From assembly GCA_965112735.1 (NCBI GenBank), contig OZ218954.1, positions 1,488,001 through 1,552,000 on the forward strand: 64,000 nucleotides of DNA, given 5' to 3'. Within the stretch, counting starts at the first letter, position 1; every line of letters starts with the position of its first letter. The notes beneath the pieces are model-generated. The model saw only the letters and a program-made list of their open reading frames with translations. It made no database searches and had not been told where the DNA came from. The position numbers were made by a program, and so were the translations under genes. This stretch comes from Phaeosaccion multiseriatum (taxonomy: Eukaryota; Protista; Ochrophyta, other classes). Shown here piece by piece: positions 1 to 64,000 of the stretch.

Positions 1-237
1 AAAGACGACATGCGCATGGGTGGGTGCGTCTTCGACAGTGTTGCCCATGACAGCGGGGAGGCTTTTGGGGGGGGGGGGGGAGAGGCGTTGCAGCACACAA
101 TCGCACGGCACTTGTCTAGAGTGACCCACTGCTTCCTTCCGCTCCGTCGCCGACCGTTCCCATGTATCACCAACTGCTACTGCTCGCCTTCGCGCTCCTC
201 ACCCCGCGGCTTGCTCGTCCTGTTTCTCCCTCCTCAC

Positions 238-1452
238 CTGGTACGTGCTGTTGTGTCTGAGTGCTGATATCAAGTCTCCCGTCCTGTCCAGCAAGACAAG
301 CACCGGTCGCTGATAGGAAGACACGCCCCCGCTGCTAAAAAGCCCCCCACCTCCCCCTCCTCCTCCTGCTCCCCCCCCTCCTCCCCCCGCCTTGCCGCCT
401 CCTCCCAACAGATGGTCGCTAATGAGGGAGTTGAGCTGTCTGGCAACCATCTCAGCCGCACCCCCTCGGGGAGCCCTGATCACGGGCACCACTTTGAGAG
501 TAGCCAGCACGCTGAGCAGTCCGTACGAAACGGCAGTCATGGCCGCGGTGATTTGGGTATCTCCGCACGACGGGTGGTTGTAAGCCAAGAACGACCCGGG
601 CTGTCAATGATTAATATTTGGACAGAGAGACAGGACAAAATACACGAAACACAGACGCGCGCGCACACACACATTATGATGATTAGTACCCCAGACAGGT
701 TCGTTCGGCGGTAGTAGCCGGGGGGTGGGGGGCTGGAGAGGGCGAAATGACGTTACAGAAAAAAAAAGAGGCAAGCGGTCTGATCATATCATCCGCGGTG
801 GTATGTGTGTACGGGGTTATGCAGGCAGCAGTGGGGCTGAGGTGGACGGAGCAGCAAGCCGAGCCAGAGCGACGACCAAGCCGACCGACTGTCCCCCTCG
901 ACCCCTCCCTCCCCCTATACCTTACGTACGACCCTATACCTTACGTACGACCCTATACCTTACGTAGGACGTCCCGAGGACGAAGGATCGTACCTGATTG
1001 AGGTGAAACAGACGCGGTTCCAAGGACACAAAGTCCAGGTATCGGTCCACAATCTTGCTCACCTGAGAACGGGTGGGGGAGGGGGGGATTGGAGAAAGGG
1101 TGAAAGAGGGAGATAGAGAGAGGGAGGGAGAGCGAGAGGGACCAAGTGAGAGGGAGAAAGAGAAAAGAGACGCGGTGAAGGAACAGAAGGGGGGGAGAGA
1201 GACGCAAGAGATATTCATGGGTGCGGAATACGCTTTGTGATACTTTCATTGAAAGAGTGGGGGAAAGCGTTCAGGGAAAACATTGCACCACCATAATGTG
1301 AAGCCCTCATGTATGCACTCAAGTGTCTCTCTCTCGCAATCACACACTCACTGATCCACTCTGACTAACACATCCAGTCACAAAAACATGCACACACGCG
1401 CACACATACATACATACACACACACAAACACACACACACACACTCACACACA

Positions 1453-1490
<38 letters not shown>

Positions 1491-2384
1491 AACCATTTGA
1501 GCGGAGCCCGACGTGGTGACTTGCTTGGCGAGGCTCTCCATGAGGGGCCGCTCGAGCTTGCTGGACAAGTTCAGCGACACAGATGCGTACAGCAGGCGGG
1601 AGCAGTCCTGCAGGGCCGTAGTGTGAAGCAAGGGGGGCCGTATGGCATTCAACACGTGCATGTTCGCAGGGCACGCAAAGGACAAGAGGGGTGGGGTGGG
1701 TTGGGGTTGGGTGGGGAGGGAGGTGGAAGACAGGTAGTGAGGTTACTATTCCGACAAGGCGTGCACTAGCAATGCTTTCTTCTCTCTCTCTCTCTCTTTC
1801 CCGAATTGGAAGAAGCCCTCTATCCAAAGCTATTATTGGACTCTCTGAACAGCCGGGAGGGGGAATGGAGTTCACAAGGCCCTCACCCCCCCCCATCTTC
1901 CCTGCCCCTCCTTCATTCCTGTGAGGGCAAGGTCATACCTCCTTGAAAGTGGTACCACGCACACACGCAGACACACGCGCGCACGCACGCACACACGCAC
2001 CTTGGCAACTTGTTGGAGGTTCTCTGGCGTGGGTTGACAAAAGTACAGCGCAGGGACGTCAGTGATGGGCTCCCTCTCCTGCTCCAAAGGCATATGCAGC
2101 GTCACACCGAGCTTCCTCAGCTGCGTCACGTTGAGCAGTGTGGAGATAATGTCGCGGCAGTGCGCATCGTACACGAGCAGCTTCCACTCGTCTGACCAGC
2201 TGCCCATCAAATCACCGCTTCCACTGCTGCTGCCGTTGGCGCTGCTTGCCCCCTCGCCGTTTAGGTACCCCATCCCCCGCTGCTGTCCCGCCGCCGTCTC
2301 CCTTAGCATGTCTTGCACGGCCTGCCGCTGCCGCTGTTTGACATTGAGGCTCCCGCCCACGACCCCGCCCCCGGCCATCGCCAT
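238..2384 (-). CDS. SLY1: Sec1/Munc18 family protein Sly1 (SCFD1), 5' part; gene continues beyond window start
   Basis: Exons 2384-2001, 1607-1494, 1062-994 and 600-238 join in frame at GT-AG sites. Motifs WKLLVYD..CRDIISTLLNVTQLRKLGVTLH, REPITDVPALYFCQPTPEN, KIVDRYLDFVSLEPRLF, RPVLVLLDR..DL...L.H..TYQ. Confidence 0.93.
913..966. repeat. 19-bp intronic minisatellite (CCCTATACCTTACGTACGA x~2.8)
   Basis: Units at 913-931 and 932-950, partial unit at 951-966, inside SLY1 intron 3. Confidence 0.9.
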
Positions 2385-3233
2385 ATTGAGAGGAAGGCCG
2401 CCTTGCTGTCAATCCACACGCTTGAGGATGGAAATGGGTGCCTTGATGGCGGGGTAGAGTGGGCAACAAGGTCCTTCTTTCTCGCCCGTGATGGCCTCGG
2501 TCAAGTGACCACCTTTGTGACGAAACGATCTATCTGTCCCTTCCCTGCGCCACGACCTTCGCCTCCTCTCCTCTTGGCCCCATGCAACTGATGGCGTATT
2601 GCAGAAATGCCTTCTGCGACTGGTAGTACTGCTCAGGTTTACCTGCGTATATCACTCCCTTCTGATGGGCGCAAACGTTGGGAGGGTCTGAGAGGAGGCG
2701 ATGGGGAGCGGGAGAGAGCAGAGTAAGTTAGCCGGATTGTCCCCTTGCATAAATGCTCGTTGATTCCAAAGGCAGGGGCGCATCAGGTTGCAGAGCATGA
2801 ATAGCTGTGCCTCTGTAAAGACAGAGGAAATAGAAGAGGAGGAGAGAAGGAAAAAGGAGAGAAGGAAGATTTTGATCGAAAGCATCCTTCATCGCCTCCA
2901 ATAATTTACTCACGACTCATCATGCCGCAAGAAAAGACACCCTTTCTTATTCCGCACCTTCTCTCGTCTCTTCTTTGATAGCCTTCCTGGATGGAGACGA
3001 AGAAGGAGAAAAAATTTAGCGGCGTACGGGCGGTGGAGGCCCAAGGACGGCAAGGGGGCTGACCCAATGACGGAAAGAACACCTACCCATACCCGATATC
3101 CCCACCTCCACCCACCCATCTCTCTCCACCTGTGTACCACCCTGAGGAGCATACGTAGAGGGGGGTGCACCGTTCCTCACTTATGTGCTGAAGCGCTCGG
3201 CCGAAGCGACGTAGCAAGAGACTCGAGAACCAG

Positions 3234-4663
3234 ATGGGGCTGGGGAGTCAGCTCAGTCAGCTCATGAACTCCGCAAGAGGTGGAAGGTCAACCCTCTCCT
3301 TTATGGCGAGGAGAATGAGTGCAGGACGGAGGCAGCAAATTGTATGTCTTATTGCTGCGCCCATTGAAGGGCAAGGGTGGAGGGGAAGGAGGAGGAGGAG
3401 ACCGGTGGCATGGTCAGCGATCAGTATGATAGGTACAGAGCGGCAATTCGCGACACGACGAAGGCGCCAGGAAGTAGGCGCAAGGAGGCCTCTCCCGCCT
3501 TCTCCTTCTCCGTATGACAAAGTGCTGTCGGCGGATCTGATCGAGAAGATGGAGACGGATGCAGTTTCAGTCAAGGACTTTCGCCCCACCGAAGGTACGG
3601 AAGGCTTGAGAGTCAAGCTCGTTGTGTGAACGTGCCTCTGGCCCTCGTTTAAAGCCCCCCCATCTTTACCCCACAGTGTTCGAGATGGAGAGAGTGCCGA
3701 CCGGAGTCGCACCCAGCGCCACTACAGACTCGGAGCTGCTGGTATCTCCAGAGGAAGAGGAGGATGGTCCAAAAGAGATGCCAGCAGAATTCATCAAAGC
3801 GATGGAAGCGCTCATACCCGTTGACTACATTAAGAACAAGCGGGTACGTACACAATAGGCCCGAGGGACGTTTGAGCTACCATCTATAAGAAGGGGGGCT
3901 GGTACTGATGCCCATGATGCCCCGACTGACTATGCATGTGGTAGCACCGGTGAGCCCTAGAATCCACACCAACGTAACACAACTCAACGATTCCCAACTG
4001 CTGCTTGTCTTACTCTCCCGCGTGTGCTTGCTTACTTGCATGTGGTCAATTGCAGGAAACGGAGAAAGTACTTCCGTCCCAGGAGCAGCTGGAACAGTTT
4101 GCGGAGGCCCAAGGTGAGATGCATATGAATGAATGCTTATGTTCATGAGTGGGAGGTGCGACTCTCCTCTGCTGCTGACGGTAGTCATACCCCCCTCCCC
4201 CCTCCCCCTCCTCACCGTTGGCTGTGGTCGACTCAAAGGGACAAGCTTGGATGTCGCGGACACCCCTCGCCCTCTCCCTTCTATCCGCTACACCCAACCC
4301 GCGGACGTGCTCCAGCCAGTACCAGGCAGGCTGCTGGTGAAGCAAATGGCCTCCATGCTCGCGCTCAGGGGTCCTGTGGACAGGCATCAGATGGAGGAGA
4401 TGGCCAGCAAGTACCAGGTTGGTTTGGTTGACTTGACAGGAGGGAAGGGCTTGGGCGTGTACCCCCTTTGCCCCCCCCCAGGACTCCGTCGGTTCGAACA
4501 CAACTCGGCTCATCCTTCTTATGCACATCGCCTGCGCTTCTCATATTCTCTTGCCTGCACTGTTCCGCAGTTGACGTTGGAAGCGGTAGAAGCTTTGGTC
4601 AAGCACGTCAGAGTGCCATACATTGTCAAGGTGGACAGGCAAGATTATGGCATATGGAGATGA
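3234..4663 (+). CDS. Multi-exon protein, possibly NDUFAF4-like complex I assembly factor
   Basis: Downstream exons 3677-3843, ~4056-4113, 4320-4417 and 4571-4663 join in frame. The C-terminus VPGRLLVKQMASML..MEEMASKYQLTLEAVEALVKHVRVP resembles the NDUFAF4 C-terminal motif, and the protein starts MG. 5' exon structure is uncertain. Confidence 0.5.
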
Positions 4664-5647
4664 AGGAAGACTGTTCAGCAGAGGCACCGATGATGGATAG
4701 CTGGGCCCTTCCTTCGATGGGAGGGGAGATTGAGTGGCACGTACCCACCGGATGGTGTGCTGCGCCCCCAAGGGAAGGGGGCGGGGGTGACACCAGGGGG
4801 GCTGGACGGGACACAGTGTCGCAGCAAGAGCCGCCCTCGCGTCAGCAGCGGCGCTCACCGCCCGTCAGGCAGCAAAAGTGCTGTTCTGCAGACAAAGCCT
4901 CATTTTTTCATAGGTTGACATGCCTTTGATATAGGCCTATACCATAACGTTAAGACTGTTCTTATTGAGCGTGCAGGGCAATACCAGCACCCCCCTTCCC
5001 TGCCGAGCTGTGTCAGCTACACAGCATACATCATTCCGCCCTTCCCATGATCGGAAGGGGGTACACTGAAGAGGCACTGCTACAGGGCACTGCTGCATAC
5101 GGCATACACCCCCCGCACCCCCCGATGTGAGAAGAATTATCAGGAAGAAATTACAACCCAAGGAGTCCAAAGTCCCGCCCCCTCGAGGCTGACGCTAGCC
5201 ACCTTTTCGCTTCCCCTACTTTCCTGCCTGTGGCAATCAGTGCTTGTGGCTCGGTAGGGCTGCTGTCGTGTACCAAAAGTCCCTCTTACATCTCCGAGTC
5301 CAGCAGGCCTGACACGATGGCCAGTCCATTCGGGCAGACACATGCACGCACACCGACGGTCGGGTGATTTGATTGTTTGCCGACACCACCAAAGAGCGCT
5401 CACCCGTCACCACTGCCGTTGATTGGTTGCAACTCTACAGCGGCGCACGAAAGCTCCTCATCACGAACCCACGAACTGCCCCACCCCATGAGGATCACAG
5501 GAGCTTGTTGCGCACACTTCTGGTTTCCGTCAGCAGGCACGTCTTTCTACAAATCGTATACGCCTGAGCTTCAAAGCCAAGTGTCTGACGAAGTTTCCGG
5601 AGCCGACTTGAGACCGGACGTCGCAACATCACTGCTTTCAGAGTCAG

Positions 5648-7038
5648 TCAGTCCCAGGGATTCGGGTAATCGGGAAAGCCGGCGAATTGTTCAGGGTCGA
5701 GTATGGCCACTGTATCGTACACTGCCTCCACAAACTCCTGCTCAAAGTCGCCCAAGCTGAAGAGAGAGGCTGAGCTCTTCTTAGAGTGCATTACAAGCAC
5801 GTTGGGGTCGCTTCTCCAGTCGGATACGCCGTCTCTGTTTGGCGCCTTGCTTTTGCTACTTGTATCTACGAGGTGGACAATCGCACGGCGGTCAGGCCGC
5901 CACTGTGAGGGCGGTAGGTCAGGGGGGGGGAGTGGGGGTATGAGAGGACATAGGGGGATTAGGGGACGATATTGGCTGGTGTCTGTGGAATTGGTGGTGA
6001 GTTGGCAAGAGAATGGGTGCAGTAAAAGTCACAAATCATGTAGGCGAGTGTATAAGGACACCTCTTCTATACTTCTTTCAATATCATTCATCATTCCAAG
6101 CGGTACCTTTCTCCAGGCCTCCAAAGCCGTGCGGTCGATTGAGCCTCCGTCGCTGTATGGGGCGCCGGAAACTAAACGAGACAGCAAGGCGAGTGAGGGG
6201 GGCGAGAAAGCATGTTAGAACCAAATACCACTAACAAAGTACAGCTTTCTCACAGACGCCCCCAGACCAACGCAGTGGTGTGGTCTGTGTGTACAGGCGC
6301 ACACACACGCTGTCCTATTCGACACCAAGGTGCTCACCGTCTACAGGTTTGAATGTCCGAGGCACCGCCATGGAAGCCGCGACAGCCTCGGGCAAAGATC
6401 CGGAATGGAGGAGCTTGTGATGTCCATCTGAATCCACCACCCCCACAGCAAAGGGAATGGTGAGGTCCTCGAAGAGCGGCGGCAGAAGGCCTTCGAGCAT
6501 TTCTACCACGCCTTGCAGGCTCATGAGTCCCTTCCATGGCATCAAGTGGGGTCGACCCACCAGGCGAATGGGGGTTCTGATGAGGGGTGGACAAAGAGGG
6601 GTTGGCGGGACAACAGCAGAAGAGCGACACACGGAAGGGGCGTCAGAGTGTCGGGTTTTTGAGCGAGCGCCTACGATAATTTCAGGTGCGACGAAAGGGA
6701 AGTAGAGTAGAGGAACAGCAGGTTATAGTGACGAGTGAGACACACGAGACCCCGTTTCCCACTCCACTCCGCGCTTCATACAGGCTGAGAGATGACTCAA
6801 CTCACGTCGCGGACACCAGCTCGTAGATCTTTTCCGCGGGGTAGCCCGCGGCCCACAGGGAGCCTACCAGCGCGCCAGACGAGGTGCCTACAATCCCTCT
6901 TACTCGAGCCTCCTCCTCACGCGCCCATGTTTGCTCCAGGCCTTGTAAGAAGCCGCAGTGGGAGGCAAAGGCACAGAAGCCGGAAGACAGGATGACATCG
7001 ACTCCACAAAGGGCGGTCTCAGCCTGCTCTGTGGTGGC

Positions 7039-7070
<32 letters not shown>

Positions 7071-7275
7071 ATTGTCTGGTACTACTGGCGGGAAAACATC
7101 TTTCTGCGACCCCCCCTCGCCAGCGTAAAGACCGGCCGTCGATCAGGCGGGTCCTATGGGAGTTCCCTCTCGAGGATGACGGAGAGGTACTGGCAGGGAG
7201 ACTTACAACCCAGCAGACACAGGGCTTCAGCAAGGCGGAGAAGAGGAGATACCTCAGCACCAGCCCCAAACGCAT
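5648..7275 (-). CDS. Patatin-like phospholipase with N-terminal signal/targeting peptide
   Basis: SSGFCAF..H.GFL oxyanion-like motif, GTSSG nucleophile elbow, AVAASMAVP, and YSDGG catalytic Asp in an exon near 6105-6172. Last exon 5902-5648 ends ..YPNPWD*. Confidence 0.85.
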
Positions 7276-7580
7276 TGAGGGAGAATAGAGAGGGTTCTGA
7301 GGGGCAAGAGAAGAGAGAAGGTGAAGAAGGACCTTAAAGTGCCATCCATGGTTTGCCTAAAAGTAATACCACCCGCCCCCGGGGGGTCGGGGGTTGGCGC
7401 CAAAAACTGGATCCAACATTCGGTTCCAGCTCTTATTCCTCAGTCCTCAGTCCTCCCCATCGGCACAAGTGTACCAGCCATAATCCTGTGTCGAAGGTAC
7501 CGCCCGAGGTTTGCGTGTTGGTTCCTTTTCATCGCGGTTGGCACAACAGGATTTTTCTGTTCCCTCTCTAGACTTTCAGC

Positions 7581-8840
7581 ATGCGGAGGTGGGTGCAAGC
7601 AAGTGCTGCACTCGCCTCTGTGATTATCAGTTCTGGGGGGGCGCCCCCTGCTGTCAGGGAGCCTCGTCGTTGGGTTCTTCTTCAGGGGCCTCATGATCGC
7701 TTCAATTTTGGGGATCTACTGTTCGAAAAGGTCGTCTCTCGTTTGTTAGTGGAGAAGGCCGGCTATTTGCCGGAGGAGCTGGTTTCGGTGGGGATGATTA
7801 GCGTGAACATGTCGCAGTTTGGGGGACATCCTAATGTGATTAGTGCGAAGAGAGCGGTGGCTCTTTCTCACGCTGTCTCACGCTTAGGCAACAAGGCAGG
7901 TCCATTCGACATTGTGTATCTCGGTGGTGAGTCGACAGGATGCACATCTGCATTTGGAGCGAGCATGTTCCCAAGTGAAGACCAGCGAGAGGAGGCTCTG
8001 GCAGAGTCGATGTCTCCCACTTGCGCTTATCTGCTACCCAAGTCAAGGCTTGTGCCCCCGGAGTACACCGGAATGCCACAACCGGTTTCTGTCGTCAACA
8101 GTGTGGGAGTTCCGCGCCGGAAAGGATGCGACGAGGCTCTGGAGCAGGCTGACTACCTGGGTTTTCGGAACTTGATGCCAAATGCAAGGCTTGCCGGCTA
8201 CCCTCGCGCCCAATCGCGGCCGGACAGTGCAGTCATGGTGGATAAACTTTTCCGGTCAGTAATCACCGAGTATGCAGAGTTGGGCGAAGTGGCGACAGTT
8301 AGGATGCAAACTGCAGGTAAGTACATTGCCGTGCAAATGAAACACAAGGCCTTTCCTGCAGCAACCGTGGCCCGAGCTCTCGACGAAGTATGGACGCACA
8401 CCAACCTGACCACAGTCTTCTTCCGGGCTGGATCGGTTCCCAATCACGACTCTCTAGAGTATTACGAAGCAATCTCAGCGCTCATGAAAGGCCCGTATAT
8501 CATATTCGAGACCGAGCACGTGTGGTCTATTGTTGCGCTTATTTCGCGAGCCACAGGGGTCCTGTCGACGAGCCTCCATGTTCGCATCATGGCATTTGTG
8601 CACGGCCGACCTCGGGTCACGGTTTGTACACAGCCGAAGCACTCCCAATTTATACAAATATGGGAGGCGCCAGACGCTACTTCCTGCTTGCAGGGGCAGA
8701 GCCTCCCTTTGTTATGGCCCACTCTCGGGCGGTCACTCCACACATCTCAGGAACGAACCCTGCAGGCGGGGCAGAGGGCAGCGGATGCCTACCTAGCCAG
8801 TTTTGATGAGTGGTCCAGCCTCTTGAATAGGAGGCAATAG
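7581..8840 (+). CDS. Polysaccharide pyruvyl transferase family protein, intronless, secretory N-terminus
   Basis: 419-aa ORF with NFGDLLF, GGE, FR(N), RPDSA and STSLHVRIMA..HGRP motifs characteristic of the WcaK/CsaB/Pvg1-type family. Confidence 0.8.
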   Translation: MRRWVQASAALASVIISSGGAPPAVREPRRWVLLQGPHDRFNFGDLLFEKVVSRLLVEKAGYLPEELVSVGMISVNMSQFGGHPNVISAKRAVALSHAVSRLGNKAGPFDIVYLGGESTGCTSAFGASMFPSEDQREEALAESMSPTCAYLLPKSRLVPPEYTGMPQPVSVVNSVGVPRRKGCDEALEQADYLGFRNLMPNARLAGYPRAQSRPDSAVMVDKLFRSVITEYAELGEVATVRMQTAGKYIAVQMKHKAFPAATVARALDEVWTHTNLTTVFFRAGSVPNHDSLEYYEAISALMKGPYIIFETEHVWSIVALISRATGVLSTSLHVRIMAFVHGRPRVTVCTQPKHSQFIQIWEAPDATSCLQGQSLPLLWPTLGRSLHTSQERTLQAGQRAADAYLASFDEWSSLLNRRQ

Positions 8841-9199
8841 GGCCCCGGGCGCGGAAGTATCATCGGGAAAAGCACATCCCACCACCCTTGGCACGACCGG
8901 ACAAGGGGGAGGGGAGTAGAGAAACGCAAGCAGAGAGGCAAGCCGCACACAGAGAGGAGCGATGGGGATGCAGCGCAAAAGGGGGATGGAAAACCCTGTT
9001 TGCATAGAGTATTACTGAGGCACGAAAAGAATGTTGGGCCCGAACAGCCCGCGTACTCGAGCCTGAGACCAAGCCCGAGACATGACGTTGTTTGCTGATA
9101 CGGATAATCTCGGGCCCAATGTGGGGGATATGGCCGCGCCGACGTAACCCATCTCGTCATGGCTCTGTATAGAGATACAGAGGCCCTGGATCGTGGGTA

Positions 9200-9270
9200 T
9201 GTGCGTGCGTGCGTGGGTTCGAGCGTGCGTGGGTTCGAGCGTGCGTGGGTTCGAGGGTGCGTGCGTGCAT
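9200..9270. repeat. Short tandem repeat (GCGTGCGTGGGTTCGA-like units)
   Basis: Three near-identical units visible in the convergent 3' intergenic region. Confidence 0.7.
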
Positions 9271-9454
9271 GGGTGCAATGACTATTTTGTATTTCAACGT
9301 ATCCGCCAGCCCCTTGGCTACACCCCGCCGTCTCGCACCGGCGCACTCATCCAACGCTGATAAGGCGCTACAGCCCGAGAGCCGTTGCTCATTGTTCCGT
9401 GGGCGGCATCAATCCGCGACTCGTAGTTCCTTCCCCCTCGTCCGCTCTCATTAG

Positions 9455-12400
9455 CTATTGCGCTTGCACCATAGCCCGGCCTCGAAACCCGTGTGCCCCA
9501 GCAGCGATCATCACTCCACCTCTCGCCCCTCCTCCTCCTGCACCCGACGCGGAGAGTCTCCCTGCTGTTTGTGGTCTCTGTGGGAATCCTCCTGCATTTG
9601 TGGCCATGGATGCAGGCCGCCCGCTTCCGCTTCCGCCGATCCCTCCTCCTCCTCCTCCTCCTCCTCCTCCTCCCCCTGGGCCCAATCTCCGATAAAAGCG
9701 AGAGGAGGAGTTGGGTGGGTGGTGCTGGTGGGCAATATAGTGACCTCGCGGAGAGGAGGAGTGATAGTATGGGTTGTTGGGCTGATGGCGGAGGTATCCT
9801 CCTCCTCCTCCTCCTCCTCCTCCTCCACCACCACGACCGCCGGCGCTGCCAATCAACGCACTCCCCCGCGATGAGGACGAAGAAGCAGTACAACCGGCTG
9901 CGCCAACGACACTCCCCGCCCCTCCCATCGGTCTGCGAGAGGGGCTCTTTGCTCCTTGTCCTGGTGATGATGCGGGTAGCTTAGAGTTTCGGCGAGGACT
10001 GACGTTACTGTTGCTGCTGCTGCTGTCGTTGTCGCCGCTGTTCGCCGCCGACGACTGCTGCCGGGGTCCGCCGCTTCCGAGTTGAGATCCTGCTCCTGTT
10101 GCCGCCGCGCTCCCCCCCCCTCCCACCGCCGCCGCCCCTCCACCGCCTCCACCTGCTCTCCCTGCTGCTGGCCCAGGAGTGCAAGATGTCATCGTGTTGT
10201 TGCTCCTGCCTCCCTGGCCGAGATTGGTCGTATGCGAAGAGTATCGGGTGCTAGAACTAGGATGGTATCTACGCGGGTGGTGTTGCGGCTGTTCCTGCTG
10301 CGCCGGTCCGCTCTGTCGAGAAGTTTGCGACATTCGAATCTGGGTCGTCGTCGTCGTCGCCTTCTGGTGGTGGTGCTGCTGTTGATGCTGTACTCCTCCT
10401 CCAGACGAAGGCCAGTGACTATTCACGAGCCCTCGAGTGGTGCGGAAGGTGCGAGCGGTCTGGGGCCTCCAAGGCACTAGCTTGTTTCCGCCGTTGTTAG
10501 CTATGGCACCAGACGCGCGCCGGACAGGCGAGTCGCCTCCTTGTGCTCTCACTCCCCTGCCGCCCCCTTGCCCGCCGCGGAAGGGGGAACGACCACCTCC
10601 ACCAGCAGCAGCAGCAGCAGTAGCAGCGGAAGAGCCCCCTGAATACCTCTCCACTTTGTCGATCATCAATGGTGGCACAGCCACGCGTGCCTGATTCGTG
10701 GTGCGAGAGGTGCGAGAGGGAGATGATAGCGACGCTCCCGCTGTGCCGGGGCGCGGCCGAGGCGAGGGTGTGGCGTCATAGGGCACATCACTGTGCGTGA
10801 CATTGGGCGATGGATGAGCAGTGGAGGGCGAGCGAAGAGGGATACTGGAGCCTGCTTCGATCGGTGCCCGGGCCCTGGGCTTGGGAGACGTGGTTGAAGT
10901 GGACTCGCCGCCCCGCTGTGTCGCACTCGCTTCCTCTACGCCGCTACCGCCTGGAAGGGGTCGAGACTTCGATACATCATACTCATGTACCACCACCTGC
11001 GGATGCGGCGGCTGCTGTTGCTGCTGCTGCTGCTGCTCCTCATCTTGGCGAAACTCCTGCGCAAGTGGAGTGTTGGAGTCGCCGGATTTACCACCCGCGA
11101 AGGAAGCAAATGTCTTGGGCGACTCCGCCGGTGGCCTGTGCTGCTGCTCCTTCTCGTCCTTTATCTCAGGCTTCTGCTCATGGGCAATAGTGTAGAGCGG
11201 TTCAGAGAGTGATGACGTCACGGTCTGTCAGGGACCAGCAAGGTCTTTGCTATACGGGTGGTAGCGGGTGTGTCGCCCTGTGAAAAGTACCAGTTCGCAT
11301 GTACTCAACGCACTCACCCACTCACCCACTCGCTCACTCACTCACTCACTCACTCACTCGAACTCACGCGCTCACCCACTCGCTCACTTACTCACTCACT
11401 CACTCACTCACTCACTCACTCACTGAATTCATTCACTCACTCATTCTCTCATTGACTCATTCTCTCACTCACTTACTCATACACTCAGTACTCAAGCACT
11501 CACTCACTCACTCACTCACTCACTCACTCACTCACTCACTCACTCACTCACTCACTCACTCACTCACTCACTCACTCACTCACTCACTCACTCACTCACT
11601 CACTCACTCACTCACTCACTCACTCGCTCATTCACTCAGGCATACACTCAGTACTCAAGCACTCCCTCCCTCCCTCCCTCACTCACTCACTCACTCACGC
11701 ACCATGTACTGCAGCTCCTCCCCTCGCCCAGTGGCCGCACACGTGGAGGCCGTGCCTGGTCTCGACATTATCCCTGCCGCACCTGCACCCACACTCTCAG
11801 CCACGGTGGTGGCAGTGCTGGTGGTCTGCTGCAGTTGCTGCTGCAGTCGCATCGCCTCGATGTTGGCCCGCTCGATCTCCCTCCCAAGCCTCTTGAGGAG
11901 GAGGTAGTATGTGGTGGTGACATTGTTGTGCGACTTATTTCGAATGGCGTCCTGTCCGAGGAGGGGGGTGGGGGGGGTTGGGGGGATAGGAAGAATAGGG
12001 GGGCGTAACGCCATTAAGGTGGGCAGTTTAGGGTATGGTCATGATTGAGGGAGTACCTCGGGGGTAGTTGTGAGCAACCCGAGTCCTCGCTTTCTCCTCT
12101 CCTTCCTCTCTCTCTCTCCCTCCCTCCCTCTCTCTCCTCTCCCTCTCTCTCTCGCCCTCTCTCTCTCTCTCTCTCTTCTTTCTTACCTGCACGACTTTGG
12201 GACTGAAGCCCATGGCCATCATCTTGTTGAGAATGGCCTCATCCACCACCTCATTGGCGTCCAGGCCGCTCCTCAGGGCCGGGCGGTCCACTGCCAGGTA
12301 CCACTCATGAAGCCGAATCTCCTCCATACCATAGCGGGTGTCTGGGTTCGTGTCGAGCATATGAGAGAGGAGGTCCTTCAGCGGCTCGGAAAGCCACAGA

Positions 12401-14142
12401 GGGGTAGTGTAGCGCCCGGCCAGAATCTTTTTGTAGAGCTGGGAGGTGTTCTTGTCTTCAAAGGGCAGGTATCCGCTCACCTGACATGACGAACGAAAGG
12501 AATGGAGCAGGTAGAGTAGTAGGGAGAAGGCAGGCAGGCAACAGCGGGGGCGAAGAGTATGAGCAACTACAGTGGGAGCTACATGCACAATGTGTCCGTC
12601 TCAGAAGCGAGGTTTACTCTGCTGTTCGTGCCCGTGACTGATGCCACGACCAACCGACCGATGGTGGAGCGGCGGGGGGAGAAGACACGCAGGCCACAAT
12701 GGCCCGGACGCACCATGGCAAAGAGAATCACGCCCATGCTCCAAACGTCCGCCTTTGGGCCAATGTAGCGCTTGCCCGCAATCATCTCTGGAGCAGCGTA
12801 GCAAGGCGAGCCGCAAGCAGTCTGCAGCAGCTTCCCTCCTTCGTGCGTGTTGCTCAGGCCAAAGTCTACAATCTTGAGCACCCACCCAACGCTAGAGGAC
12901 TGCAGCAGGAGATTCTCCGGCTTGAGATCTCGGTGGGTGACCTCCATCCTGTCGGGGGGGTGGGGGCGGAGCGGAGAACATAGGCCAAGAGAAGGAGCAC
13001 GGAAGAAAGGGAGGGGAAGGACAGGAGAAGGAGGGGGCAGGTTAAGATGAGAGACACGAGAGAGTGGACGGGAAGGCGACAGGCAAGGATGCATCTCAAC
13101 GGCAGAGCGAATTACTCCTGTCTCCTATTCTTACCAATCACGTTGTAAAGCACAGACATGTCAAGTCCCTTTCTCCTCTCCTCTCCCCACTTCTCCTTCT
13201 TCAAGACCCAACCCCTCCAACTCACTTGTGGAGGTAGTCCACCCCATCGACCAGCTGGTGGAGAAAGTTGCACGCTTTTGGCTCTTGCAGTCGCCGATGC
13301 CGCACAATGTACTCGAACATCTCCCCTCCATCCGCTACCTCCATGATGAGGTAAATGTTCTTCTGAGAGTCCACCACCTCGTACAACTGCACCACATTAA
13401 AGTGCCTATTGCGCTTCAATATCTTGATCTCCCGAGTCACTCGTCGTACGTCCGCGATTTCCTTGATGCGACTTTTCTCGAGGATTTTCACTGCGACCTG
13501 TGGTTGTTTTATTCGTTTGTGGTAGTAGTGTTTTCATTCCCGTCACCGGGGAAGGAGTGGACGGTCAAAAGAAATCGGGTAAGAGGAGGGCGAGAGAGAA
13601 AGATGCAGAAGAAAGCGAAGGGCGAGACAAACCATGGAAACAGAGATGACTGTGAGCGTAGATGCAAGATGGTGACAAGCAGGAGGGAGGGAAAGACCAC
13701 TCAAGTGCCAGACTTTGTGTCAGTGGCTTTTTGCGCTCACCTTCTCCCCGCTGGGGACGTGTATGCCAATTTTGACCTTGCCAAACGTGCCCTCTCCTAT
13801 TGTTTTGCCCAGCGAGTAGTTCCCCACGGTTTTGATAGCCCCCGCATACCCTCTTCCCTGAGATCCCGGCTGCTTTCCAGGCTGCTGCTGCTGCTGCTGC
13901 GGCTGCTCCTGGGGCTTCTTCGGCTGTTGCTCGCACGGCTGCTCGTTGTTGGTAGCGTTGTCATCCCCGTGGGGCTCTGACTCTCTGCCTACTTTCGCTT
14001 GCCCTACTACCGTAGCCGGATTGGGCGGGACGTAGAAAGGACTTGGCTTCCGTCCAGAGCCGTAGCCGCCGCCTCCTCCTGCTGCTGCACTGCGTGGCCG
14101 CACTCGAGCCCGGTACCCCGGCTGTGCAGTGGGCGGCGCCAT
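9455..14142 (-). CDS. CAMK-group Ser/Thr kinase (SNF1/AMPK/MARK-related) with UBA-like domain and long low-complexity tail
   Basis: Exons ~14142-13741, 13497-13226, 12948-12714, 12480-12187, 11951-11703 and 11224-9455. Motifs GEGTFGKVK, VAVK, HRDLKPEN, DFGLSN, LQTACGSPCYAAPE, DVWSMG, and UBA-like MMAMGF..TTTYYLL. Confidence 0.92.
11311..11698. repeat. (TCAC)n tetranucleotide microsatellite in kinase intron
   Basis: Long imperfect CACT array. Confidence 0.95.
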
Positions 14143-14346
14143 GGCTTGGTGGGAGCTCCTTCGCCACCTCCCTCCTACCTCTGCTCCGCTGCACAAAGGG
14201 CCTCGCAGAAGCAACCAGCGATATCAACCAAGGACAGCCCGGACAGAACTGAAACTGTCGCATAAGTCAACAAAGGTACGGATGGCACTTAACGGCGTTT
14301 TCCCCCTCTCGTTTCATCTCCTCCCTGGTCTTTCCCTACGACAACC

Positions 14347-17170
14347 ATGCAGACTGCGAATCATAGCACACTGCAGCAGGAGGATAATCAGCAGGAGCAG
14401 CGGTGGGAAGCGCAAGGAGGATCCTCAAGGGCCTCAGCGCAGCGGAGAGTGCAGCTCCTAGCCACGCAGCTGGCAGCGGGGGAGAGGGGGGGCAGTGCAA
14501 GTAGTAGCAGCTCGAATCAGGCCAATACTTTCTCACAAGTGGGAAGCGCCCCCAGCCCGTCCGACGTGGTGATAGTGGAGGCCATTCGCACTCCGATCGG
14601 CCGGGGCAAGCGAGGCTCCTTCAAGGACACCACCCCTGACGTCCTCCTCTCGGTACGTGCTACGTCTTGGCGCGGAGCAGCAATGTGCAACAGCAGCAGC
14701 GACAGGCTGAAGCACAAAGCGCAGATGGAAAAGAGGGTGGAAGCCGGCCTTGCGGGGCAGGGCCCTCAGGTGCTTCGGGGTCAAGCTAAAGGGCCTCTGG
14801 AACAATAGCCTTTTTTGTCCTCGAAACTGATTCCTCCCCTTCCCGACCGCGTCCCCCTCTACATGCGACGGTATTCCCGACACGATGTCTGCGAATGGAA
14901 TTCGGCGTATGAGCAGGCAGCGATCAAAGGCCTCCTGGAGCGGACCCGCGTCCCTGCAGATGCCGTTGGGGAGGTGAGTGACAGGCCCCTCTCCCTTCAT
15001 GTCTTCCTGCCCAAGCAGAGACTCGCACATCTCCGCCCCAACATTAGAGTGTGTACGTTGACAAGTCAGACGCGAGGACTGAGCTAGGCAAATACTTCTA
15101 TCTGCCCTATCCGATCTGGAGAGCTGCAAAGGGGCCTCCGAGATCTCCCCGTATCTCCCCCTGACCACCACCGACCCCCACGACAATGTCCTCCACCACA
15201 CATCTCCTCCCCCTCCTCCTTTCCGCCCCCTTTGACATGAAGGTGTGCGTGGGGAACGTCTTACAGCCCGGTGCCATGGCAGCGGGCGCTCGAATGGCCC
15301 AGCTGGTGGCGGGCATGCCCGCATCCGTGCCTCTCAGCACCGTCAATAGGCAATGCTCTAGCGGCCTGCAGGTGTGTGTGTGGTGCTACGCATGGGAGAG
15401 TGTTTGATATCATGATGCCAGGGCAGATGAGAAGGCGGGCATGTTGGAGGCGTATGAAGGTCCCGGCGTGGGCGGTGGGGTACTCACAAGAGAATTTTCT
15501 GCGAGTGGCGGTGAAAGTGTGATACATCGCTCGAGGGGCGGTCAGCCCTATCAACGAGTAAACCTTCGTGATCATGGACCACTCATAATATCTTTGTTCT
15601 CTCCCTCTCTGTCCTGCTCTCTCTCTCTCTTGTCTCCCTCTCGCCAAAGGCCGTTGCCCACATTGCGTCTGGCATCGCCTGCGGCTACTACGATGTGGGC
15701 ATTGCAGCAGGAGTGGAGTCCATGTCCCTCACCTCCATGAGCGGTCCGAAGCCCCAAGTGGATTGGTGAGTACAGCGAGGTATCGTCACCGCTGCCATGG
15801 CATTCATCGCCTTCTAGTCTCTCGCTGCCTTAGGAGCTCTGACAATGCACATCCGGCTATGATTCAAATGCAATGCTCTCAGGGATGCCGTCAAGACCAG
15901 CGCGGCCGCCTGTGAGTGCACTTTGCCAATGGGCATCACTAGCGAAAACGTCGCCGCGAAGGTCAGTACCTGGTGTCAGTCGGTGGGTCAGTCAGTCAGT
16001 CAGGAGATGGTTTCGGGTAGTTAGTCGGTCAGTCGGTGGGTCATTCAGGGGCTCAGTCACTCACCCAGTCACTCACTGCTCGCTCGGTATCCTGGTAGAG
16101 AAACCTTCCTTCCCTACGCGGCAGATTCTCGCCAAGAGGAGGTGCTGTGTGCACCTGCAGCGCCAGCCAATTCAAACTCAAACATCTCCTCCGCATTGCA
16201 TTGTTGTTGGGTACGGGGTCCATCTCTCCTCCCCTCCCCTGCAGTATGGCATCAGCCGAGAGCAGCAGGACGCCTTTTCCGTCCAGAGCCATGTCAAAGC
16301 CGCTGCGGCTCAGAGTAATGGCAAGTTTGATGCTGAAATCATCCCCGTAGCGACGCGTGTCAAGGACAAGGATGGCAACATGGTGGACGTGTTGGTGCGT
16401 CAGGACGAGGGCATTCGTGCTAAGTCGACGGTTCAGAGTTTGGGCAAGCTCAAGGCGGTGTTTAAGAAGGGAGGGAGTACCACGGCAGGTGAGGGAGGGA
16501 GGGAGTGTTTAAAAGGAGAAGGGAGGAGGAGGAGGATTGAGATGAGGAGGAGGAGGAGGAGGAGGAGGAGGAAAGGAAAGGATGGGGAGAAACGGGGAAG
16601 TGGAGGGTGTGGCAAGGGCAGGGAAAGGGAAGAGAGAATGGCGAGGGCGGGGGCGGTGGCGATTGAAGGAAGCAGGGGAGTGCTGACAGGCGGCAGACGG
16701 AGAGCTCGAGAAGAAAAGAAGAGGGTGGAGGGAGGTAGATAAAAGGGCAAGCGAAGGATGTGTGTGTAAGTCAACAGGTCGAGAGATGGAAGGAGGAAAG
16801 CGGGAAACGACGAGCCACACCAAGATGTGGTAGGGTTTGAACAGTAGATGCCCCCCAGAAGCAAGAAAAGCGTCACTGGTTGCCCTCCCCCCCCCGGCCC
16901 GCTCCCAACCCATCCTTCCGTCCACTCCCACCACCCTTCGCCCCCCCTTACCGCAGGCAACAGCAGCCAAGTGAGTGATGGGGCAGCGGCAGCCCTGCTC
17001 ATGACTCGCTCCCGAGCAGAGGAGCTTGGTATGCCTGTGTTGGGCGTGTTTCGCGGGTTTGCGGTGCGAGGTGTGCCTCCCGCCATTATGGGCATTGGCC
17101 CTGCAGTGGCCATTCCAGCGGTCTTGGAACAGGCACGTGCATGTGTCGGGGGACGTGTATCGGTGTTGTA

Positions 17171-17204
<34 letters not shown>

Positions 17205-17644
17205 CGTGTGTGTGAGAGAGAGAGAAAGTGTGTGTGAGAGAGAGAGCGTGTGTGTGTTATGGGAAGTGGGGGGGTCTGATGATGCTGTCTGCCTCCCCTT
17301 GGTGAGATACATACATGTACATCTCCTATCTCCGGCACTCCCCCGTCTCTACTCTCAATCCATCCATCCACTGCCATACATTCCTTTGTCCTTCCACCCA
17401 TCCGCTGCGCCGCCATCCATCCACCCTTCCCCCATCCCCAGGTGGGGCTATCTATGGACGACGTGGACATTTTCGAGATTAACGAAGCCTTCGCGTCTCA
17501 GGCAACGTACTGCATCAAGCACCTCGACATTCCTGCGGAGAAGGTAAGGGCCTACGCGGTACCTCCTTGCCCAGGAAAGGATTGAGAAGGCTTGAATCTT
17601 GAGTCCCCGGTTGCTGGCCTCCGACTTCGCTCCCTTCCCCCCCC

Positions 17645-17710
<66 letters not shown>

Positions 17711-17931
17711 ATCTCCCCCTTCCCCTGACCCTTATAAATGCCCCTCCTCTTCCCTTCCAGGTGAACCCCAATGGCGGTGCCATCGCTCTGGGCCACCCTC
17801 TGGGCTGCACGGGCTGTCGTCAACTCGCAACGCTGCTGTACGAGCTCAAGCGAACGGGGCAGCGTGTGGGTGTAGTGTCTATGTGTATAGGAACGGGCAT
17901 GGGAGCGGCTGCTGTCATAGAGGCCCCTTGA
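14347..17931 (+). CDS. Peroxisomal 3-ketoacyl-CoA thiolase (acetyl-CoA acyltransferase), multi-exon
   Basis: [25 protein letters not shown] (catalytic Cys), [58 protein letters not shown]2-type nonapeptide RVQLLATQL at 14446-14472. Confidence 0.95.
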
Positions 17932-18646
17932 GGGGGAAGGGAAGGATGGGAGGAGTGTAGAGGAGGACCGGAGGGAAATTATAGAGCAGCTACCGGCTGA
18001 GGCGCCCGTTTTCCTCGTGGCGGTTGTTCATAGAACGTAGAAAATCGTTTGATCACTATTAATTTTTTTTTCTTCTTGTCAAGCTCTTGGCTGGTAATGT
18101 CTCTGTTGGCACCCTTCCATTGACGAGTGAGTGCTTCCTTCCTCTGTACCTCTGTCGCCCTGTCAGCTCCACTCTCTAGTGCATAGGACCCCAGCTCACG
18201 CGCACCCAACACTCCCTCCCTCTCTCTTTCTCGCTCTTGTTTCAATTTTCATTTTCATTGTAGTGTATTTCAAAAAACATCCCAGCAGGTCGCCTCTGAG
18301 ACAGGAGAGTGCGGTAGAGTACGACTACACGACAGCCTATGAGAGCGGAACATCACTATAGTAGTGCCCTTACTCCCCCCACCCCACTGCGCGAGAGCTT
18401 CCATCTGCCACACAATCGGCTCTTGGTTGTGGTCAAACCCCGCACGCTGCCTTCCAGTGTGTCGGGTATCTCCTTCCATACCCTCGTAATTCTTCTTCTA
18501 CCTGCGGCCCTGAACCTTCTCACAAAAAGAGGCCACTCACACCCCCCACGCGCCCTTTTCAGGCAATTCCATCCCACCTCACTCCTCCTCATCTCCTCAC
18601 CGACACATACCCATCCACCCTCCCTCCCTCTCATACCCTCCCTCCC

Positions 18647-20615
18647 TCATGGCTTCCATTTACACAGGCAATCCACCATGCGCACTACCGAGTACCTCGA
18701 AGACTCAATGTTGATGTCCATGCTTGCAAAGCTGCGGTACTTGACATAGTCGCCCACTTCCATGGGTGTAGGGGCAAGCGTGCCCTTACTCGTCGTGCGG
18801 CCTTCGCCAAGGGCCACAACGACTCCCTGGGACGCGTTCTCCTCCGCTACTGCTGCGGTGGCCAAGGCAATGCCCTTGTCGGTCATGCCCGTGCCTCCGT
18901 CCAGCTTCACAAGGACCTTTGTGACAGGACAGGGGATGGCAGTGGATGGATGGGATGGGCCGCAAAGCATGCAGGAATGTCAGCAGGAGCTCGCAGGGGA
19001 AGGGGAAAGGACTGGACTTTAGAGGAAAGGAGAGGAGTAGAGAGGAAGACAAGGAGGAGGAGGAGGAGGAGGAGGAGGAGGAGGAGGAGGAGGAGGAGGG
19101 CGAGGAAGGGGGGCAGGAGGGGAAGAGATGGGAGAGGAAAGGGGCAGGAACGAGACGTGGAGGAGGACAACAGTGGAGGGTAGGAGGAGAGGGTAGGGTA
19201 GGGAGGGAGAAGGTAGGGAAGGGGAGCGGGGGAGGGTTTCTAGGCGGGCAGGCCGCGGTGACTGAGGCCTTGTGCGTCACAGGCTGGCGGCATTCACAGC
19301 AACAACCAACTCGTTGACCGGACATGCCTTTTGCGCAAGCACACACACACGCACACGGCCACACGGACCCATCTGATGCTGCCCCGCAGGCTGCGGACAC
19401 ATTCTCACCTGATCGCGGACCATTTTGAGGCTTTCCTGCGACACACGGTCCCCTTCGTACACGAGTAATAAGTCATCGTCCGTGATGATCATGTGCTCTT
19501 CGCCCTGGTAGTCGGCCTGCCGATCAAACAAAGGGGCGGGGGGGAGAGATACGGATAATACGTTACGTTCTAATCAGGTCCATCACGACACACGACACAC
19601 GGAGAAGGGGGAGGGAGATGCCCTAAGGAGATGCCCTATAGAATCCTCTTCCGCGGCCGACTCCTCATCAGTCAATCATCCGCCCCGCTATTTCCGGATG
19701 GCAGTAGATGAAGCGGGATGGCAGTCGATGGAGCGGAATGGCGGTAGATCAGCCCTCAAACCCTCTCCCCCGCCCAATGTCTTGGGGACCCTCTTTTCTT
19801 ACCTTTGTGCCGATGAACTGGCTGTACAGCACGTTGTCTCCAGGCTGGACGCACATGGGGATGAGCTTGCCAGTGAAGGGGTGGATCCGCCCAGGCCCAG
19901 CCGCCACCACGGTGCCCTCCTTGGGCTTATCCTCCGACTGATTGGGCAGCGCGAGGCCTCCCTTGCTGAAGGCTGCGGGGCGTGCGGTATTGATCGCATT
20001 GAGGGTTTGTTAGAGGCAGGAGGGAGAGGCGATGAGAGGCGGAAATGCTTACTATGCAGCAAGTCAGGGGACTAAAGGTCACTGTGTTTAGTTTAGTTCA
20101 GTTCAGTTCAGCAGAGTGCCTCTCATTCAAGTCCAACGGGTGTAAGAGGGGGCAGCTACACGCGCTTTACGTGGTTTCGGTCCGCCAGAAACACGCACCT
20201 GATGCGTCCTGATTGACCTTTACGAGGATAACATTATTGACGGGCTTGAAGGGGTTATCGATAACCTGCGGGTCGGGCGTGCGAGGGGAGAGGGGGGGGC
20301 AGGGGGCAGGGGAAGGTCAGGGGGAGAGAAAGCGTGGGCGAGGGCTCAACACCCCTCTGAAGAGTTGACGGTGATGCACTGAGCCGTGAATACATAGAGA
20401 GAAGAACTGACTGAGCCGTGAATACATAGAAAGAAGAACTGACTGAGCCGTGAATACCTAGCGAGAAGAACATAGTTAGTGTTAGAGTGCCACGATAGCC
20501 TGTGCGCCTTCTCTCCTCTCACCTTGTCATCGAGAATGTAGGTAGTTTCGGATGACATGGCTAGCCTGTGAGCAGAGAGGGGAAGAGAGCGACACCGAGA
20601 AAAATACAAGCACAA

Positions 20616-20687
<72 letters not shown>

Positions 20688-21214
20688 TCCATTGAGCGAG
20701 GGAGCACAAAGCGGGGCTGTCCACCGTAGTTTGTCAAAGACTTTCCGCCCCCCAAAAGAGCCTGGTAAGCACTCCTTCCGCCTGGGAAACTGTAGAGCGC
20801 GCTGAATCAGGTAAGCACGAGCAGTAGGCGGACGCCTAATGAAGCCTCAACCCTCGGCGGTCTTTGAGTACAGAAAGTGCCCCTTGTTATTCACCCCGCT
20901 CCCTCCCATGCAGACTTTAAAGCTCTTCTTCGCACCCGCGCTGCCCTGCTTTGCCACCCTCCCTCATTCTGGGCCATCATCGTTAAGACGCAAACATGAT
21001 ATATGAACACGCCTCGTCTCATCCTCTCGCACCTGCTGCTGCTACTGCTGCCGCTACTCGGCAATCCACAACTGTTTCTTCTCCTACTCGCTGAGCCACT
21101 CGCCGCTGCTGCAGTGCTTCCTACTCCGCTGACCCAGAAGGCTTGGCATGGGGTCAAGTAGCTGGCGAGAGCGAAGGCTCCAGCCGCAGGGGCGAGCCAC
21201 GAGGTTAGGTGCAT
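18647..21214 (-). CDS. CPN20: Plastid co-chaperonin Cpn20/Cpn21 (two GroES domains)
   Basis: Exons ~21214-21033, 20565-20523, 20265-20199, 19972-19803, 19516-19409 and 18917-18647. Two GroES repeats (SKGGLALP..EGTVVAAGPGR..VQPGDNVLY; TDKGIAL..QGVVVALGEGR..VGDYVKY). Signal peptide ends CQA-FW. Confidence 0.9.
20378..20471. repeat. 32-bp intronic minisatellite x~3
   Basis: ACTGAGCCGTGAATACATAGAGAGAAGAACTG units in a Cpn20 intron. Confidence 0.9.
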
Positions 21215-21499
21215 TGCTTTGCTCTTCGTCCGCAATGAAGAACTGCTGCGCTGCGTCCTCTTCCTCTGATGCCAAGACAAGAGCAAGGCAAGGCAAGGCA
21301 AGGCAGGGCAAGGAGGACGATTATCTCGCTGTTGTGTGTTTGAGGCAAAGCACAGTTCTGCCAAACTGAAACTCACACCGTGTCGCCTTGCTGCTCCACC
21401 CACTCGCAATCCCCACTCCCACACGCTCCCTCAGGCTTCCTCACACCGCTACTGCCGGTCTACTGGGTTTGGGAGAGCGGCCTCTTTTGTATGAACTGC

Positions 21500-22803
21500 A
21501 TGGCTGGTACCGGGAGCAATAGTAGCGGCAGCCGGACGATGGGGAGGCGGAGAAGGAGATGCTCAACGGGAGGCCCTGCAGCGACTGTGCTTACATGCTG
21601 CTGCCTGCTGGTGACAAATACCTCGGCCTTCGTCGCACCGAGCAGCGGCAGATGCTCTATCCCTCTGCGCACTCCCTGCAGCAGTAGTCGCACTGCCCCC
21701 AACACTCCCCACAGGAGCATGGGCGGGTGTAGTGGAAGGGTCGCCTGTCGGTGCTTGGGTTGCCTCGGGCAGCAGGGACAAGGAAGGAGCAGGGCCAGCT
21801 GGGGAAGGGGAATGATGAGTAGCGTTCTTGCCGAGGAGGGGGGGGGAGATGGAGAGGCAGCAGCCGGCGCAGCAGCTTCCGCGCCGAAGGTGTCCGTACC
21901 AGTGATTCCTGGCGTTGAGGGGGAGGATGGCATGAAGGCATCTTCGACCAACAGCCCGGCTCTGTCCAAGACGCAGGCTAAGAAGCTGGAAAAGCTTTGG
22001 CGGATCCCGAAGAAGGAGTTGCTGAAGGTGTGCGCATTTCTATTATATGTTCGGGAGGGAAGGGGGAAGTGAGAAGACGGAAGCGAGAGAGCTTCCGCCA
22101 ATGTTGAACGTTGGTCGCCGTCTGTCGAGCCCTGGTGAAGGAAGCCTGGCTTAGTGCGCCCCATATTTCATGCTTTGGTGTAGCAGTAGCGTCAGTAGCA
22201 GTGTCAGTAGCAGTAGGTAGAGGGCCACACGAGAGCTCACGGAACGATGACGAACAAAAACGGACTAGAGTTTCTGCAACACCCTTGCTGATAAACCCTT
22301 CTTCTTACCCGAGTTCCACGGTAGGCCTGATAGGATGACATGCTCCAACCACAACAAATGCGGTTTGGCCCAGACAGAGAGCAGGCTGTTGATGGGTCCA
22401 TTCTTGCACTTGCATGATTGCACGCCAAATCGGTTCAGAACCTCGCACTACAGATTCCTGATTCCCTCCATTTCCTTCCTTCTCTCTCTCTCTCTCTCTC
22501 TCGCTTTAGGTGGGTAAGGCGGGTGTGAAGGACAGTCACGTGAGGTCGCTGAAAGACCTTCTCGCGGCCCACTCCGTCGTTCGCGTCAAAGTGAACGACC
22601 GAAGTGCCTCCCTGGAGGAGCTAGGGCGAGCGCTGGAGGGGCGAGGGGAGGACGGAGAGAGCAACGGGTCCGTGCTGTTGGGGGTGAGACAGGGCACCAG
22701 GCTCATCCTCATGGGCGAGGAGAGCTTTGTTCAATCCATCAACAGGAGTGGGTCCACGCCCCGAGGCGAGGAGGAGGGCGAGGGCCCGCAGGAGGAGGAT
22801 TGA
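21500..22803 (+). CDS. CRM (YhbY/CRS1-like) RNA-binding domain protein, predicted plastid-targeted
   Basis: Exon 1 to 22027 and exon 2 22510-22803 give LLKVGKAGV...L..HSVVRVKV..G..LIL, the CRM pattern. Leader contains a hydrophobic stretch plus TSA-FVAP. Start codon is uncertain (21500 or 21539). Confidence 0.75.
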
Positions 22804-23156
22804 AGAGACGAATGCGGCGCTGAGATGGGGCATAAACCAACGGTGTCCGACAAATAATTTAAAATTAATTGATAATAATAATTATATGCCGAACACGAAC
22901 ACGGTCTCTTCTTTCTCTCTGCGTTCCTCTGCCGTCTTCTCTTCCCCCTCGCAGTGCCGCTTCCGCTGCTGTCTTGTCTCCGCGGATCCTCTCCTCGCTT
23001 ACCAGTCTAGCCACAGCCAAGCCTGGCAACAGCAGCGGCAGCTAGTCCTCCACCTGCGACACCAGACAGACACTCCAGCTCAAAAAGGGCTCAGACGTCC
23101 GCCAACAAGAAGCGTAAACCACAAGCCCGCCCTTCTCCTTTCTTCCTTCCTTCCTT

Positions 23157-26100
23157 CTAGTCTTCATCGTCCCAGGAGTCATCGCTGTCCGACTCACTGT
23201 CGCTGTCGACCAAGTGCATGCGGCGCGCATTCAAAATCTCCTCCACCGTCTGGTTCCCAAACATGCCCAGTGAAGCGTCGCCGCCCCGGGGAGCCGCTGC
23301 TGCCGCCGCCGCCGAAGGCACCCTATCCCCTACCGGCTTGAGCACTTTCCCCGAGCGAATGGCCGCCAGCATGAACTGGGTAGCATCTCCTGAGGCCTCC
23401 CCTCCACCCGCGGGTAAGGCCGGGGCGGCTCGCTCGGCGGGGGGGGTGAGGCCCTTCATCCCACGCTTCTTAATCTCGTCCATGAGGCCGCCCCTGCCAG
23501 CAGCTGCAGCGGGTAATGGTGGTGCTGCTGGTGCTGCGCCTGTGGCTGAGGGCTGCAAGGGAGGGGGTGGTGGTGGTGGTGGTGGTGGTGAAGGAGCGGC
23601 CATGTCCCCCGCCCCATGTGGTAGTGGTGGTGGGGGAGGAGGAGGAGGCATTGGGGCTCCCCCACCAACAGGCATTGGTGGGGGGGGGGGTATTGCCGCT
23701 TGAGTCCCCTCCCCAGCAAGAGGGAGAGGGGGAGGGGGAGGAATGGCGGAAGATTGTGGTTGTTGGGGGGGAGGGGGAGGCGGAGGAGGAGCAGCGCCGG
23801 CGGCAGAGGCCAGGTCAGGTGTAAGGGGGGGGATGGGGGGAGGAGGGGGGGGCGGAGCCGAGCTCGGGGGGAGGGGCGGTGGAGTAGGAATGGAACTCGC
23901 GACTGCAGAAGCCGGAATGGGCGGGGGCGGGGGTGGCGTCGCTGGTGCTGGTGGTGCTGGTGCTGGTGGTGCTGGTGCTGCTGGCAGTGGTGGTGGTGGC
24001 GGTGCCGCTGCTGGTGCCGCTGTTGCCGCTGGTGCTGCTGGTGCTGCTGGTGCTGCTGGTGCTGCTGGTGCTGCTGCTGCTGGGAGAGGTGGTGGTGGCG
24101 GTGCCGCTACAGCCTGCTGCTGCGGCACTGGCACTGGAGGTGGGGGTGGGGGCGCAGCAGGAGCGGCTGCGGTAGCAGGGGCCGACACAGCCTGCGGGGG
24201 TGTAGGCGGTGGCTGCTGCGGCTGCTGCTGTGGTGGCGGAGGTACTGCTGGTGGTGCTGCTGCTGCCGATGTCGCCGGTGCAGTCGGCGGAGCCGTCGCT
24301 GGAGGGGGAGCCGGAGCCACATGTGCAGCAGTGGGCTGCGAGGGTCGGCGGAAGAGGGCCTCTCCTCCTCCTCCTCCTCCTGCTGCTGCTGCTGCTGATG
24401 CTGCCGTCGTCCCCATGGGCGGAGCTACCGCGGGTAAGGCTGCCACCGCTTGTGACTGAGGGAGGACCTGCGGGGCGAAGCTGGCGGTCTGCACGTCTTC
24501 GTCCTGCAGATAGAACTTGTTGCCGGCGTGGAGGTCGGGTTTGGACTCGACGAATTCCTCCACGCTCACCAGTCCAGTGAGGGGTGCGTTATTGCCTGAG
24601 AGTGCGGCCACATTGGGACGGGTTCGGGGGGTGGGGGAGAGGCCGCAGGGAACAGGGATGGAAGAGAGAGGATAAACAGAGGAAGGATGAGGAGGGGGGG
24701 GTGGAAGTGTAAGGACAGAGGAGACAAAAGAAAGAGAAAAGAGGGCTACGAAGGGGCGCTAAGCGCTACAGGGTAAGCCAGAGCTGCCAACTGTTGAGTG
24801 AAGGAAGCTAGAGATCGCTTGCCAGCGGTGACTCCTGTGATCAGTACTAACCGGGTAAGGAGGAAGTCCTGGCGCTGGAGAGTCGCCTTCCCCCGCGCGT
24901 TCGGGAGTCCTGTGTGCGTGCGTGCATTGTGTGCATGCGTGCGTGAGCAGCGAGCGTATCGTAAGGAAGAGCGGGGCGTGCGAATGAGACAGGAGCGAGG
25001 AAGGACACAACGCACACATGGAACGAGGAAGACAACACACACAGAGGTTTCCCAGCAGGTGAAGGAGTCAGGCTGTCAGTAGGTCAGGAAGACAGTCAGG
25101 CAGTCAGTCAAGCCGTCAGTCAATCAGCCAAACAATCTGCTTCCGAGGCACAGCGTAGGCTCCGGAGATTGCTTCCATCTGGCGCACCTGCTGCTTCCCT
25201 TCTGCGGCCTGGCGCTGATTCTCCCTCTTCTTCTTGCGCTCCATCTTTCGCTTCTTGTTGTGGATCCATTCCTCCTGCGATGAAGAGTGAAGGACAGGAG
25301 CAACGCATGGTACATGTTATATCGGTAGGCATTGCACAAGGAGGCAGAAGGGCGGGCCGTCAGCAGCACGACAACGGGGCGGGGAGAGGGTGGGGACATG
25401 TGGGGGATGGGAAATGGACTCACAAGAGCACGCTCTAAACTGTTTTGATTGATACGACGAGTTGTGAAGAACCAACACACCACACACCTCTTGTCTCTCG
25501 AGCTCCCTCGCGACGAACTCCTGATAGAAGAAGTATGGGTTGGAGTACCTTCCCGTGACGCTCTGCAGTCCTTCCTCCTGCAGACGCGCCCGCTCCTCAT
25601 CGTCCAGCAGCGCGTCGAGCTGTCAGAGGGGGGGCGTGGGGGGGAGGGAGGGGGGGGGGGGGGAGAAGTGAGTGAGTGCCCAGAGGGGTTGCACGTGGGG
25701 TTCAGAGTACACGGGGGTTTGGATCGGACAGTAGTCGGCAGAGGAGGTGGGGGGCGGGAACAGCGTCACGTGTCGCGACGTGTGTGTGTACGTGCGTGGG
25801 TGCGATTCTCATTAGGAGGGTGGGACACACACACACGCACACTTCGACTGACTTACCTGGTCTAACGCAGGAAGCTCCTTCATCTCTGGGTCCCAGAACT
25901 GCTCGTTAAGGGCGGTAGGCAGCGTTGTGGGTGCGAACATCTGCTTGTCCTTCTGCTTGACCGCTAGCTGCCGCTGCTGCCGAAGCTTCCTCCACTCACT
26001 CTTCTTTCCCCCCAGCACCCCACCCGCAGTACTTCCATACAAGTCCACTCCGCCGAAGGCCTTCACTGCTGTTGCTCCTCCTCCTGCGCCTCCTACTCCC

Positions 26101-26429
26101 CCCCCCTCGCCTCCTCCTTCTCTTCGGTCTGAGTCCTTCCGGCTTGCTTCCTTCGCTGCAGCCTCTAGCTGAGGCAGCACCACCTCTGCCCTACCCCCCA
26201 CCTCCTCGATGCGCACCGACACTTCATCAGTGAGCTTGACGAGGTCGTCGAACAGCTCGTGCGCGTAGGTGGCGAGGGCCCCCAACTGGGTCAGCGTGCC
26301 CAGCATAGTCGCCATAGACACGTCTTGCAGCACCTGCTGCCTCTGTTGATGAGCATCTTGCTCGTGGTAGTAAAGCTGGGGGTCTGCGAGAGATAGCGCA
26401 TCAGGGATGAGCCGCTTGGCGAGAGGCAT
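23157..26429 (-). CDS. SCAR: SCAR/WAVE family actin nucleation-promoting factor
   Basis: Exons ~26429-25857, 25619-25488, ~25275-25188, 24909-24853 and 24596-23157. WHD region (MPLAKR..LTQLGALATYAHELFDDL..LPTAL..LPALDQLD..YSNPYFFY), basic region, polyproline tract, WH2-like motifs GRGGLMDEIK and MLAAIRSGKVLKPV, then VEEIL.RR and an acidic end with Trp (DSWDDED). Confidence 0.93.
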
Positions 26430-26689
26430 AGTCAAATCAGAAGGTTCCCCAAAAAAGTGTTCTCTGCGCACCTCCCACAGGCACAAGGCCTGTCAGAGGG
26501 ACACGTCAGCCGTGGAAAATTCTCTTTAGAGAGTGCCTGCCAAAGCGGTGCTTCGACTGTGCGCAATCGCCGCAGGCAGGAAGAGGGAAAGTGTCGACGA
26601 CGTGGATGACCAACCGCCTTTTATAACTGAAGCTCCTCGATCCTCTCAAACAAAAAAAACAAAGCAACAGCAGCAGCAGCAGAGAAGAG

Positions 26690-26720
<31 letters not shown>

Positions 26721-26837
26721 GCAATCATACAGTACACAGCACATCTCGAATGGAAGAGCACGGGCCATTCGCTAAGCCATAGCAACGGCTTTGGGTGATG
26801 AAGAAGGAGGTGACTGGCAGTGTTTTTCCAGAGGATT

Positions 26838-28716
26838 ATGGCTCAGCAACAACAGAAGCAACATGAGCAGCACCAGCATCAGAGACACCTTCAGCGGAAC
26901 AGCGAAAGTCAGATACGGAAGTTGTCGGAAGCCCTGGGGATCTTCAAAGAGAAGTTGGGCGAGAAAGTGCACCGCAGCCGAAGGACGACAGGAGGCATAG
27001 GAGCAGAAGCAGCAACAGGAGGAGGGGGAGGAGGCGAAGGTACTACAGCCGGGCGCCATGCAGTCCACTCTGGAGGAGGAGAGCAAGTTCAATGGGAGGG
27101 ACTTCCCCTCGAAGGTGACAAAAACACCAGTCAGACCCCTTGCTTCCCCATTTATTGATGTGCCAATGCCGCGCCCCTCTTGATTGCGCGTACGTGGATG
27201 AGTCCCACGGAACTTCGATCTGCCTTGCTTTACGCCTCCCTCCTCATTCTCCCCCTCTCTTCCTTTGGGGCGTCTGCTACCGCAGCCCTACTCGACCAAA
27301 AGTGTCTCACCAGAGATGAGACCTCGCTGATTCAAGAGAGAATGCGCAACCTAGTGCCTAGGAAGGAGCTGCACCCAGGCGCAGTGGGGGCTAGGGCGAG
27401 AAAGGACATGGGCGTGAGTCCCGTCAGGTACGCGGGTGAGAGGGAGATGAGCCCTGAGGCCCTAAGCTTCGTTTCATTGCGTGTATGGTGGTGGTGCTGA
27501 CGTTGTATGTCTCGAATGCCTTTCCTTTCCTCGCCTCGTAGAATGGTTTCGCCAACCAAACCTCATCTACGGCCTCAGTTCCTGCAAGAATATGGTAAAG
27601 GCGCGCTTGCGAGCTGTGCCGCAGCGCCATCTGGAGATATAGAACCACCACAATTACCACCACCACCACCACCACCACCACCAGCAGCAGCAGCAGCAGT
27701 TGGTGGTACAGCGGCGGCAGCAGCGCCAGAAACAGGAACAGTGGATGGGGACAATGGTGATGAACACAGTGCTGGGACGAACACGGAAGGGTTCTTGTTC
27801 TTGGGAATGGGACAAGGCGAGAGGAGTAAAGTGAAGGCACAGTCTTTGACAGCCCTTACCCTTGGAGGGGTGGACAGCGAAGGAGCAGCCCCCCCATCGC
27901 CTTCTCTGTGGAGAAAAAACAGCAAACCCCGGGGTGCAGGGAAGGGAGGAGCAGGAACAGAGGATAATACTCTTTCGAGGCAAGCGCCCTCCCCCAAGAC
28001 GCCGAAGTCGCCCTCTCCCTCGCTGGGCTCTCCTTTCGGAGGTATCCCCGGCTTTGGGAGGGCCTTTCCTCTATTGGGAGGAAGGAGTAGATCACAGAAG
28101 GGGAAAGAGGAGGCAGTAGCGACGACAGCACCTGAGAAACCACCCTTCTCCTCTTCCTCCCCAATGTCGCCGGCGGAGGCACCAGCAGGGCCTCCGGCAC
28201 CGCTCGCACCGGCCGTGATTCAGTTCAACAACAGCAATAGCACCAAGAAGGAGGGCAGGCAGCAGCAGCAGCAGCAGCAGGAGCAGTTGGTGATACAGCA
28301 GCAAGGACCCAATCACTGTGCGGGTAGCAACCCAAAGTATCACATATGGACGAACAGCTTTTCCGCCCCACCGCTGCCACCAAAAGGCGGCGTGGGCGGG
28401 GGCGGAGGGCTGGGGTTGGGGGAAGCGGGGACGCAGAGGACGGGCCACAGGCAGGAGTCGTCAGAAGGAGAAACGCTCTCGCGAAGGCAGGAGGCAGGAG
28501 AAGGGGAGCAGGAGGGGAGGCAGGAGGGAGGGGAGGAGCAGGAGCAGGAGCAGGAGCAGCAGCTGCAGGAGGAAGAGGAAGAGGCGCCACACCCAGGCGG
28601 GACTGGACCGGGTGAGGATGAGAGCGTGGCATGGCAATGGCAATGGCAGCAGCAGAATCTGCATGGTGGAAGCACAGAAAAAGTAGAGGGTGGGGGCAAT
28701 GGTTGGGAGAACCTGT

Positions 28717-28747
<31 letters not shown>

Positions 28748-28975
28748 TAGTAGTAGTTGTTGTTGTAGCAGCAGCAGCGAGCACCGTAGTGATCCGGCAG
28801 GGAAGCTCAATGTCCAAACAGCCCAGAATGGATTCGAGCATGGGGCGACGGAGCTTACTCCCCTGACTTTTCCCGCGGGAGTTGGCAGTGGTGGAGGCGG
28901 ATACAGCAGTGGCGGCGATGGTGGGCTTTTTAGCCCAAGTGCTGGGCGTTGCAAGGTTCCGTTCGAGAGTAACAG

Positions 28976-29012
<37 letters not shown>

Positions 29013-29396
29013 TGCAGCAAGAGGAGCAGGAGCAGGAGCAGCAGCTGGAGCAGTAGCAGCAGCAGCCGTAGTAACAGCAGGAGTGAAGGTGGAGGTGAAG
29101 GCGGGGGCGAGCGAAGGGGAGCGAGGCGCCCCCGCAGCGACACGACCTCTCCCGTCCCCTGCAGCCCGGTGAGCCCCCGCCCCCGGGGGACTGTCGACTA
29201 TACAGGAATGTCCGCCGAGCTATCTGTTCTCGTGGGCGTGGGCGCGGGAGGGGCGGGGAGCGGCGGCGAAGAGTCGTCCCTTCTTCCTGGAGGAGCAATG
29301 AGGGGGGTGGGGGGCGTGCCGGCCGTGGCACTCTATCCCTTCACGAAGGAGTTTCCAGGTACTACAAGAACGGAGAAAGGTTCCACTTTCTGTGTA

Positions 29397-29428
<32 letters not shown>

Positions 29429-30004
29429 TGTGTGCATGTCGCCTTTGGGTGCACAAACCGCATGACACCGCGTCTGAGGTTCAAAGGGTCGCTTGCCCAC
29501 AACTCCAGGGTGCCTGTTTGCACCTTTCGATAGCTGGCTTCCCATCTGACCTACCCAACACACCCACTCCCCCCCCTTTCTCCGACTGGTTTGGTACCCG
29601 TCCATTGTGGCGCAGATTGGCAAGTGGACCTGCAGGAAGGGGACGTCGTAATGGTGCTGACGCTCCACCGCGACGATTGGGTGGAGGTGGTCAAGGCGGA
29701 TGGCAGTAGAGGGGCGGTGCCTTGGCCCTACATAAAGCTTGAGACGGAGCAGAAAACCAGAATCGAAACTGGCACTGAGCAGCAGCAACAGCAGCAGCAG
29801 CAGGAGGAGGAGGAGGAGGAGGAGGAAGACGAGGAGGGAGGGGAGGGGGAGGAGGAGGTGTGGGCCAAAGGAGACAAAGGCACTCATAGCTGCACCCGCA
29901 CCAGCAGTAGCAGCAGAAACAGCAGCAGTAAACCCCACAAGCGAGAGGGCAGAGAGGATGTCCCAACCGCAAGCCCTGCCCACAGAGATAAGGCCAGGCC
30001 GTGA
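26838..30004 (+). CDS. Abi (Abl-interactor)-like protein: Abi helix/HHR-like N-terminus, low-complexity middle, SH3 domain
   Basis: SESQIRKLSEALGIFKEKLG resembles Abi MESSINHISQTVDIHKEKV. Spliced PVRMVSPTKP..FLQEYGKG resembles Abi PVRYIRKPIDY..LDD.GHG. SH3 split by intron 29359-29615: AVALYPFTKEFPDWQVDLQEGDVV.V....DDWVEV...G.RGAVPWPYI. 3' end may instead splice to 30252-30497. Confidence 0.7.
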
Positions 30005-30710
30005 GAAAGTCACTCCGCAGATGGAGCAGAGGCAGCAGCAGGCCAAGATGCCTTTTATTGACGAAGTATGCGCCCCTACGATACACCAATCTGCATGTGA
30101 TATTCGTCCCATTTGTCCAGTTGTCGAGGGCCATGGTATATATATAGACTTGTAGAAAGACAAAAACAAGCCATCTGAGCCACTGACTGACTGAACCACT
30201 GGCTTGCTGGCTGCCTCATGGAGAGTCACTACCTGCTTTCCCCACCCCCAGCAACCACGGGTACGAATCGCCACAGAGAGGGGGAGGGAGATGGGCGAGC
30301 AAGTGACCTCCCCGTCGCCGAACTCCGGCGCTCTCTCTCCTCTGGTGCTCTCTCCTCAGCCAGTCTCAGCAAAGGACCCAAAAGACTGCGTGGCCACAGG
30401 CACGGACACCGGTACTCTGCTCCTGCCGTCCGCAGCAGAGCCGCAGCAGGCGCTGAAGTCGTCTCCACGCGCAGACATGCACGAGGCACACCAGTAGTAC
30501 CATACGTAAGCAGCGGTGCCCAACAGTAGCAGTCACCGCCCCGACTGTGTGTAAACTCACCAACCCAAAAATGCCTCCACAGCCAGCGCGCCGGGGGGCG
30601 GGCGGGTGGGCAACACGTCCCACCTTCCGACCAAAGCAACACACGCCCTCGTGACCAGTCCAGACCAGGGACTCGTTACCAAAATCAGTCCTCACAGGAG
30701 AGAGGCGCCA

Positions 30711-32468
30711 TCAGATGAGCTTGGGGAATATCTCCCCTGCAAACTGTCCGCCCTGCAGCGACCGCTTCACCTTCTTCTCAAACTGCCCGATGTTCTGCCT
30801 GTAGAGCTCCGCGGCTTCGTGGTTCAGAGGGTCGTCGGGGTTGGGCTCGTAAAAGAGGTAAATGAGGCCGTAGATGACTGCGTTGATGTCCAGCACCGGC
30901 TTTTGGGTTTCGATTTGGGGTTGGTTGGGTTGGGTTTGGTTTGATTTCGGTCGATGTGTCCAATACGGCAAGCAACGGAGGGTGGGGGCCAGGGGGAGTA
31001 AGAAGAAGACACCAGACAGAGCGAGGAGGACGGGGAGGAGGGTGGTAGGAAGGAAGGCAAACGACGGGCCAAATGCACGCTCGTAGAGTGTTGTCATCGT
31101 ACACAACAAGCTTAAGCAGGGGCAACCCGCGTATGCTTCGTAGAGTCGACCACGGGCGCCCACACAGACACACACATTCTAGCCTCTATTCTACGCTCTT
31201 CTTACGTGTACACGGGAACACAAAGGGGTCCTACCCACATCCTCGCCCACCCACCTAACTACCCCCTACCCATCCCCGTCCCGACCCCCTTTCCATACGG
31301 CAGGCGGAGGGAATGAAGCGTCTCTCTCACCTTCCAGTCCTCCCTAAGAATGTTGAGGCATACATTGCCCTGCAGGTTGATATTGGGGTGGTAGATTTTC
31401 GTTTTACAGAGCACCTGAGATGGGTGGGATGTTTCGAGCGAGAGGCAAGACGATCGAACAAAGAGAACAACAGAGGGTGGGGGGGAGGCGTGTGTCAGGA
31501 GTCTTTTCACGCACAAACACACACATATGCACACATGCACGCACACAAAGAATGGGGGACATACGGATGTGGTTTCTACACACGGATCCCGAGAGGAAAG
31601 TAAAAAAAGAGGACTGGAAAGAGGACGGGAGAGTATACAAAGGGAAGAAGAGAGGACTGAGGGGGAAGGGGAACCAACACGCGAGAAGGAGAGGGGGTGG
31701 AAAGCAAGAGAACCGAGAGACGAGATAGACAGACACAGACAGAGGGAATAGACACGGCACTTGTTTGGGATTTCTTTTACCTTTGGCGGATCATGTGGGT
31801 AAAGGGCGGGTATCGTGAAACTGAAGTCATAGCAAGCTCCCTTCCAGAAGCCGGTGTCGGGCTTGCACTTGACGTTGAAGGAGGTCAGGTTGTTGGGGTC
31901 GGGGAAGGTGACGTCTGCCACGTCTCCTCCATCGAGCTCGGCAATATCTGCGCCGCCGCCGCCAACAAAAGAGGGGAAGGGGGAGGAGGGTCGCCAAAAC
32001 GAGGAGTCAAAATGGAAGGGGGGCGCCGGAGACACACACAGAGAAAGAGAGAGAAGGGAGGGAAAGGAACACAGAGGTTAGCGGCACGGTAACCCATGTG
32101 TTTGTGTATCATCCAGCTTCGCGGAAAGAACCACAGCCACCGCAGCCACACGGCCGTGGTGCCTCATCCACTTTTTCCCTCTATCCTCTTCCTCTTTCCC
32201 CGCCCCGGGCACCACCCTCACCTTTCTGGATTCTGATCTCCCCCGGGGTCTTACGCTGTGCAGCAGGCTTCTTGTCCTTCTTCAACCGTCTCCCACCGAT
32301 GCCGAGTAGCTTGACCCCTCCTGCCGCCGCTGGCTCTGTTGGCTCCGCCCCCCCTTCCTCCGCTGCTGGTCCTGGGGATGCAGCAGCTGCTGCTAACTCA
32401 GCCGCCGCGGCTTGCTCGGCCTCCTCCGCCTTCTTCTCATCCGCCTCCTTCTTCTTCAATCTGAGCAT
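30711..32468 (-). CDS. UBC12: NEDD8-conjugating enzyme Ubc12
   Basis: Exons ~32468-32222, 31947-31780, 31413-31331 and 30899-30711. MLRL N-terminus, [62 protein letters not shown]. Confidence 0.95.
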
Positions 32469-33105
32469 CCTGCCCTCGGCCGCTCACACCTTCCCCCCTT
32501 TCCCTCTCTATTTACCAGAACGATGCCTGCTCGGGGGATGACCGACAAGACGTGTCCCCTCCGTCGCCTTTGAGCGTAAATCTTTTGGCAAGGAGGACAC
32601 ACAAACACCCACTCCCTTCCTTGGCAGCCTGTGCTACTCCAGAGCCTCCACTATAAACGATGCGTGCGCAAAGACTGTGAAAGAGTCGAAAAATGGAGGG
32701 AAATCCCCGGGGGCTCCTTGGCGTTGTTGGGTATGAAGAATGGGCCTTTTTTTTTTCCCTTCTCTGCTTCTTTCTTCTTTCCTCTCTTCCTCTTCCTTCT
32801 TACGGCCTGCAAGCGGCCTGGTGGCCACCGGTACATCTGAACAAGACAGGTAAGAGAGGAGGAAGTGTGCTACGCGTACTAGTGGCAAACCCTTGGAGAG
32901 GATCTGTGCCCCTCGGTCTGGAAGCAATGCCTTTGTCTTCTACACATCACATTCCTTCTTTCATCCCCTTCTCTCCCTCTTGGGAGCCTGGATGTTCCTC
33001 CCTATTTAGACAAAGCATCCGCTCGAGCATAATGAATCCTCACCCCTCTGCATGCCCCTCCATATCCTCCCTCCTTGCTCGCCACCATAGTACAAGCCAG
33101 AGGAG

Positions 33106-34764
33106 ATGTCGCCAGCCGAAAGAGAGGGCGGCCGGCGGTCAGTGCTACGTAGCCTGGGGGGTTGGGCGGCAGTCACTGCGGTATTCACGTTCTCGACCTT
33201 TAAGGGTGATGGAAAAGGAGGTGAGCTTGGAGCTGTGGAGCTGTCCGTCTTCGTGACGGCCATCCTCACGGCCTCGATTTACTTCGGCTCCAGTCTGTTT
33301 GTGGGCCTGGGACACTCCCCATTATCGAAGTCGGACACAGCCGGCAGCAGCAGTGCGGTTGATGCCGTCTCTACCGCTCCAAAGGGCTTCTTCCGCTTTC
33401 GCAATGTCTACCTTCTCGTGCATCTGTTAGCGACGCTCGCAGACTTCATGATGGGACCGTACCTCTATGAGCTGTACTCAGAGAAGGGCTTTGAGATTAA
33501 GGACATTGGGCTGCTCTTCACCGCCGGCTTCGTGTCTGCCGGGGTGGCCAGCATGTGCATCGGTGCGGCTGTGGACAAGTTCGGGCGGCGCAAAGGCTGC
33601 CTGGCGTCCTGCTTCCTGCACGTTCTGCAGTGCCTCATGCTTAGGTCAGGGAGCTACCGCGTTTTGTTTCTGGGGCGGGCCATTTCCGGAGTGGCGTACG
33701 CCCTTTTTGCCACGTCCTATGAGTGCTGGATGGTGGACGAGCACCACAGCAGAGGCTTCCCCTCGGCTCTGCTGGGAAGAACTTTCAGCCAATACGTGCA
33801 GGGTATGGGGTTGGTAGCTGTGGGCGCCGGCCATATATCGGGCATCGGGGTGGACAAGGGCTGGGGCATCCAGGCCCCATTCGACTTGTCAGCGGCAACG
33901 GGCGTGGTCGTAGCAGCGCTGCTCATGCTGATGTGGACGGAGAACTACGGCACCCCACAGGCAGGCAGCAGCAGCAGCGGAGGTGTCGGTACCGCACTGC
34001 GTGACGCCTTGGGCAACACCCGTCTCGCCTGCAAGCAGATCGCCTCCAACCCCAAGACTCTGTGCGTTGGTCTGTACCAGTCCTTCTTTGAGAGCGCGAT
34101 GCTCACCTTTGTCGTCATGTGGACGCCGGTGCTGGACGCAGCGGCCGAGCAAGACGCCGCAAGGAGAGGACTTCCCTCCGTGAGCATTCACCACGGCGGC
34201 GTGTTCACGGGCTTTATGATCGCGGTGATGGGTGGCAGCACGGCCTTTGGCTTCCTGACGGAGGTGCTACCCTACAAGTGGAGGATGAGCTCCGAGAAGG
34301 TGCTGCTGTGGGTGGGCTTTGTAAGTATGACGTGCATGTACACCGTCGCCAGCTTCGAAACGCCCGCCTTCCTCATGGCGGCCATGCTCGTGTTTGAGGG
34401 GTGTGTGGGCGTGTACTTCCCGGCCATCGGCACGATGAGGTCCAGATACATCGAGGACAGCGCACGCGGCACTGTGATGAACTTGTTTCGGGTGCTGCTC
34501 AATGCGATTGTGGTCATCATGCTGACAGGGCCCATCGGCAGCGACTGGGAGCTGAGCGTCAAGAAGCACGTGGTGTTTGGCATCTGTACGGCTCTGTTGG
34601 CGGCTGCGGTGCTCGTTCAGATGTATCTTCTGCACAGCACTAGGAACAGTGGTAGCAGCGGTAGCAGCACCACAAAAGTGGAAAAGGACAGCAGCAGCAG
34701 CAGCAGCAGCAATGCTCCCGATGATGATGTCCCCCTCTTGGACAATGTCGCAGTCAACGCGTGA
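33106..34764 (+). CDS. MFS transporter of the MFSD5/MOT2 (molybdate-anion transporter) family, intronless
   Basis: FFRFRNVYLLV..LATLADFMMGPYLYELY, DKFGRRKGC, LGRAISG, YECWMVDEH, WTENYG, QSFFESAMLTFVVMWTP, FEGCVGVYFP, RGTVMNLFRV.LN. Confidence 0.88.
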   Translation: MSPAEREGGRRSVLRSLGGWAAVTAVFTFSTFKGDGKGGELGAVELSVFVTAILTASIYFGSSLFVGLGHSPLSKSDTAGSSSAVDAVSTAPKGFFRFRNVYLLVHLLATLADFMMGPYLYELYSEKGFEIKDIGLLFTAGFVSAGVASMCIGAAVDKFGRRKGCLASCFLHVLQCLMLRSGSYRVLFLGRAISGVAYALFATSYECWMVDEHHSRGFPSALLGRTFSQYVQGMGLVAVGAGHISGIGVDKGWGIQAPFDLSAATGVVVAALLMLMWTENYGTPQAGSSSSGGVGTALRDALGNTRLACKQIASNPKTLCVGLYQSFFESAMLTFVVMWTPVLDAAAEQDAARRGLPSVSIHHGGVFTGFMIAVMGGSTAFGFLTEVLPYKWRMSSEKVLLWVGFVSMTCMYTVASFETPAFLMAAMLVFEGCVGVYFPAIGTMRSRYIEDSARGTVMNLFRVLLNAIVVIMLTGPIGSDWELSVKKHVVFGICTALLAAAVLVQMYLLHSTRNSGSSGSSTTKVEKDSSSSSSSNAPDDDVPLLDNVAVNA

Positions 34765-36545
34765 TAGAGTCTCACGTTAAATAGAGTCTCAATTTGCCAA
34801 GTGAGAGGAGGGAGTGCATTGGTGTACCATTGTGGATGTCAGTGCTCCATGGCCAGGCTCTTCCCCTTGTCTCTGCTCCGCGCACTTGCTGGTGAATCAT
34901 TTGTGAACTGGGGAAGGCGCAGTTGCCGCGCTCGATCTAAATGGCGTGCCCATCGAGAGACCTCCTCATTTTAGAATTGTGCAGTCGTCGTCCTGGAGAG
35001 CACAAAGACGAGCATCATCAGCACCAGTAGGTCTATGACTCGCCAGCGCTACTTTTCGGCAGGCACTCGTTCTTAGTCCCTTGGCTGTGGGCATCCCCCA
35101 CCAGAAGCTCGTAGTGAAGGAGGCGTGCTGGTGCAAGTGGTGCTGCTCAGTCCTCAGAGCGGCTAAAGAGTTTGAGCAGAGACCTCCTCAAGGGGGGCAA
35201 CAAAGAGAGTCATGCCGCTCTGCTCTCGTTGGTGTGCCCTTGGCCAATATAGGGACATGGGGCACGGGCTTCTCTCACTACTTCGCCGTGGAGCTTCTCG
35301 GGGCCCAGGGGGGGGGGGGGGGACGAGGAAGGCCCTTCGTGGGCAGTATCACGCTTTTCTCTGCGCAGCGCAAGAGTTCGAGGTGCAGCTGAGCAAAGGG
35401 CTTCATCAAGCGTAGAGATGGCAGCCCAGGGGAGAAGCGCTGCAAGAGCTGCAGAGCAGTCGACACCAAGCGCAGCAGGGAGAGCTTCCCTGAGCAGGGC
35501 GGACGAGTGTAATCGATAGAGGCGGCAGAACTCCAAGGGGAAGAGGCAGCAAGACACCAAGAACAGGGGGCTGAAAGAGACTAGGATGAGGGACACAAAG
35601 AGGCGGGACTGACGAGAACGCAGCAGCGTAGAGCGGATGAAGGACGCAGCGAGGAAAAGGAAGAGCAGACAGAGTCAAGGAGGAGAAAAGGGACCTGAGT
35701 TAACAATGATTGTGGATTCATTCCTTCCGCTTTCGCCGGCGCTGATGCCTATGAGCCCTTTGGAAGGTCTGGACTAAATCACTCGTCAATGCACGTGTCG
35801 TTCGTCGTGCTTTATCCGGGCAGCAAGTCAGCCTCTCAAAGTTGACCTTCTGTGAAGAGCGGCCCTCACTCGGTCGACCGCTATCCTCAGGCAAACTGGG
35901 CGTTTGAGGAAGCTTTAGCCCCCTGACTTCGACCTCAGTCAAAAGCGTGGTGGTGAGATTGTAACGGCCTCGCGGAAACCGCGAAGCTCTCCGCCACGTT
36001 CAGGGACAGTCTAGAGTCCCATAACCATCGAGCACACGCTCAAAACGAGAGGGAGGGGTGTGTGTAGTAGCAGTAAGACTCTTACAGTCGCCGGCGGCAC
36101 CCTCCTGCGTCGTTGCCGCTGCCTTCTGCTGCTGCTGCTCCTCCTCCTCAGTGTCGCACGGGACACAACCGAGAATCACCTTTGCTGCTCCGGCACCCTC
36201 GTAGGTTTCTATGGCATCCCCGGCGCAACGTAAGAGGGCTTTCTGTCTCATTTCACGCTCCTTAAGTGCGTCAAATTTGAATGAAGCTCCCTCTGGAAAG
36301 CAGTGCTGCTTCCACTTCTCCGTGGTGGCCTTGTCGTACAGCGGGAAGGAATCAGGCAGAAGCCATCCATACTCATCCACCACCCTCTCACCCGACCCGA
36401 ATCTTTCCTCCGCACCCCTCCTGCACTTCGAAAGCCCCATCTCCAGCTGTCGTCATCATCTTTGCTTCCCTGACCTTCATGTGCTGCAACGAGAAGCCCC
36501 TCGCGCAAAACTCAATATAAACTCGTCGAAAAAATGCACCAAGAG

Positions 36546-36663
36546 TCGACCCCTGACGCACTATCCGCTATCCACTATCGCCGGCGCGCTATCCGCTATC
36601 GCCGGCGCCAGCCGATCCGCTATCCGCTATCGAGAATGTGCGTGATAGTGCGTCAGGGGTTGA
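36546..36663. mobile_element. MITE family A, copy 1 (TCGACCCCTGA TIRs, 6-bp TSD CAAGAG)
   Basis: Left TIR TCGACCCCTGACGCACTATC, right TIR GATAGTGCGTCAGGGGTTGA. CAAGAG at 36540-36545 and 36664-36669. Internal (G)CTATC repeats. Confidence 0.85.
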
Positions 36664-36815
36664 CAAGAGGTCAGCGAAGAGCTGATGGGTGCCCTCTCGC
36701 AGGTAGGGATAGGCAGCTAAGGGCCGTGTGTCCTAGATGTCCCTCAGCAAGAGTTTAGGGTTCGGTGGGCCCTCGAAGACAGGCCACACTGCAGGCATTT
36801 GAGTAACAGGTGGAT

Positions 36816-37140
36816 GAGGAGGAGGAGGAGGAGGAGAAGGGAAGGAAGAAATAGAAGAAGAAGAAGAAGAAGAAGAAGAAGAAGAAGAAGAAAGAAGAAG
36901 AAGAAGAAGAAGAAAGAAGAAGAAGAAGAAGAAGAAGAAGAAGAAGAAGAAGAAGAGGCAGGAGGAGGAGGAGGAGGAGGAGGAGGAGGAGGAGGAGGAG
37001 AAGAAGAAGAAGAAGAAGAAGAAGAAGAAGAAGAAGAAGAAGAAGAAGAAGAAGAAGAAGAAGAAGAAGAAGAAGAAGAAGAAGAAGAAGAAGAAGAAGA
37101 AGAAGAAGAAGAAGAAGAAGAAGGAGGAGGAGGAGGAGGA
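36816..37140. repeat. Compound (GAA)n/(GGA)n polypurine microsatellite
   Basis: About 320 bp almost purely purine on the + strand. Confidence 0.95.
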
Positions 37141-37782
37141 CATAGAGTGAGCAACGTTCCCAGCCCTGATGTCATATTTTTTTTACTACGTAGTACTATT
37201 CAGGAACGACTAAGAAAAGTCACATGTACCGGCAGCAAGACGAAGACACACTGTGCCCTTCCCCGAGACAATATTCTTCGAGTGACTCTTCTCTCTCTCA
37301 CCTGTAGCCAATCAGCTGTGCGCATACGCTTCTATGACTTCCTCCACCATTTACAGACGCCTGGAAACGCCAGCCTCCCGCCACAAGCTTGGTACCCCCC
37401 AAGTAGAGGAGGGCCGGTTGCGAGGGCATTCCCATCAGATACCTGCACCAGTTCGAGGAAGACACATGGGTACGCAAGCACATAAGGAGGGAAGTTTTGG
37501 GTCGAGGGGGGCAATACGCACATCAAACATATGCGTGTCGTCTTGCCAACAGCGCAGGACATACCGTGCGTCTTACCGTGTCAACGCTTCGTATTGTCTT
37601 TGAAAAGCAAGGAAGGGCAGGAGGGAGGGAGGGAGGGAGGGAGGGAGGGAGACAGGGAGGAAGGGAGGGAGACAGGGCAGGAGGGAGGGAGGGAGGCAGG
37701 GAGGGTGGAATGTAGCAAGCCCCTTCTGGTGCCATCCATGCTGTTTCCCCCCCCCCCCCCTCCTTTGTTAATTTTAACTCTC

Positions 37783-39108
37783 ATGGTCGCGGGTCTTTCT
37801 CTGCAGAGGCTAGCTTTGTTGTTTGCTTTCCTCGTTTTTCTCTTGCTGCTGCTGTGGCAAAGGCACCCCCATGAAGATGTTCTCAATATCAATGAGGATG
37901 TTGTTCTCAATGAGGATGAGGACTCTACACCGCCGTCTACCGTATCCCCTCCACGCTTCAAAGGCTTGTTGAAGGAAGCTATCGACTGGTCTGTTGGTAG
38001 AATCACACAGATGGGCAACTCTACAATCCCCCCGTGGGGCAACTTCACAGCCCCCCCGCCGTGCGACTGCCAGGAGCGTGACTGGTCATTAGACTTGGCC
38101 AAATGCTGGGGGCGGGGGCCATCGCATGTCCCATTCATTAAACGGGATGGGAACAATGCCATCACTGTGAGCAATGATACCATCACTGTGAGCGATGGGC
38201 TGAGTTCGATGTGTGAAGCGTACCGGATGAGGGGCGCGCGCTTTACCCTCACTGTGGAGAAGTTGCCACCTCCAGTGGGAGCAGCAGGGGCTGATGCCCA
38301 GCCTGATGGAGATATTGGTGATCGTCGTCACGTGGCCGTGTTTTTGCACGTGGCGTCGAACCCAGACGGGAGAGGGCTGGACATTCTTCAAGAGTACCTT
38401 GAGCTGATAGAAAGGACGGGCCTGTTGCAGCGCGCAGACGTCATCTATCTTGGGGTGGTGGGAGACCTCAGGGCCCCCCACCTGACTGAACTACTCAAGA
38501 AATACCCCAAAGCATCGGTGATTGTGGGGTCAGAGGACATGACCAAGAGTGAGATGCCAACGATCACGGCCATGCATGCCTACGCGACGCTCGTTCCCGA
38601 GGACAGCGCGCTGCTGTACATGCATACCAAGGGCATCAACCAGAAGGCACATCAGGAGGAGTGGAGGCACATGGCACAGTACTGGCTAATTGAGCAATTC
38701 AGCCTGTGCCTGCAGGTGCTACGACATTTCGACACGGCAGGGGTGAATCGGACCCGGATAAGGTGGTTCCACTACAGTGGAAACTTTTGGTGGACGAATG
38801 CTGGCTACCTGGCGGCCGGTCCAGCTTCGCTCTGGAGCGTTCCCGTGTGGAATGTGGCGAGCCGATACAGCGCGGAGAGTTTTATCCAGGGTCCCCAAGT
38901 GCCCTCGGCTACAAGGGAGAATATGACGGATGTGCAGATGAGAGAGCACCAGGCTCGGCACTATTGCTTGTACGAGGCCCCGCACAACATGTACAAAGCA
39001 CCGACGCCGCGAAGCTCGTATGATTCATTGCCCATTTTAGCAAGGGATGATCCGACCTGCCCACGCGTGCCGTCAGATGCTGAAGCGAAGGCGGCAGCAG
39101 CAGCATGA
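37783..39108 (+). CDS. Type II membrane, glycosyltransferase-like protein with YxHTKG / HYSGNFWW motifs, intronless
   Basis: Probable start MVAGLSLQRLALLFAFLVFLLLLLWQ (transmembrane anchor). Motifs E.PTI..MH.Y, LLYMHTKG, WR.M..Y..IE....C...L..FD..GVN, HYSGNFWW....YL, RYSAE.FI. The GT function is inference. Confidence 0.7.
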   Translation: MVAGLSLQRLALLFAFLVFLLLLLWQRHPHEDVLNINEDVVLNEDEDSTPPSTVSPPRFKGLLKEAIDWSVGRITQMGNSTIPPWGNFTAPPPCDCQERDWSLDLAKCWGRGPSHVPFIKRDGNNAITVSNDTITVSDGLSSMCEAYRMRGARFTLTVEKLPPPVGAAGADAQPDGDIGDRRHVAVFLHVASNPDGRGLDILQEYLELIERTGLLQRADVIYLGVVGDLRAPHLTELLKKYPKASVIVGSEDMTKSEMPTITAMHAYATLVPEDSALLYMHTKGINQKAHQEEWRHMAQYWLIEQFSLCLQVLRHFDTAGVNRTRIRWFHYSGNFWWTNAGYLAAGPASLWSVPVWNVASRYSAESFIQGPQVPSATRENMTDVQMREHQARHYCLYEAPHNMYKAPTPRSSYDSLPILARDDPTCPRVPSDAEAKAAAAA

Positions 39109-39224
39109 GCGGCTTCGAAACATGCAGAAGAGGCGGCGAAAGAAGCAAAAGAGGCGGCGACAAAAGCGGCCGCAGCGGCAGCGGCAGCAGATTAAGAGTC
39201 TACAAGAACGGACAGCTGGGTGCT

Positions 39225-39457
39225 CATTGCGAAAACCACTGGAGCTATGAGTGTGAGTGGCAAAGTGGAGGGGGGGAACGTTGGCCTCTTGCGGCCCGCC
39301 TTCGGGTAGAGGAGAGCGCATCTTTAGAAACTTGGCAGGCTCGCGGGTAGAGGTGACTCTGCGACCTTGTTTCAGGTTCACCGCCGAGACTGCACCACAC
39401 AACTGGAGAAGCAGCAGCAATTTCTTCTGTCGCATCACACTATTTTGTATTTTGTGA
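39225..39457 (+). pseudogene. Frameshifted fragment paralogous to the EEP C-terminus at 49860-50130
   Basis: RGERIFRNLAGSRVEVTLRPCFRFTAETAPH vs RGDRIFSNLAVSQAEVTLRPCFSFTAETAPH. DNA-level match such as CCTTGTTTCAG.TTCACCGCCGAGACTGCACCACAC, in inverted orientation. Confidence 0.85.
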
Positions 39458-39543
39458 CGTTTCCTCTTAAGCCACCTTTGAGTCCGAAACCACCTGTGAA
39501 TCTCAGTCGGCTGGATGTCGCCCCGGCCGATTTTCTGTAGGTA

Positions 39544-39949
39544 CTGTGATTTCGCGGTTGAGTGGCACTTTTTACGCCCAATTACGCCCCATTAATTTTT
39601 TTTTACGCCAAATGACGACTTTTTTGACGACGTTTGACGACGCTTTAGCCCCCTATTTGACGCCCTTTTACGCCCTTTTACGCCCTTTTACGCTCTTTGA
39701 CGCCCTATTATCTTAATTCGCCTTAATTTCGTCTAAAAAATATCACGTAAAAAAAAATCACGGAAGAGGGCGTAAAAGGGCGTAAAAGGCCGTAAAAGGC
39801 CGTAAAAGGGCGTAAAAGGGCGTCAAATAGGGGGCTAAAGCGTCGTCAAACGTCGTCAAACGTCGTCAAAAAAGTCGTCATTTGGCGTAAAAAAAAATTA
39901 ATGGGGCGTAATTGGGCGTAAAAAGTGCCACTCAACCGCGAAATCACAG
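39544..39949. mobile_element. Tc1/mariner-type MITE with ~140-bp TIRs and TA flanks
   Basis: TA|CTGTGATTTCGCGGTTGAGTGGCAC...GTGCCACTCAACCGCGAAATCACAG|TA, with internal TTTTACGCCC subrepeats mirrored on both arms. Confidence 0.9.
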
Positions 39950-39958
39950 TAGCACTCG

Positions 39959-41704
39959 ATTTTTTCCTGTATTTCGCTGATGCCCACCTGTTTTCGCGCT
40001 GCAATAAGAGGATCAACGCTGCTTAAAGAACCACAACTGCTACATTCCAGCAGCAGTAATGGCTTAGTGAAGGCTTGTTCATGGCAGGAAGGTGGCAGGG
40101 CTGGTAGTAGCAGCAGCAGTCAAGCAAAGAGAGGTACATTTGTCACCACCATACCACCAGCAGCAGCAGAGACAAATGGAGGAGAATGAAGAAGCTGTAG
40201 CGGGGCAGCACAAAAGGATGGAGCAGCACCACCTGTGTGACAGTCCTGAAGAGATACCTGGCGCACAGGGCTCTGAGAATACGAGTGGAAAGGCCACAGG
40301 AGCGCACAACGACGATGAGAGTGGTTGGGACGACGAGATTTGGACGCAAGCCGGTGCTCCGGCAGATGCAGCCGCTGCTTCGGTGCCACCAGCGACCGCT
40401 TCGAAAACTGGCATTCAAGCGAGAGTGGAGACTGAGCTTGCAACAATCGCCGCAGCACAGGAGGAGAGACGGAAACAATTGCAGACAGCCAAGCAGGGGG
40501 GTTGAAAAACGAGAAGGCGGGTATAGAAGATGCTTACAATGTTCGAGGAGGACGAGGCCGGTCCCTGAAGGGATTACGCGAGAAGCTGCGGTTGAATGGT
40601 GCAGCTATGAAAGGAATTGATGAGGATTTGCTTTTCCCAGCGGAGAAGGAGGAGAAGTGAAAGAAGGAGATGGAGGAGAGGAAGAAGAAGGGCTGTGACG
40701 TGTCTTCGAGCGCAGACAGGGTAGATGGTGCAAGGGGTGACCACTTCGTAGGATTTTCTTCGCCGCCCCTCGGTCGCACGTCTAAGCGGTACGTTCTCAA
40801 TTATCTCCTCTTCCTTCTTGATGCCTGGCTGCTCTTGTCCACGCCCCCCGCCCACTCTCGGGCCGCCCTTTCTGAACATACCTTGACACACTTCTTTCCC
40901 CTGTTGCTCTCGCCCCCTTTCTACATCTTTTTTTGTGCTAACAGGGGTGAGAAAGACGAGGATGAGGACGAGGAGGATGGAAATACGGGCGAGGAGGGGG
41001 CGGTGGTGGTGGGGGAGGGTTTGGGAAGAAGAATAGACCACCAGCGCAGACTGAGTTCATCAAAGTGGCACTCGAGGCGGCAAGGGATCCAAAGGAAGGG
41101 TTGCCTACCTGGCAAACTCCCTACTACAGGGCCTCGACGCCAAGCCGCCAGTCTGAAGTGGGAGGGTATGCCCAACGTGACGTGTTTGTCTGGGCCCCCC
41201 ACCTCTTCCACAACCTTGGAGAGGACCACCAGCAGCCTCTTTGCGCATGGGATGCATCGTCAGAGTGTGTAAAACCTTATGGGTGGACGTCGCCGCAGCG
41301 GGCTGTGTCTGTCACGAACCTCGAGCTGGAGGAGGAGGAGGAGGAGGGGGGGGAAGGGGGGGAGGGGGAGGAGGAGGAGGACCATCATCATCAGCAGCAA
41401 GAGAATCACAAGGAGGAGGAGGGGGGAGGCGAGCAGGAGGAGGATCAGCTGTGGTAGAAGGAGAAGGAGAAGGAGGAGGAGGAGGAGGAGGAGGAGGAGG
41501 AGGAGGAGGAGGAGGAGGAGGAGGAGGAGGAGTAGGAGCAACAGCAGCAGTAGGAGTAGCAGGTGGTGCTGCTGCTGGAGGAGAAAGGGGGGGGGGGAGG
41601 AGGAGGAAGAGTTGCAGGTGCTGCTGAGGCTGGAGAAGGAGGGGGGGGAGGAGGAGGACGAGGAGGGGGAGGAGAGCAGCAGCCGCCGCGGCACTGTGGC
41701 CGGC
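39959..41704 (+). mobile_element. Degenerate ~1.7-kb repeat, copy 1 (Zisupton/KDZ-like N-terminal coding remnant)
   Basis: Highly similar to the reverse complement of ~59340-61030. Frameshifted coding includes GYAQRDVFVWAPHL..PLC....C.KPYGW..P.RAV, recalling the Y..LF.W.P..CP..C..GW..R.V motif of Zisupton-type transposases. Family call is inference; the repeat itself is directly seen. Confidence 0.7.
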
Positions 41705-41709
41705 CTCGG

Positions 41710-41954
41710 CCCCCCGCGGGGCTTCTCGGGCCCCCGATAAGCAGAAGCCTGAGGCGGCCTGCGGCCGAAAGCAAGAAGCCCGAGGCTGGCCTGCGGCCAG
41801 AAGCCTGCAGGAAAGTAGCGAGAAGCCCAAGTCTCCCATTTTTTTTCCCAGCCTGAGAAGCCCGAAGCCCAGACCTCTGGCCTGCGGCCAGAAGCCCGAA
41901 GCCTGGAGGGGGCTACGGCCTAGAAGCCCGGAGCCCGAGAAGCCCCGCGGGGGG
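41710..41954. mobile_element. Small TIR element (22-bp perfect TIR CCCCCCGCGGGGCTTCTCGGGC) with AGAAGCC/GGCCTGCGGCC subrepeats
   Basis: TIRs at 41710-41731 and 41933-41954. The element is absent from the equivalent site of the second long-repeat copy (~59330-59350). No clear TSD. Confidence 0.75.
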
Positions 41955-41968
41955 GCGACGGCACGGGG

Positions 41969-42697
41969 AGTCGAGGGGAAGATGTTAAGAGGAATCACCT
42001 TAGAAACTGAAACTGAAAGTGTGTGTGAGGGTGTGTGTGTGAGACGAGAGTGTCATGGAGTCGAGGGGACTTTATTGACTTATAGGAATCACCAAAGAAA
42101 CTGAAAGTGTGAAAGTGTGTGTGTGTGTGTGTGTGCAGGTGTCGCTGTGTCTCCGGGGCCCTCAAGGGGCCGGTTACTCCCCCTCTAGGGCGGGTAGGGG
42201 GAGTGCAGGACCGGCTTCGCGGTTGAACCGACCCAGGAAGGCGCGCTCTCGCTCCGAGAGCCACATCTGGTGGCTGCAGCTGACGAGGCGGCGAAGTCTG
42301 GTCAGGACGTGGCCCTTTGTGGTGGAGGAGCCAGTGCGGCCTGTGCGGGAGACCACGTGCTCGGCGAGGGCGTGCAGGAGCGATTGCGCCTGTGCGCCGA
42401 GTCGACCATAGGTCTCGATGGCGAAGGTGGAGAGGCGAACACGCTCTCGGTCGTAGGTGCCCCTGTAGTGTCGCTCCTTGCGGGTCTCGCTGTTGGCTGC
42501 TGCCGCTCCCGGTCTGATGTCCGTGCGGAGCACATTCAAGGCCGTCCTGCAGAGGTTGTTACTCAGGGTTAGGTCAAGCATATGCGCCGGGTGGGCATAG
42601 GTTGGGTCGCGGGCTCCGGAGAGGGCGCCTCTGGGGAGGGTGGCGTCCATGCGGAGTCGAGGGGGACTTTATTGACTTAATAGGAATAGTCGAGGGG
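41969..42697 (-). mobile_element. Tandem 5'-truncated non-LTR retrotransposon fragments with restriction-like endonuclease (CRE-like) C-terminus
   Basis: ORF 42650-42174: MD.....LDLT...GAAAANSETRKERHY....FAIETYGRLGAQAQSLLHALA, an RLE-LINE C-terminal pattern. Fragments share 3' tail sequences and are separated by AGTCGAGGGG, seen four times. Confidence 0.75.
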
Positions 42698-42796
42698 AGG
42701 ATCAGGGATACAGCAAGTCAGTCGCCAATTGTGGTGGGAATTTGAATTTGATTTTTTTCCCTGCATCACAAGTCTGCAAGTCTGAAAAAAGGGAAG

Positions 42797-43519
42797 ATGA
42801 GGATCGGAAAGAGAATTATGGAGTTGGCTTTGATGGCATCGTCTCTCAATGGGGTCAGGACGAAGCTAGTCACGAGGGAGGAATCCGAGCCAGCAACGAG
42901 GGGGCTAATTAAAAACAGCAACGAGCAGCTCTTCCACTTGGTTGTGTCGCAGCTGGATCAACATGACGTTCCATATGTTATCATGTATGGAACACTACTG
43001 GGCTTGTGGCGCTCCCAGAGTCTAATACCGAATGACTCCGACTGTGATCTTATGGTGATGGCGGAGGACGCAGACGCTTTTGTGGCCGCTGTTTACGAGG
43101 GTACGAAGCAGTTCGAGAATGTGGCTGTACAGCAATTTCCAAATATCATTCAGATATCAACAGACCCCAAGGCGAAACTTGAAAACTACCATCCCACGAA
43201 GGCGGGCGAAGGCTACGTTATGATGGATATTTACGTGATGATCCCCAACGGCACGAGAGAGGTCATTTTAGACTCTTGGAGCAAACTGCGATACAAATGG
43301 GACCACATCTTTCCAGTGCTTATGATGCCGCTTTACCTCACCGAGACGAACGAGAATGTCACCGTCAGTGTCCCGCATGAACCCCAAGCCATAATCCAAG
43401 CTATTTATGGCAACAACTGGAGAATTCCCATCGATGATGATCACGGCAAGAACCGATCGATAAGTCCGTTCTGTGGCGCGGGGACTAGGGTAGGAAAGGT
43501 AAGAGGGGATTGCTTTTAA
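42797..43519 (+). CDS. LicD/fukutin-family phosphotransferase (nucleotidyltransferase fold), intronless
   Basis: YVIMYGTLLGLWR.QSLIPNDSDCDL, MDIY, IFP, VSVPHEP..I.QAIYGNNWRIP: all hallmark LicD motifs. Confidence 0.9.
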   Translation: MRIGKRIMELALMASSLNGVRTKLVTREESEPATRGLIKNSNEQLFHLVVSQLDQHDVPYVIMYGTLLGLWRSQSLIPNDSDCDLMVMAEDADAFVAAVYEGTKQFENVAVQQFPNIIQISTDPKAKLENYHPTKAGEGYVMMDIYVMIPNGTREVILDSWSKLRYKWDHIFPVLMMPLYLTETNENVTVSVPHEPQAIIQAIYGNNWRIPIDDDHGKNRSISPFCGAGTRVGKVRGDCF

Positions 43520-43719
43520 TTTCCAAAGAGCGCGTGCTTTTTGTCTTTTGGAGGGGACCGGCGGGAGGATGCGGCAAGGCATACATCTTCTCGCCACTCC
43601 TACTCTGATCCACACCACGGGGCAAGAGAAAGGCATTCGAAGTGGACAAGAAACACGCACAAACACACACATACTCCCTTGACGCAGTCGGCTCGAGGCA
43701 TGGTTTCTCTGGCTCCTTG

Positions 43720-43895
43720 CTTCTGGCTTCTGGCTTCTGGCCGCTGGCGAGGGCTGGCTTCTCGGTTTTCGGCCGCAGGCCGCCTCTGGCTTCTAGCTTG
43801 TCGCTCTTTCCCGCTGACGACTTGGCTTCTGCTGGTCGCAGGCCAGCCCCTGGCTTCTCGGCTTTCGGCCGCAGGCCGCCTCTGGCTTCTGGCCA
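43720..43895. repeat. Array of TTCGGCCGCAGGCCGCCTCTGGCTTCT-type subrepeats, inverted relative to those in 41740-41930
   Basis: Reverse complement matches AGAAGCC.GAGGCGGCCTGCGGCCGAAA at 41743-41770. Confidence 0.75.
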
Positions 43896-45148
43896 CCGGG
43901 AAGGAGATAGAGGGCAAGAGGAGAACGACGACGTGGCACTAGTCTCGGGTGCCCAAGTCTCGAGCGGGCAGAGCGCTGAAGCGCCCCAGGAGGGAGGGGA
44001 AGAAGAGGGGTGAAAATTGAGGGTCGCATACGTAATATTATCAAATAATTAACGTACTTCCGACTTCTAAAGGTGGCAATGTGTTCGTAAGAGGCAGGCG
44101 GCGCCAGTAGTGGCTAAAGAAGAAAAAAAAGGAGGGGGGGGGGGGGAGGGGTAGGTGCTGTCCGCAAAACGGGTGTGTCCGCCCACCCAGGTTTTACTCT
44201 TAGATAGCGTTGTAAATCGCATCCTCGCCAAGGAGAGCATGTAAAGAGTACCAAATCGGCGCACGGTCATGAGGTATAGCCTCGCGTTGTATCTGGCCCT
44301 TATCTATCGTCATACCCTCTCTTCCCCCTCGATCGAGGGTCAGGATGACGACGAAAAGGGGCCCTTCCCACTCTTTAAATTCTCTCCCTCACTCTGTAGC
44401 TCCTGAAAGGACACTTCGAGTTGCCCAGCACTCAGCAGACTATGTATCCCTCAAGTCTTCTCAAGGGTTTCACATCTCGTGGTCTGCTGGTCGCACACGC
44501 TCCTCCCTCTCCTCACCATTTTTGAGGTGAAAACTGCTGCCATAAGTGTTTCCATCTCGCCTCACCCCTTCTGCTCCACAGCGCCTGCAATCGCACTCTT
44601 AGCTGCTCAACGTCGACTTCCATATGTGGGTCGCAGTCTGCTCAAAGCCATTCCTCCCTCATGGGCTCTTGCTCGCACACGCTCTTCCCCCACTCCCCCC
44701 TTGTTGTTTGAGGCCCAAATTCCCGCCAAAGCAACGGACATTTCAGCTCCACATGTTAGCCCACTATCTCGTAAGACCGCACTCCCAGCTTCTCATCGGC
44801 TATTTGACTACATAATCCGTATTCAGCCCGAAGATTATCACCTCTTGTGTGAGCTACGCCTCTCTCTTTCTCCCTTGTTCAGGGGCAAAGATCTCGTCAA
44901 CATATCAGCACATTTCAACTCCTAAATCGCTCTATACAGACGCAACAATCAGACTTTAAGCTGCTCAACATCTAGAATACTGTCTGTACCTCAGATCTCC
45001 CGAAGATCTTCGCCTGTGGTGCTCTGCAGCGTGCGTAATGCCTCTTTTCCTGAGCCCACTCAAAAATGTGGATTCTACTGACATCCAGGGCGGTTAATTG
45101 ACATACAAGGGGGGGGGGGGCGTCGCTACGCTTCCACACGCGAAAAGG

Positions 45149-46246
45149 ATGATGTATTGTTCGCTCAGGAGGGCCACCATCATTGCTTACATATGCCAGC
45201 AAGTGTTGCTTGTTCTCATCATTCGCTATTCCGAGCAGAGAGCAAATGCGGAACCAGACAGGATAACTTACGTACCCTCAGCAGCAATTGTCTGTTCCGA
45301 GTATCTCAAGCTCGTTCTGAACGCGTGTCTTGAGTTTTTTTTTCAGTACAAGTACATGGAAGGGAATTTGGGGTTCAGCAGTGTGTGCAGGGGTTTGGCG
45401 ACCCTGGAGGCCTTGAAGCTCGCTGTCCCTGCTCTTCTCTACGTAGCCCAGAACAACTTGGTCTTTGTGGCGCTCGGCAACCTCTCTGTGCCCGTGTACC
45501 TGGTCACCAATCAAGGAAAACTACTCGCAACAGCATTATTCAGCAGAGTGTTGCTTGGAAAGTCAATTTCAGCTATTCAATACGCATCTCTGCTCATGCT
45601 GGCAGCTGGGGTATCCATCACGCAACTCTCGTCGAGGGAAGGAGAACAAGGTGACAAAGAGACGATGGGGGATGACAAACTGGTTGGGTTCCTGGCTATT
45701 TCGGCATCTTGTCTTACCTCGGGATTTGCTGGAGTTTACTTTGAGAAGATACTCAAGCAATCCCATACTAAGGTGTCGGTCTACATGAGGAATATGCAGC
45801 TGGCTTTGTGGAGTATCCCGTTGGCATTCCTTCCACTGCTCCACGATCGAGAGACTCTCCAGCGGAATGGCTTCTTCCAAGGTTTCGATCGCGTTGTTTG
45901 GGGTATTGTCATCTGTCAGGCCTCAACTGGGCTGGTTGTGGCGCTCGTCATGAAGTACGCAGACACGATTTGGAAAGGCTTTGCATCGTCCATGGCAGTA
46001 ATCGTGGCCACCATAGTGTCAAAATGTATTTGGAACTCAAAAATTGATCATTGGTTCATCATAGGAGCTGGTGTTGTGCTTGCCGCGGTTCAAAGCTATT
46101 CAAAGTATCCCGCTTCAGCTGACCTGCGGGGAGCATGCCGTTCTGAGGAAGCACTTGGTCCGCTCGCTGGCAAAGCGTCTGCTGAGGCCTCTGGAGAAGA
46201 TGAGGAAGCTTTGATGTACCACCATAGAGTGCCAGCCCACCCCTGA
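45149..46246 (+). CDS. SLC35A-type nucleotide-sugar transporter, intronless
   Basis: SEYLKL, LKLAVPALLYVAQNNL.FVAL.NL, TNQGKLLATALFS..LL, SGFAGVYFEKILK, RNMQL, GFFQGF, GLVVALVMKYADTIWKGFA.S. Confidence 0.93.
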   Translation: MMYCSLRRATIIAYICQQVLLVLIIRYSEQRANAEPDRITYVPSAAIVCSEYLKLVLNACLEFFFQYKYMEGNLGFSSVCRGLATLEALKLAVPALLYVAQNNLVFVALGNLSVPVYLVTNQGKLLATALFSRVLLGKSISAIQYASLLMLAAGVSITQLSSREGEQGDKETMGDDKLVGFLAISASCLTSGFAGVYFEKILKQSHTKVSVYMRNMQLALWSIPLAFLPLLHDRETLQRNGFFQGFDRVVWGIVICQASTGLVVALVMKYADTIWKGFASSMAVIVATIVSKCIWNSKIDHWFIIGAGVVLAAVQSYSKYPASADLRGACRSEEALGPLAGKASAEASGEDEEALMYHHRVPAHP

Positions 46247-46563
46247 CGTGATTCTGAGGGAGGCGTGGCTGATCGTGATTCTGGCGGCCGCTGGAGGCGT
46301 GATACGTGATTCTGCTATTATGCAGGCGTGATTCGTGCTTCTCGGCGGTCGCCTTAGAATTAAGGCAATGAATGAGGAGAACATCGCCTTAGACCTCTTC
46401 AGTCGCCCCATCCACGCTGCTGTTCGCCTGCAGGCTCGTCGACTTGTCCGCGTTTTTCTGATATTGGTCGCAGAACTTTGCTGCGTTGGTCGGGGCTCTT
46501 ATTTTAGTGCGCCCGGTCATCCCTATGCAAGTATCGATATCGACCTAAACCCAGACAGCACAT

Positions 46564-46840
46564 GAGAAACGGTGCGTGGCCCGTTTCTCACTAACCTCCC
46601 AGCAGGTTGGTCGTTTAGGATGGCTCGGGGATAAAGCTAATAGAGACAAGCAAGGCTGGCTGCCATGTAAAGAGTCACGTTGCTCTCCACCTAGGATGGG
46701 ACCAGCTGCATGGCCAAGGTAATAGCAACCCCAAAGCCAGCCTGGCAGCCAGCCTTGTCTCTATTAGCTTTATCCCTAGGCCATCCTAAACGACCAACCT
46801 GCTGGGAGGTGAGTGAGAAACGGGCCACGCACCGTTTCTC
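46564..46840. mobile_element. Foldback/MITE-like element with ~100-bp inverted arms and terminal hairpins
   Basis: GAGAAACGGTGCGTGGCCCGTTTCTCACT...GGCTGGCTGCCA is mirrored by TGGCAGCCAGCC...GAGAAACGGGCCACGCACCGTTTCTC. No TSD seen. Confidence 0.8.
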
Positions 46841-47166
46841 TTTGCCTGGGCGTGGGCCATTGACATAGACGGGAAAGCACGATCCGCCTGCGGCAACATG
46901 AGAAGTGGTGCAGTGGGCTGGCGCATGAGGCGCAATTCTATCGCTCGCATCTCAGCTTCTGAGGTAGCTGGCGGGAAGAGGCGGGGGTGAAGCGAGGGGG
47001 ATGTTAGAAGTGGCCTAGTTGGGGTCTCTTGGAGACCCAATCAGTAGTGGAACGGCCGGAAAACGGGCCAACGAGACGAAAATCAGTAGTAAAGAAGAGA
47101 AGTGTGTATGTATGTATGTATGTATGTATGGGCTGGCTTCCGGGTGCTTACTTTTTTTTCCTCTCA

Positions 47167-47315
47167 TCCTGAACCACTACTATTGACTATACTCTATATA
47201 TTCTAAATAATACTTCTCTAAATATATACTTCGAAGTATATTATTATTAATATTATTACATAAATATATTCTAAATGTGTAATAAAGTATACTAAGCAAT
47301 ACTAGTGGTTCAGGA
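47167..47315. repeat. AT-rich mini inverted-repeat element
   Basis: TCCTGAACCACTACTATTG ... CAATACTAGTGGTTCAGGA (18/19 complementary) around a strongly AT-rich core. Confidence 0.7.
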
Positions 47316-47404
47316 ATTTGAGTTTAGCACATTGCTTAGCTTCTGCTTGCCTTCAGCTTGGCTTCTAGTCTAGCTGTCAAATTTTAGCTTAGCATACCCT
47401 TAGT

Positions 47405-47797
47405 TTACGCGGCACTTTGAATTTCGCCCTTCACTTCGGTCGTTGAGACCCCCTCCGTCCTTGGAAGATATATCGATTGGCACCCCGCGAACGTAAACTT
47501 ACCCTTCCAGTCGTCACCCATGACGAGGATCGAGGCTTCATACTTTCGTATGTAGTCCTCCTTCAACTCGAGTGACTCTTCCAGGAACACCTCATCAACG
47601 CATCGAAGTTCCTTAATCAGGTCCATGCGCGCCTCCTCGTCGTACACAGGGAGAATTCCTTTCTTGCGAAAATTCAAAGCATCGGAGGACACGCCCACGA
47701 CAAGTCTGTCGCCACGTTCTTTCGCTCGGCGAAGGATTGCAAGGTGGCCTCGGTGAAATAGGTCAAAGGTGCCGAATGTTATGACCGTTTGAGTCAT
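47405..47797 (-). CDS. tagD: Bacterial-type glycerol-3-phosphate cytidylyltransferase-like enzyme (TagD family), 130 aa, intronless
   Basis: MTQTVITFGTFDLFHRGH..IL.RAK..GD.LVVGVSSD..N..KKG, R......+..VDEVF.EES.E.K..YI......LVMGDDW.GKF, YLPRTEGVSTT. This is the stand-alone TagD architecture with HxGH and RTxG(I/V)STT. Confidence 0.92.
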   Translation of the reverse strand: MTQTVITFGTFDLFHRGHLAILRRAKERGDRLVVGVSSDALNFRKKGILPVYDEEARMDLIKELRCVDEVFLEESLELKEDYIRKYEASILVMGDDWKGKFTFAGCQSIYLPRTEGVSTTEVKGEIQSAA

Positions 47798-48210
47798 TTC
47801 TATGGCCTGTCTTTTAAGGATGAGACAGAAGAGAAAAGGGGCCAGGAAGGGAGGAGGAGGGAAAAGAGATCGGAAAAGAGGGGAAAAAGACTTGACAAAA
47901 GCCAAAGCCGCACAAGTAGAGGCAGACAACTTGATATTGGAAAGGAGTGATGCCTTCCGCAGTGAAGAATGCCCACTATTTTGAGTTGTGCGCCAGGGTG
48001 GCAACAGAGGGGGGGGGGGTGAGAGGAGAGCATTGACAAAACGATGATGGTCAAACCCGCGTATCAGCCACCATGGCAGAGCTACTCACCGAACAATCGA
48101 TCGAGACAATCAAGTCGTAGGCTTGGGGCGGCGGTAACGGAGGAAAAAGGGGGGTGATGCATATAAATATTTAATTTTTTTTTTTTATTGACTTAATACT
48201 TAATAGGGGG

Positions 48211-48285
48211 CGTGCTATCTGCTATCAGCCGATCCGCTGTCCGCTATGCTATCGCGAATGTGGGCGATAGCGCGTCAGGGGTCGA
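48211..48285. mobile_element. MITE family A, copy 2 (left end lost)
   Basis: GCTATC repeats and right TIR GATAGCGCGTCAGGGGTCGA. Left TIR replaced by a poly(T)-ATTGACTTAATA tail resembling the 42-kb retro tails. Confidence 0.75.
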
Positions 48286-48735
48286 ATACAATGTATCGAG
48301 GTCAATATCGATGTACGAGTACGGTCACGGCCGTCACTTCCTTGGGCGCATCTCTCAGTAGGTATAAACAATTGAAGAGGAAGAGGATAATAGGGTATGC
48401 CAGCATATAGTCGCGTGCGAAAAAAATACCTCAATTCTTTCTCTCTCCCACTACTCCCCTACCTGCTTCCTTGTAACTTCCGCTTTGTATTGACAGTTAT
48501 TTATTTACACGCACGCTCGCGCACACATGTACCGAGACACACATACCGAGACACACACACACGCACAGACACTCACACGCATCCTCTCTCACACTACCCT
48601 CCTACCCTGGTTGCACCACTGCTGGTTGCACTACCCTCCTTCCTCACACACACATACATACAGAGCCTGACACACACACACACATACGCACAGACACCCA
48701 CACACACACACCTCCCTCTCACACTCACTACCCTG

Positions 48736-49075
48736 CTACCCTGGTCGCACAACTGGTTGCACTACCCTCCTCCCTCTGACCCTCTGAAGCGTCCGCTCCT
48801 GAAGCCCCCGAAGCCGCTGCTCCTCTGTCTTCCTCTTGTCTAACGCCTTCCCACCAATAACAACTCGGAGCCGCTCCTCTGTGAGACCCCCGTAGATGCC
48901 AATACAATCGATGTTGGTGGCTCTGGAGATGGCCACGTAGGTGAGGCCAGTCGTCTTCTCCTGTGTGCCCGGAACGAGCACCACCTTTCCCCTCATGGTC
49001 TGACCCTGCGCCTTCCACACCGTCCACGCCCAACTGAGCCTCAGGGGAAACTCCTTCCGAGCCCTGCTGGCCGAT
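48736..49075 (-). mobile_element. Pif1-like helicase C-terminal fragment (Helitron remnant)
   Basis: FPLRLSWAWTVWKAQGQTM...GLTYVAISRA matches Pif1 motifs V-VI; only the 3' end of the helicase is present. Confidence 0.8.
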
Positions 49076-49199
49076 TGGCCACTAGCACTACCTTTCCACT
49101 CGGTGACGACTGGAGAGATAGATAGGGCCAGATACACTCATGGGCCTTTTCAGCTTCGCGTGAGCCGCACTGAGCCTGGGTGAGGCTTTGCTGTATTCT

Positions 49200-49800
49200 C
49201 TCGCCGCAGTAGCAGCCCTGTGGCTTTGCGCCAGCGGAATTTCACAATCCTCGCCAGCGTTGGCACTTTCCCTTCACTCACCTCGTCCAGCTCTAAGCTA
49301 CGCTGCTCCTGCATTGCGCTGGCTGGTAGCCCACTGCGGAGAGCACCAACGGATATGATACCTGCCTGCCTGGCGAACCCTTCCGGAAGGCCGGAAGGCC
49401 GCTCGCTCACCCCATCGATGAACGGCTATGTCAAGTCTCTGTGGTACGCCCGTTGCAGCTGCTCCACACCATTGCCTCGCACCCGTTTCATAGACAGATA
49501 CACTGCGCTGCGCTGCAGGACCTGATAGTGCTCTTCAATCACTCGCCCGTGCTGAGTACAGTAGGCCCCCAGTGATGGCCAAGGCAAGACTGTATAAGGA
49601 CCATCCCACGAATGCTGCAGAGCCTTGAGTTGCGCTGACGGGGGCCCTTCAAGTTCTTCCCCTTCTTCCTGTGCGGCGGCGCCAGGGCGATACAACATCA
49701 CCTTGGTCCCTGGCCGCAGGGGCGTCGGCCAACGGCGTGAGGCATTTGTCAACTGCAACCTCCCGTGGTAGTCACAGCGTCTCCCATTGACCACCGCCGC
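49200..49800 (-). mobile_element. Ty3/gypsy integrase C-terminal (GPY/F) fragment
   Basis: LRPGTKVMLYRP....KALQHSWDGPYTVL, followed by decayed sequence. Confidence 0.6.
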
Positions 49801-49859
49801 AGCCGCAGCCAGACGTGCCGGCAGCTCATTGACCCATGTCGAGCCAGCCAGTCTTGAAT

Positions 49860-52800
49860 TCATCCGCCGTTCCTGGAAGTAAGCTGCAGCACAATCCCCA
49901 AAACCGCGTGATCCGAGAGCAGAAGTTGCGGCCGTTTCTGCTTTCGGCCGTGTGGTGCAGTCTCGGCGGTGAAGCTGAAACAAGGCCGCAGCGTCACCTC
50001 TGCCTGCGAGACTGCCAAGTTGCTAAATATACGGTCTCCTCTATGCCTGCCGTCGTAAGGCGGGCTGCACGTGGCCGGCACAGTGCTGCCTTTGCCGCTG
50101 ACGCTGACAACTCCACTGCCCGCTGCACCAGCAATAGCGGCGCCTTGATCCCCACCCATCACCACAGAGCCACCACCTGCCACCGCTTTGGCTACGACAT
50201 CCCTCACGCGCGAGAATCGATTCTCATCCACCTTATGGACAGAGCCAATTAGGATGGAGTGGAGAGGCGCGTCAGGAAGAGGCCACGAGATGGAGACAAA
50301 CAACCCCATCCGAGCGGCCAACCTCTTTTCAAAACCCTGTGCGTTGGTGAAGCCTGGCTTCGCCGAGTAGTACCCTCCCTCCAGATCGTTGCGCACAATC
50401 CTGGGGTCAAACAGGCGTGCCTTGGACAAGATTGCATTCCCATGCAGCCCCAGGGTGTTGTCCTGACCTCTGGTACGCTGCTGCTCCTCCTCGTTGCCGT
50501 TCGTGAGCTCGACAAACTCCAGCCCCCACGCGTAGTTCATGCCCAATTCGAACGCCAGCATGCGAGTAGTGTGCAGGTTCTCACTCCGCGCCATGCCAAT
50601 GTCCATCTCATTCAGGATTATAATGTCTGGGTTTTGTAGAGCGACTGTCTCCCTCACCGTCTCGGCAAAGGGCAGCCAGTGAGTCCCACGCGCCGCATTG
50701 AACGCCAACACCTTCACAGTAGTGGCAGCAGCATCGTCAGCGCCCCCCATAGCCGCCGGCCGTGATGGTGGCCGAAAGAAGGGAGAGATGGAGTTGTCAA
50801 TCTCTACTTGCGTCAAGTTACCAAAGGTCGTGGTATACAGCGTTTGTAGCTCCTTGTCTCCCGCGCCCTCCGCCCACGCCTTCCTGTCCTCGATCGATGA
50901 GCCCCATAGGCTCGTTGCCTTCTCCATCTCCCATGCTGCGAGAGGAAGATTGGTAGTGAGCCCCGTCTCTGCGTGCGTATAGGTCAAAGAGCGCTCGGCT
51001 TGGTTCTCTCGTACAATGCCAAGCTCGCGGGCCATCGAGTCGGCGTCGCCGTGCCGAAGCACCTGACCAGTGACAGCGTCGACTTCGGTTACGTGTATGA
51101 CTCGGTCGTTCACGGCGAGAATCTCGAGTCCCCTGCCCTCGTGCGCGGCGGCAGACGGTACCCGATGCACGAAAGGAAAGTGCTCTGACAAGCGGCAACA
51201 ATCCAGCGCAGGCTGTGCCTTGGAGTCTGCGCGTCTGCAGGCGGCCTTGTGCTCCTGGCCCGTACCAAGGTACGTACAGTCCCTGGGCAGGCCCCCATGT
51301 CTGTGACTACCCCCGGGAGCCCTGCACGCGTCAAAATTGTATCTCCTCTGCGCTATCTTTAGCGAGGGACCCATCAACATCGTGCCTGGAGGGGGGGGGG
51401 GGGGCAGGGGGCGGGAACAGCGTAGAGGCAAAGCGGGAATGAGGAGCGAGCAAAGCAACCGAAGAAAGGCGGGTGATGGAGGGGGGCTTCGCATCAATGC
51501 TTACGTAGAGAATTTCCGCTGACTGAAAAAAACAAAACAAAATAAAGCATCCCCCCCTCTTACTCTCAAGCGTGCCAAAGCTTAGCTCCTCACGCTATGT
51601 AGTACCTGCGAATGGATACTCTCGCATCGGGAAGATGGCTTCAGACGGCCAAAAGATATTCAGCTCCTGCTCCAAGTGGGTCACCCACGCCTGTTTGGAA
51701 GGGTGGAGAGTCTCGTGAGGGAGGCCCGGAGCGTGACTGGCAGAGTACGCGGCGCCATGGCTGCAGGCAGCAAAAGAGGACTACTCCTTCTCAGACGCAG
51801 GCGAAGGCAACGGAGCCAGTGCCGCAAACTCTACTCTACTCTCGTATCTCACCCGAGAAGTCCAGCATTGTTCCGCCCCGCCACAAGTATGAATCAACAC
51901 TCACCTCACGGATACCAGCCACGCCGTTCTTGGTGTCATTTTTCCACATGAACGCGTCTACGAAGGGCCAGCCCATCTTCTTCTGGGTCCCTGGGTAGCC
52001 CTCCGGCCATATCTTGACCGCGTTCAGCATCGGCTCGCAGTGAAACTTCATATCTCCCACGGTAAAGCCCCGGCACGCGGAGACGAACCGATCGAGGTAG
52101 TCAAAGGGCACGATCACGTCAATGTCATCGTCCCACGGAATGGGTCCTCCGTGCAGCACAGCTCCGAGGTGAGAGCCTGCCCACAACATGCAGGTAGTGC
52201 CGACTTGCTTGGCAACAAGGTCGCACACTTTGAGGAGACAAACCTCTGAAGCCGCGGCCTCTGTGGTAAGAGCAGTCACCTGGAGAGACCTGTCGTGGAA
52301 CGAAAAGTAGTTCACCCGCTGGTCGCGGAAATAGCTCACCACCTCAGGGCATAGCTCCCCCACCCAAGCGTCTGGGAACACCCCCACATCGGAAGCTGCA
52401 TACTTGGACGGTACGTCTCTCTGCTCATTCGCAGCCTCTCCTCCCCTCTGACCCTTGCGTTCCCCCTTTCCTTGCGCAGGAGCGAAGTAACTGAGGGTAG
52501 CATCGGTGAAGGCCTGTCTCTCACCAAGGCGTTGGAAGAGAGCATCGTCTTGGGAGCCTGTCCCTGCCTTCTTCTCTCCAGCCAGCTCGCGCAGCTGATC
52601 AAGCGAGTCGAGGGAAGGAGGACAGAGATGGTTCCCTCGTACTAATCCAAAGTCAGAAAGGTGATATTCTGCGGTCTCGGGAAGTGCCTCCTGCTCCTGC
52701 CTTGCAGATGTTAGAACGTCTTTGACTACGTCTTGATCATGGTCCAGCCTCGGTATCCGGTACATGCTGTTGAGGAAGGCAAATATGGACCCAAGGACAC

Positions 52801-52918
52801 ACAGCGTAATGATGAGAATGTACCGCTTTGCCGCCAGGTCGGCCGTCCGCGGCGCGTTTGCCGCCCATCTTCCTGAATTCAACCCCCCATTCCTCATTCT
52901 TTCTCTTTTTTTTCTCAT
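49860..52918 (-). CDS. Type II membrane LicD-EEP (endonuclease/exonuclease/phosphatase) fusion protein, 3 exons, ~874 aa
   Basis: Exons 52918-51905, 51690-51606 and 51385-49860 (GT-AG, phases 0 and 1) join the two track ORFs. TM YILIITLCVLGSIFAFL. LicD motifs WAGSHLGAVLHGGPIPWDDDIDV, GWPFVDAF, IFPMREYPFAGTMLMGP..RY...C. EEP motifs VLAFNAARG, PDIIILNEMD.GMARS, HGNAILSK, MGGDQ, DRIF, SDH. Confidence 0.85.
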
Positions 52919-53026
52919 CGAGGGACCAGGGACCAGGGGTGCGTGGTGAGCTAGTGATCCGTCGTGGCTCACAGTTGCCGCCTGCGATCCTCTCTTCTCT
53001 CCTTCACCCTGCATTCCAAGGCAGCC

Positions 53027-53367
53027 ATGGCGGGCCATGAGGACCCGAAGCAGCGAATCCGAGAGCTCCGCCAACTGGAGCACCGCGTACACACGTCGGT
53101 GGAGGCTTCGAATGGGATTGTGACCCTCCTCCAGCACCTGGCCCTCTCCCACCCCACATCGGTGACGCTCGCTGCCATGCACGCTCTGCGCCGCGTGTTT
53201 ACGCTGCTCATCGACGAAGGAGAGATGAAAGAGGGGAGGGGGAAAGGGCTTCGGAGGAAGAAGCAGCAGCAAGAGCAGGACGAAGAGGAGGGTGAGAAGG
53301 AGGGCGGGGGTCCATCGAAACGAGCAAGGGCCTCTTCCGACAAGGGACGCCAGGGGACAGGAGAGAA

Positions 53368-53406
<39 letters not shown>

Positions 53407-56400
53407 GGCAGGGGAGAAGAAGCCAGAGGAAGCTATGCTGGAGTACCGACAGTGGCTATGGGCCCGCTTCGACGAGTTCGTCACCAGGCTGACGTGCTGG
53501 CTGTCGGATTGCGACGACCTCAATATACAAGGCCCGGCCCTCCGCACCCTCATGGAGTTTGTGAGGAGGGATCGCGCTGACGGTCACCTAAGCAGGGGTC
53601 TCATCTTCACGGCCGTCTTGGACCGCTTGCTGTTGGTGGAGGGCGGTTTGCCGACCAAGCTGCTGGAGGTGTTTGCATCGGAGTTCATCAACAGCTATGA
53701 CGACGTTCGCTACCATCTCCTTGTGAGGATGAAGGCCATGATTGACCGGGTACTGCTCCTGGATAAACAGGTTGGTTGTGACACAGTCTCTGTGGTCTCT
53801 ACTCACTCCGCTCTTTCCCATTCCCTCTCCTCCTGTTCGGGCACTTGCGTTTGTCGTCCATTCCTCCAATGCACACCGGTGTTATCATTTTGCGTCTTCG
53901 TTCATGAACCACGCTGATGATGATGATCCTGTGCGTCTGACTATTGGCAATGGGCAACCCCCGCCCTCTACGAGCTCCTTTACACACACGTCCTGTAGCA
54001 TGGAACTCACCCCTGTGATCCCCTGCTCTCTCTCATGAATTAGGACGACGGCGGTCGCGAGAAGGGAGGAGGCAGGCTTTCTGTGGCTGCTCCCTCCCAC
54101 TCACCCCTTCTCAAAATGTCCTCCTCTGCCGGCGGTGGCGGCAACTTGTCCGTGTTCGGAGCAAAGAGCAAGGAGAAGAGGTCAAGACGGAGGATCACCG
54201 CCCCGCTCAGCGCTCGGGACTTTGCAGAGAACTGTATCAATGTGTTGATGGAAGTGAGGATGGTGGAGGAGCAGGCCGACCTAACGGCCTTCCTGGTGGA
54301 GGTTTCCGACGACGGGGCCGATGCGGAGGAGGAGGGAGGAGAGGGGGGGGATACGGACGAAGAAGGCCAGGAAGAGGACGAAGCAACGGGCGGGGGGAAG
54401 GGAGACGTAATGTCCTCCGCACCAACGCCAGGGGCAAATAAACGAAAGCGAGGGCTGGGTGGGGGCGGAGCGGCTTCTGCAGCGGATAAGGCCCCGAAGC
54501 TGAAGCGGGTGCAGAGGATCGGCCCGCATCGGCGAGCCTTCGGGTCGGCGTGGCTGGCATGCTTGCAGCTGCCTGTACAGCAGGAGCGCTACAGAGCTGT
54601 TCTCACCTTCTTGCCCGAGCATGTCATGCCCTACATGGGAAGTGCGCTGAAGCTTGCGGACTTCCTGACCGAGTACGTGCGGCGGGGAGCCTTGATCCCC
54701 CCATTGCTTTGGGGCGAGGAGGGATGAGGGTGGGAGTGGCGAGCTTTTGTGTCAAGGTGGCTCACTCGAAAGGTCCTGTGGGCTTTCTCTCCGTTTCTCT
54801 GGTGCTGCGTAGGTTGCTGAGGAGCTCTTGCCTCCCACTCACTTGGCCCAGCCTCTCGTTTCCTTCTCTCCTCCTCCTCCTCCTCCTCCTCCTCCTCCTC
54901 CTCCCTCCTTGCGCAGGAGCTATAAGCTGGGTGGTATATACAGCGTTCTCAGTATAGACGCGCTCTTCATCCTGATGCAGGAGCACAACCTGGACCATCC
55001 GCAGTTCTACGACTCGCTGTACGCCCTTCTCACCACGGACACCTTCTACGCCCGCTACCGCGCTCGCTTCTTTCGTATGTGTGAGCTGTACCTGAGCTCG
55101 TCCCACCTCCCTGCCTACCTCGTCGCGGCGTTTTGTAAGCGTCTCGCGAGAGTTGCCTTGTCCGCACCCCCCTCGGGGTCGCTCTTTGCATTGGCGCTCG
55201 TCAAGAACATGTTGCAGAGGCATCGAGAGGTGAGAGAGAGAGAGAGAGAGAGAGAGAGGCGGTGCAGTGAAGGAGGAGAGGAGGGCGGAGGGCCGTAGAG
55301 AACGAGGCAGAAGGAATGTGTGATCCCACACGAGAGAGCGTCCCGTGTTTGTGTCTAGTTGGGGGATTCAAGAGAGGCGAGATTAAGACAGGGCACCTTT
55401 TTGTAGATGAGGGGTGGTGAGAAAGAAAAAGGGTCACTCACTGATGTTGTGTTCTTTCTGGCTGTGCAGGTGGCAGTGCTCATCCATCGAGATAGCGCAG
55501 AGGTCAAGAGCCTCTTATCGGCCTTGAAAGAGCGGCACGAGCAGCGGAAGCAGCAGGAGCATCCGCCAAAGATCTCGGTCAGCGGCAAGGAGAAGGAAGT
55601 GGAGGAGCAGAAAGAGGAGCACCAGCCGCAAAAGAAGACGGTGAAAAAAAGCAAAAGCAAAAAGGCAGGGACGGTGGAAGTGCGAGCAGTAGGCATGGAA
55701 TCTACTGGGGGTGGGGTGGAGCGGGAGGGGCAGGAGAGGCAATCGCGCCTGCTCTCTCGGTACGATGGCTTTGACGCCCACACCAACGTGACGGCCGAGA
55801 CGAATGCTCTCAACTCCTCCTTGTGGGAAGTAGCGGCCCTTCAGGTGAGCTCACGGACAACTCTCCCTTCCATCGCCGCAGCCACACTACTCTTCCCCTT
55901 CCTCTTCTTCTTCGTCCTACCCTGCTGACGCTGCTGCTGGCGATGCTACCTTTTCCTGTCTCCTACCCTCATCCACACACAAACAGAGCCATTACCACCC
56001 TGCGGTGTCGTCTCTGGCGAAGACGTTCCGCCAGAAGATGGGCCCCAAGGCCGTCTCCCTCAAAGTCGGCCAGGAGTACGCGGGGCACACCTACAAGACG
56101 CTGTTCGACGAGGAGATGAAGAAGAAGAAGGCCAAGAGCGCTCTGACCTTCGTGTGAGTTCACTCGCTTCTTTCCCCGGCCGCTGCTCCTGCTCCTGCTG
56201 CTGGCTGCTCCTGCTCCTGCTGCTGCTGCTGGTGCTGCTGCTTGTACCCTCGTTCATACGTCCCTGCACTGGAAAAGTTGTTCGACTTTCTGCAATCTGT
56301 ATTGATGGACATTCAAGTTCTTTCTGCCGCTCGATCCTTCTCTCTTCCTCTCCGGCAGTACTCGCCCGTCCTCTTGGCTCACGTCCGCCCCCTCGACACC

Positions 56401-56536
56401 CCCCCCCGTTGTTGCCCCCTTTTATCTGGCTGCTGCTTTCTCTCTCTGTGCCCCTCACTTTGCCCTATTTCACAGGGCTCCAGACGGCATCATGGGTAAA
56501 ACGGATCTAATCAGTCAGTGTTTCACTCTCACTTGA
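53027..56536 (+). CDS. NOC4: Nucleolar complex protein 4 (CBF/Mak21 domain), multi-exon
   Basis: YDDVRY, AF..AWL..L, L.DFLT.SY..GG..SVLS...LF.L..EHNLD.P.FY..LY.LL, YRARFFR...YLSSSHLPAYLVAAFCKRLAR.AL.APP, ALNSSLWE..ALQ.HYHP.V. Last exon ends at 56536. Confidence 0.93.
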
Positions 56537-58192
56537 TGGAAGGGATTTCCAGTATGTGGTAGTGTAATTAATGCATGGAAACTTAAACGAGTATGGGCAG
56601 TCTGGTGGTGTCAGGTGGGTCCATAAGCGTAAGGTGGGGGATGAAGGAGTGGCCGAAAACTAAAGACTTGGACTTGTGATCGCAATTAGGGCAGCAGTAC
56701 CAAAGGGAATTGGATGCAAGTGTTGAGAGAACAATGTAAATAGGCCCCACCCCGGAGCCCCTCTGGCACTTCGAGGACGGCAAGCTCAAGCTCACACGCA
56801 GAGATGTGCCCAGTGCTTTAATTGATTCTTGTTTCCACTTGTTGGCTGATAGCGGCGGCTTCGTTCAGGACCATCGCATGTACCACCTTCCCGGTCTGGT
56901 CTAGCCACTACATCTGCTCCGGGTCGGTTGGACTGTCAGCCAACACAAGCTTGGGGAAAGCCCTCTCCTTCTCCTCCTGTAGTGACGGCGGCAGCCACGA
57001 CCTTGCCGAGTTGGAGGGGTCGTCGGGCCCGCTGCCTCGATAGGTGCCCACGTTACCATCCGGCTGCAGCATCGTAAAGTACTCGTCCGGCCTTGGCTAT
57101 CTGAAGGTTAGCTACACCAGAACGGAACCGGCACCCCACCACTCGCTCGCTGGTTTATCACTGGTAGTGCTGCCCCCGCAGTCGGCTCAACGGACTGGAC
57201 TCCTTCTTGTCGCCGCGATAAGCGCTTAACGCCCCCTGCTTCTTCTTGTGATACTAACTAAGATACAGCGCCAGAATCTCAATACCCCCGCCCCCCGACC
57301 GCCTCCAGCCATCTCTCCCGCCTGGCTGGAAGTCAATCCAAATGTGCCCGGCACGAGCCAGTCTCCCGGCTCGAGCTCGTCCGCCCTCCTCACATCGCAT
57401 TCGCCCTGCTGCCACCACACGAGCGAGCCTGGCCCTCTCGCCCAGCGTAGGCATCTTCTCAGAGTCGCTCGCTCGGCACTAGACCCAGAATTGTGAAGCA
57501 ACCCCCTGACCAAGGAGTGACGTAGTACCCCGATGCCCACGTGACGCGTGATGCGCTCTTGCGGTTGCTGCCCTCGACTCTCTCGCCTATGGCTGACAAG
57601 TCATCCCCAAAAGCAAACAAAAGAAGGCTGCTGCTGCAGCAACCTTTACTGGCTGAGTCTACCGCAATGGCATTCCCTGCCTCTTTCCGGACCACATCCT
57701 CTCTGCCTCTGACCCTCGCCCCTCCTTCGCTGCCCCGACCTCTCTGCATCATCCAAGCCCGGCTTAGGTATTTGCCAGGACCACGTCTTTAAGCACCCCT
57801 GGTCCCGTCTTGAGAATGGTGGTCTCCAGATGGTGCTCGTGGTTCGCTCGCAGCCATGTTGGCCCGGCCCGGCCGGCCGGTCGGGAGTGAATCTCCCGAT
57901 ACACGCCCGTGACGTTCGCACAGAGAGCGACCTTCACTCGCTCGGCTCCTAGCCTAGCCTAGGACTATGGCCACATATGACTATGACTGGCACTGGCGTG
58001 GCCTCTCAGGGGCTTGGCATGAGAGTACACTCAGCAGGCCTTTGACTTGCCGCCTCCTCGCCCTCTGCAGAAAGTCGGTCTCCAGTTGCTAGACTAAGAG
58101 GTTCTAGCTCGCTAGCGCTGGCCTGCCTGCTGCTGCTGATTCTGCACCTCGCTCGCTCGCTGCGGACCCCGCTGCCTCTGCCTAGCAGCCAG

Positions 58193-58409
58193 TCGACCCC
58201 TGACGTGCTATCCGCTATCTGCTATCGCCGGCGCCAGCCGGCGCCCGATAGTATGCTGCTATGCTCCAGCCGGCGTGCTATCTGCTGTCGCCAGCGTCAG
58301 CCGGCTTTGGGGGGGTGTGCGGCGCCAGCCGGCGTGCTATGTGCTATCGGAACCTCAGGCTTCGATAGCATGCTATCGAAAATGTGGTCGATAGCACATC
58401 AGGTGTCGA
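58193..58409. mobile_element. MITE family A, copy 3 (6-bp TSD AGCCAG)
   Basis: TCGACCCCTGACGTGCTATC ... GATAGCACATCAGGTGTCGA. AGCCAG at 58187-58192 and 58410-58415. Confidence 0.85.
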
Positions 58410-59324
58410 AGCCAGCCAGGTACGGCCGGGTGGGGCCTCCTTCTTTCAGCCGTTGTTTGTCGTGTCCGGCCGGCCGCCGCCCCATCGATAGTAGTTGTGC
58501 TTGTTGTGAAGGCAGCCGCTGCCGCCTGCAAACCCTTCATGAAGGGCCTCCACCTCCAGCAGGATGAGCATCAGGGCCGAGGAACGACAGGATGACGGAG
58601 AGGCAGGCCGAGCAACAAGATGGGCAGCACCTTCCACGTCATGTGGGCGTAGCGGAGGCCTGAGGGTCCTGGCTGGTCCCGAGTGCCAGTTGGCGTTGAT
58701 GAGCGTCTGCCGAATGGCTGCGCGGCAGCGCGGCAGGCCGTGATTGTTGTGCGGTGGCGCGCCAGGCGGTGGCGCGCCCTGGCCCGCCCGCGGTGGTGTC
58801 AGCGTCGATGGTTTCCGAAGCTGGCTCGCGTGGGTGCTTGCCGGAGAGGATGTCGAAGGTGGCTTGGTTGCGTTGGGGGTGGCGCTCCCTAGAGGAGAGC
58901 GCACTGGTGGCCTTGCTGGCGCCTTCGGGCGGTGCGGAAACGGGCGCACTTTTATACCGTCGACCGCCGGCCCAAAATTTCCCCCCCTTCCTGCCCCCCC
59001 CCTCTCTATCGACTCTCTCCTTCTCCTCACCAGAGTAGAGGCAACTGTAGAAGACCTATGTGTTGTATATACAATACTTTGTACACAGAAACGGGTAAAT
59101 CACCCTCTAGGACCGTCCTCAGCCTGCTGTAAACTTTCCCTTTCCTGCGCTGCCTTTTTCTGGAGCCTCGCCTTCTCCTTTCCCTCCTCGCCTGCCTCTC
59201 TTCTTCTCCTTTTCGCGGCCTCCCTCCTCTTCCGTAGCTGCCTCTCGTGGGTACTCTCACCTCCCCCGAAAGAGACACCACCAGCTGCAGCAGCAGCCTC
59301 TGCAGGCGCAACAGATGCTCCTGC

Positions 59325-61030
59325 CCCTGATCCCCCCCGTACCGGCCACAGTGCTGCGGCGGCTGCTGCTACTGCTGCTCTCCTCCCCCTCCTCGTCCTC
59401 CTCCTTCCCCCCTCCTTCTCCAGCCTCAGCAGCACCTGCAACTCTTCCTCCTCCTCCCCCCCTCCTTCTCCTCCAGCAGCAGCACCACCTGCTACTCCTC
59501 CTCCTCCTCCTCCTCCTCCTCCCACAGCTGATTCTCCTCCTGCTTCCCCCCCCCTCCTCCTCCTTGTGATTCTCTTGCTGCTGATGATGATGGTCCTCCT
59601 CCTCCTCCTCCTCCTCCTCGCTCCTCCTCCTCCCCCTCTTCCCCCCCCTCCTCCCCCTCCTCCTCCTGCTCGAGGCTGGTGACAGACACAGCCCGCTGCG
59701 GCGACGTCACCCATAAGGTTTTACACACTCTGACGATGCATCCCATGCGCAAAGAGGCTGCTGGTGGTACTCTTCAAGGTTGTGGAAGAGGTGGGGGGCC
59801 CAGACAAACACGTCACGTTGGGCATACCCTCCCACTTCAGACTGGCGGCTTGGCGTCGAGGCCCTGTAGTAGGGAGTTTGCCAGGTAGGCAACCCTTCCT
59901 TTGGATCCCTTGCCGCCTCGAGTGCTACTTGGATGAACTCAGTCTGCGCTGGTGGTCTATTCTTCTTCCCAAACCCTCCCCCATCACCACCGCCCCCCTT
60001 GTCGCCCGTATTTCCATCCTCCTCGTCCTCATCCTCGTCTTTCTCACCCCTGTTCGCACAAAAAAAGATGTAAAAAGGGGCCGAGAACAACAGGGGGAAG
60101 AAGTGTGTCAAGGTATGTTCAGAAAGGGCGGCCCGAGAGTGGGCGGGGGGCGTGGACAAGAGCAAGCCAGGCATCAAGAAGGAAGAGGAGATAATTGAGA
60201 GCGTACCGCTTAGACGTGCGATCAAGGGGCGGCGAAGAAAACCCTACGAAGTGGTCATCACTTGCACCATCTGCCCTGTCTGCGCTCGAAGACATGTCAC
60301 AGCCCTTCTTCTTCCTCTCCTCCATGTCCTTCTTTCGCTTCTCTTCCTTCTCCGCTGGGAGAAGCAAATCCTCATCAATTCCTTTCATAGCTGCACCATT
60401 CAACCGCAGTTTCTCGCTTATTCCCTTCAGGGCCCGGCCTCGTCGTCCTCGAACTTTGTAAGCATCTTTTACAGCCGCCTTCTCGATTTTCAATCTCTGC
60501 TTAGGTGTCTGCAATTGGTTCACCGCGTCTCCTCCTGTGCTGCGGCGATTGTCGCAAGCTCAGTCTCCACTGCCGCTTGAGTGCCCGGTTTCGAAGCGGT
60601 CGCTGGTTGTACCGCCGCAGCGGCTTCATCTGCCAGAGCAACGGCTTGCGTCCAAGTCTCGTTGTCCCCGTTACTGTCGTTGTGCGCTCGTGCGGCCTTT
60701 CCACTCGTATTCTCAGAGCCCTGTGCGCCAGAAATCTCTTCAGGACTGTCACACAGGTGGTGCTGTTCCATCCTTTTCTGCTGCCCCGCTACAGCTTCTT
60801 CATTCTCCTCCATTTGTCTCTGCTGCTGCTGATGGTATGGTGGTGACAAATGTACCTCTCTTTGCTTGACTGCTGCTGCTACTACCAGCCCTACCACCTT
60901 CCTGCCATGAACAAGCCTTCACTAAGCCATTACTGCTGCTGGAAGGTAGCAGTTGTGGCCCTTTAAGCAGCGTTAACCCTCTTAGTGGAGGGGGAAAGGC
61001 GGGAGGAAAGCAGCGAAATATAGGAAAAAT
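59325..61030 (-). mobile_element. Degenerate ~1.7-kb repeat, copy 2 (inverted relative to 39959-41704)
   Basis: Near-identical translated blocks on opposite strands, e.g. VVAAAVKQREVHLSPPYHQQQQRQMEENEE and ALEAARDPKEGLPTWQTPYYRASTPSRQSEVGGYAQRDVFVWAPHLFHNL. Confidence 0.85.
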
Positions 61031-61167
61031 GTCGCTCCTCCTCCTCTCCCTCTCCCCAGGTCACTCAACTACTATTATGTGAAAACCTCCCCCTATAATA
61101 TGATAGCCTGTTTTTCTTCCCATCGGTTAGCTGGGTCACTCTCTCTCACCACTCTCTATCTTAGCTC

Positions 61168-62460
61168 ATGGCGCGATTAGTATTCGCAGCCCTTCTACTT
61201 CTCTCCCTCCCCCCCCTTGGTCTCCAACTACCGGTCGAGGATAGATTGAATGGTCAGGGGAGAGGGCTGGAATCGGAGGCGAATGCAGCTTTGGATGACG
61301 ATAGTTCTCTGCCCGTGGAAGCTGTTGTCTCCTTCCGGAATGTGGCCGATGCCAAGACTTTTTGGCAGGCCTTCCTCGAACACTGGCCTCCAAGCTTAGG
61401 ACACATGCACATCGTGGTGGACATGGGCTCTCAAGAGGAGAAAGGGTGGGAACGACTGCGCACTTGCTTGGGTGAGACTTCCTACCTGCCGAAGATGACG
61501 GCCATGGCCCAAACGAATGTTTCACTCGACACCACGAGTACGCTGCGGAAGAACCACTGGAAGTTCTTCCTCGATAAGTATGTGGAAGCACCCATTGTTG
61601 CTGTCATCGACGACGACGCTTGCCTGGTGGACCACTTCGTTTACGACGATATTGTCAGCAGCGAGGGGAAGCTGGTGGCTCGTGGCATGCGCGTCGCCGG
61701 GCAAGACAATTTTAGGAAGTGGGTTGAAGGCAATGGTCTGCCTTGGATGGGTCACTTTATGACAGACTTTCCTGTCTTCTATTGGACGGAGATGCTACCG
61801 GACTTGAGGGCGTGGATGGTACAGCAGGAGCTGGGTCGGCCCATCTCAGAAGCAACCGCCGCAGAAGATTTCTGGCAGGCATTTGTGCAGATGTTCAGCC
61901 ATGGCCCTGGACATCCTAGTGAGTTCAATGTCATCATGAACTTCGCGTACTCGTCTGATAAGTGGAGAGATCGCTACGACTGGAAAATTGCTCCGGACGA
62001 CGTCACGCTAGGCATGGCGCTTCACCAACATGCTGATGGCTGCCCATCCCGTGAGAAGCTGCTCTCTCCCATCGACAGTGAGAACACCGGTGACTTGCAG
62101 ATACGAGAGGTCCTCCTGTTCTACCCTTACACACTAACAACCAGTTTCTGCGGCGCAATGGATGGACGTCGCCCCCGCCAATGCAAGGGCGCTGACGCCA
62201 ATACTTTTGTCCCCTCCAACTGGGGGTCTTTCGGGCACGATCCAAAGTTCTTTGAGCTCTTTAAGCAAGGTCCCATCCCCGTCCCCAGCATGATGTCGAC
62301 GACGCCTGGCTGTGGAACGGGGGACCAGACAGCATGGGCAGCGGTGCTGGGCGAGCATGAAGCAGCGCTGAAGAGGTGGTCAGAGGAAGGCAAGGCTCTC
62401 TCCTACGCGGAGCTTGACGCAGACGTGGTGGAGGAATGGAGCAAGTGCTGGAAACAGTAA
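61168..62460 (+). CDS. Secreted/lumenal GT-A-like protein with DxD motif, intronless
   Basis: Signal peptide MARLVFAALLLLSLPPLG. WKFFLDKYVEAPIVAVIDDDACL (beta-strand + DxD), FMTDFPVFYW, SEFNVIMNFAY. Function is inference. Confidence 0.65.
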   Translation: MARLVFAALLLLSLPPLGLQLPVEDRLNGQGRGLESEANAALDDDSSLPVEAVVSFRNVADAKTFWQAFLEHWPPSLGHMHIVVDMGSQEEKGWERLRTCLGETSYLPKMTAMAQTNVSLDTTSTLRKNHWKFFLDKYVEAPIVAVIDDDACLVDHFVYDDIVSSEGKLVARGMRVAGQDNFRKWVEGNGLPWMGHFMTDFPVFYWTEMLPDLRAWMVQQELGRPISEATAAEDFWQAFVQMFSHGPGHPSEFNVIMNFAYSSDKWRDRYDWKIAPDDVTLGMALHQHADGCPSREKLLSPIDSENTGDLQIREVLLFYPYTLTTSFCGAMDGRRPRQCKGADANTFVPSNWGSFGHDPKFFELFKQGPIPVPSMMSTTPGCGTGDQTAWAAVLGEHEAALKRWSEEGKALSYAELDADVVEEWSKCWKQ

Positions 62461-63789
62461 AGCAGCGAAAGAGAGAGAGACAGAGAGACTGAGGGCGTCA
62501 CATTGTGAGTAGTGCTTGATCCTGTATATGCCATGAGCGATGGTGTTTACTGCTGCTGTGTTGAGATAAATCGGTGTCGACACTAGATATCGATCTCTTC
62601 TCTCTCCGTTCACTTCTTCTCTTAGTGCTATGTAGCTAATAAGACGCTTTCCCACACTCGTGCAAGTTCGTCACCAGTCTCTAGGTGAGAGATATCACAA
62701 CACGACAATTGTCGGTTGAAAGCTAATGCGCATTAGTGCAGCGGTGGACGTAAAGTACGGGATGAGTACGGGAAGTTGAAACGGTCGGAGTAGACTTTAG
62801 CACTGCGTCTGCCAAGCTGCATTGGGTATGGCGGACCGACGAGTGTCTAAATCTGCGAGGGAGAAGTCACGTCGTTGGCTCAAAGAGCGGTGGCTCCATG
62901 AGCAAGCGAGCAAGAGACAGGAGGGGGTTTTGAGTGGAAGGCAGGAGGGGCTACGAGCTGATTCAGCTCCTTCCGTCAGCATCCATTATGACTTGCGTAG
63001 GCGGTCAGGTATCGAACACTCAGACCTCTACCTGTGTGGGTTGCGTAGTGCCCAGGTGGGGCCCGCAACTGAATCCGCCAGGCGGGCAGCAGCGGTGAAT
63101 CCCTCTGCTCGTAGCGGGAGCGGTGGCAGAGCGTTTACGGGCCAACGGAGACGGTGCGCGCTGGGCAGCGGTCATGTCTCGCACGTATATGCTCAAGCCG
63201 CAGAGGCACCTGCGCCGGGGCGGAGGTAGACGTGCACAGCGGCAACCTCCACCGTAGAGACCAGCGGAGAGAGAGGAGACGGTTTGCGCTACGAGACGCA
63301 GCGCAAGTCGAGGGAGGCCCCGTTTTCAGGGCGGCTCGTGACGTATTAAATGCGGAGGGAGTGTATTAGGCTCGCAGGCCTGGTTGCCTCGCGTCTTTCG
63401 TGCCTTTCGTCGGTTTAATTTATTTTTTATTAAAATTCAAAAGCGTTTCTTTCTTTTGTAATCCGCACAGTCTGTCTCTCTTGCTCTCATCCATTGACTT
63501 GTTGCCTTTCCGTTTACATGTACCTGCTTCAGTACAGTTCTGCCGACAGAATGTTGTAAAGTGAAGTCAAGTGTGGGGGGGGTGGGGGGGAATTCGAATA
63601 CGTCAACGCGAGTATGTCAACAATTACGACTTTCAACAGCCTGACTTTGGGGGGGCACGTCGGGAGCCAGCAGCTAAGAAGAGGGTACCATCAGTGAGAG
63701 GAGTGTGACGATATTCATTGAGTTATTCTCCGGGCACGCCTCTTTACCCCCTCCCCCTCTTGCCCCCACCAAGTTTGCCCCCCCCCCCC

Positions 63790-64000
63790 AGTGAACGCCT
63801 TCAGCTTGGTAAGACTGTGCTGCTAATGCGCCTCATTGCCCTTGAAGGCGGACTGTACGACCCTCTGCGCGTCGTCTGCGCCCATGGGTTGAGAGACCTT
63901 CTGAATGATGATAAGGAGTACCTCCATTTCCTTGGGATAGAAGTCACTGGCCTTACTTGCACCGCCCTCCGACTCGGCAGCAGCTTCAGCAGATTGAACC
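63790..64000 (-). pseudogene. Possible Myb/SANT-like remnant, cut by window end
   Basis: FYPKEMEVLLIIIQKVSQPMGADDAQRV..* resembles the E..LL.II....P.G.D.W..V helical motif, with an in-frame stop. Confidence 0.25.

Follow-up and report, generated by a model that had tools for sequence, protein, structure and literature searches.

Decoration of sugar chains with phosphate-linked groups is known mainly from bacterial walls and from animal dystroglycan. Mnn4 of yeast belongs to the LicD family, and the yeast Mnn4/MPO1 proteins of this family have been proposed to carry out phosphoglycosylation with GDP-mannose as donor. In animals, CDP-ribitol and CDP-glycerol are donors of fukutin and FKRP (CDP-glycerol: PMC8587909), and CDP-ribitol is carried by the SLC35A family (PMC8192872, PMC8587909). 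According to a review, GCT is not conserved in mammals.

Gene content of the locus

The window analyzed was a stretch of 64,000 nucleotides from contig OZ218954.1 of the alga Phaeosaccion multiseriatum. A preliminary description had placed four genes between positions 42797 and 52918, namely a LicD gene, an SLC35A transporter, a TagD-type cytidylyltransferase and a membrane-anchored LicD-EEP fusion. Profile and fold searches showed all four to be intact at these coordinates. Each family assignment was borne out by HMM and fold searches, and the profiles proposed for such a check, LicD, CTP_transf_like and Nuc_sug_transp, were all matched. The features of the locus were as follows:

37531 to 39108, plus strand: type II membrane protein with a DUF8361-like domain, candidate further member (TM 89-107, structural neighbours)
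42797 to 43519, plus strand: LicD1, stand-alone phosphotransferase of the FKRP/LicD fold, 240 aa (Pfam LicD, AF2 and PDB matches)
45149 to 46246, plus strand: SLC35A-type nucleotide-sugar/NMP antiporter, 365 aa, single exon (Nuc_sug_transp, TIGR00803)
47405 to 47797, minus strand: TagD-like CTP:glycerol-3-phosphate cytidylyltransferase, 130 aa, intronless and without targeting sequence (profiles, 1coz)
48100 to 49859, no strand: high-copy repeat with transposon remains, spacer between TagD and LicD2-EEP (read depth)
49860 to 51385, minus strand: LicD2-EEP exon 3, end of LicD, Cys-rich linker and EEP domain (homologs, AF2, Foldseek)
51606 to 51690, minus strand: LicD2-EEP exon 2, 85 nt, conserved FP..R.Y.F segment of LicD (AG/GT borders)
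51905 to 52918, minus strand: LicD2-EEP exon 1, TM anchor, stem and first part of LicD (Pfam LicD, TM prediction)

LicD1 lies 1.6 kb upstream of the SLC35 gene on the same strand, and the 3' ends of the SLC35 and TagD genes are about 1.2 kb apart. Only transposon debris had been reported between the genes. This held for 48100-49900, where the depth in four DNA runs was 10-100 times that of the neighbours and many variant letters were seen; the other spacers consisted of short repeats with no recognisable gene. No Pfam match was obtained for the ORFs inside the repeat (48100 to 49859). The only runs found to contain the locus were of DNA, with flat depth and no splice joints. LicD1 and LicD2 are only about 26% identical and are therefore not a recent tandem copy.

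The LicD proteins

Pfam LicD (PF04991, gathering score 22.6) was matched by LicD1 with an E-value of 5.9e-10 (40 bits) and by LicD2 with an E-value of 7.2e-11 (43 bits), with the alignment confined in both cases to the N-terminal quarter of the profile. The AF2 model of LicD1 had a pLDDT of 81.6. Its best 13 PDB matches were all FKRP (E 5e-9), and the FKRP catalytic domain ranked above other NTases as a fold match. The DxDxD motif is present as NDSDCD, and residues G65, R72, D82 and D84 were invariant in the LicD1 alignment. No TM segment was predicted in the LicD1 ORF as read, and an acceptor-like polypyrimidine tract followed by AG is found just 5' of the ATG. The sole close relative of LicD1 among 1.84 billion representatives (P0392, 43% identity) has an N-terminal TM anchor.

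The two ORFs that had been described as a membrane-anchored LicD-EEP fusion were found to join through GT-AG introns into a gene of three exons encoding 874 aa (49860-52918, minus strand), and both halves as well as the junction fit the homologous fusions. The single TM segment is N-terminal, at residues 34-52. Exon 1 contains the LicD motifs GS..LG and PWDDDID, ends with the donor cgtgag/gtgagt and is 36-40% identical to the N-terminal halves of fusion homologs; the segment GSHLGA..PWDDDID aligns with FKRP 294-330. Alignment to 12 fusion homologs crossed both splice junctions without a break. The Cys-rich linker in exon 3 has the sequence LDCCRLSEHFPF.

The EEP domain contains the N/E/D/H catalytic residues including a terminal SDH, and N26, N55/E56, N113 and the terminal D288/H289 were invariant or nearly so in its alignment. 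Its score towards PF03372 was 18.9 bits, under the gathering score of 24.5. The AF2 model of the domain (pLDDT 84.5) was placed in the EEP family by Foldseek with a probability of 1.0, and the 275 PDB matches at E<=0.001 were all EEP enzymes (TDP2, sphingomyelinase, CNOT6L, nocturnin). The four-layer alpha/beta sandwich typical of the EEP family was confirmed in the model. Homologs of exon 3 were found with E-values of 1e-76 and below, many of them with PF04991. LicD-EEP fusions have a wide distribution that takes in diatoms, a fungus and metagenomes of marine origin; homologs of 600-850 aa with PF04991 were found in Thalassiosira, Amphora, Minutocellus, Bacillariaceae, Paraphysoderma and numerous metagenomes. 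Judged from these homologs, LicD-EEP is a conserved single protein. On one of the contigs carrying LicD-EEP (L001) it is adjoined by a further stand-alone LicD.

The TagD-like cytidylyltransferase

TagD matched CTP_transf_like with an E-value of 1.7e-23 and TIGR01518 over positions 1-125 of 125. The latter score of 118.5 bits is under the NCBIfam equivalog cut-off of 165.4, so CDP-glycerol is a likely but not an assured product. B. subtilis TagD (1coz) was matched with an E-value of 4.8e-32 and 113.6 bits, and 2b7l with 109.7 bits, over residues 4-127, compared to 57 bits for ECT and 40 bits for CCT. The catalytic motifs are present as FHRGH (HxGH) and RTEGVSTT (RTEGxSTT). Lys44 of B. subtilis TagD is aligned. 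Opposite Lys46 there is a Gly, and the neighbouring position 45 has a Lys; this KK pattern is also found in the viral sister clade.

Identity to bacterial-type proteins was 60-68%. In the tree, TagD was sister to a virus-like clade with the closest sequences at 63-67% identity. In every context read, members of this clade were divergently arranged beside a LicD of 235-238 aa in giant-virus-like contigs, and TagD therefore appears to be horizontally acquired. Other close TagDs adjoin GT17-LicD or GT32-LicD proteins, and a cluster of CTP_transf_like-LicD fusions was found in bacteria and phages. The read depth of TagD in the four DNA runs was that of the single-copy neighbours and its GC3 of 0.60 is inside the host range, so it is not contamination.

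The SLC35 carrier

The single-exon carrier matched Nuc_sug_transp (PF04142) with an E-value of 2.7e-83 over profile positions 5-315 of 315, and the mouse CMP-Sia transporter (CST) with an E-value of 9e-43. According to the list of substrate-cavity residues for SLC35A1 (PMC8411240), E52, K55, Y98, Q101, N102, K124, T128, S188, N210 and K272 (SLC35A1 numbering) are all identical between the carrier and mouse CST. Tyr214 and Ser261 of SLC35A1/A4 are proposed to select cytosine over uracil (PMC8411240, PMC8192872). These rules are derived from animal carriers only. The equivalent residues are Ala/Ala in the algal carrier, Ala or Gly in its LicD-fused orthologs and Gly/Ala in SLC35A2/A3 (PMC8192872). 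At the positions of A253/T260 the carrier has Gln and Val, as Q278 and V285 of SLC35A2 (PMC8411240, PMC8192872). Its best named matches were UDP-GlcNAc/UDP-Gal carriers (SLC35A3/A2), with UDP-GlcNAc carriers at about 40% identity. The import of a CDP-alcohol, previously suggested for this gene, thus found no sign in the sequence, and is left unproven by the Ala/Ala pair, as in UDP-sugar carriers.

The closest homologs of the carrier were of diatom type, with 51-56% identity, and four of them were fused to a LicD domain through an extra TM segment (P0242, P0257, P0260/P0370 and P0253). The fusions are read from ORFs without interruption, which come from three metagenomic contigs and the transcriptome of Skeletonema japonicum. 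The fused LicD domain matched LicD1 (E 5e-10 to 7e-4) and not LicD2 (E about 0.7).

Linkage in relatives

Conserved linkage of the four genes was not found in the relatives examined, which are distant (at most 56% identity) and mostly represented by short contigs. Apart from LicD, a second or third partner was not seen at the LicD-EEP contigs (L001-L006), at the SLC35 contigs (L032-34 and L117-119) or at about 105 TagD loci. Three pairwise links do recur independently elsewhere: LicD-EEP, SLC35-LicD and TagD-LicD. The Rosetta-stone fusions and the TagD-LicD pairs in viruses and bacteria support the view that the functions of the cluster would belong together.

The DUF8361-like gene is located 3.7 kb upstream of LicD1. 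Its product had an Atlas feature score of 0.95, with 215 of 256 features common to DUF8361 clusters, and its structural neighbours included GT-A enzymes and, from Nucleocytoviricota, GT17-DUF8361 fusions. DUF8361 is a putative family of glycosyltransferases with many viral members, and membership of the cluster is possible, as a lead only.

Proposed pathway and alternative explanations

The locus is a real and probably functional phosphodiester-decoration neighbourhood, and its four neighbouring genes probably cooperate in hanging phosphate-linked groups on sugar chains. That they encode a secretory-pathway route for alcohol-phosphate (phosphodiester) decoration of glycans is given about even chances. 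A cytosolic TagD-type enzyme, from a giant-virus or bacterial lineage, would make a CDP-activated alcohol from CTP, most likely CDP-glycerol. The SLC35A antiporter would import the activated donor into the Golgi against a nucleoside monophosphate, and LicD1 and the type II LicD2 would transfer the alcohol-phosphate to glycans, releasing NMP. The EEP domain on LicD2 would then cut the phosphodiester in the same compartment and may trim, uncover or erase the product. The predicted topology, with TagD cytosolic and the type II LicD2-EEP lumenal, is supported. We infer the identity of the alcohol, the substrate of the carrier, the glycans serving as acceptors, the function of EEP and co-expression. 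The preliminary description, a route from donor synthesis through import and transfer to editing, is partly supported: the gene identities, the LicD-EEP fusion and the grouping of the functions stood, and it is weakened by the linkage results, the carrier residues and the missing anchor of LicD1.

It is doubtful, although worth considering, that the locus consists of two side-by-side modules. The SLC35 and the LicD1-type transferases would then use a UDP-sugar and transfer sugar-1-phosphate in a phosphoglycosylation like that proposed for Mnn4/MPO1, EEP would act like an uncovering enzyme, and TagD would be a separate virus-derived gene serving a cytosolic LicD reaction or another need for CDP-alcohol. 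UMP, which would be released, is the counter-substrate of the carrier. The Ala/Gly residues at the cytidine-selectivity sites of the carrier and its LicD-fused orthologs, the SLC35A2-like Gln/Val and the SLC35A3/A2 matches all fit such an arrangement. TagD was found near the fusion in none of the diatom-type SLC35-LicD contigs, and LicD1, as read, resembles the 235-aa viral LicDs paired with TagD in being soluble. However, we know of no documented LicD-family enzyme with a UDP-sugar donor, FKRP as the closest solved fold takes CDP-ribitol, the selectivity rules come from animal carriers, and the 3' end of TagD is close to that of SLC35.

A chance grouping of the four genes is unlikely. An intron-poor, repeat-rich region could have gathered glycan-related and horizontally acquired genes with unlinked partners and no common pathway, and we regard this as improbable. 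The four-gene linkage was seen in none of the relatives examined, the genes are on both strands with repeats between them and no sign of shared promoters, and further glycan genes are dispersed through the window. Against coincidence, each pairing of the set recurs elsewhere as fusion or adjacency, and TagD is rare in eukaryotes and is flanked twice within 5 kb by LicD, its only known partner kind. Very unlikely in our judgement is that TagD and LicD1, perhaps with the DUF8361-like gene, are integrated giant-virus remains, decaying or serving only the virus and not host glycan synthesis. The contigs of the TagD sister clade are rich in ORFans and carry genes for Erv1/Alr, DUF5901, ankyrin, HNH and RPB2, LicD1 has no anchor and adjoins a transposon fragment, and a copy of the C-terminal EEP fragment at 39269-39400 points to local rearrangement. 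But no catalytic motif is missing from the ORFs, which are intact, GC3 is host-like, and the window contains no viral hallmark genes. Furthermore, LicD1 is 43% identical to an anchored protein of eukaryote type compared to just 22-26% to viral LicDs, there are cellular orthologs of LicD2-EEP and of SLC35, and LicD2-EEP has spliceosomal introns.

More tentatively, and with considerable doubt, stramenopile algae and other marine protists may possess an undescribed Golgi phosphodiester system in which the writer is fused either to its nucleotide carrier (SLC35-LicD) or to a phosphodiesterase (LicD-EEP, which would combine writer and trimmer or eraser), and to which a virus-derived TagD was added here for dedicated CDP-glycerol. 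On this reading the alga could decorate the polysaccharides of its wall or mucilage with glycerol-phosphate in the manner of teichoic acids, and the pathway would be the first of its kind in eukaryotes to be based on a bacterial-type GCT.

Comparison with known systems

M6P tagging by GlcNAc-1-phosphotransferase and the uncovering enzyme, and Mnn4/Mnn6 of yeast, likewise write a sugar- or alcohol-phosphate on a Golgi glycan. In M6P tagging, cleavage of the phosphodiester by a second enzyme follows, as proposed for EEP. The M6P writer belongs to a different family (Stealth), however, the uncovering enzyme is not an EEP, and no cytidylyltransferase is involved.

The animal alpha-dystroglycan route (ISPD or PCYT2, SLC35A1/SLC35A4, fukutin and FKRP) likewise combines a cytosolic cytidylyltransferase with an SLC35A carrier and lumenal type II transferases of the LicD/FKRP fold that release CMP, and the structure matched best by LicD1 is that of FKRP. 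In animals the genes are not linked, whereas the algal genes are neighbours. Animal donors are made by ISPD, of another fold, or by the two-domain PCYT2 in place of a 130-aa TagD, and the animal carriers have Tyr214/Ser261 where the algal carrier has Ala/Ala. Neither the EEP fusion nor the carrier-transferase fusion is found in animals.

The bacterial tagD/tarD and licABCD loci are likewise clustered and pair TagD with a LicD-family transferase, and the algal TagD matches 1coz and 2b7l over the full length. The bacterial teichoic-acid and phosphocholine reactions take place at the cytoplasmic face, where a nucleotide carrier is not needed. Bacterial choline is activated by LicC and not TagD, and the classical glycerol-phosphate polymerases are TagB/TagF and not LicD. 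Unlike in the bacterial loci, each algal gene is a eukaryotic transcription unit of its own, and one gene is spliced.

The closest TagDs (63-67% identity) belong to the giant-virus-like marine TagD-LicD cassette (L007-L009, L115, L116; also L040 and L053), for the function of which no description was found in the literature searched. Its genes are head to head about 50 bp apart, and SLC35 and EEP are absent. The viral LicD is almost of the length of LicD1 and aligns from end to end, yet with only 22-26% identity. The diatom SLC35-TM-LicD fusions (P0242, P0257 and, in Skeletonema japonicum, P0260/P0370) share with the alga a carrier of 51-56% identity, matching selectivity residues and a LicD domain of LicD1 type. 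They join in one chain what the alga has as separate genes in reverse order, with LicD1 upstream of SLC35 and unanchored as read.

Identification of the four genes

All four genes proposed in the preliminary description were found in place by ORF listing and HMM scans.

Genes of the locus
42797-43519, + strand: LicD1, 240 aa; Pfam LicD E 5.9e-10; G-x-L-G loop and acidic DxDxD site
45149-46246, + strand: SLC35 carrier, 365 aa, single exon; full Nuc_sug_transp profile, E 2.7e-83
47405-47797, - strand: TagD, 130 aa; end-to-end alignment with B. subtilis and S. aureus TagD
49860-52918, - strand: LicD2-EEP, 874 aa; predicted exons 52918-51905, 51690-51606 and 51385-49860; predicted GT-AG introns 51691-51904 and 51386-51605

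The nearest proteins to the genes of the window were diatom-type, at 37-56% identity. A sequence search of LicD1 against the PDB gave no match; matches were obtained only by a fold search with an AlphaFold model based on 30 relatives (mean pLDDT 81.6). The 13 best matches (E 5e-9) were all to FKRP, which transfers ribitol-phosphate from CDP-ribitol, with generic nucleotidyltransferases clearly behind. The SLC35 carrier matched the mouse CMP-sialic acid transporter with E 9e-43. TagD matched its counterparts from B. subtilis (E 5e-32) and S. aureus (E 8e-31) far better than it matched ethanolamine- or choline-phosphate cytidylyltransferases, and its HxGH and RTEGxSTT motifs were intact. Its score of 118.5 bits was under the NCBIfam equivalog cut-off of 165.4 bits, and a Gly was aligned to Lys46 of TagD.

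The predicted LicD2-EEP model joins a LicD ORF (51836-53272) to an endonuclease/exonuclease/phosphatase (EEP) ORF (49860-51497). The junction region of the three-exon model matched the conserved pattern of 12 aligned homologs without a gap. A model with an 18-nt mini-exon (51505-51522) was rejected, since it gave six surplus residues relative to the same homologs, to which the three-exon model fits exactly. The EEP half had 276 relatives, many of them 600-850 aa long and containing PF04991, and the LicD half matched the N-terminal halves of the same fusion proteins at 35-40% identity. LicD-EEP relatives occurred in diatoms (Thalassiosira, Amphora, Minutocellus, Detonula), the fungus Paraphysoderma, and marine and sludge metagenomes. 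The fusion claimed in the preliminary description was thereby confirmed, as both halves and the spliced junction agree with homologous fusion proteins. A single N-terminal TM segment (residues 34-52) indicates a type II protein. Despite a sub-threshold Pfam score, the EEP fold is clear in the predicted structure (pLDDT 84.5), for which all 275 PDB matches at E<=0.001 were EEP enzymes, e.g. TDP2, sphingomyelinases, CNOT6L and nocturnin. Residues for metal binding and catalysis were retained, including the terminal Ser-Asp-His. A 44-codon fragment at 39269-39400(+), 65% identical to LicD2-EEP residues 798-845 in the C-terminal part of the EEP domain, looks by sequence like a remnant of a partial duplication, and a slightly raised read depth at 49900-50100 fits this reading.

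LicD1 represents an isolated lineage: in a search of 1.84 billion representatives, P0392 (43% identity) was the sole protein below E 1e-30. This homolog has an N-terminal TM anchor and a stem rich in N-glycan sites. No hydrophobic segment was detected in a TM scan of the LicD1 ORF as read in the window. Directly 5' of its ATG a polypyrimidine tract and an AG were observed, with a transposon-like fragment ~150 bp further upstream. A 5' exon may have escaped recognition, LicD1 may have been truncated by the upstream insertion, or it may, like the viral LicDs, act in the cytosol. The possibility that LicD1 is an unspliced piece of the SLC35 gene was rejected, because both proteins are complete at their mutually facing ends when compared with homologs.

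Integrity of the locus and neighbouring ORFs

The stretch is covered by four public sequencing runs, all from one sample; they are recognised as DNA by their flat depth, by contigs that continue across introns and spacers, and by the lack of joints at the predicted introns. Read depth in the four runs was equal for TagD (107, 122, 55 and 36) and LicD2-EEP (122, 110, 51 and 48). GC3 was 0.60 for TagD, 0.60 for LicD1 and 0.55 for SLC35, compared to 0.54-0.76 for neighbouring genes. Contamination as the origin of TagD was rejected, since both depth and codon composition are host-like, and TagD thus belongs to this genome. Insertion of the whole region from a giant virus was not supported: the window contained no viral hallmark gene, and SLC35 and LicD-EEP have cellular orthologs.

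Depth at 48100-49900 was 10-100 times that of the neighbours, which reveals a repeat. Two ORFs inside this high-copy repeat between TagD and LicD2-EEP, 48736-49137(-) and 49426-49983(-), had no Pfam match and by eye resembled tails of mobile-element helicases and integrases. The second ORF overlaps the final 40 EEP codons on the same strand in a different frame. Between the glycan genes, long microsatellites of the GGA/poly-Glu/poly-Ser/poly-Phe type at 41328-41674 and 36733-37175 produced spurious long ORFs on both strands, and 41300-41703 was 75% identical to 59342-59694 on the opposite strand.

An ORF 3.7 kb from LicD1, 37531-39108(+), encodes, in a single exon, a type II membrane protein of 525 aa for which the local library gave no Pfam match. 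Protein-atlas features group it with DUF8361 (PF27674), a family with a GT-A-like fold that is rich in phages and giant viruses and fused to GT17 in Nucleocytoviricota; it may be a further glycan gene of viral affinity. Another glycan-modifying gene may be present at 7581-8840(+), where a 419-aa ORF matched polysaccharide pyruvyl transferase weakly and below the threshold (E 6.5e-5, 23.4 vs 25.3 bits). An MFS_5 transporter (33106-34764(+), E 2e-62) is encoded by one 1.66-kb exon and forms an intron-poor run with ORF 37531, LicD1, SLC35 and TagD. Genes for thiolase and UBC in other parts of the window appear as short exon fragments.

Ancestry of TagD

A tree of 203 TagD sequences placed the TagD of the window as sister to a clade of 21 unnamed metagenomic proteins (support 0.74), and named bacteria (Campylobacter, Enterobacteriaceae, Roseomonas) fell outside this clade. 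TagD was head to head with a LicD of 235-238 aa in all three sister-clade contexts read. The sister-clade contigs were densely packed with genes, rich in ORFans, and carried Erv1/Alr, DUF5901, ankyrin and HNH genes. TagD is also contained in IMG/VR giant-virus MAGs, and a cluster search showed that a TagD+LicD fusion cluster is known in bacteria and phages. Judged by sequence, these contexts and the pairwise links below point to a virus or a bacterium as the source of TagD. Full-text literature searches for LicD or TagD in algae and for LicD in giant viruses yielded no paper.

Several further TagD contexts were observed. A head-to-head LicD/TagD cassette was conserved in five giant-virus-like contigs with many ORFans (L007-L009, L115 and L116), with TagD at about 8001-8390, LicD at about 7220-7950 and an SNase among the contig genes; P0385, a protein of the cassette cluster, lies on a 221-kb contig. 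On contig L040, a close relative of the window's TagD is located between a 672-aa GT17-LicD gene directly beside it (8132-10150(-)) and an RPB2 of giant-virus type. On contig L053, TagD is directly beside a gene for a 1307-aa GT32/Caps_synth-LicD protein (501-4424(-)).

Gene links in other genomes

LicD-EEP is a single polypeptide in several eukaryotic lineages. Furthermore, four of the nearest homologs of the carrier (51-56% identity) were SLC35-LicD fusions of 556-688 aa, comprising an SLC35 domain, a lysine-rich linker, one extra (eleventh) TM helix and a LicD-like domain. The fusions were found as uninterrupted ORFs in three metagenomic contigs and as one MMETSP transcript of Skeletonema japonicum (diatom-type proteins P0242, P0257, P0253 and P0260/P0370, the last from S. 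japonicum; loci L117-L119). The extra helix would, as predicted, put the LicD domain in the lumen. The fused LicD domains align full-length with LicD1 (E 5e-10 to 7e-4), but LicD2 gave no such match (E about 0.7). In the window, LicD1 and the carrier share a strand, with LicD1 lying 1.6 kb upstream. No description of the SLC35-LicD architecture was found in the literature searched. The two-LicD arrangement of the window is echoed on L001, a eukaryote-like contig from activated sludge, where 0.7 kb separates a LicD-EEP fusion gene from a stand-alone LicD gene (4655-5671(-)) encoding 338 aa. Because such pairwise links recur, a functional connection of the four gene types is much likelier than chance proximity.

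The preliminary description had made conserved linkage in relatives a measure of its claim, and the whole cluster was not found. Neither TagD nor SLC35 was present in five contigs of LicD-EEP relatives, and neither TagD nor LicD-EEP in three SLC35-ortholog loci (L032-L034) or the three SLC35-LicD fusion contigs. About 105 loci with close TagD relatives in viral and metagenomic collections contained neither SLC35 nor EEP. The negative result is weak, because the relatives are distant and most contigs short, but it counts against the claim.

Carrier selectivity and the proposed pathway

Residues of the carrier were mapped by alignment to mouse SLC35A1. All general cavity residues are kept (E52, K55, Y98, Q101, N102, K124, T128, S188, N210 and K272). 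Cytidine selectivity in SLC35A1 and SLC35A4 has been ascribed to Tyr214 and Ser261, which are Gly and Ala in the UDP carriers A2 and A3 (PMC8192872; PMC8411240). The carrier of the window has Ala at both positions, and Gln and Val at the A253 and T260 positions, as in SLC35A2 (Q278, V285). Its best named matches were animal UDP-GlcNAc carriers at about 40% identity. By sequence the carrier is of UDP type, and import of a CDP-alcohol, as first suggested, is disfavoured by the missing cytidine-selectivity residues. The main alternative is that LicD1-type enzymes coupled to the carrier may draw on a UDP-linked donor and liberate UMP, which would amount to transfer of sugar-1-phosphate; the LicD-fused orthologs share the selectivity pattern of the carrier, which also favours this explanation. 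Import of a CDP-alcohol could be reconciled with these residues if the animal selectivity rule fails in this lineage, which it may.

In the pathway with CDP-alcohol import, cytosolic TagD would make a CDP-alcohol, most likely CDP-glycerol, and the SLC35A antiporter would supply the Golgi lumen and return NMP. LicD1-type and LicD2 transferases would then put alcohol-phosphate onto glycans, and the EEP phosphodiesterase fused to LicD2 would cut a phosphodiester in the same compartment. For EEP, tethered as it is to the writer, a role in trimming or uncovering the new substituent seems more natural than full erasure. The gene families and the recurring pairwise links speak for this interpretation, while the failure to find the whole cluster elsewhere and the carrier specificity point the other way, and we consider the chances evenly divided that all four genes belong to a single pathway. 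With the independent fusions, the idea becomes a hypothesis that can be tested directly, concerning a eukaryotic glycan modification as yet unexplored.

Alcohol phosphates joined to glycans by phosphodiester bonds have a central place in bacterial walls and in human dystroglycanopathies. To our knowledge, the eukaryotic machinery for them is almost unexplored outside animals. If the interpretation is true, the locus would provide a compact, genetically tractable candidate gene set for such decoration in an alga and a testable function for LicD-EEP and SLC35-LicD, both of them widespread orphan architectures. As the nearest kin of TagD lie in giant-virus-like contigs, it would also tie viral glycan genes to host wall chemistry. 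A review of the mammalian field describes CTP:glycerol-3-phosphate cytidylyltransferase (GCT) as not conserved in mammals and the Golgi carrier of CDP-glycerol as still to be found (PMC8587909); the SLC35 carrier would be a candidate for this question, or else evidence that LicD enzymes run on UDP-sugars.

The proposed pathway follows the same logic as the animal route of ISPD/PCYT2, SLC35A1/A4 and fukutin/FKRP (PMC8192872, PMC8587909) and the bacterial tag and lic loci. Five features set the locus apart: a GCT of bacterial/viral type in a eukaryote, the physical clustering of its genes, the absence of the cytidine signature from its carrier, the fusion to EEP and, in relatives, the fusions of carrier and transferase.

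Follow-up and report, generated by a model that had tools for sequence, protein, structure and literature searches.

A predicted LicD-EEP fusion protein in the ochrophyte Phaeosaccion multiseriatum and its candidate role in glycan phosphodiester processing

Introduction

The best-known eukaryotic LicD-type enzymes are fukutin and FKRP, whose loss leads to muscular dystrophy. Three acidic residues of FKRP, D360, D362 and D364, are essential (PMC6965139). The LicD1, LicD2 and Mf1 enzymes move an alcohol-phosphate from a CDP-alcohol. In a survey of the NTase fold, where LicD forms group XXIII, the partners recorded for LicD domains are NAD(P)-binding or glycosyltransferase-like, with no EEP among them (Kuchta et al. 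2009). Beyond a few such cases, the addition of phospho-alcohols to glycans and their removal are poorly understood.

Phosphate removal from glycans has been described for an EEP enzyme. BT3783, the mannosyl-6-phosphatase of Bacteroides thetaiotaomicron, dephosphorylates phosphorylated high-mannose glycans, and so sets a precedent for EEP enzymes with a phosphorylated glycan as substrate. There are also two pathways in which a glycan phosphodiester is written and one of its esters is then cut: GlcNAc-1-phosphotransferase followed by the uncovering enzyme, and pneumococcal LicD followed by Pce. Our literature searches found no paper on a fusion of LicD with EEP, or on LicD in algae.

Here we analyse a candidate for such a fusion in a 64,000-nucleotide stretch of the Phaeosaccion multiseriatum genome (hereafter the window; GenBank assembly GCA_965112735.1, contig OZ218954.1). 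An initial annotation of the window, made from its letters, had proposed that two apparent ORFs form one spliced gene for a Golgi type II enzyme, with a LicD phosphotransferase and an EEP phosphoesterase in one chain. It offered as hypotheses that the enzyme could trim transferred groups, turn diesters into monoesters or hydrolyse released CMP.

Results

Gene structure

The sequence and its homologues support a single three-exon gene on the minus strand, with a predicted protein of about 873 residues (Table 1). It starts with an ATG at 52918 and ends with a TGA stop at 49862-49860. The three exons lie in three different frames and are open over all 873 codons, and both introns (214 and 220 nt, each leaving a remainder of 1 when divided by 3) run from GT to AG. 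The first donor, GAG/GTGAGT at 51905/51904, lies where the initial annotation had placed it. The same is true of the 85-nt middle exon, which follows an acceptor AG at 51692-51691, and of the second acceptor, an AG at 51387-51386 preceded by a long C-rich tract. The second donor is CAG/GTACT. Read-through of intron 1 reaches a stop after 22 codons.

Exons were searched and folded separately, and the LicD fold was examined on a natural homologue, P0021. In BLASTP searches all three exons were collinear and gapless on full-length homologues. On the 792-aa homologue P0001, exon 1 residues 181-333 matched residues 95-257 (E = 1e-35), exon 2 residues 14-28 matched 274-288 (E = 2e-4) and exon 3 residues 5-499 matched 294-730 (E = 3e-89), an arrangement that, as a sequence match, is far beyond chance. 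A tblastn search of the region with eight homologues gave frame -3 for exon 1, -1 for exon 2 and -2 for exon 3, with five of the eight exon-3 matches starting exactly at 51386. Two homologues on eukaryotic contigs, P0021 (739 aa, contig L006) and P0056 (647 aa, contig L088), are single uninterrupted ORFs. Collinear homology and uninterrupted homologous ORFs thus both back the proposal that the two ORFs are one spliced gene.

Table 1. Features of the fusion gene and of nearby genes, in window coordinates.
Feature	Coordinates	Strand	Basis
Exon 1, 338 codons: basic N-terminus, signal anchor, variable stem, N-terminal and central LicD catalytic domain	51905..52918	-	translation, Pfam, BLASTP, tblastn
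Predicted type II signal anchor, exon-1 residues 34-52	52763..52819	-	best 19-residue Kyte-Doolittle window, mean 2.26
D-D-D-I-D acidic metal/donor motif, exon-1 residues 263-267, just after hG[GS] motif AGSHLGA	52118..52132	-	FKRP profile alignment
Third NTase-fold acidic residue, exon-1 Asp321 in PFVDAF	51956..51958	-	aligned to FKRP D416 region; near-invariant in family
Intron 1, 214 nt, GTGAGT...AG	51691..51904	-	sequence
Exon 2, 85 nt: first part of LicD C-terminal motif (IFPMREYPFA)	51606..51690	-	BLASTP, tblastn
Intron 2, 220 nt, GTACTA...AG, C-rich tract before acceptor	51386..51605	-	sequence
Exon 3: LicD end, conserved middle region, EEP domain, TGA stop	49860..51385	-	translation, BLASTP, AF2 model
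Conserved middle region, exon-3 residues about 60-215: LDCC..FPF motif, small beta unit, helices	50739..51206	-	alignments, model secondary structure
Predicted EEP domain, exon-3 residues 216-503	49875..50738	-	Foldseek, VIA-align
G-D-Q, exon-3 residues 411-413, instead of canonical G-D-x-N	50145..50153	-	95-row alignment
S-D-H, exon-3 residues 490-492, terminal catalytic Asp-His of EEP fold	49908..49916	-	95-row alignment
TagD-like cytidylyltransferase, possible maker of CDP-alcohol donor	47405..47797	-	Pfam CTP_transf_like 3.9e-24
SLC35A-type nucleotide-sugar transporter	45098..46246	+	Pfam Nuc_sug_transp 2.7e-83, full profile length
Second, stand-alone LicD, different subfamily	42797..43519	+	Pfam LicD 5.9e-10

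The LicD half

The Pfam LicD profile (PF04991) matched exon 1 at 43.7 bits against a cut-off of 22.6 (E = 4.4e-11), over profile positions 3-47 only. The hG[GS] motif, WDDDID and PFVDAF all lie within this exon. Its D-D-D-I-D, almost invariant in the family, was aligned by profile match to FKRP D360/D362/D364. The domain continues across the introns: exon 2 and the first codons of exon 3 align to P0001 residues 274-310, and to FKRP as far as residue 423. As the initial annotation had said of a C-terminal LicD motif restored by splicing, the FP..Y.F.G...P..RY region is complete only once exons 2 and 3 are joined. At the exon-2 motif the family consensus is YFPTRPYYFGG and the window copy reads IFPMREYPFA.

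The match of the family profile to FKRP (E = 3e-4) runs through the motif divided between exons 2 and 3. For P0021, the first 340 residues have an FKRP-like predicted fold (pLDDT 87.9, Foldseek E = 3e-7), and the top 11 Foldseek rows among the matches listed are FKRP chains. Pfam, the FKRP profile and this fold prediction concur on the LicD domain. The best NCBIfam match of this half is the glycolipid cholinephosphotransferase Mf1, at 29 bits against an equivalog cut-off of 225.

The EEP half and its bacterial relatives

The AF2 model of exon 3 has a pLDDT of 85.4, with values mostly of 93-98 across most of the EEP domain, and Foldseek gave it an EEP fold probability of 1.0. VIA-align comparisons of the model gave Z 19.4 with 4ruw, 18.0 with BT3783 and about 18 with TDP2. 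Fifty entries among the matches listed had Z 15.6-19.4, and 291 chains reached Z of 8 or more; the matching rows cover mainly exon-3 residues 216-503. Over these residues the four-layer EEP fold is predicted with confidence, in keeping with the complete EEP domain first proposed for this gene. A structural placement within the EEP subfamilies was attempted and rejected, with TDP2, BT3783, PDE12, nocturnin and sphingomyelinases tied within about 2 Z units. The ESM Atlas returned only generic bacterial EEP clusters.

Pfam Exo_endo_phos (PF03372) scored 19.0 bits on the EEP half, below its cut-off of 24.5, and the homologues scanned were likewise sub-threshold or unmatched. Sequence searches of solved structures returned no match for the EEP half as a single sequence, and with a 95-sequence profile only FKRP matched, for the LicD end. 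Since these searches gave no EEP match, it is structure prediction that shows the EEP fold. No GDPD match was found in the exon proteins with Pfam or NCBIfam, and the predicted fold is EEP, not the GDPD TIM barrel.

Catalytic residues were assigned from motif order and alignment to bacterial members. Among the 95 aligned rows, the catalytic set is kept at N229 (95 rows), E259 (91), D412 (89), D450 (93), and D491 and H492 (92 each); D261, H314, N316 and H383 are also invariant or near-invariant. The SDH ending reported by the initial annotation was located, as was the GDQ in place of GDxN (Table 1), but the latter is typical of the whole family and not specific to this gene. The residue after D412 is Gln in 52 of the 95 rows and Glu in 21. 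The GDxN Asn is absent from the window copy (GDQG), and its +2 position is unconserved, with Asn in only five of 95 rows (e.g. P0075). The missing Asn and the sub-threshold Pfam score suggest that the chemistry of the EEP half may differ from that of a plain hydrolase.

At a tblastn E-value of 1e-3 or better, 454 bacterial loci matched the EEP half. Bacterial proteins that are 33-45% identical to it over the EEP core pass Pfam Exo_endo_phos, two examples doing so over the whole profile (1e-10 and 1e-12). A UgpE-type permease adjoins the EEP gene in 38 of 80 bacterial loci and a UgpC-like ATPase in 59 of the 80, many of these loci coming from few genera and thus not being independent. The E. 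coli operon has the order ugpBAECQ, with UgpQ last. In ugp-type operons, the bacterial EEP gene occupies UgpQ's place. In an EEP-domain tree one branch (SH-aLRT 100) splits the eukaryotic from the bacterial forms; because the tree has no outgroup, no direction of transfer is readable from it.

Distribution of the fusion

Exon 3 retrieved 189 relatives, and the fusion was tallied on the 120 that were listed. A LicD part was detectable by BLASTP N-terminal to the EEP domain in at least 53 of these 120, all collinear, and additional long relatives hold a more divergent LicD half. Carriers include diatoms, one blastoclad fungus and many metagenomic eukaryotes. The architecture, described as unfamiliar when the gene was first noticed, is in fact common in sequence databases and, judged by these matches, the LicD-EEP pairing is widespread in protists. 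It is hidden in Pfam-based architecture views because the EEP half falls below the gathering threshold in every member scanned. Architecture surveys therefore undercount the family, the more so because prokaryote-style gene calling splits the gene.

Relatives of 300-470 aa were considered as stand-alone eukaryotic EEP genes. For at least one of them, P0039, this was rejected: it has an in-frame LicD ORF upstream with one stop between, in all likelihood because gene calling misread an intron.

The window copy is an outlier in the tree, with a terminal branch of 0.64 against a median of 0.16. Family Cys occur at exon-3 positions 62, 212, 418, 439, 453 and 468 in 85-93 of the 95 rows. The window copy keeps those at 62, 439 and 468; it also lacks Cys 212, and it is the sole row without Cys at 418 and 453. 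The long branch and the lost Cys suggest that constraint on this copy may be relaxed.

Topology and neighbouring genes

The predicted protein has a single hydrophobic stretch (residues 34-52), and the N-terminus ahead of it has 10 Lys/Arg against 2 Asp/Glu. This agrees with the type II topology of the initial annotation. The signal anchor suggests that the catalytic domains face the lumen of the secretory pathway, as would the six family Cys, three of them present in the window copy, if they form luminal disulfides.

Three genes lie within 10 kb of the fusion gene: those for the TagD-like protein, the nucleotide-sugar transporter and the second LicD. The best NCBIfam match of the TagD-like protein is glycerol-3-phosphate cytidylyltransferase, at 118.5 bits. 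Because this is below the equivalog cut-off of 165.4, the donor could be a CDP-alcohol other than CDP-glycerol. The stand-alone LicD matched the fused LicD half with an E-value of 0.01 only. In four other contigs, which have short flanks, no TagD or transporter gene was found beside the fusion gene, and one had a second LicD.

Discussion

The fusion is conserved in diatoms and a blastoclad fungus alike, which points to a hitherto undescribed step in how the secretory pathway processes glycan phosphodiesters. Our main reading, to which we give a probability of roughly 45%, is that of a luminal LicD-EEP enzyme that first makes a phosphodiester on a glycan and afterwards processes it. From its N-terminus, such an enzyme would comprise a short basic cytosolic tail, a signal anchor, a variable stem, the LicD/FKRP-type phosphotransferase, the middle region and the EEP phosphoesterase. 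The LicD half would transfer an alcohol-phosphate from a CDP-activated donor to a hydroxyl group on a sugar of a glycan or glycolipid in the lumen, yielding a phosphodiester and CMP. CDP-glycerol is our best guess for the donor, which the neighbouring TagD-like enzyme would make and the neighbouring SLC35A-type transporter would import. The metal-dependent EEP half would then hydrolyse one ester bond of the phosphodiester made by the LicD half. A glycerol-phosphate link for the EEP half is suggested by the ugp-type bacterial operons, the loops shared with bacterial EEP proteins and the neighbourhood of TagD, transporter and LicD genes.

The ester bond that is cut would decide the product. In uncovering, the EEP half would take off the alcohol, so that the glycan keeps a phosphomonoester; in trimming or editing, it would take off the entire alcohol-phosphate. 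We consider the two about equally likely. A specific one-chain machine, whose LicD half would attach glycerol-phosphate, or some other alcohol-phosphate, from a CDP donor to a luminal glycan and whose EEP half would leave a phosphomonoester, is by itself rather unlikely. Against any writer and eraser on one chain, both halves would run a futile cycle if fully active.

The fusion may be real and its EEP half may work on another substrate, such as a phospholipid or sphingolipid head group, cleaved in the manner of neutral sphingomyelinases, or an earlier phosphoester removed to prepare the acceptor. We regard this as unlikely, if the least so of the alternatives. The tied fold matches include neutral and bacterial sphingomyelinases (Z 16-17.8), and Mf1, which the LicD half matches best in NCBIfam though far below the cut-off, acts on glycolipids. 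Conversely, fold scores fail to separate the EEP subfamilies, and the stability of the fusion in two diverged LicD subgroups speaks for a coupling of the steps.

Two further alternatives start from the altered GDxN motif, and both seem improbable to us. In one, the EEP half is a transferase that moves a phospho-alcohol or glycan phosphate to another hydroxyl by transesterification, and the change of the Asn reflects this shift. The PGAP2IP/Cwh43-type EEP domain has been proposed to exchange lipids on GPI anchors, and a bacterial relative weakly matches the model for that type (E = 0.003); the Asn loss is family-wide, with Gln or Glu beside the catalytic Asp. The remaining hydrolase residues are nevertheless all retained, and an Asn does occur at +2 in a few members, P0075 among them. 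In the other, the EEP half is without catalytic activity and serves as a binding or scaffold module by which the phosphorylated acceptor is kept in place for the LicD half, much as the non-catalytic stem domain of FKRP holds a phosphate of its acceptor. The missing Asn and the low Pfam score would fit a dead domain, but nine catalytic or metal-binding EEP positions are 93-100% conserved over the 95 sequences, which would be unusual in one.

Still less probable is an EEP half that acts on nucleotides, hydrolysing the released CMP or the CDP-alcohol donor and so pulling or limiting the transfer. This would suit the nucleotide-binding fold neighbours CNOT6L (CMP or AMP), nocturnin and PDE12. CMP is, however, the counter-substrate with which SLC35 antiporters import a CDP- or CMP-linked donor, so that its destruction would hinder donor supply; the bacterial relatives, moreover, sit with organophosphate importers and not with nucleotide metabolism.

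Least probable of all is a pair of separate genes or a decaying pseudogene, with a LicD cut short near 51836 and an EEP gene with its own start near 51500: the long branch, the three lost Cys and dead partial copies in the genome would fit decay, but the frame is open across 873 codons of three exons, every family-invariant residue is present, the LicD motif is divided between exons 2 and 3 so that neither ORF holds a whole domain, and no ATG precedes the acceptor in the frame of exon 3.

The luminal LicD-EEP reading can be set beside several known systems. FKRP and fukutin, the human ribitol-5-phosphate transferases, have the catalytic fold, the hG[GS] motif and the Asp set in common with the LicD half. 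They also share its type II topology, and a CDP-alcohol donor would be expected for the fusion enzyme too. FKRP has no EEP domain, differs further by a GT-like stem domain at its N-terminus and by its zinc-finger loop, and is about 20% identical to the LicD half. The phosphocholine transferases LicD1, LicD2 and Mycoplasma Mf1 share Pfam PF04991 with the LicD half and have neither this type of signal anchor nor a fused esterase.

For the EEP half, BT3783 (PDB 4C1R; apo 3MPR) has the same fold, with Z 18.0-18.5 over about 225 residues. It is a catabolic, unfused gut-bacterial enzyme of about 14% identity, and its Z-scores are tied with those of TDP2, PDE12 and sphingomyelinase, so no specific kinship follows. 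Stand-alone bacterial EEP proteins, as in Aureimonas glaciei, Inquilinus and Kaistia, share the most conserved loops, GMARS..HT and GLHGNAILS, with the fusion. Where the window copy has GDQ, their sequence is GDFN, the canonical form. They are without the conserved Cys, the middle region and the LicD half, and no obvious signal peptide is seen when their sequences are read. UgpQ and GlpQ of the GDPD family resemble these EEP relatives in operon position and presumed substrate only. The fusion provides a first functional handle on the many unstudied bacterial EEP proteins of Ugp-type phosphate-scavenging operons.

The likeness of the fusion to GlcNAc-1-phosphotransferase with its uncovering enzyme, and to LicD with Pce, is one of logic and not of homology. 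Those pathways use separate proteins of other folds, with UDP-GlcNAc and CDP-choline, respectively, as donors. If the LicD half adds and the EEP half uncovers, the fusion would offer protists a kinase-free route to phosphorylated glycans, and would parallel the two-enzyme mannose-6-phosphate pathway of animals with a machine built from unrelated folds.

One spliced gene encodes both halves

The LicD-EEP gene, proposed to join a LicD/FKRP-type phosphotransferase to an endonuclease/exonuclease/phosphatase (EEP) domain, lies on the minus strand at 52918-49860, and the splice sites and exon coordinates of the initial annotation were confirmed in the sequence. Each of its introns (214 and 220 nt) moves the frame by one, translation continued into intron 1 meets a stop after 22 codons, and a long C-rich tract lies upstream of the exon-3 acceptor. 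The exons were searched one by one, not as a joined protein. On P0001 (792 aa), the closest full-length relative and the BLASTP reference for placing them, exon 1 residues 181-333 matched 95-257 (E 1e-35), exon 2 residues 14-28 matched 274-288 (E 2e-4) and exon 3 residues 5-499 matched 294-730 (E 3e-89). These matches are collinear and account for every residue. In a tblastn search with eight relatives as queries, the three pieces of the raw region fell in three separate minus-strand frames, the exon-3 match starting exactly at 51386 in five of the eight. In the family alignment, the spacing from the conserved Glu ending exon 1 to the FP motif of exon 2 equals that of other members, plus or minus one residue. 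The two large ORFs of a mechanical ORF list from which the initial annotation started (51836-53272 and 49860-51497) are thus one spliced gene.

An in-frame ATG 40 codons upstream, at 53038, would overlap the start of a divergent gene near 53027, so we prefer the start at 52918; the signal anchor is identical with either. The divergent gene, likely starting at an ATG near 53027, and the LicD-EEP start codon are about 110 bp apart, which leaves a very short shared promoter region. It has Ala-rich and Gln/Glu-rich runs and no Pfam match.

Coordinates of the LicD-EEP exons, neighbouring features and dead copies
Feature	Position	Strand	Details
Exon 1	52918-51905	minus	ATG at 52918; 338 codons; ends GAG|GTGAGT (51905/51904)
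Exon 2	51690-51606	minus	85 nt; preceded by AG at 51692-51691; ends CAG|GTACT
Exon 3	after AG at 51387-51386, to stop TGA 49862-49860	minus	from translation
Divergent gene	52964-53917	plus	
Intervening 1.5 kb	48397-49860		
ORF	48736-49137	minus	no Pfam match
ORF	49426-49860	minus	no Pfam match
TagD-like gene	47405-47797	minus	
Transporter gene	45098-46246	plus	SLC35A-type
Second LicD gene	42797-43519	plus	
Dead partial EEP copy	39266-39409	plus	65% identity, residues 430-481
Dead partial EEP copy	G000:C5:1597818-1598207	minus	83% identity, residues 348-485; about 46 kb past window end
Dead partial EEP copy	G000:C14:1652937-1653041		other contig; 63% identity, two stops

Two folds with conserved catalytic residues

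Both catalytic sets are conserved, each on its own fold. Exon 3 scores 19 bits against Pfam Exo_endo_phos (cut-off 24.5), and the EEP half also falls below threshold in the homologues scanned, so the architecture is hidden in Pfam-based views. Its AlphaFold model (pLDDT 85.4, mostly 93-98 over most of the domain) has an EEP fold, matching EEP structures with a Foldseek probability of 1.0. VIA-align Z scores were 19.4 to 4RUW, 18.5 and 18.0 to BT3783 (3MPR, 4C1R), about 18 to TDP2 and 17.8 to human neutral sphingomyelinase, with PDE12, nocturnin and CNOT6L close behind; with scores so tied, no subfamily can be named. N229, E259, D261, H314, N316, H383, D412, D450 and D491-H492 are conserved across 95 sequences, in keeping with the earlier view of a complete domain ending in SDH. 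The GDQ noted there in place of the usual GDxN is present, but it is typical of the whole family and not peculiar to this gene. Of the 95 rows, 52 have Q and 21 have E directly after D412. The +2 position, where canonical enzymes carry Asn, shows no conservation; bacterial relatives have GDFN at this place in the alignment.

In the LicD half, the Pfam LicD match is above threshold and limited to the N-terminal 45 profile positions. A profile of the 95 family members matches FKRP (6KAJ, E 3e-4) in an alignment that spans the hG[GS] motif, the acidic motif and the FP..Y.F.G...P stretch. This stretch is divided between exons 2 and 3, and splicing does restore the LicD C-terminal motif, as had been proposed. 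D360, D362, D364 and D416 are essential in FKRP (PMC6965139); WDDDID and PFVDAF align with them in the window. The N-terminal 340 residues of a natural homologue, P0021, gave a model (pLDDT 87.9) for which Foldseek ranks only FKRP chains at the top (E 3e-7); next come the small nucleotidyltransferases LnuA and ANT(2'').

The fusion is conserved in many eukaryotes

A word search with exon 3 retrieved 189 relatives. BLASTP with exon 1 detects a LicD part in at least 53 of the 120 listed, and in each case this part precedes the EEP part; in other long relatives the LicD is more divergent. P0021 (739 aa) is one uninterrupted ORF on clearly eukaryotic contigs, beside PH-domain, filamin-like, fragmented prenyltransferase and Na/H exchanger genes, and P0056 (647 aa) has no interruption either. 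Among the named sources are Thalassiosira, Minutocellus, Detonula, Amphora, Pseudo-nitzschia, a Bacillariaceae MAG, the blastoclad fungus Paraphysoderma sedebokerense and a EukProt record coded Pgem. Each domain falls in a known superfamily. Sequence databases contain many examples of the fusion, sometimes automatically named EEP hydrolase. A literature search found no paper on it or on any algal LicD.

P0039 looks like a stand-alone EEP gene, but a LicD ORF lies upstream in the same frame with a single stop between; the simplest reading of this break is a small intron that prokaryote-style gene calling has misread. At L005:2519-5071, a metagenomic gene call cuts a LicD-EEP gene at one in-frame stop into 410 and 438 aa. 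Similar artefacts may account for some of the numerous stand-alone EEP entries of 300-470 aa.

Genomic neighbourhood and proposed function

Within 10 kb lie genes for a TagD-like cytidylyltransferase, an SLC35A-type nucleotide-sugar transporter and a second LicD of another subfamily. The TagD-like protein best matches glycerol-3-phosphate cytidylyltransferase, scoring below the equivalog cut-off. The 1.5 kb between its gene and the LicD-EEP 3' end, with a C/A-rich low-complexity stretch on the plus strand, could be mobile-element remnants or a long 3' UTR. On an unrelated eukaryotic contig from activated sludge (L088:2022-5671), a classic LicD gene also adjoins a LicD-EEP ORF. The two stand-alone LicDs match each other at E 2e-10, and that of the window matches the fused half at E 0.01.

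We propose that the LicD half would use a CDP-alcohol, at best guess CDP-glycerol, to form a glycan phosphodiester, and that the EEP half would then cleave one of its two ester bonds, uncovering a phosphomonoester or trimming the added group. BT3783, an EEP enzyme with activity on phosphorylated glycans, provides a precedent. We give such coupling slightly less than even odds (roughly 0.45). Its rivals are that the EEP half acts on an unrelated lipid or acceptor substrate, is a transferase variant, is a dead binding module in a family that conserves its catalytic residues, or has a nucleotide-directed activity. The weakest, that the locus is two genes or a pseudogene, is opposed by a frame open throughout and the presence of every family-invariant residue, on which grounds we read the window copy as a diverged yet live gene.

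This copy has a long end branch in the tree (0.64; median 0.16). It alone among the 95 sequences lacks Cys at 418 and 453 (each present in 92), a joint loss consistent with one missing disulfide. At 212, where 86 rows have Cys, this copy has Met; Cys 62, 439 and 468 are retained. It may be under relaxed constraint. It is the only full copy in the genome (67.1 Mb, 22 contigs), which also has three dead fragments from the C-terminal EEP part. Ten Lys/Arg and two Asp/Glu lie in the tail that precedes the single strongly hydrophobic stretch (residues 34-52). The type II topology suggested initially is thus also predicted here, and by the positive-inside rule both catalytic halves would be luminal.

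Bacterial relatives of the EEP half

A scan of prokaryotes, at one genome per species, gave 454 loci that encode relatives of the EEP half. Over the best segment, the best 80 of these share 30-45% identity with it. Within 6 kb, these 80 include a UgpE-type permease in 38, a UgpC-like ATPase in 59, a xylose-isomerase-like TIM barrel in 24 and a LicD in none. The two relatives that we read are stand-alone proteins (341 and 357 residues) that exceed the Pfam Exo_endo_phos cut-off along the whole profile and have no obvious signal peptide. Eukaryote-type EEP domains fall on one side of a branch (SH-aLRT 100) in an unrooted 170-row tree. GMARS..HT and GLHGNAILS, the loops with the strongest conservation in the eukaryotic family, also occur in the bacterial proteins, making a chemically similar substrate moiety plausible.

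In Aureimonas glaciei (L025:610-6945), genes for a UgpB-like binding protein, a UgpA-like permease, UgpE and UgpC (both above NCBIfam cut-offs) and a xylose-isomerase-like TIM barrel precede the EEP gene. Here and in 37 further bacterial loci (among L008-L087), the EEP gene ends a ugpBAEC-type transporter operon, often after such a TIM-barrel gene; we found no functional annotation of these EEP proteins. The last gene of the E. coli ugp operon encodes the glycerophosphodiesterase UgpQ, and in these bacterial loci the EEP gene occupies its place.
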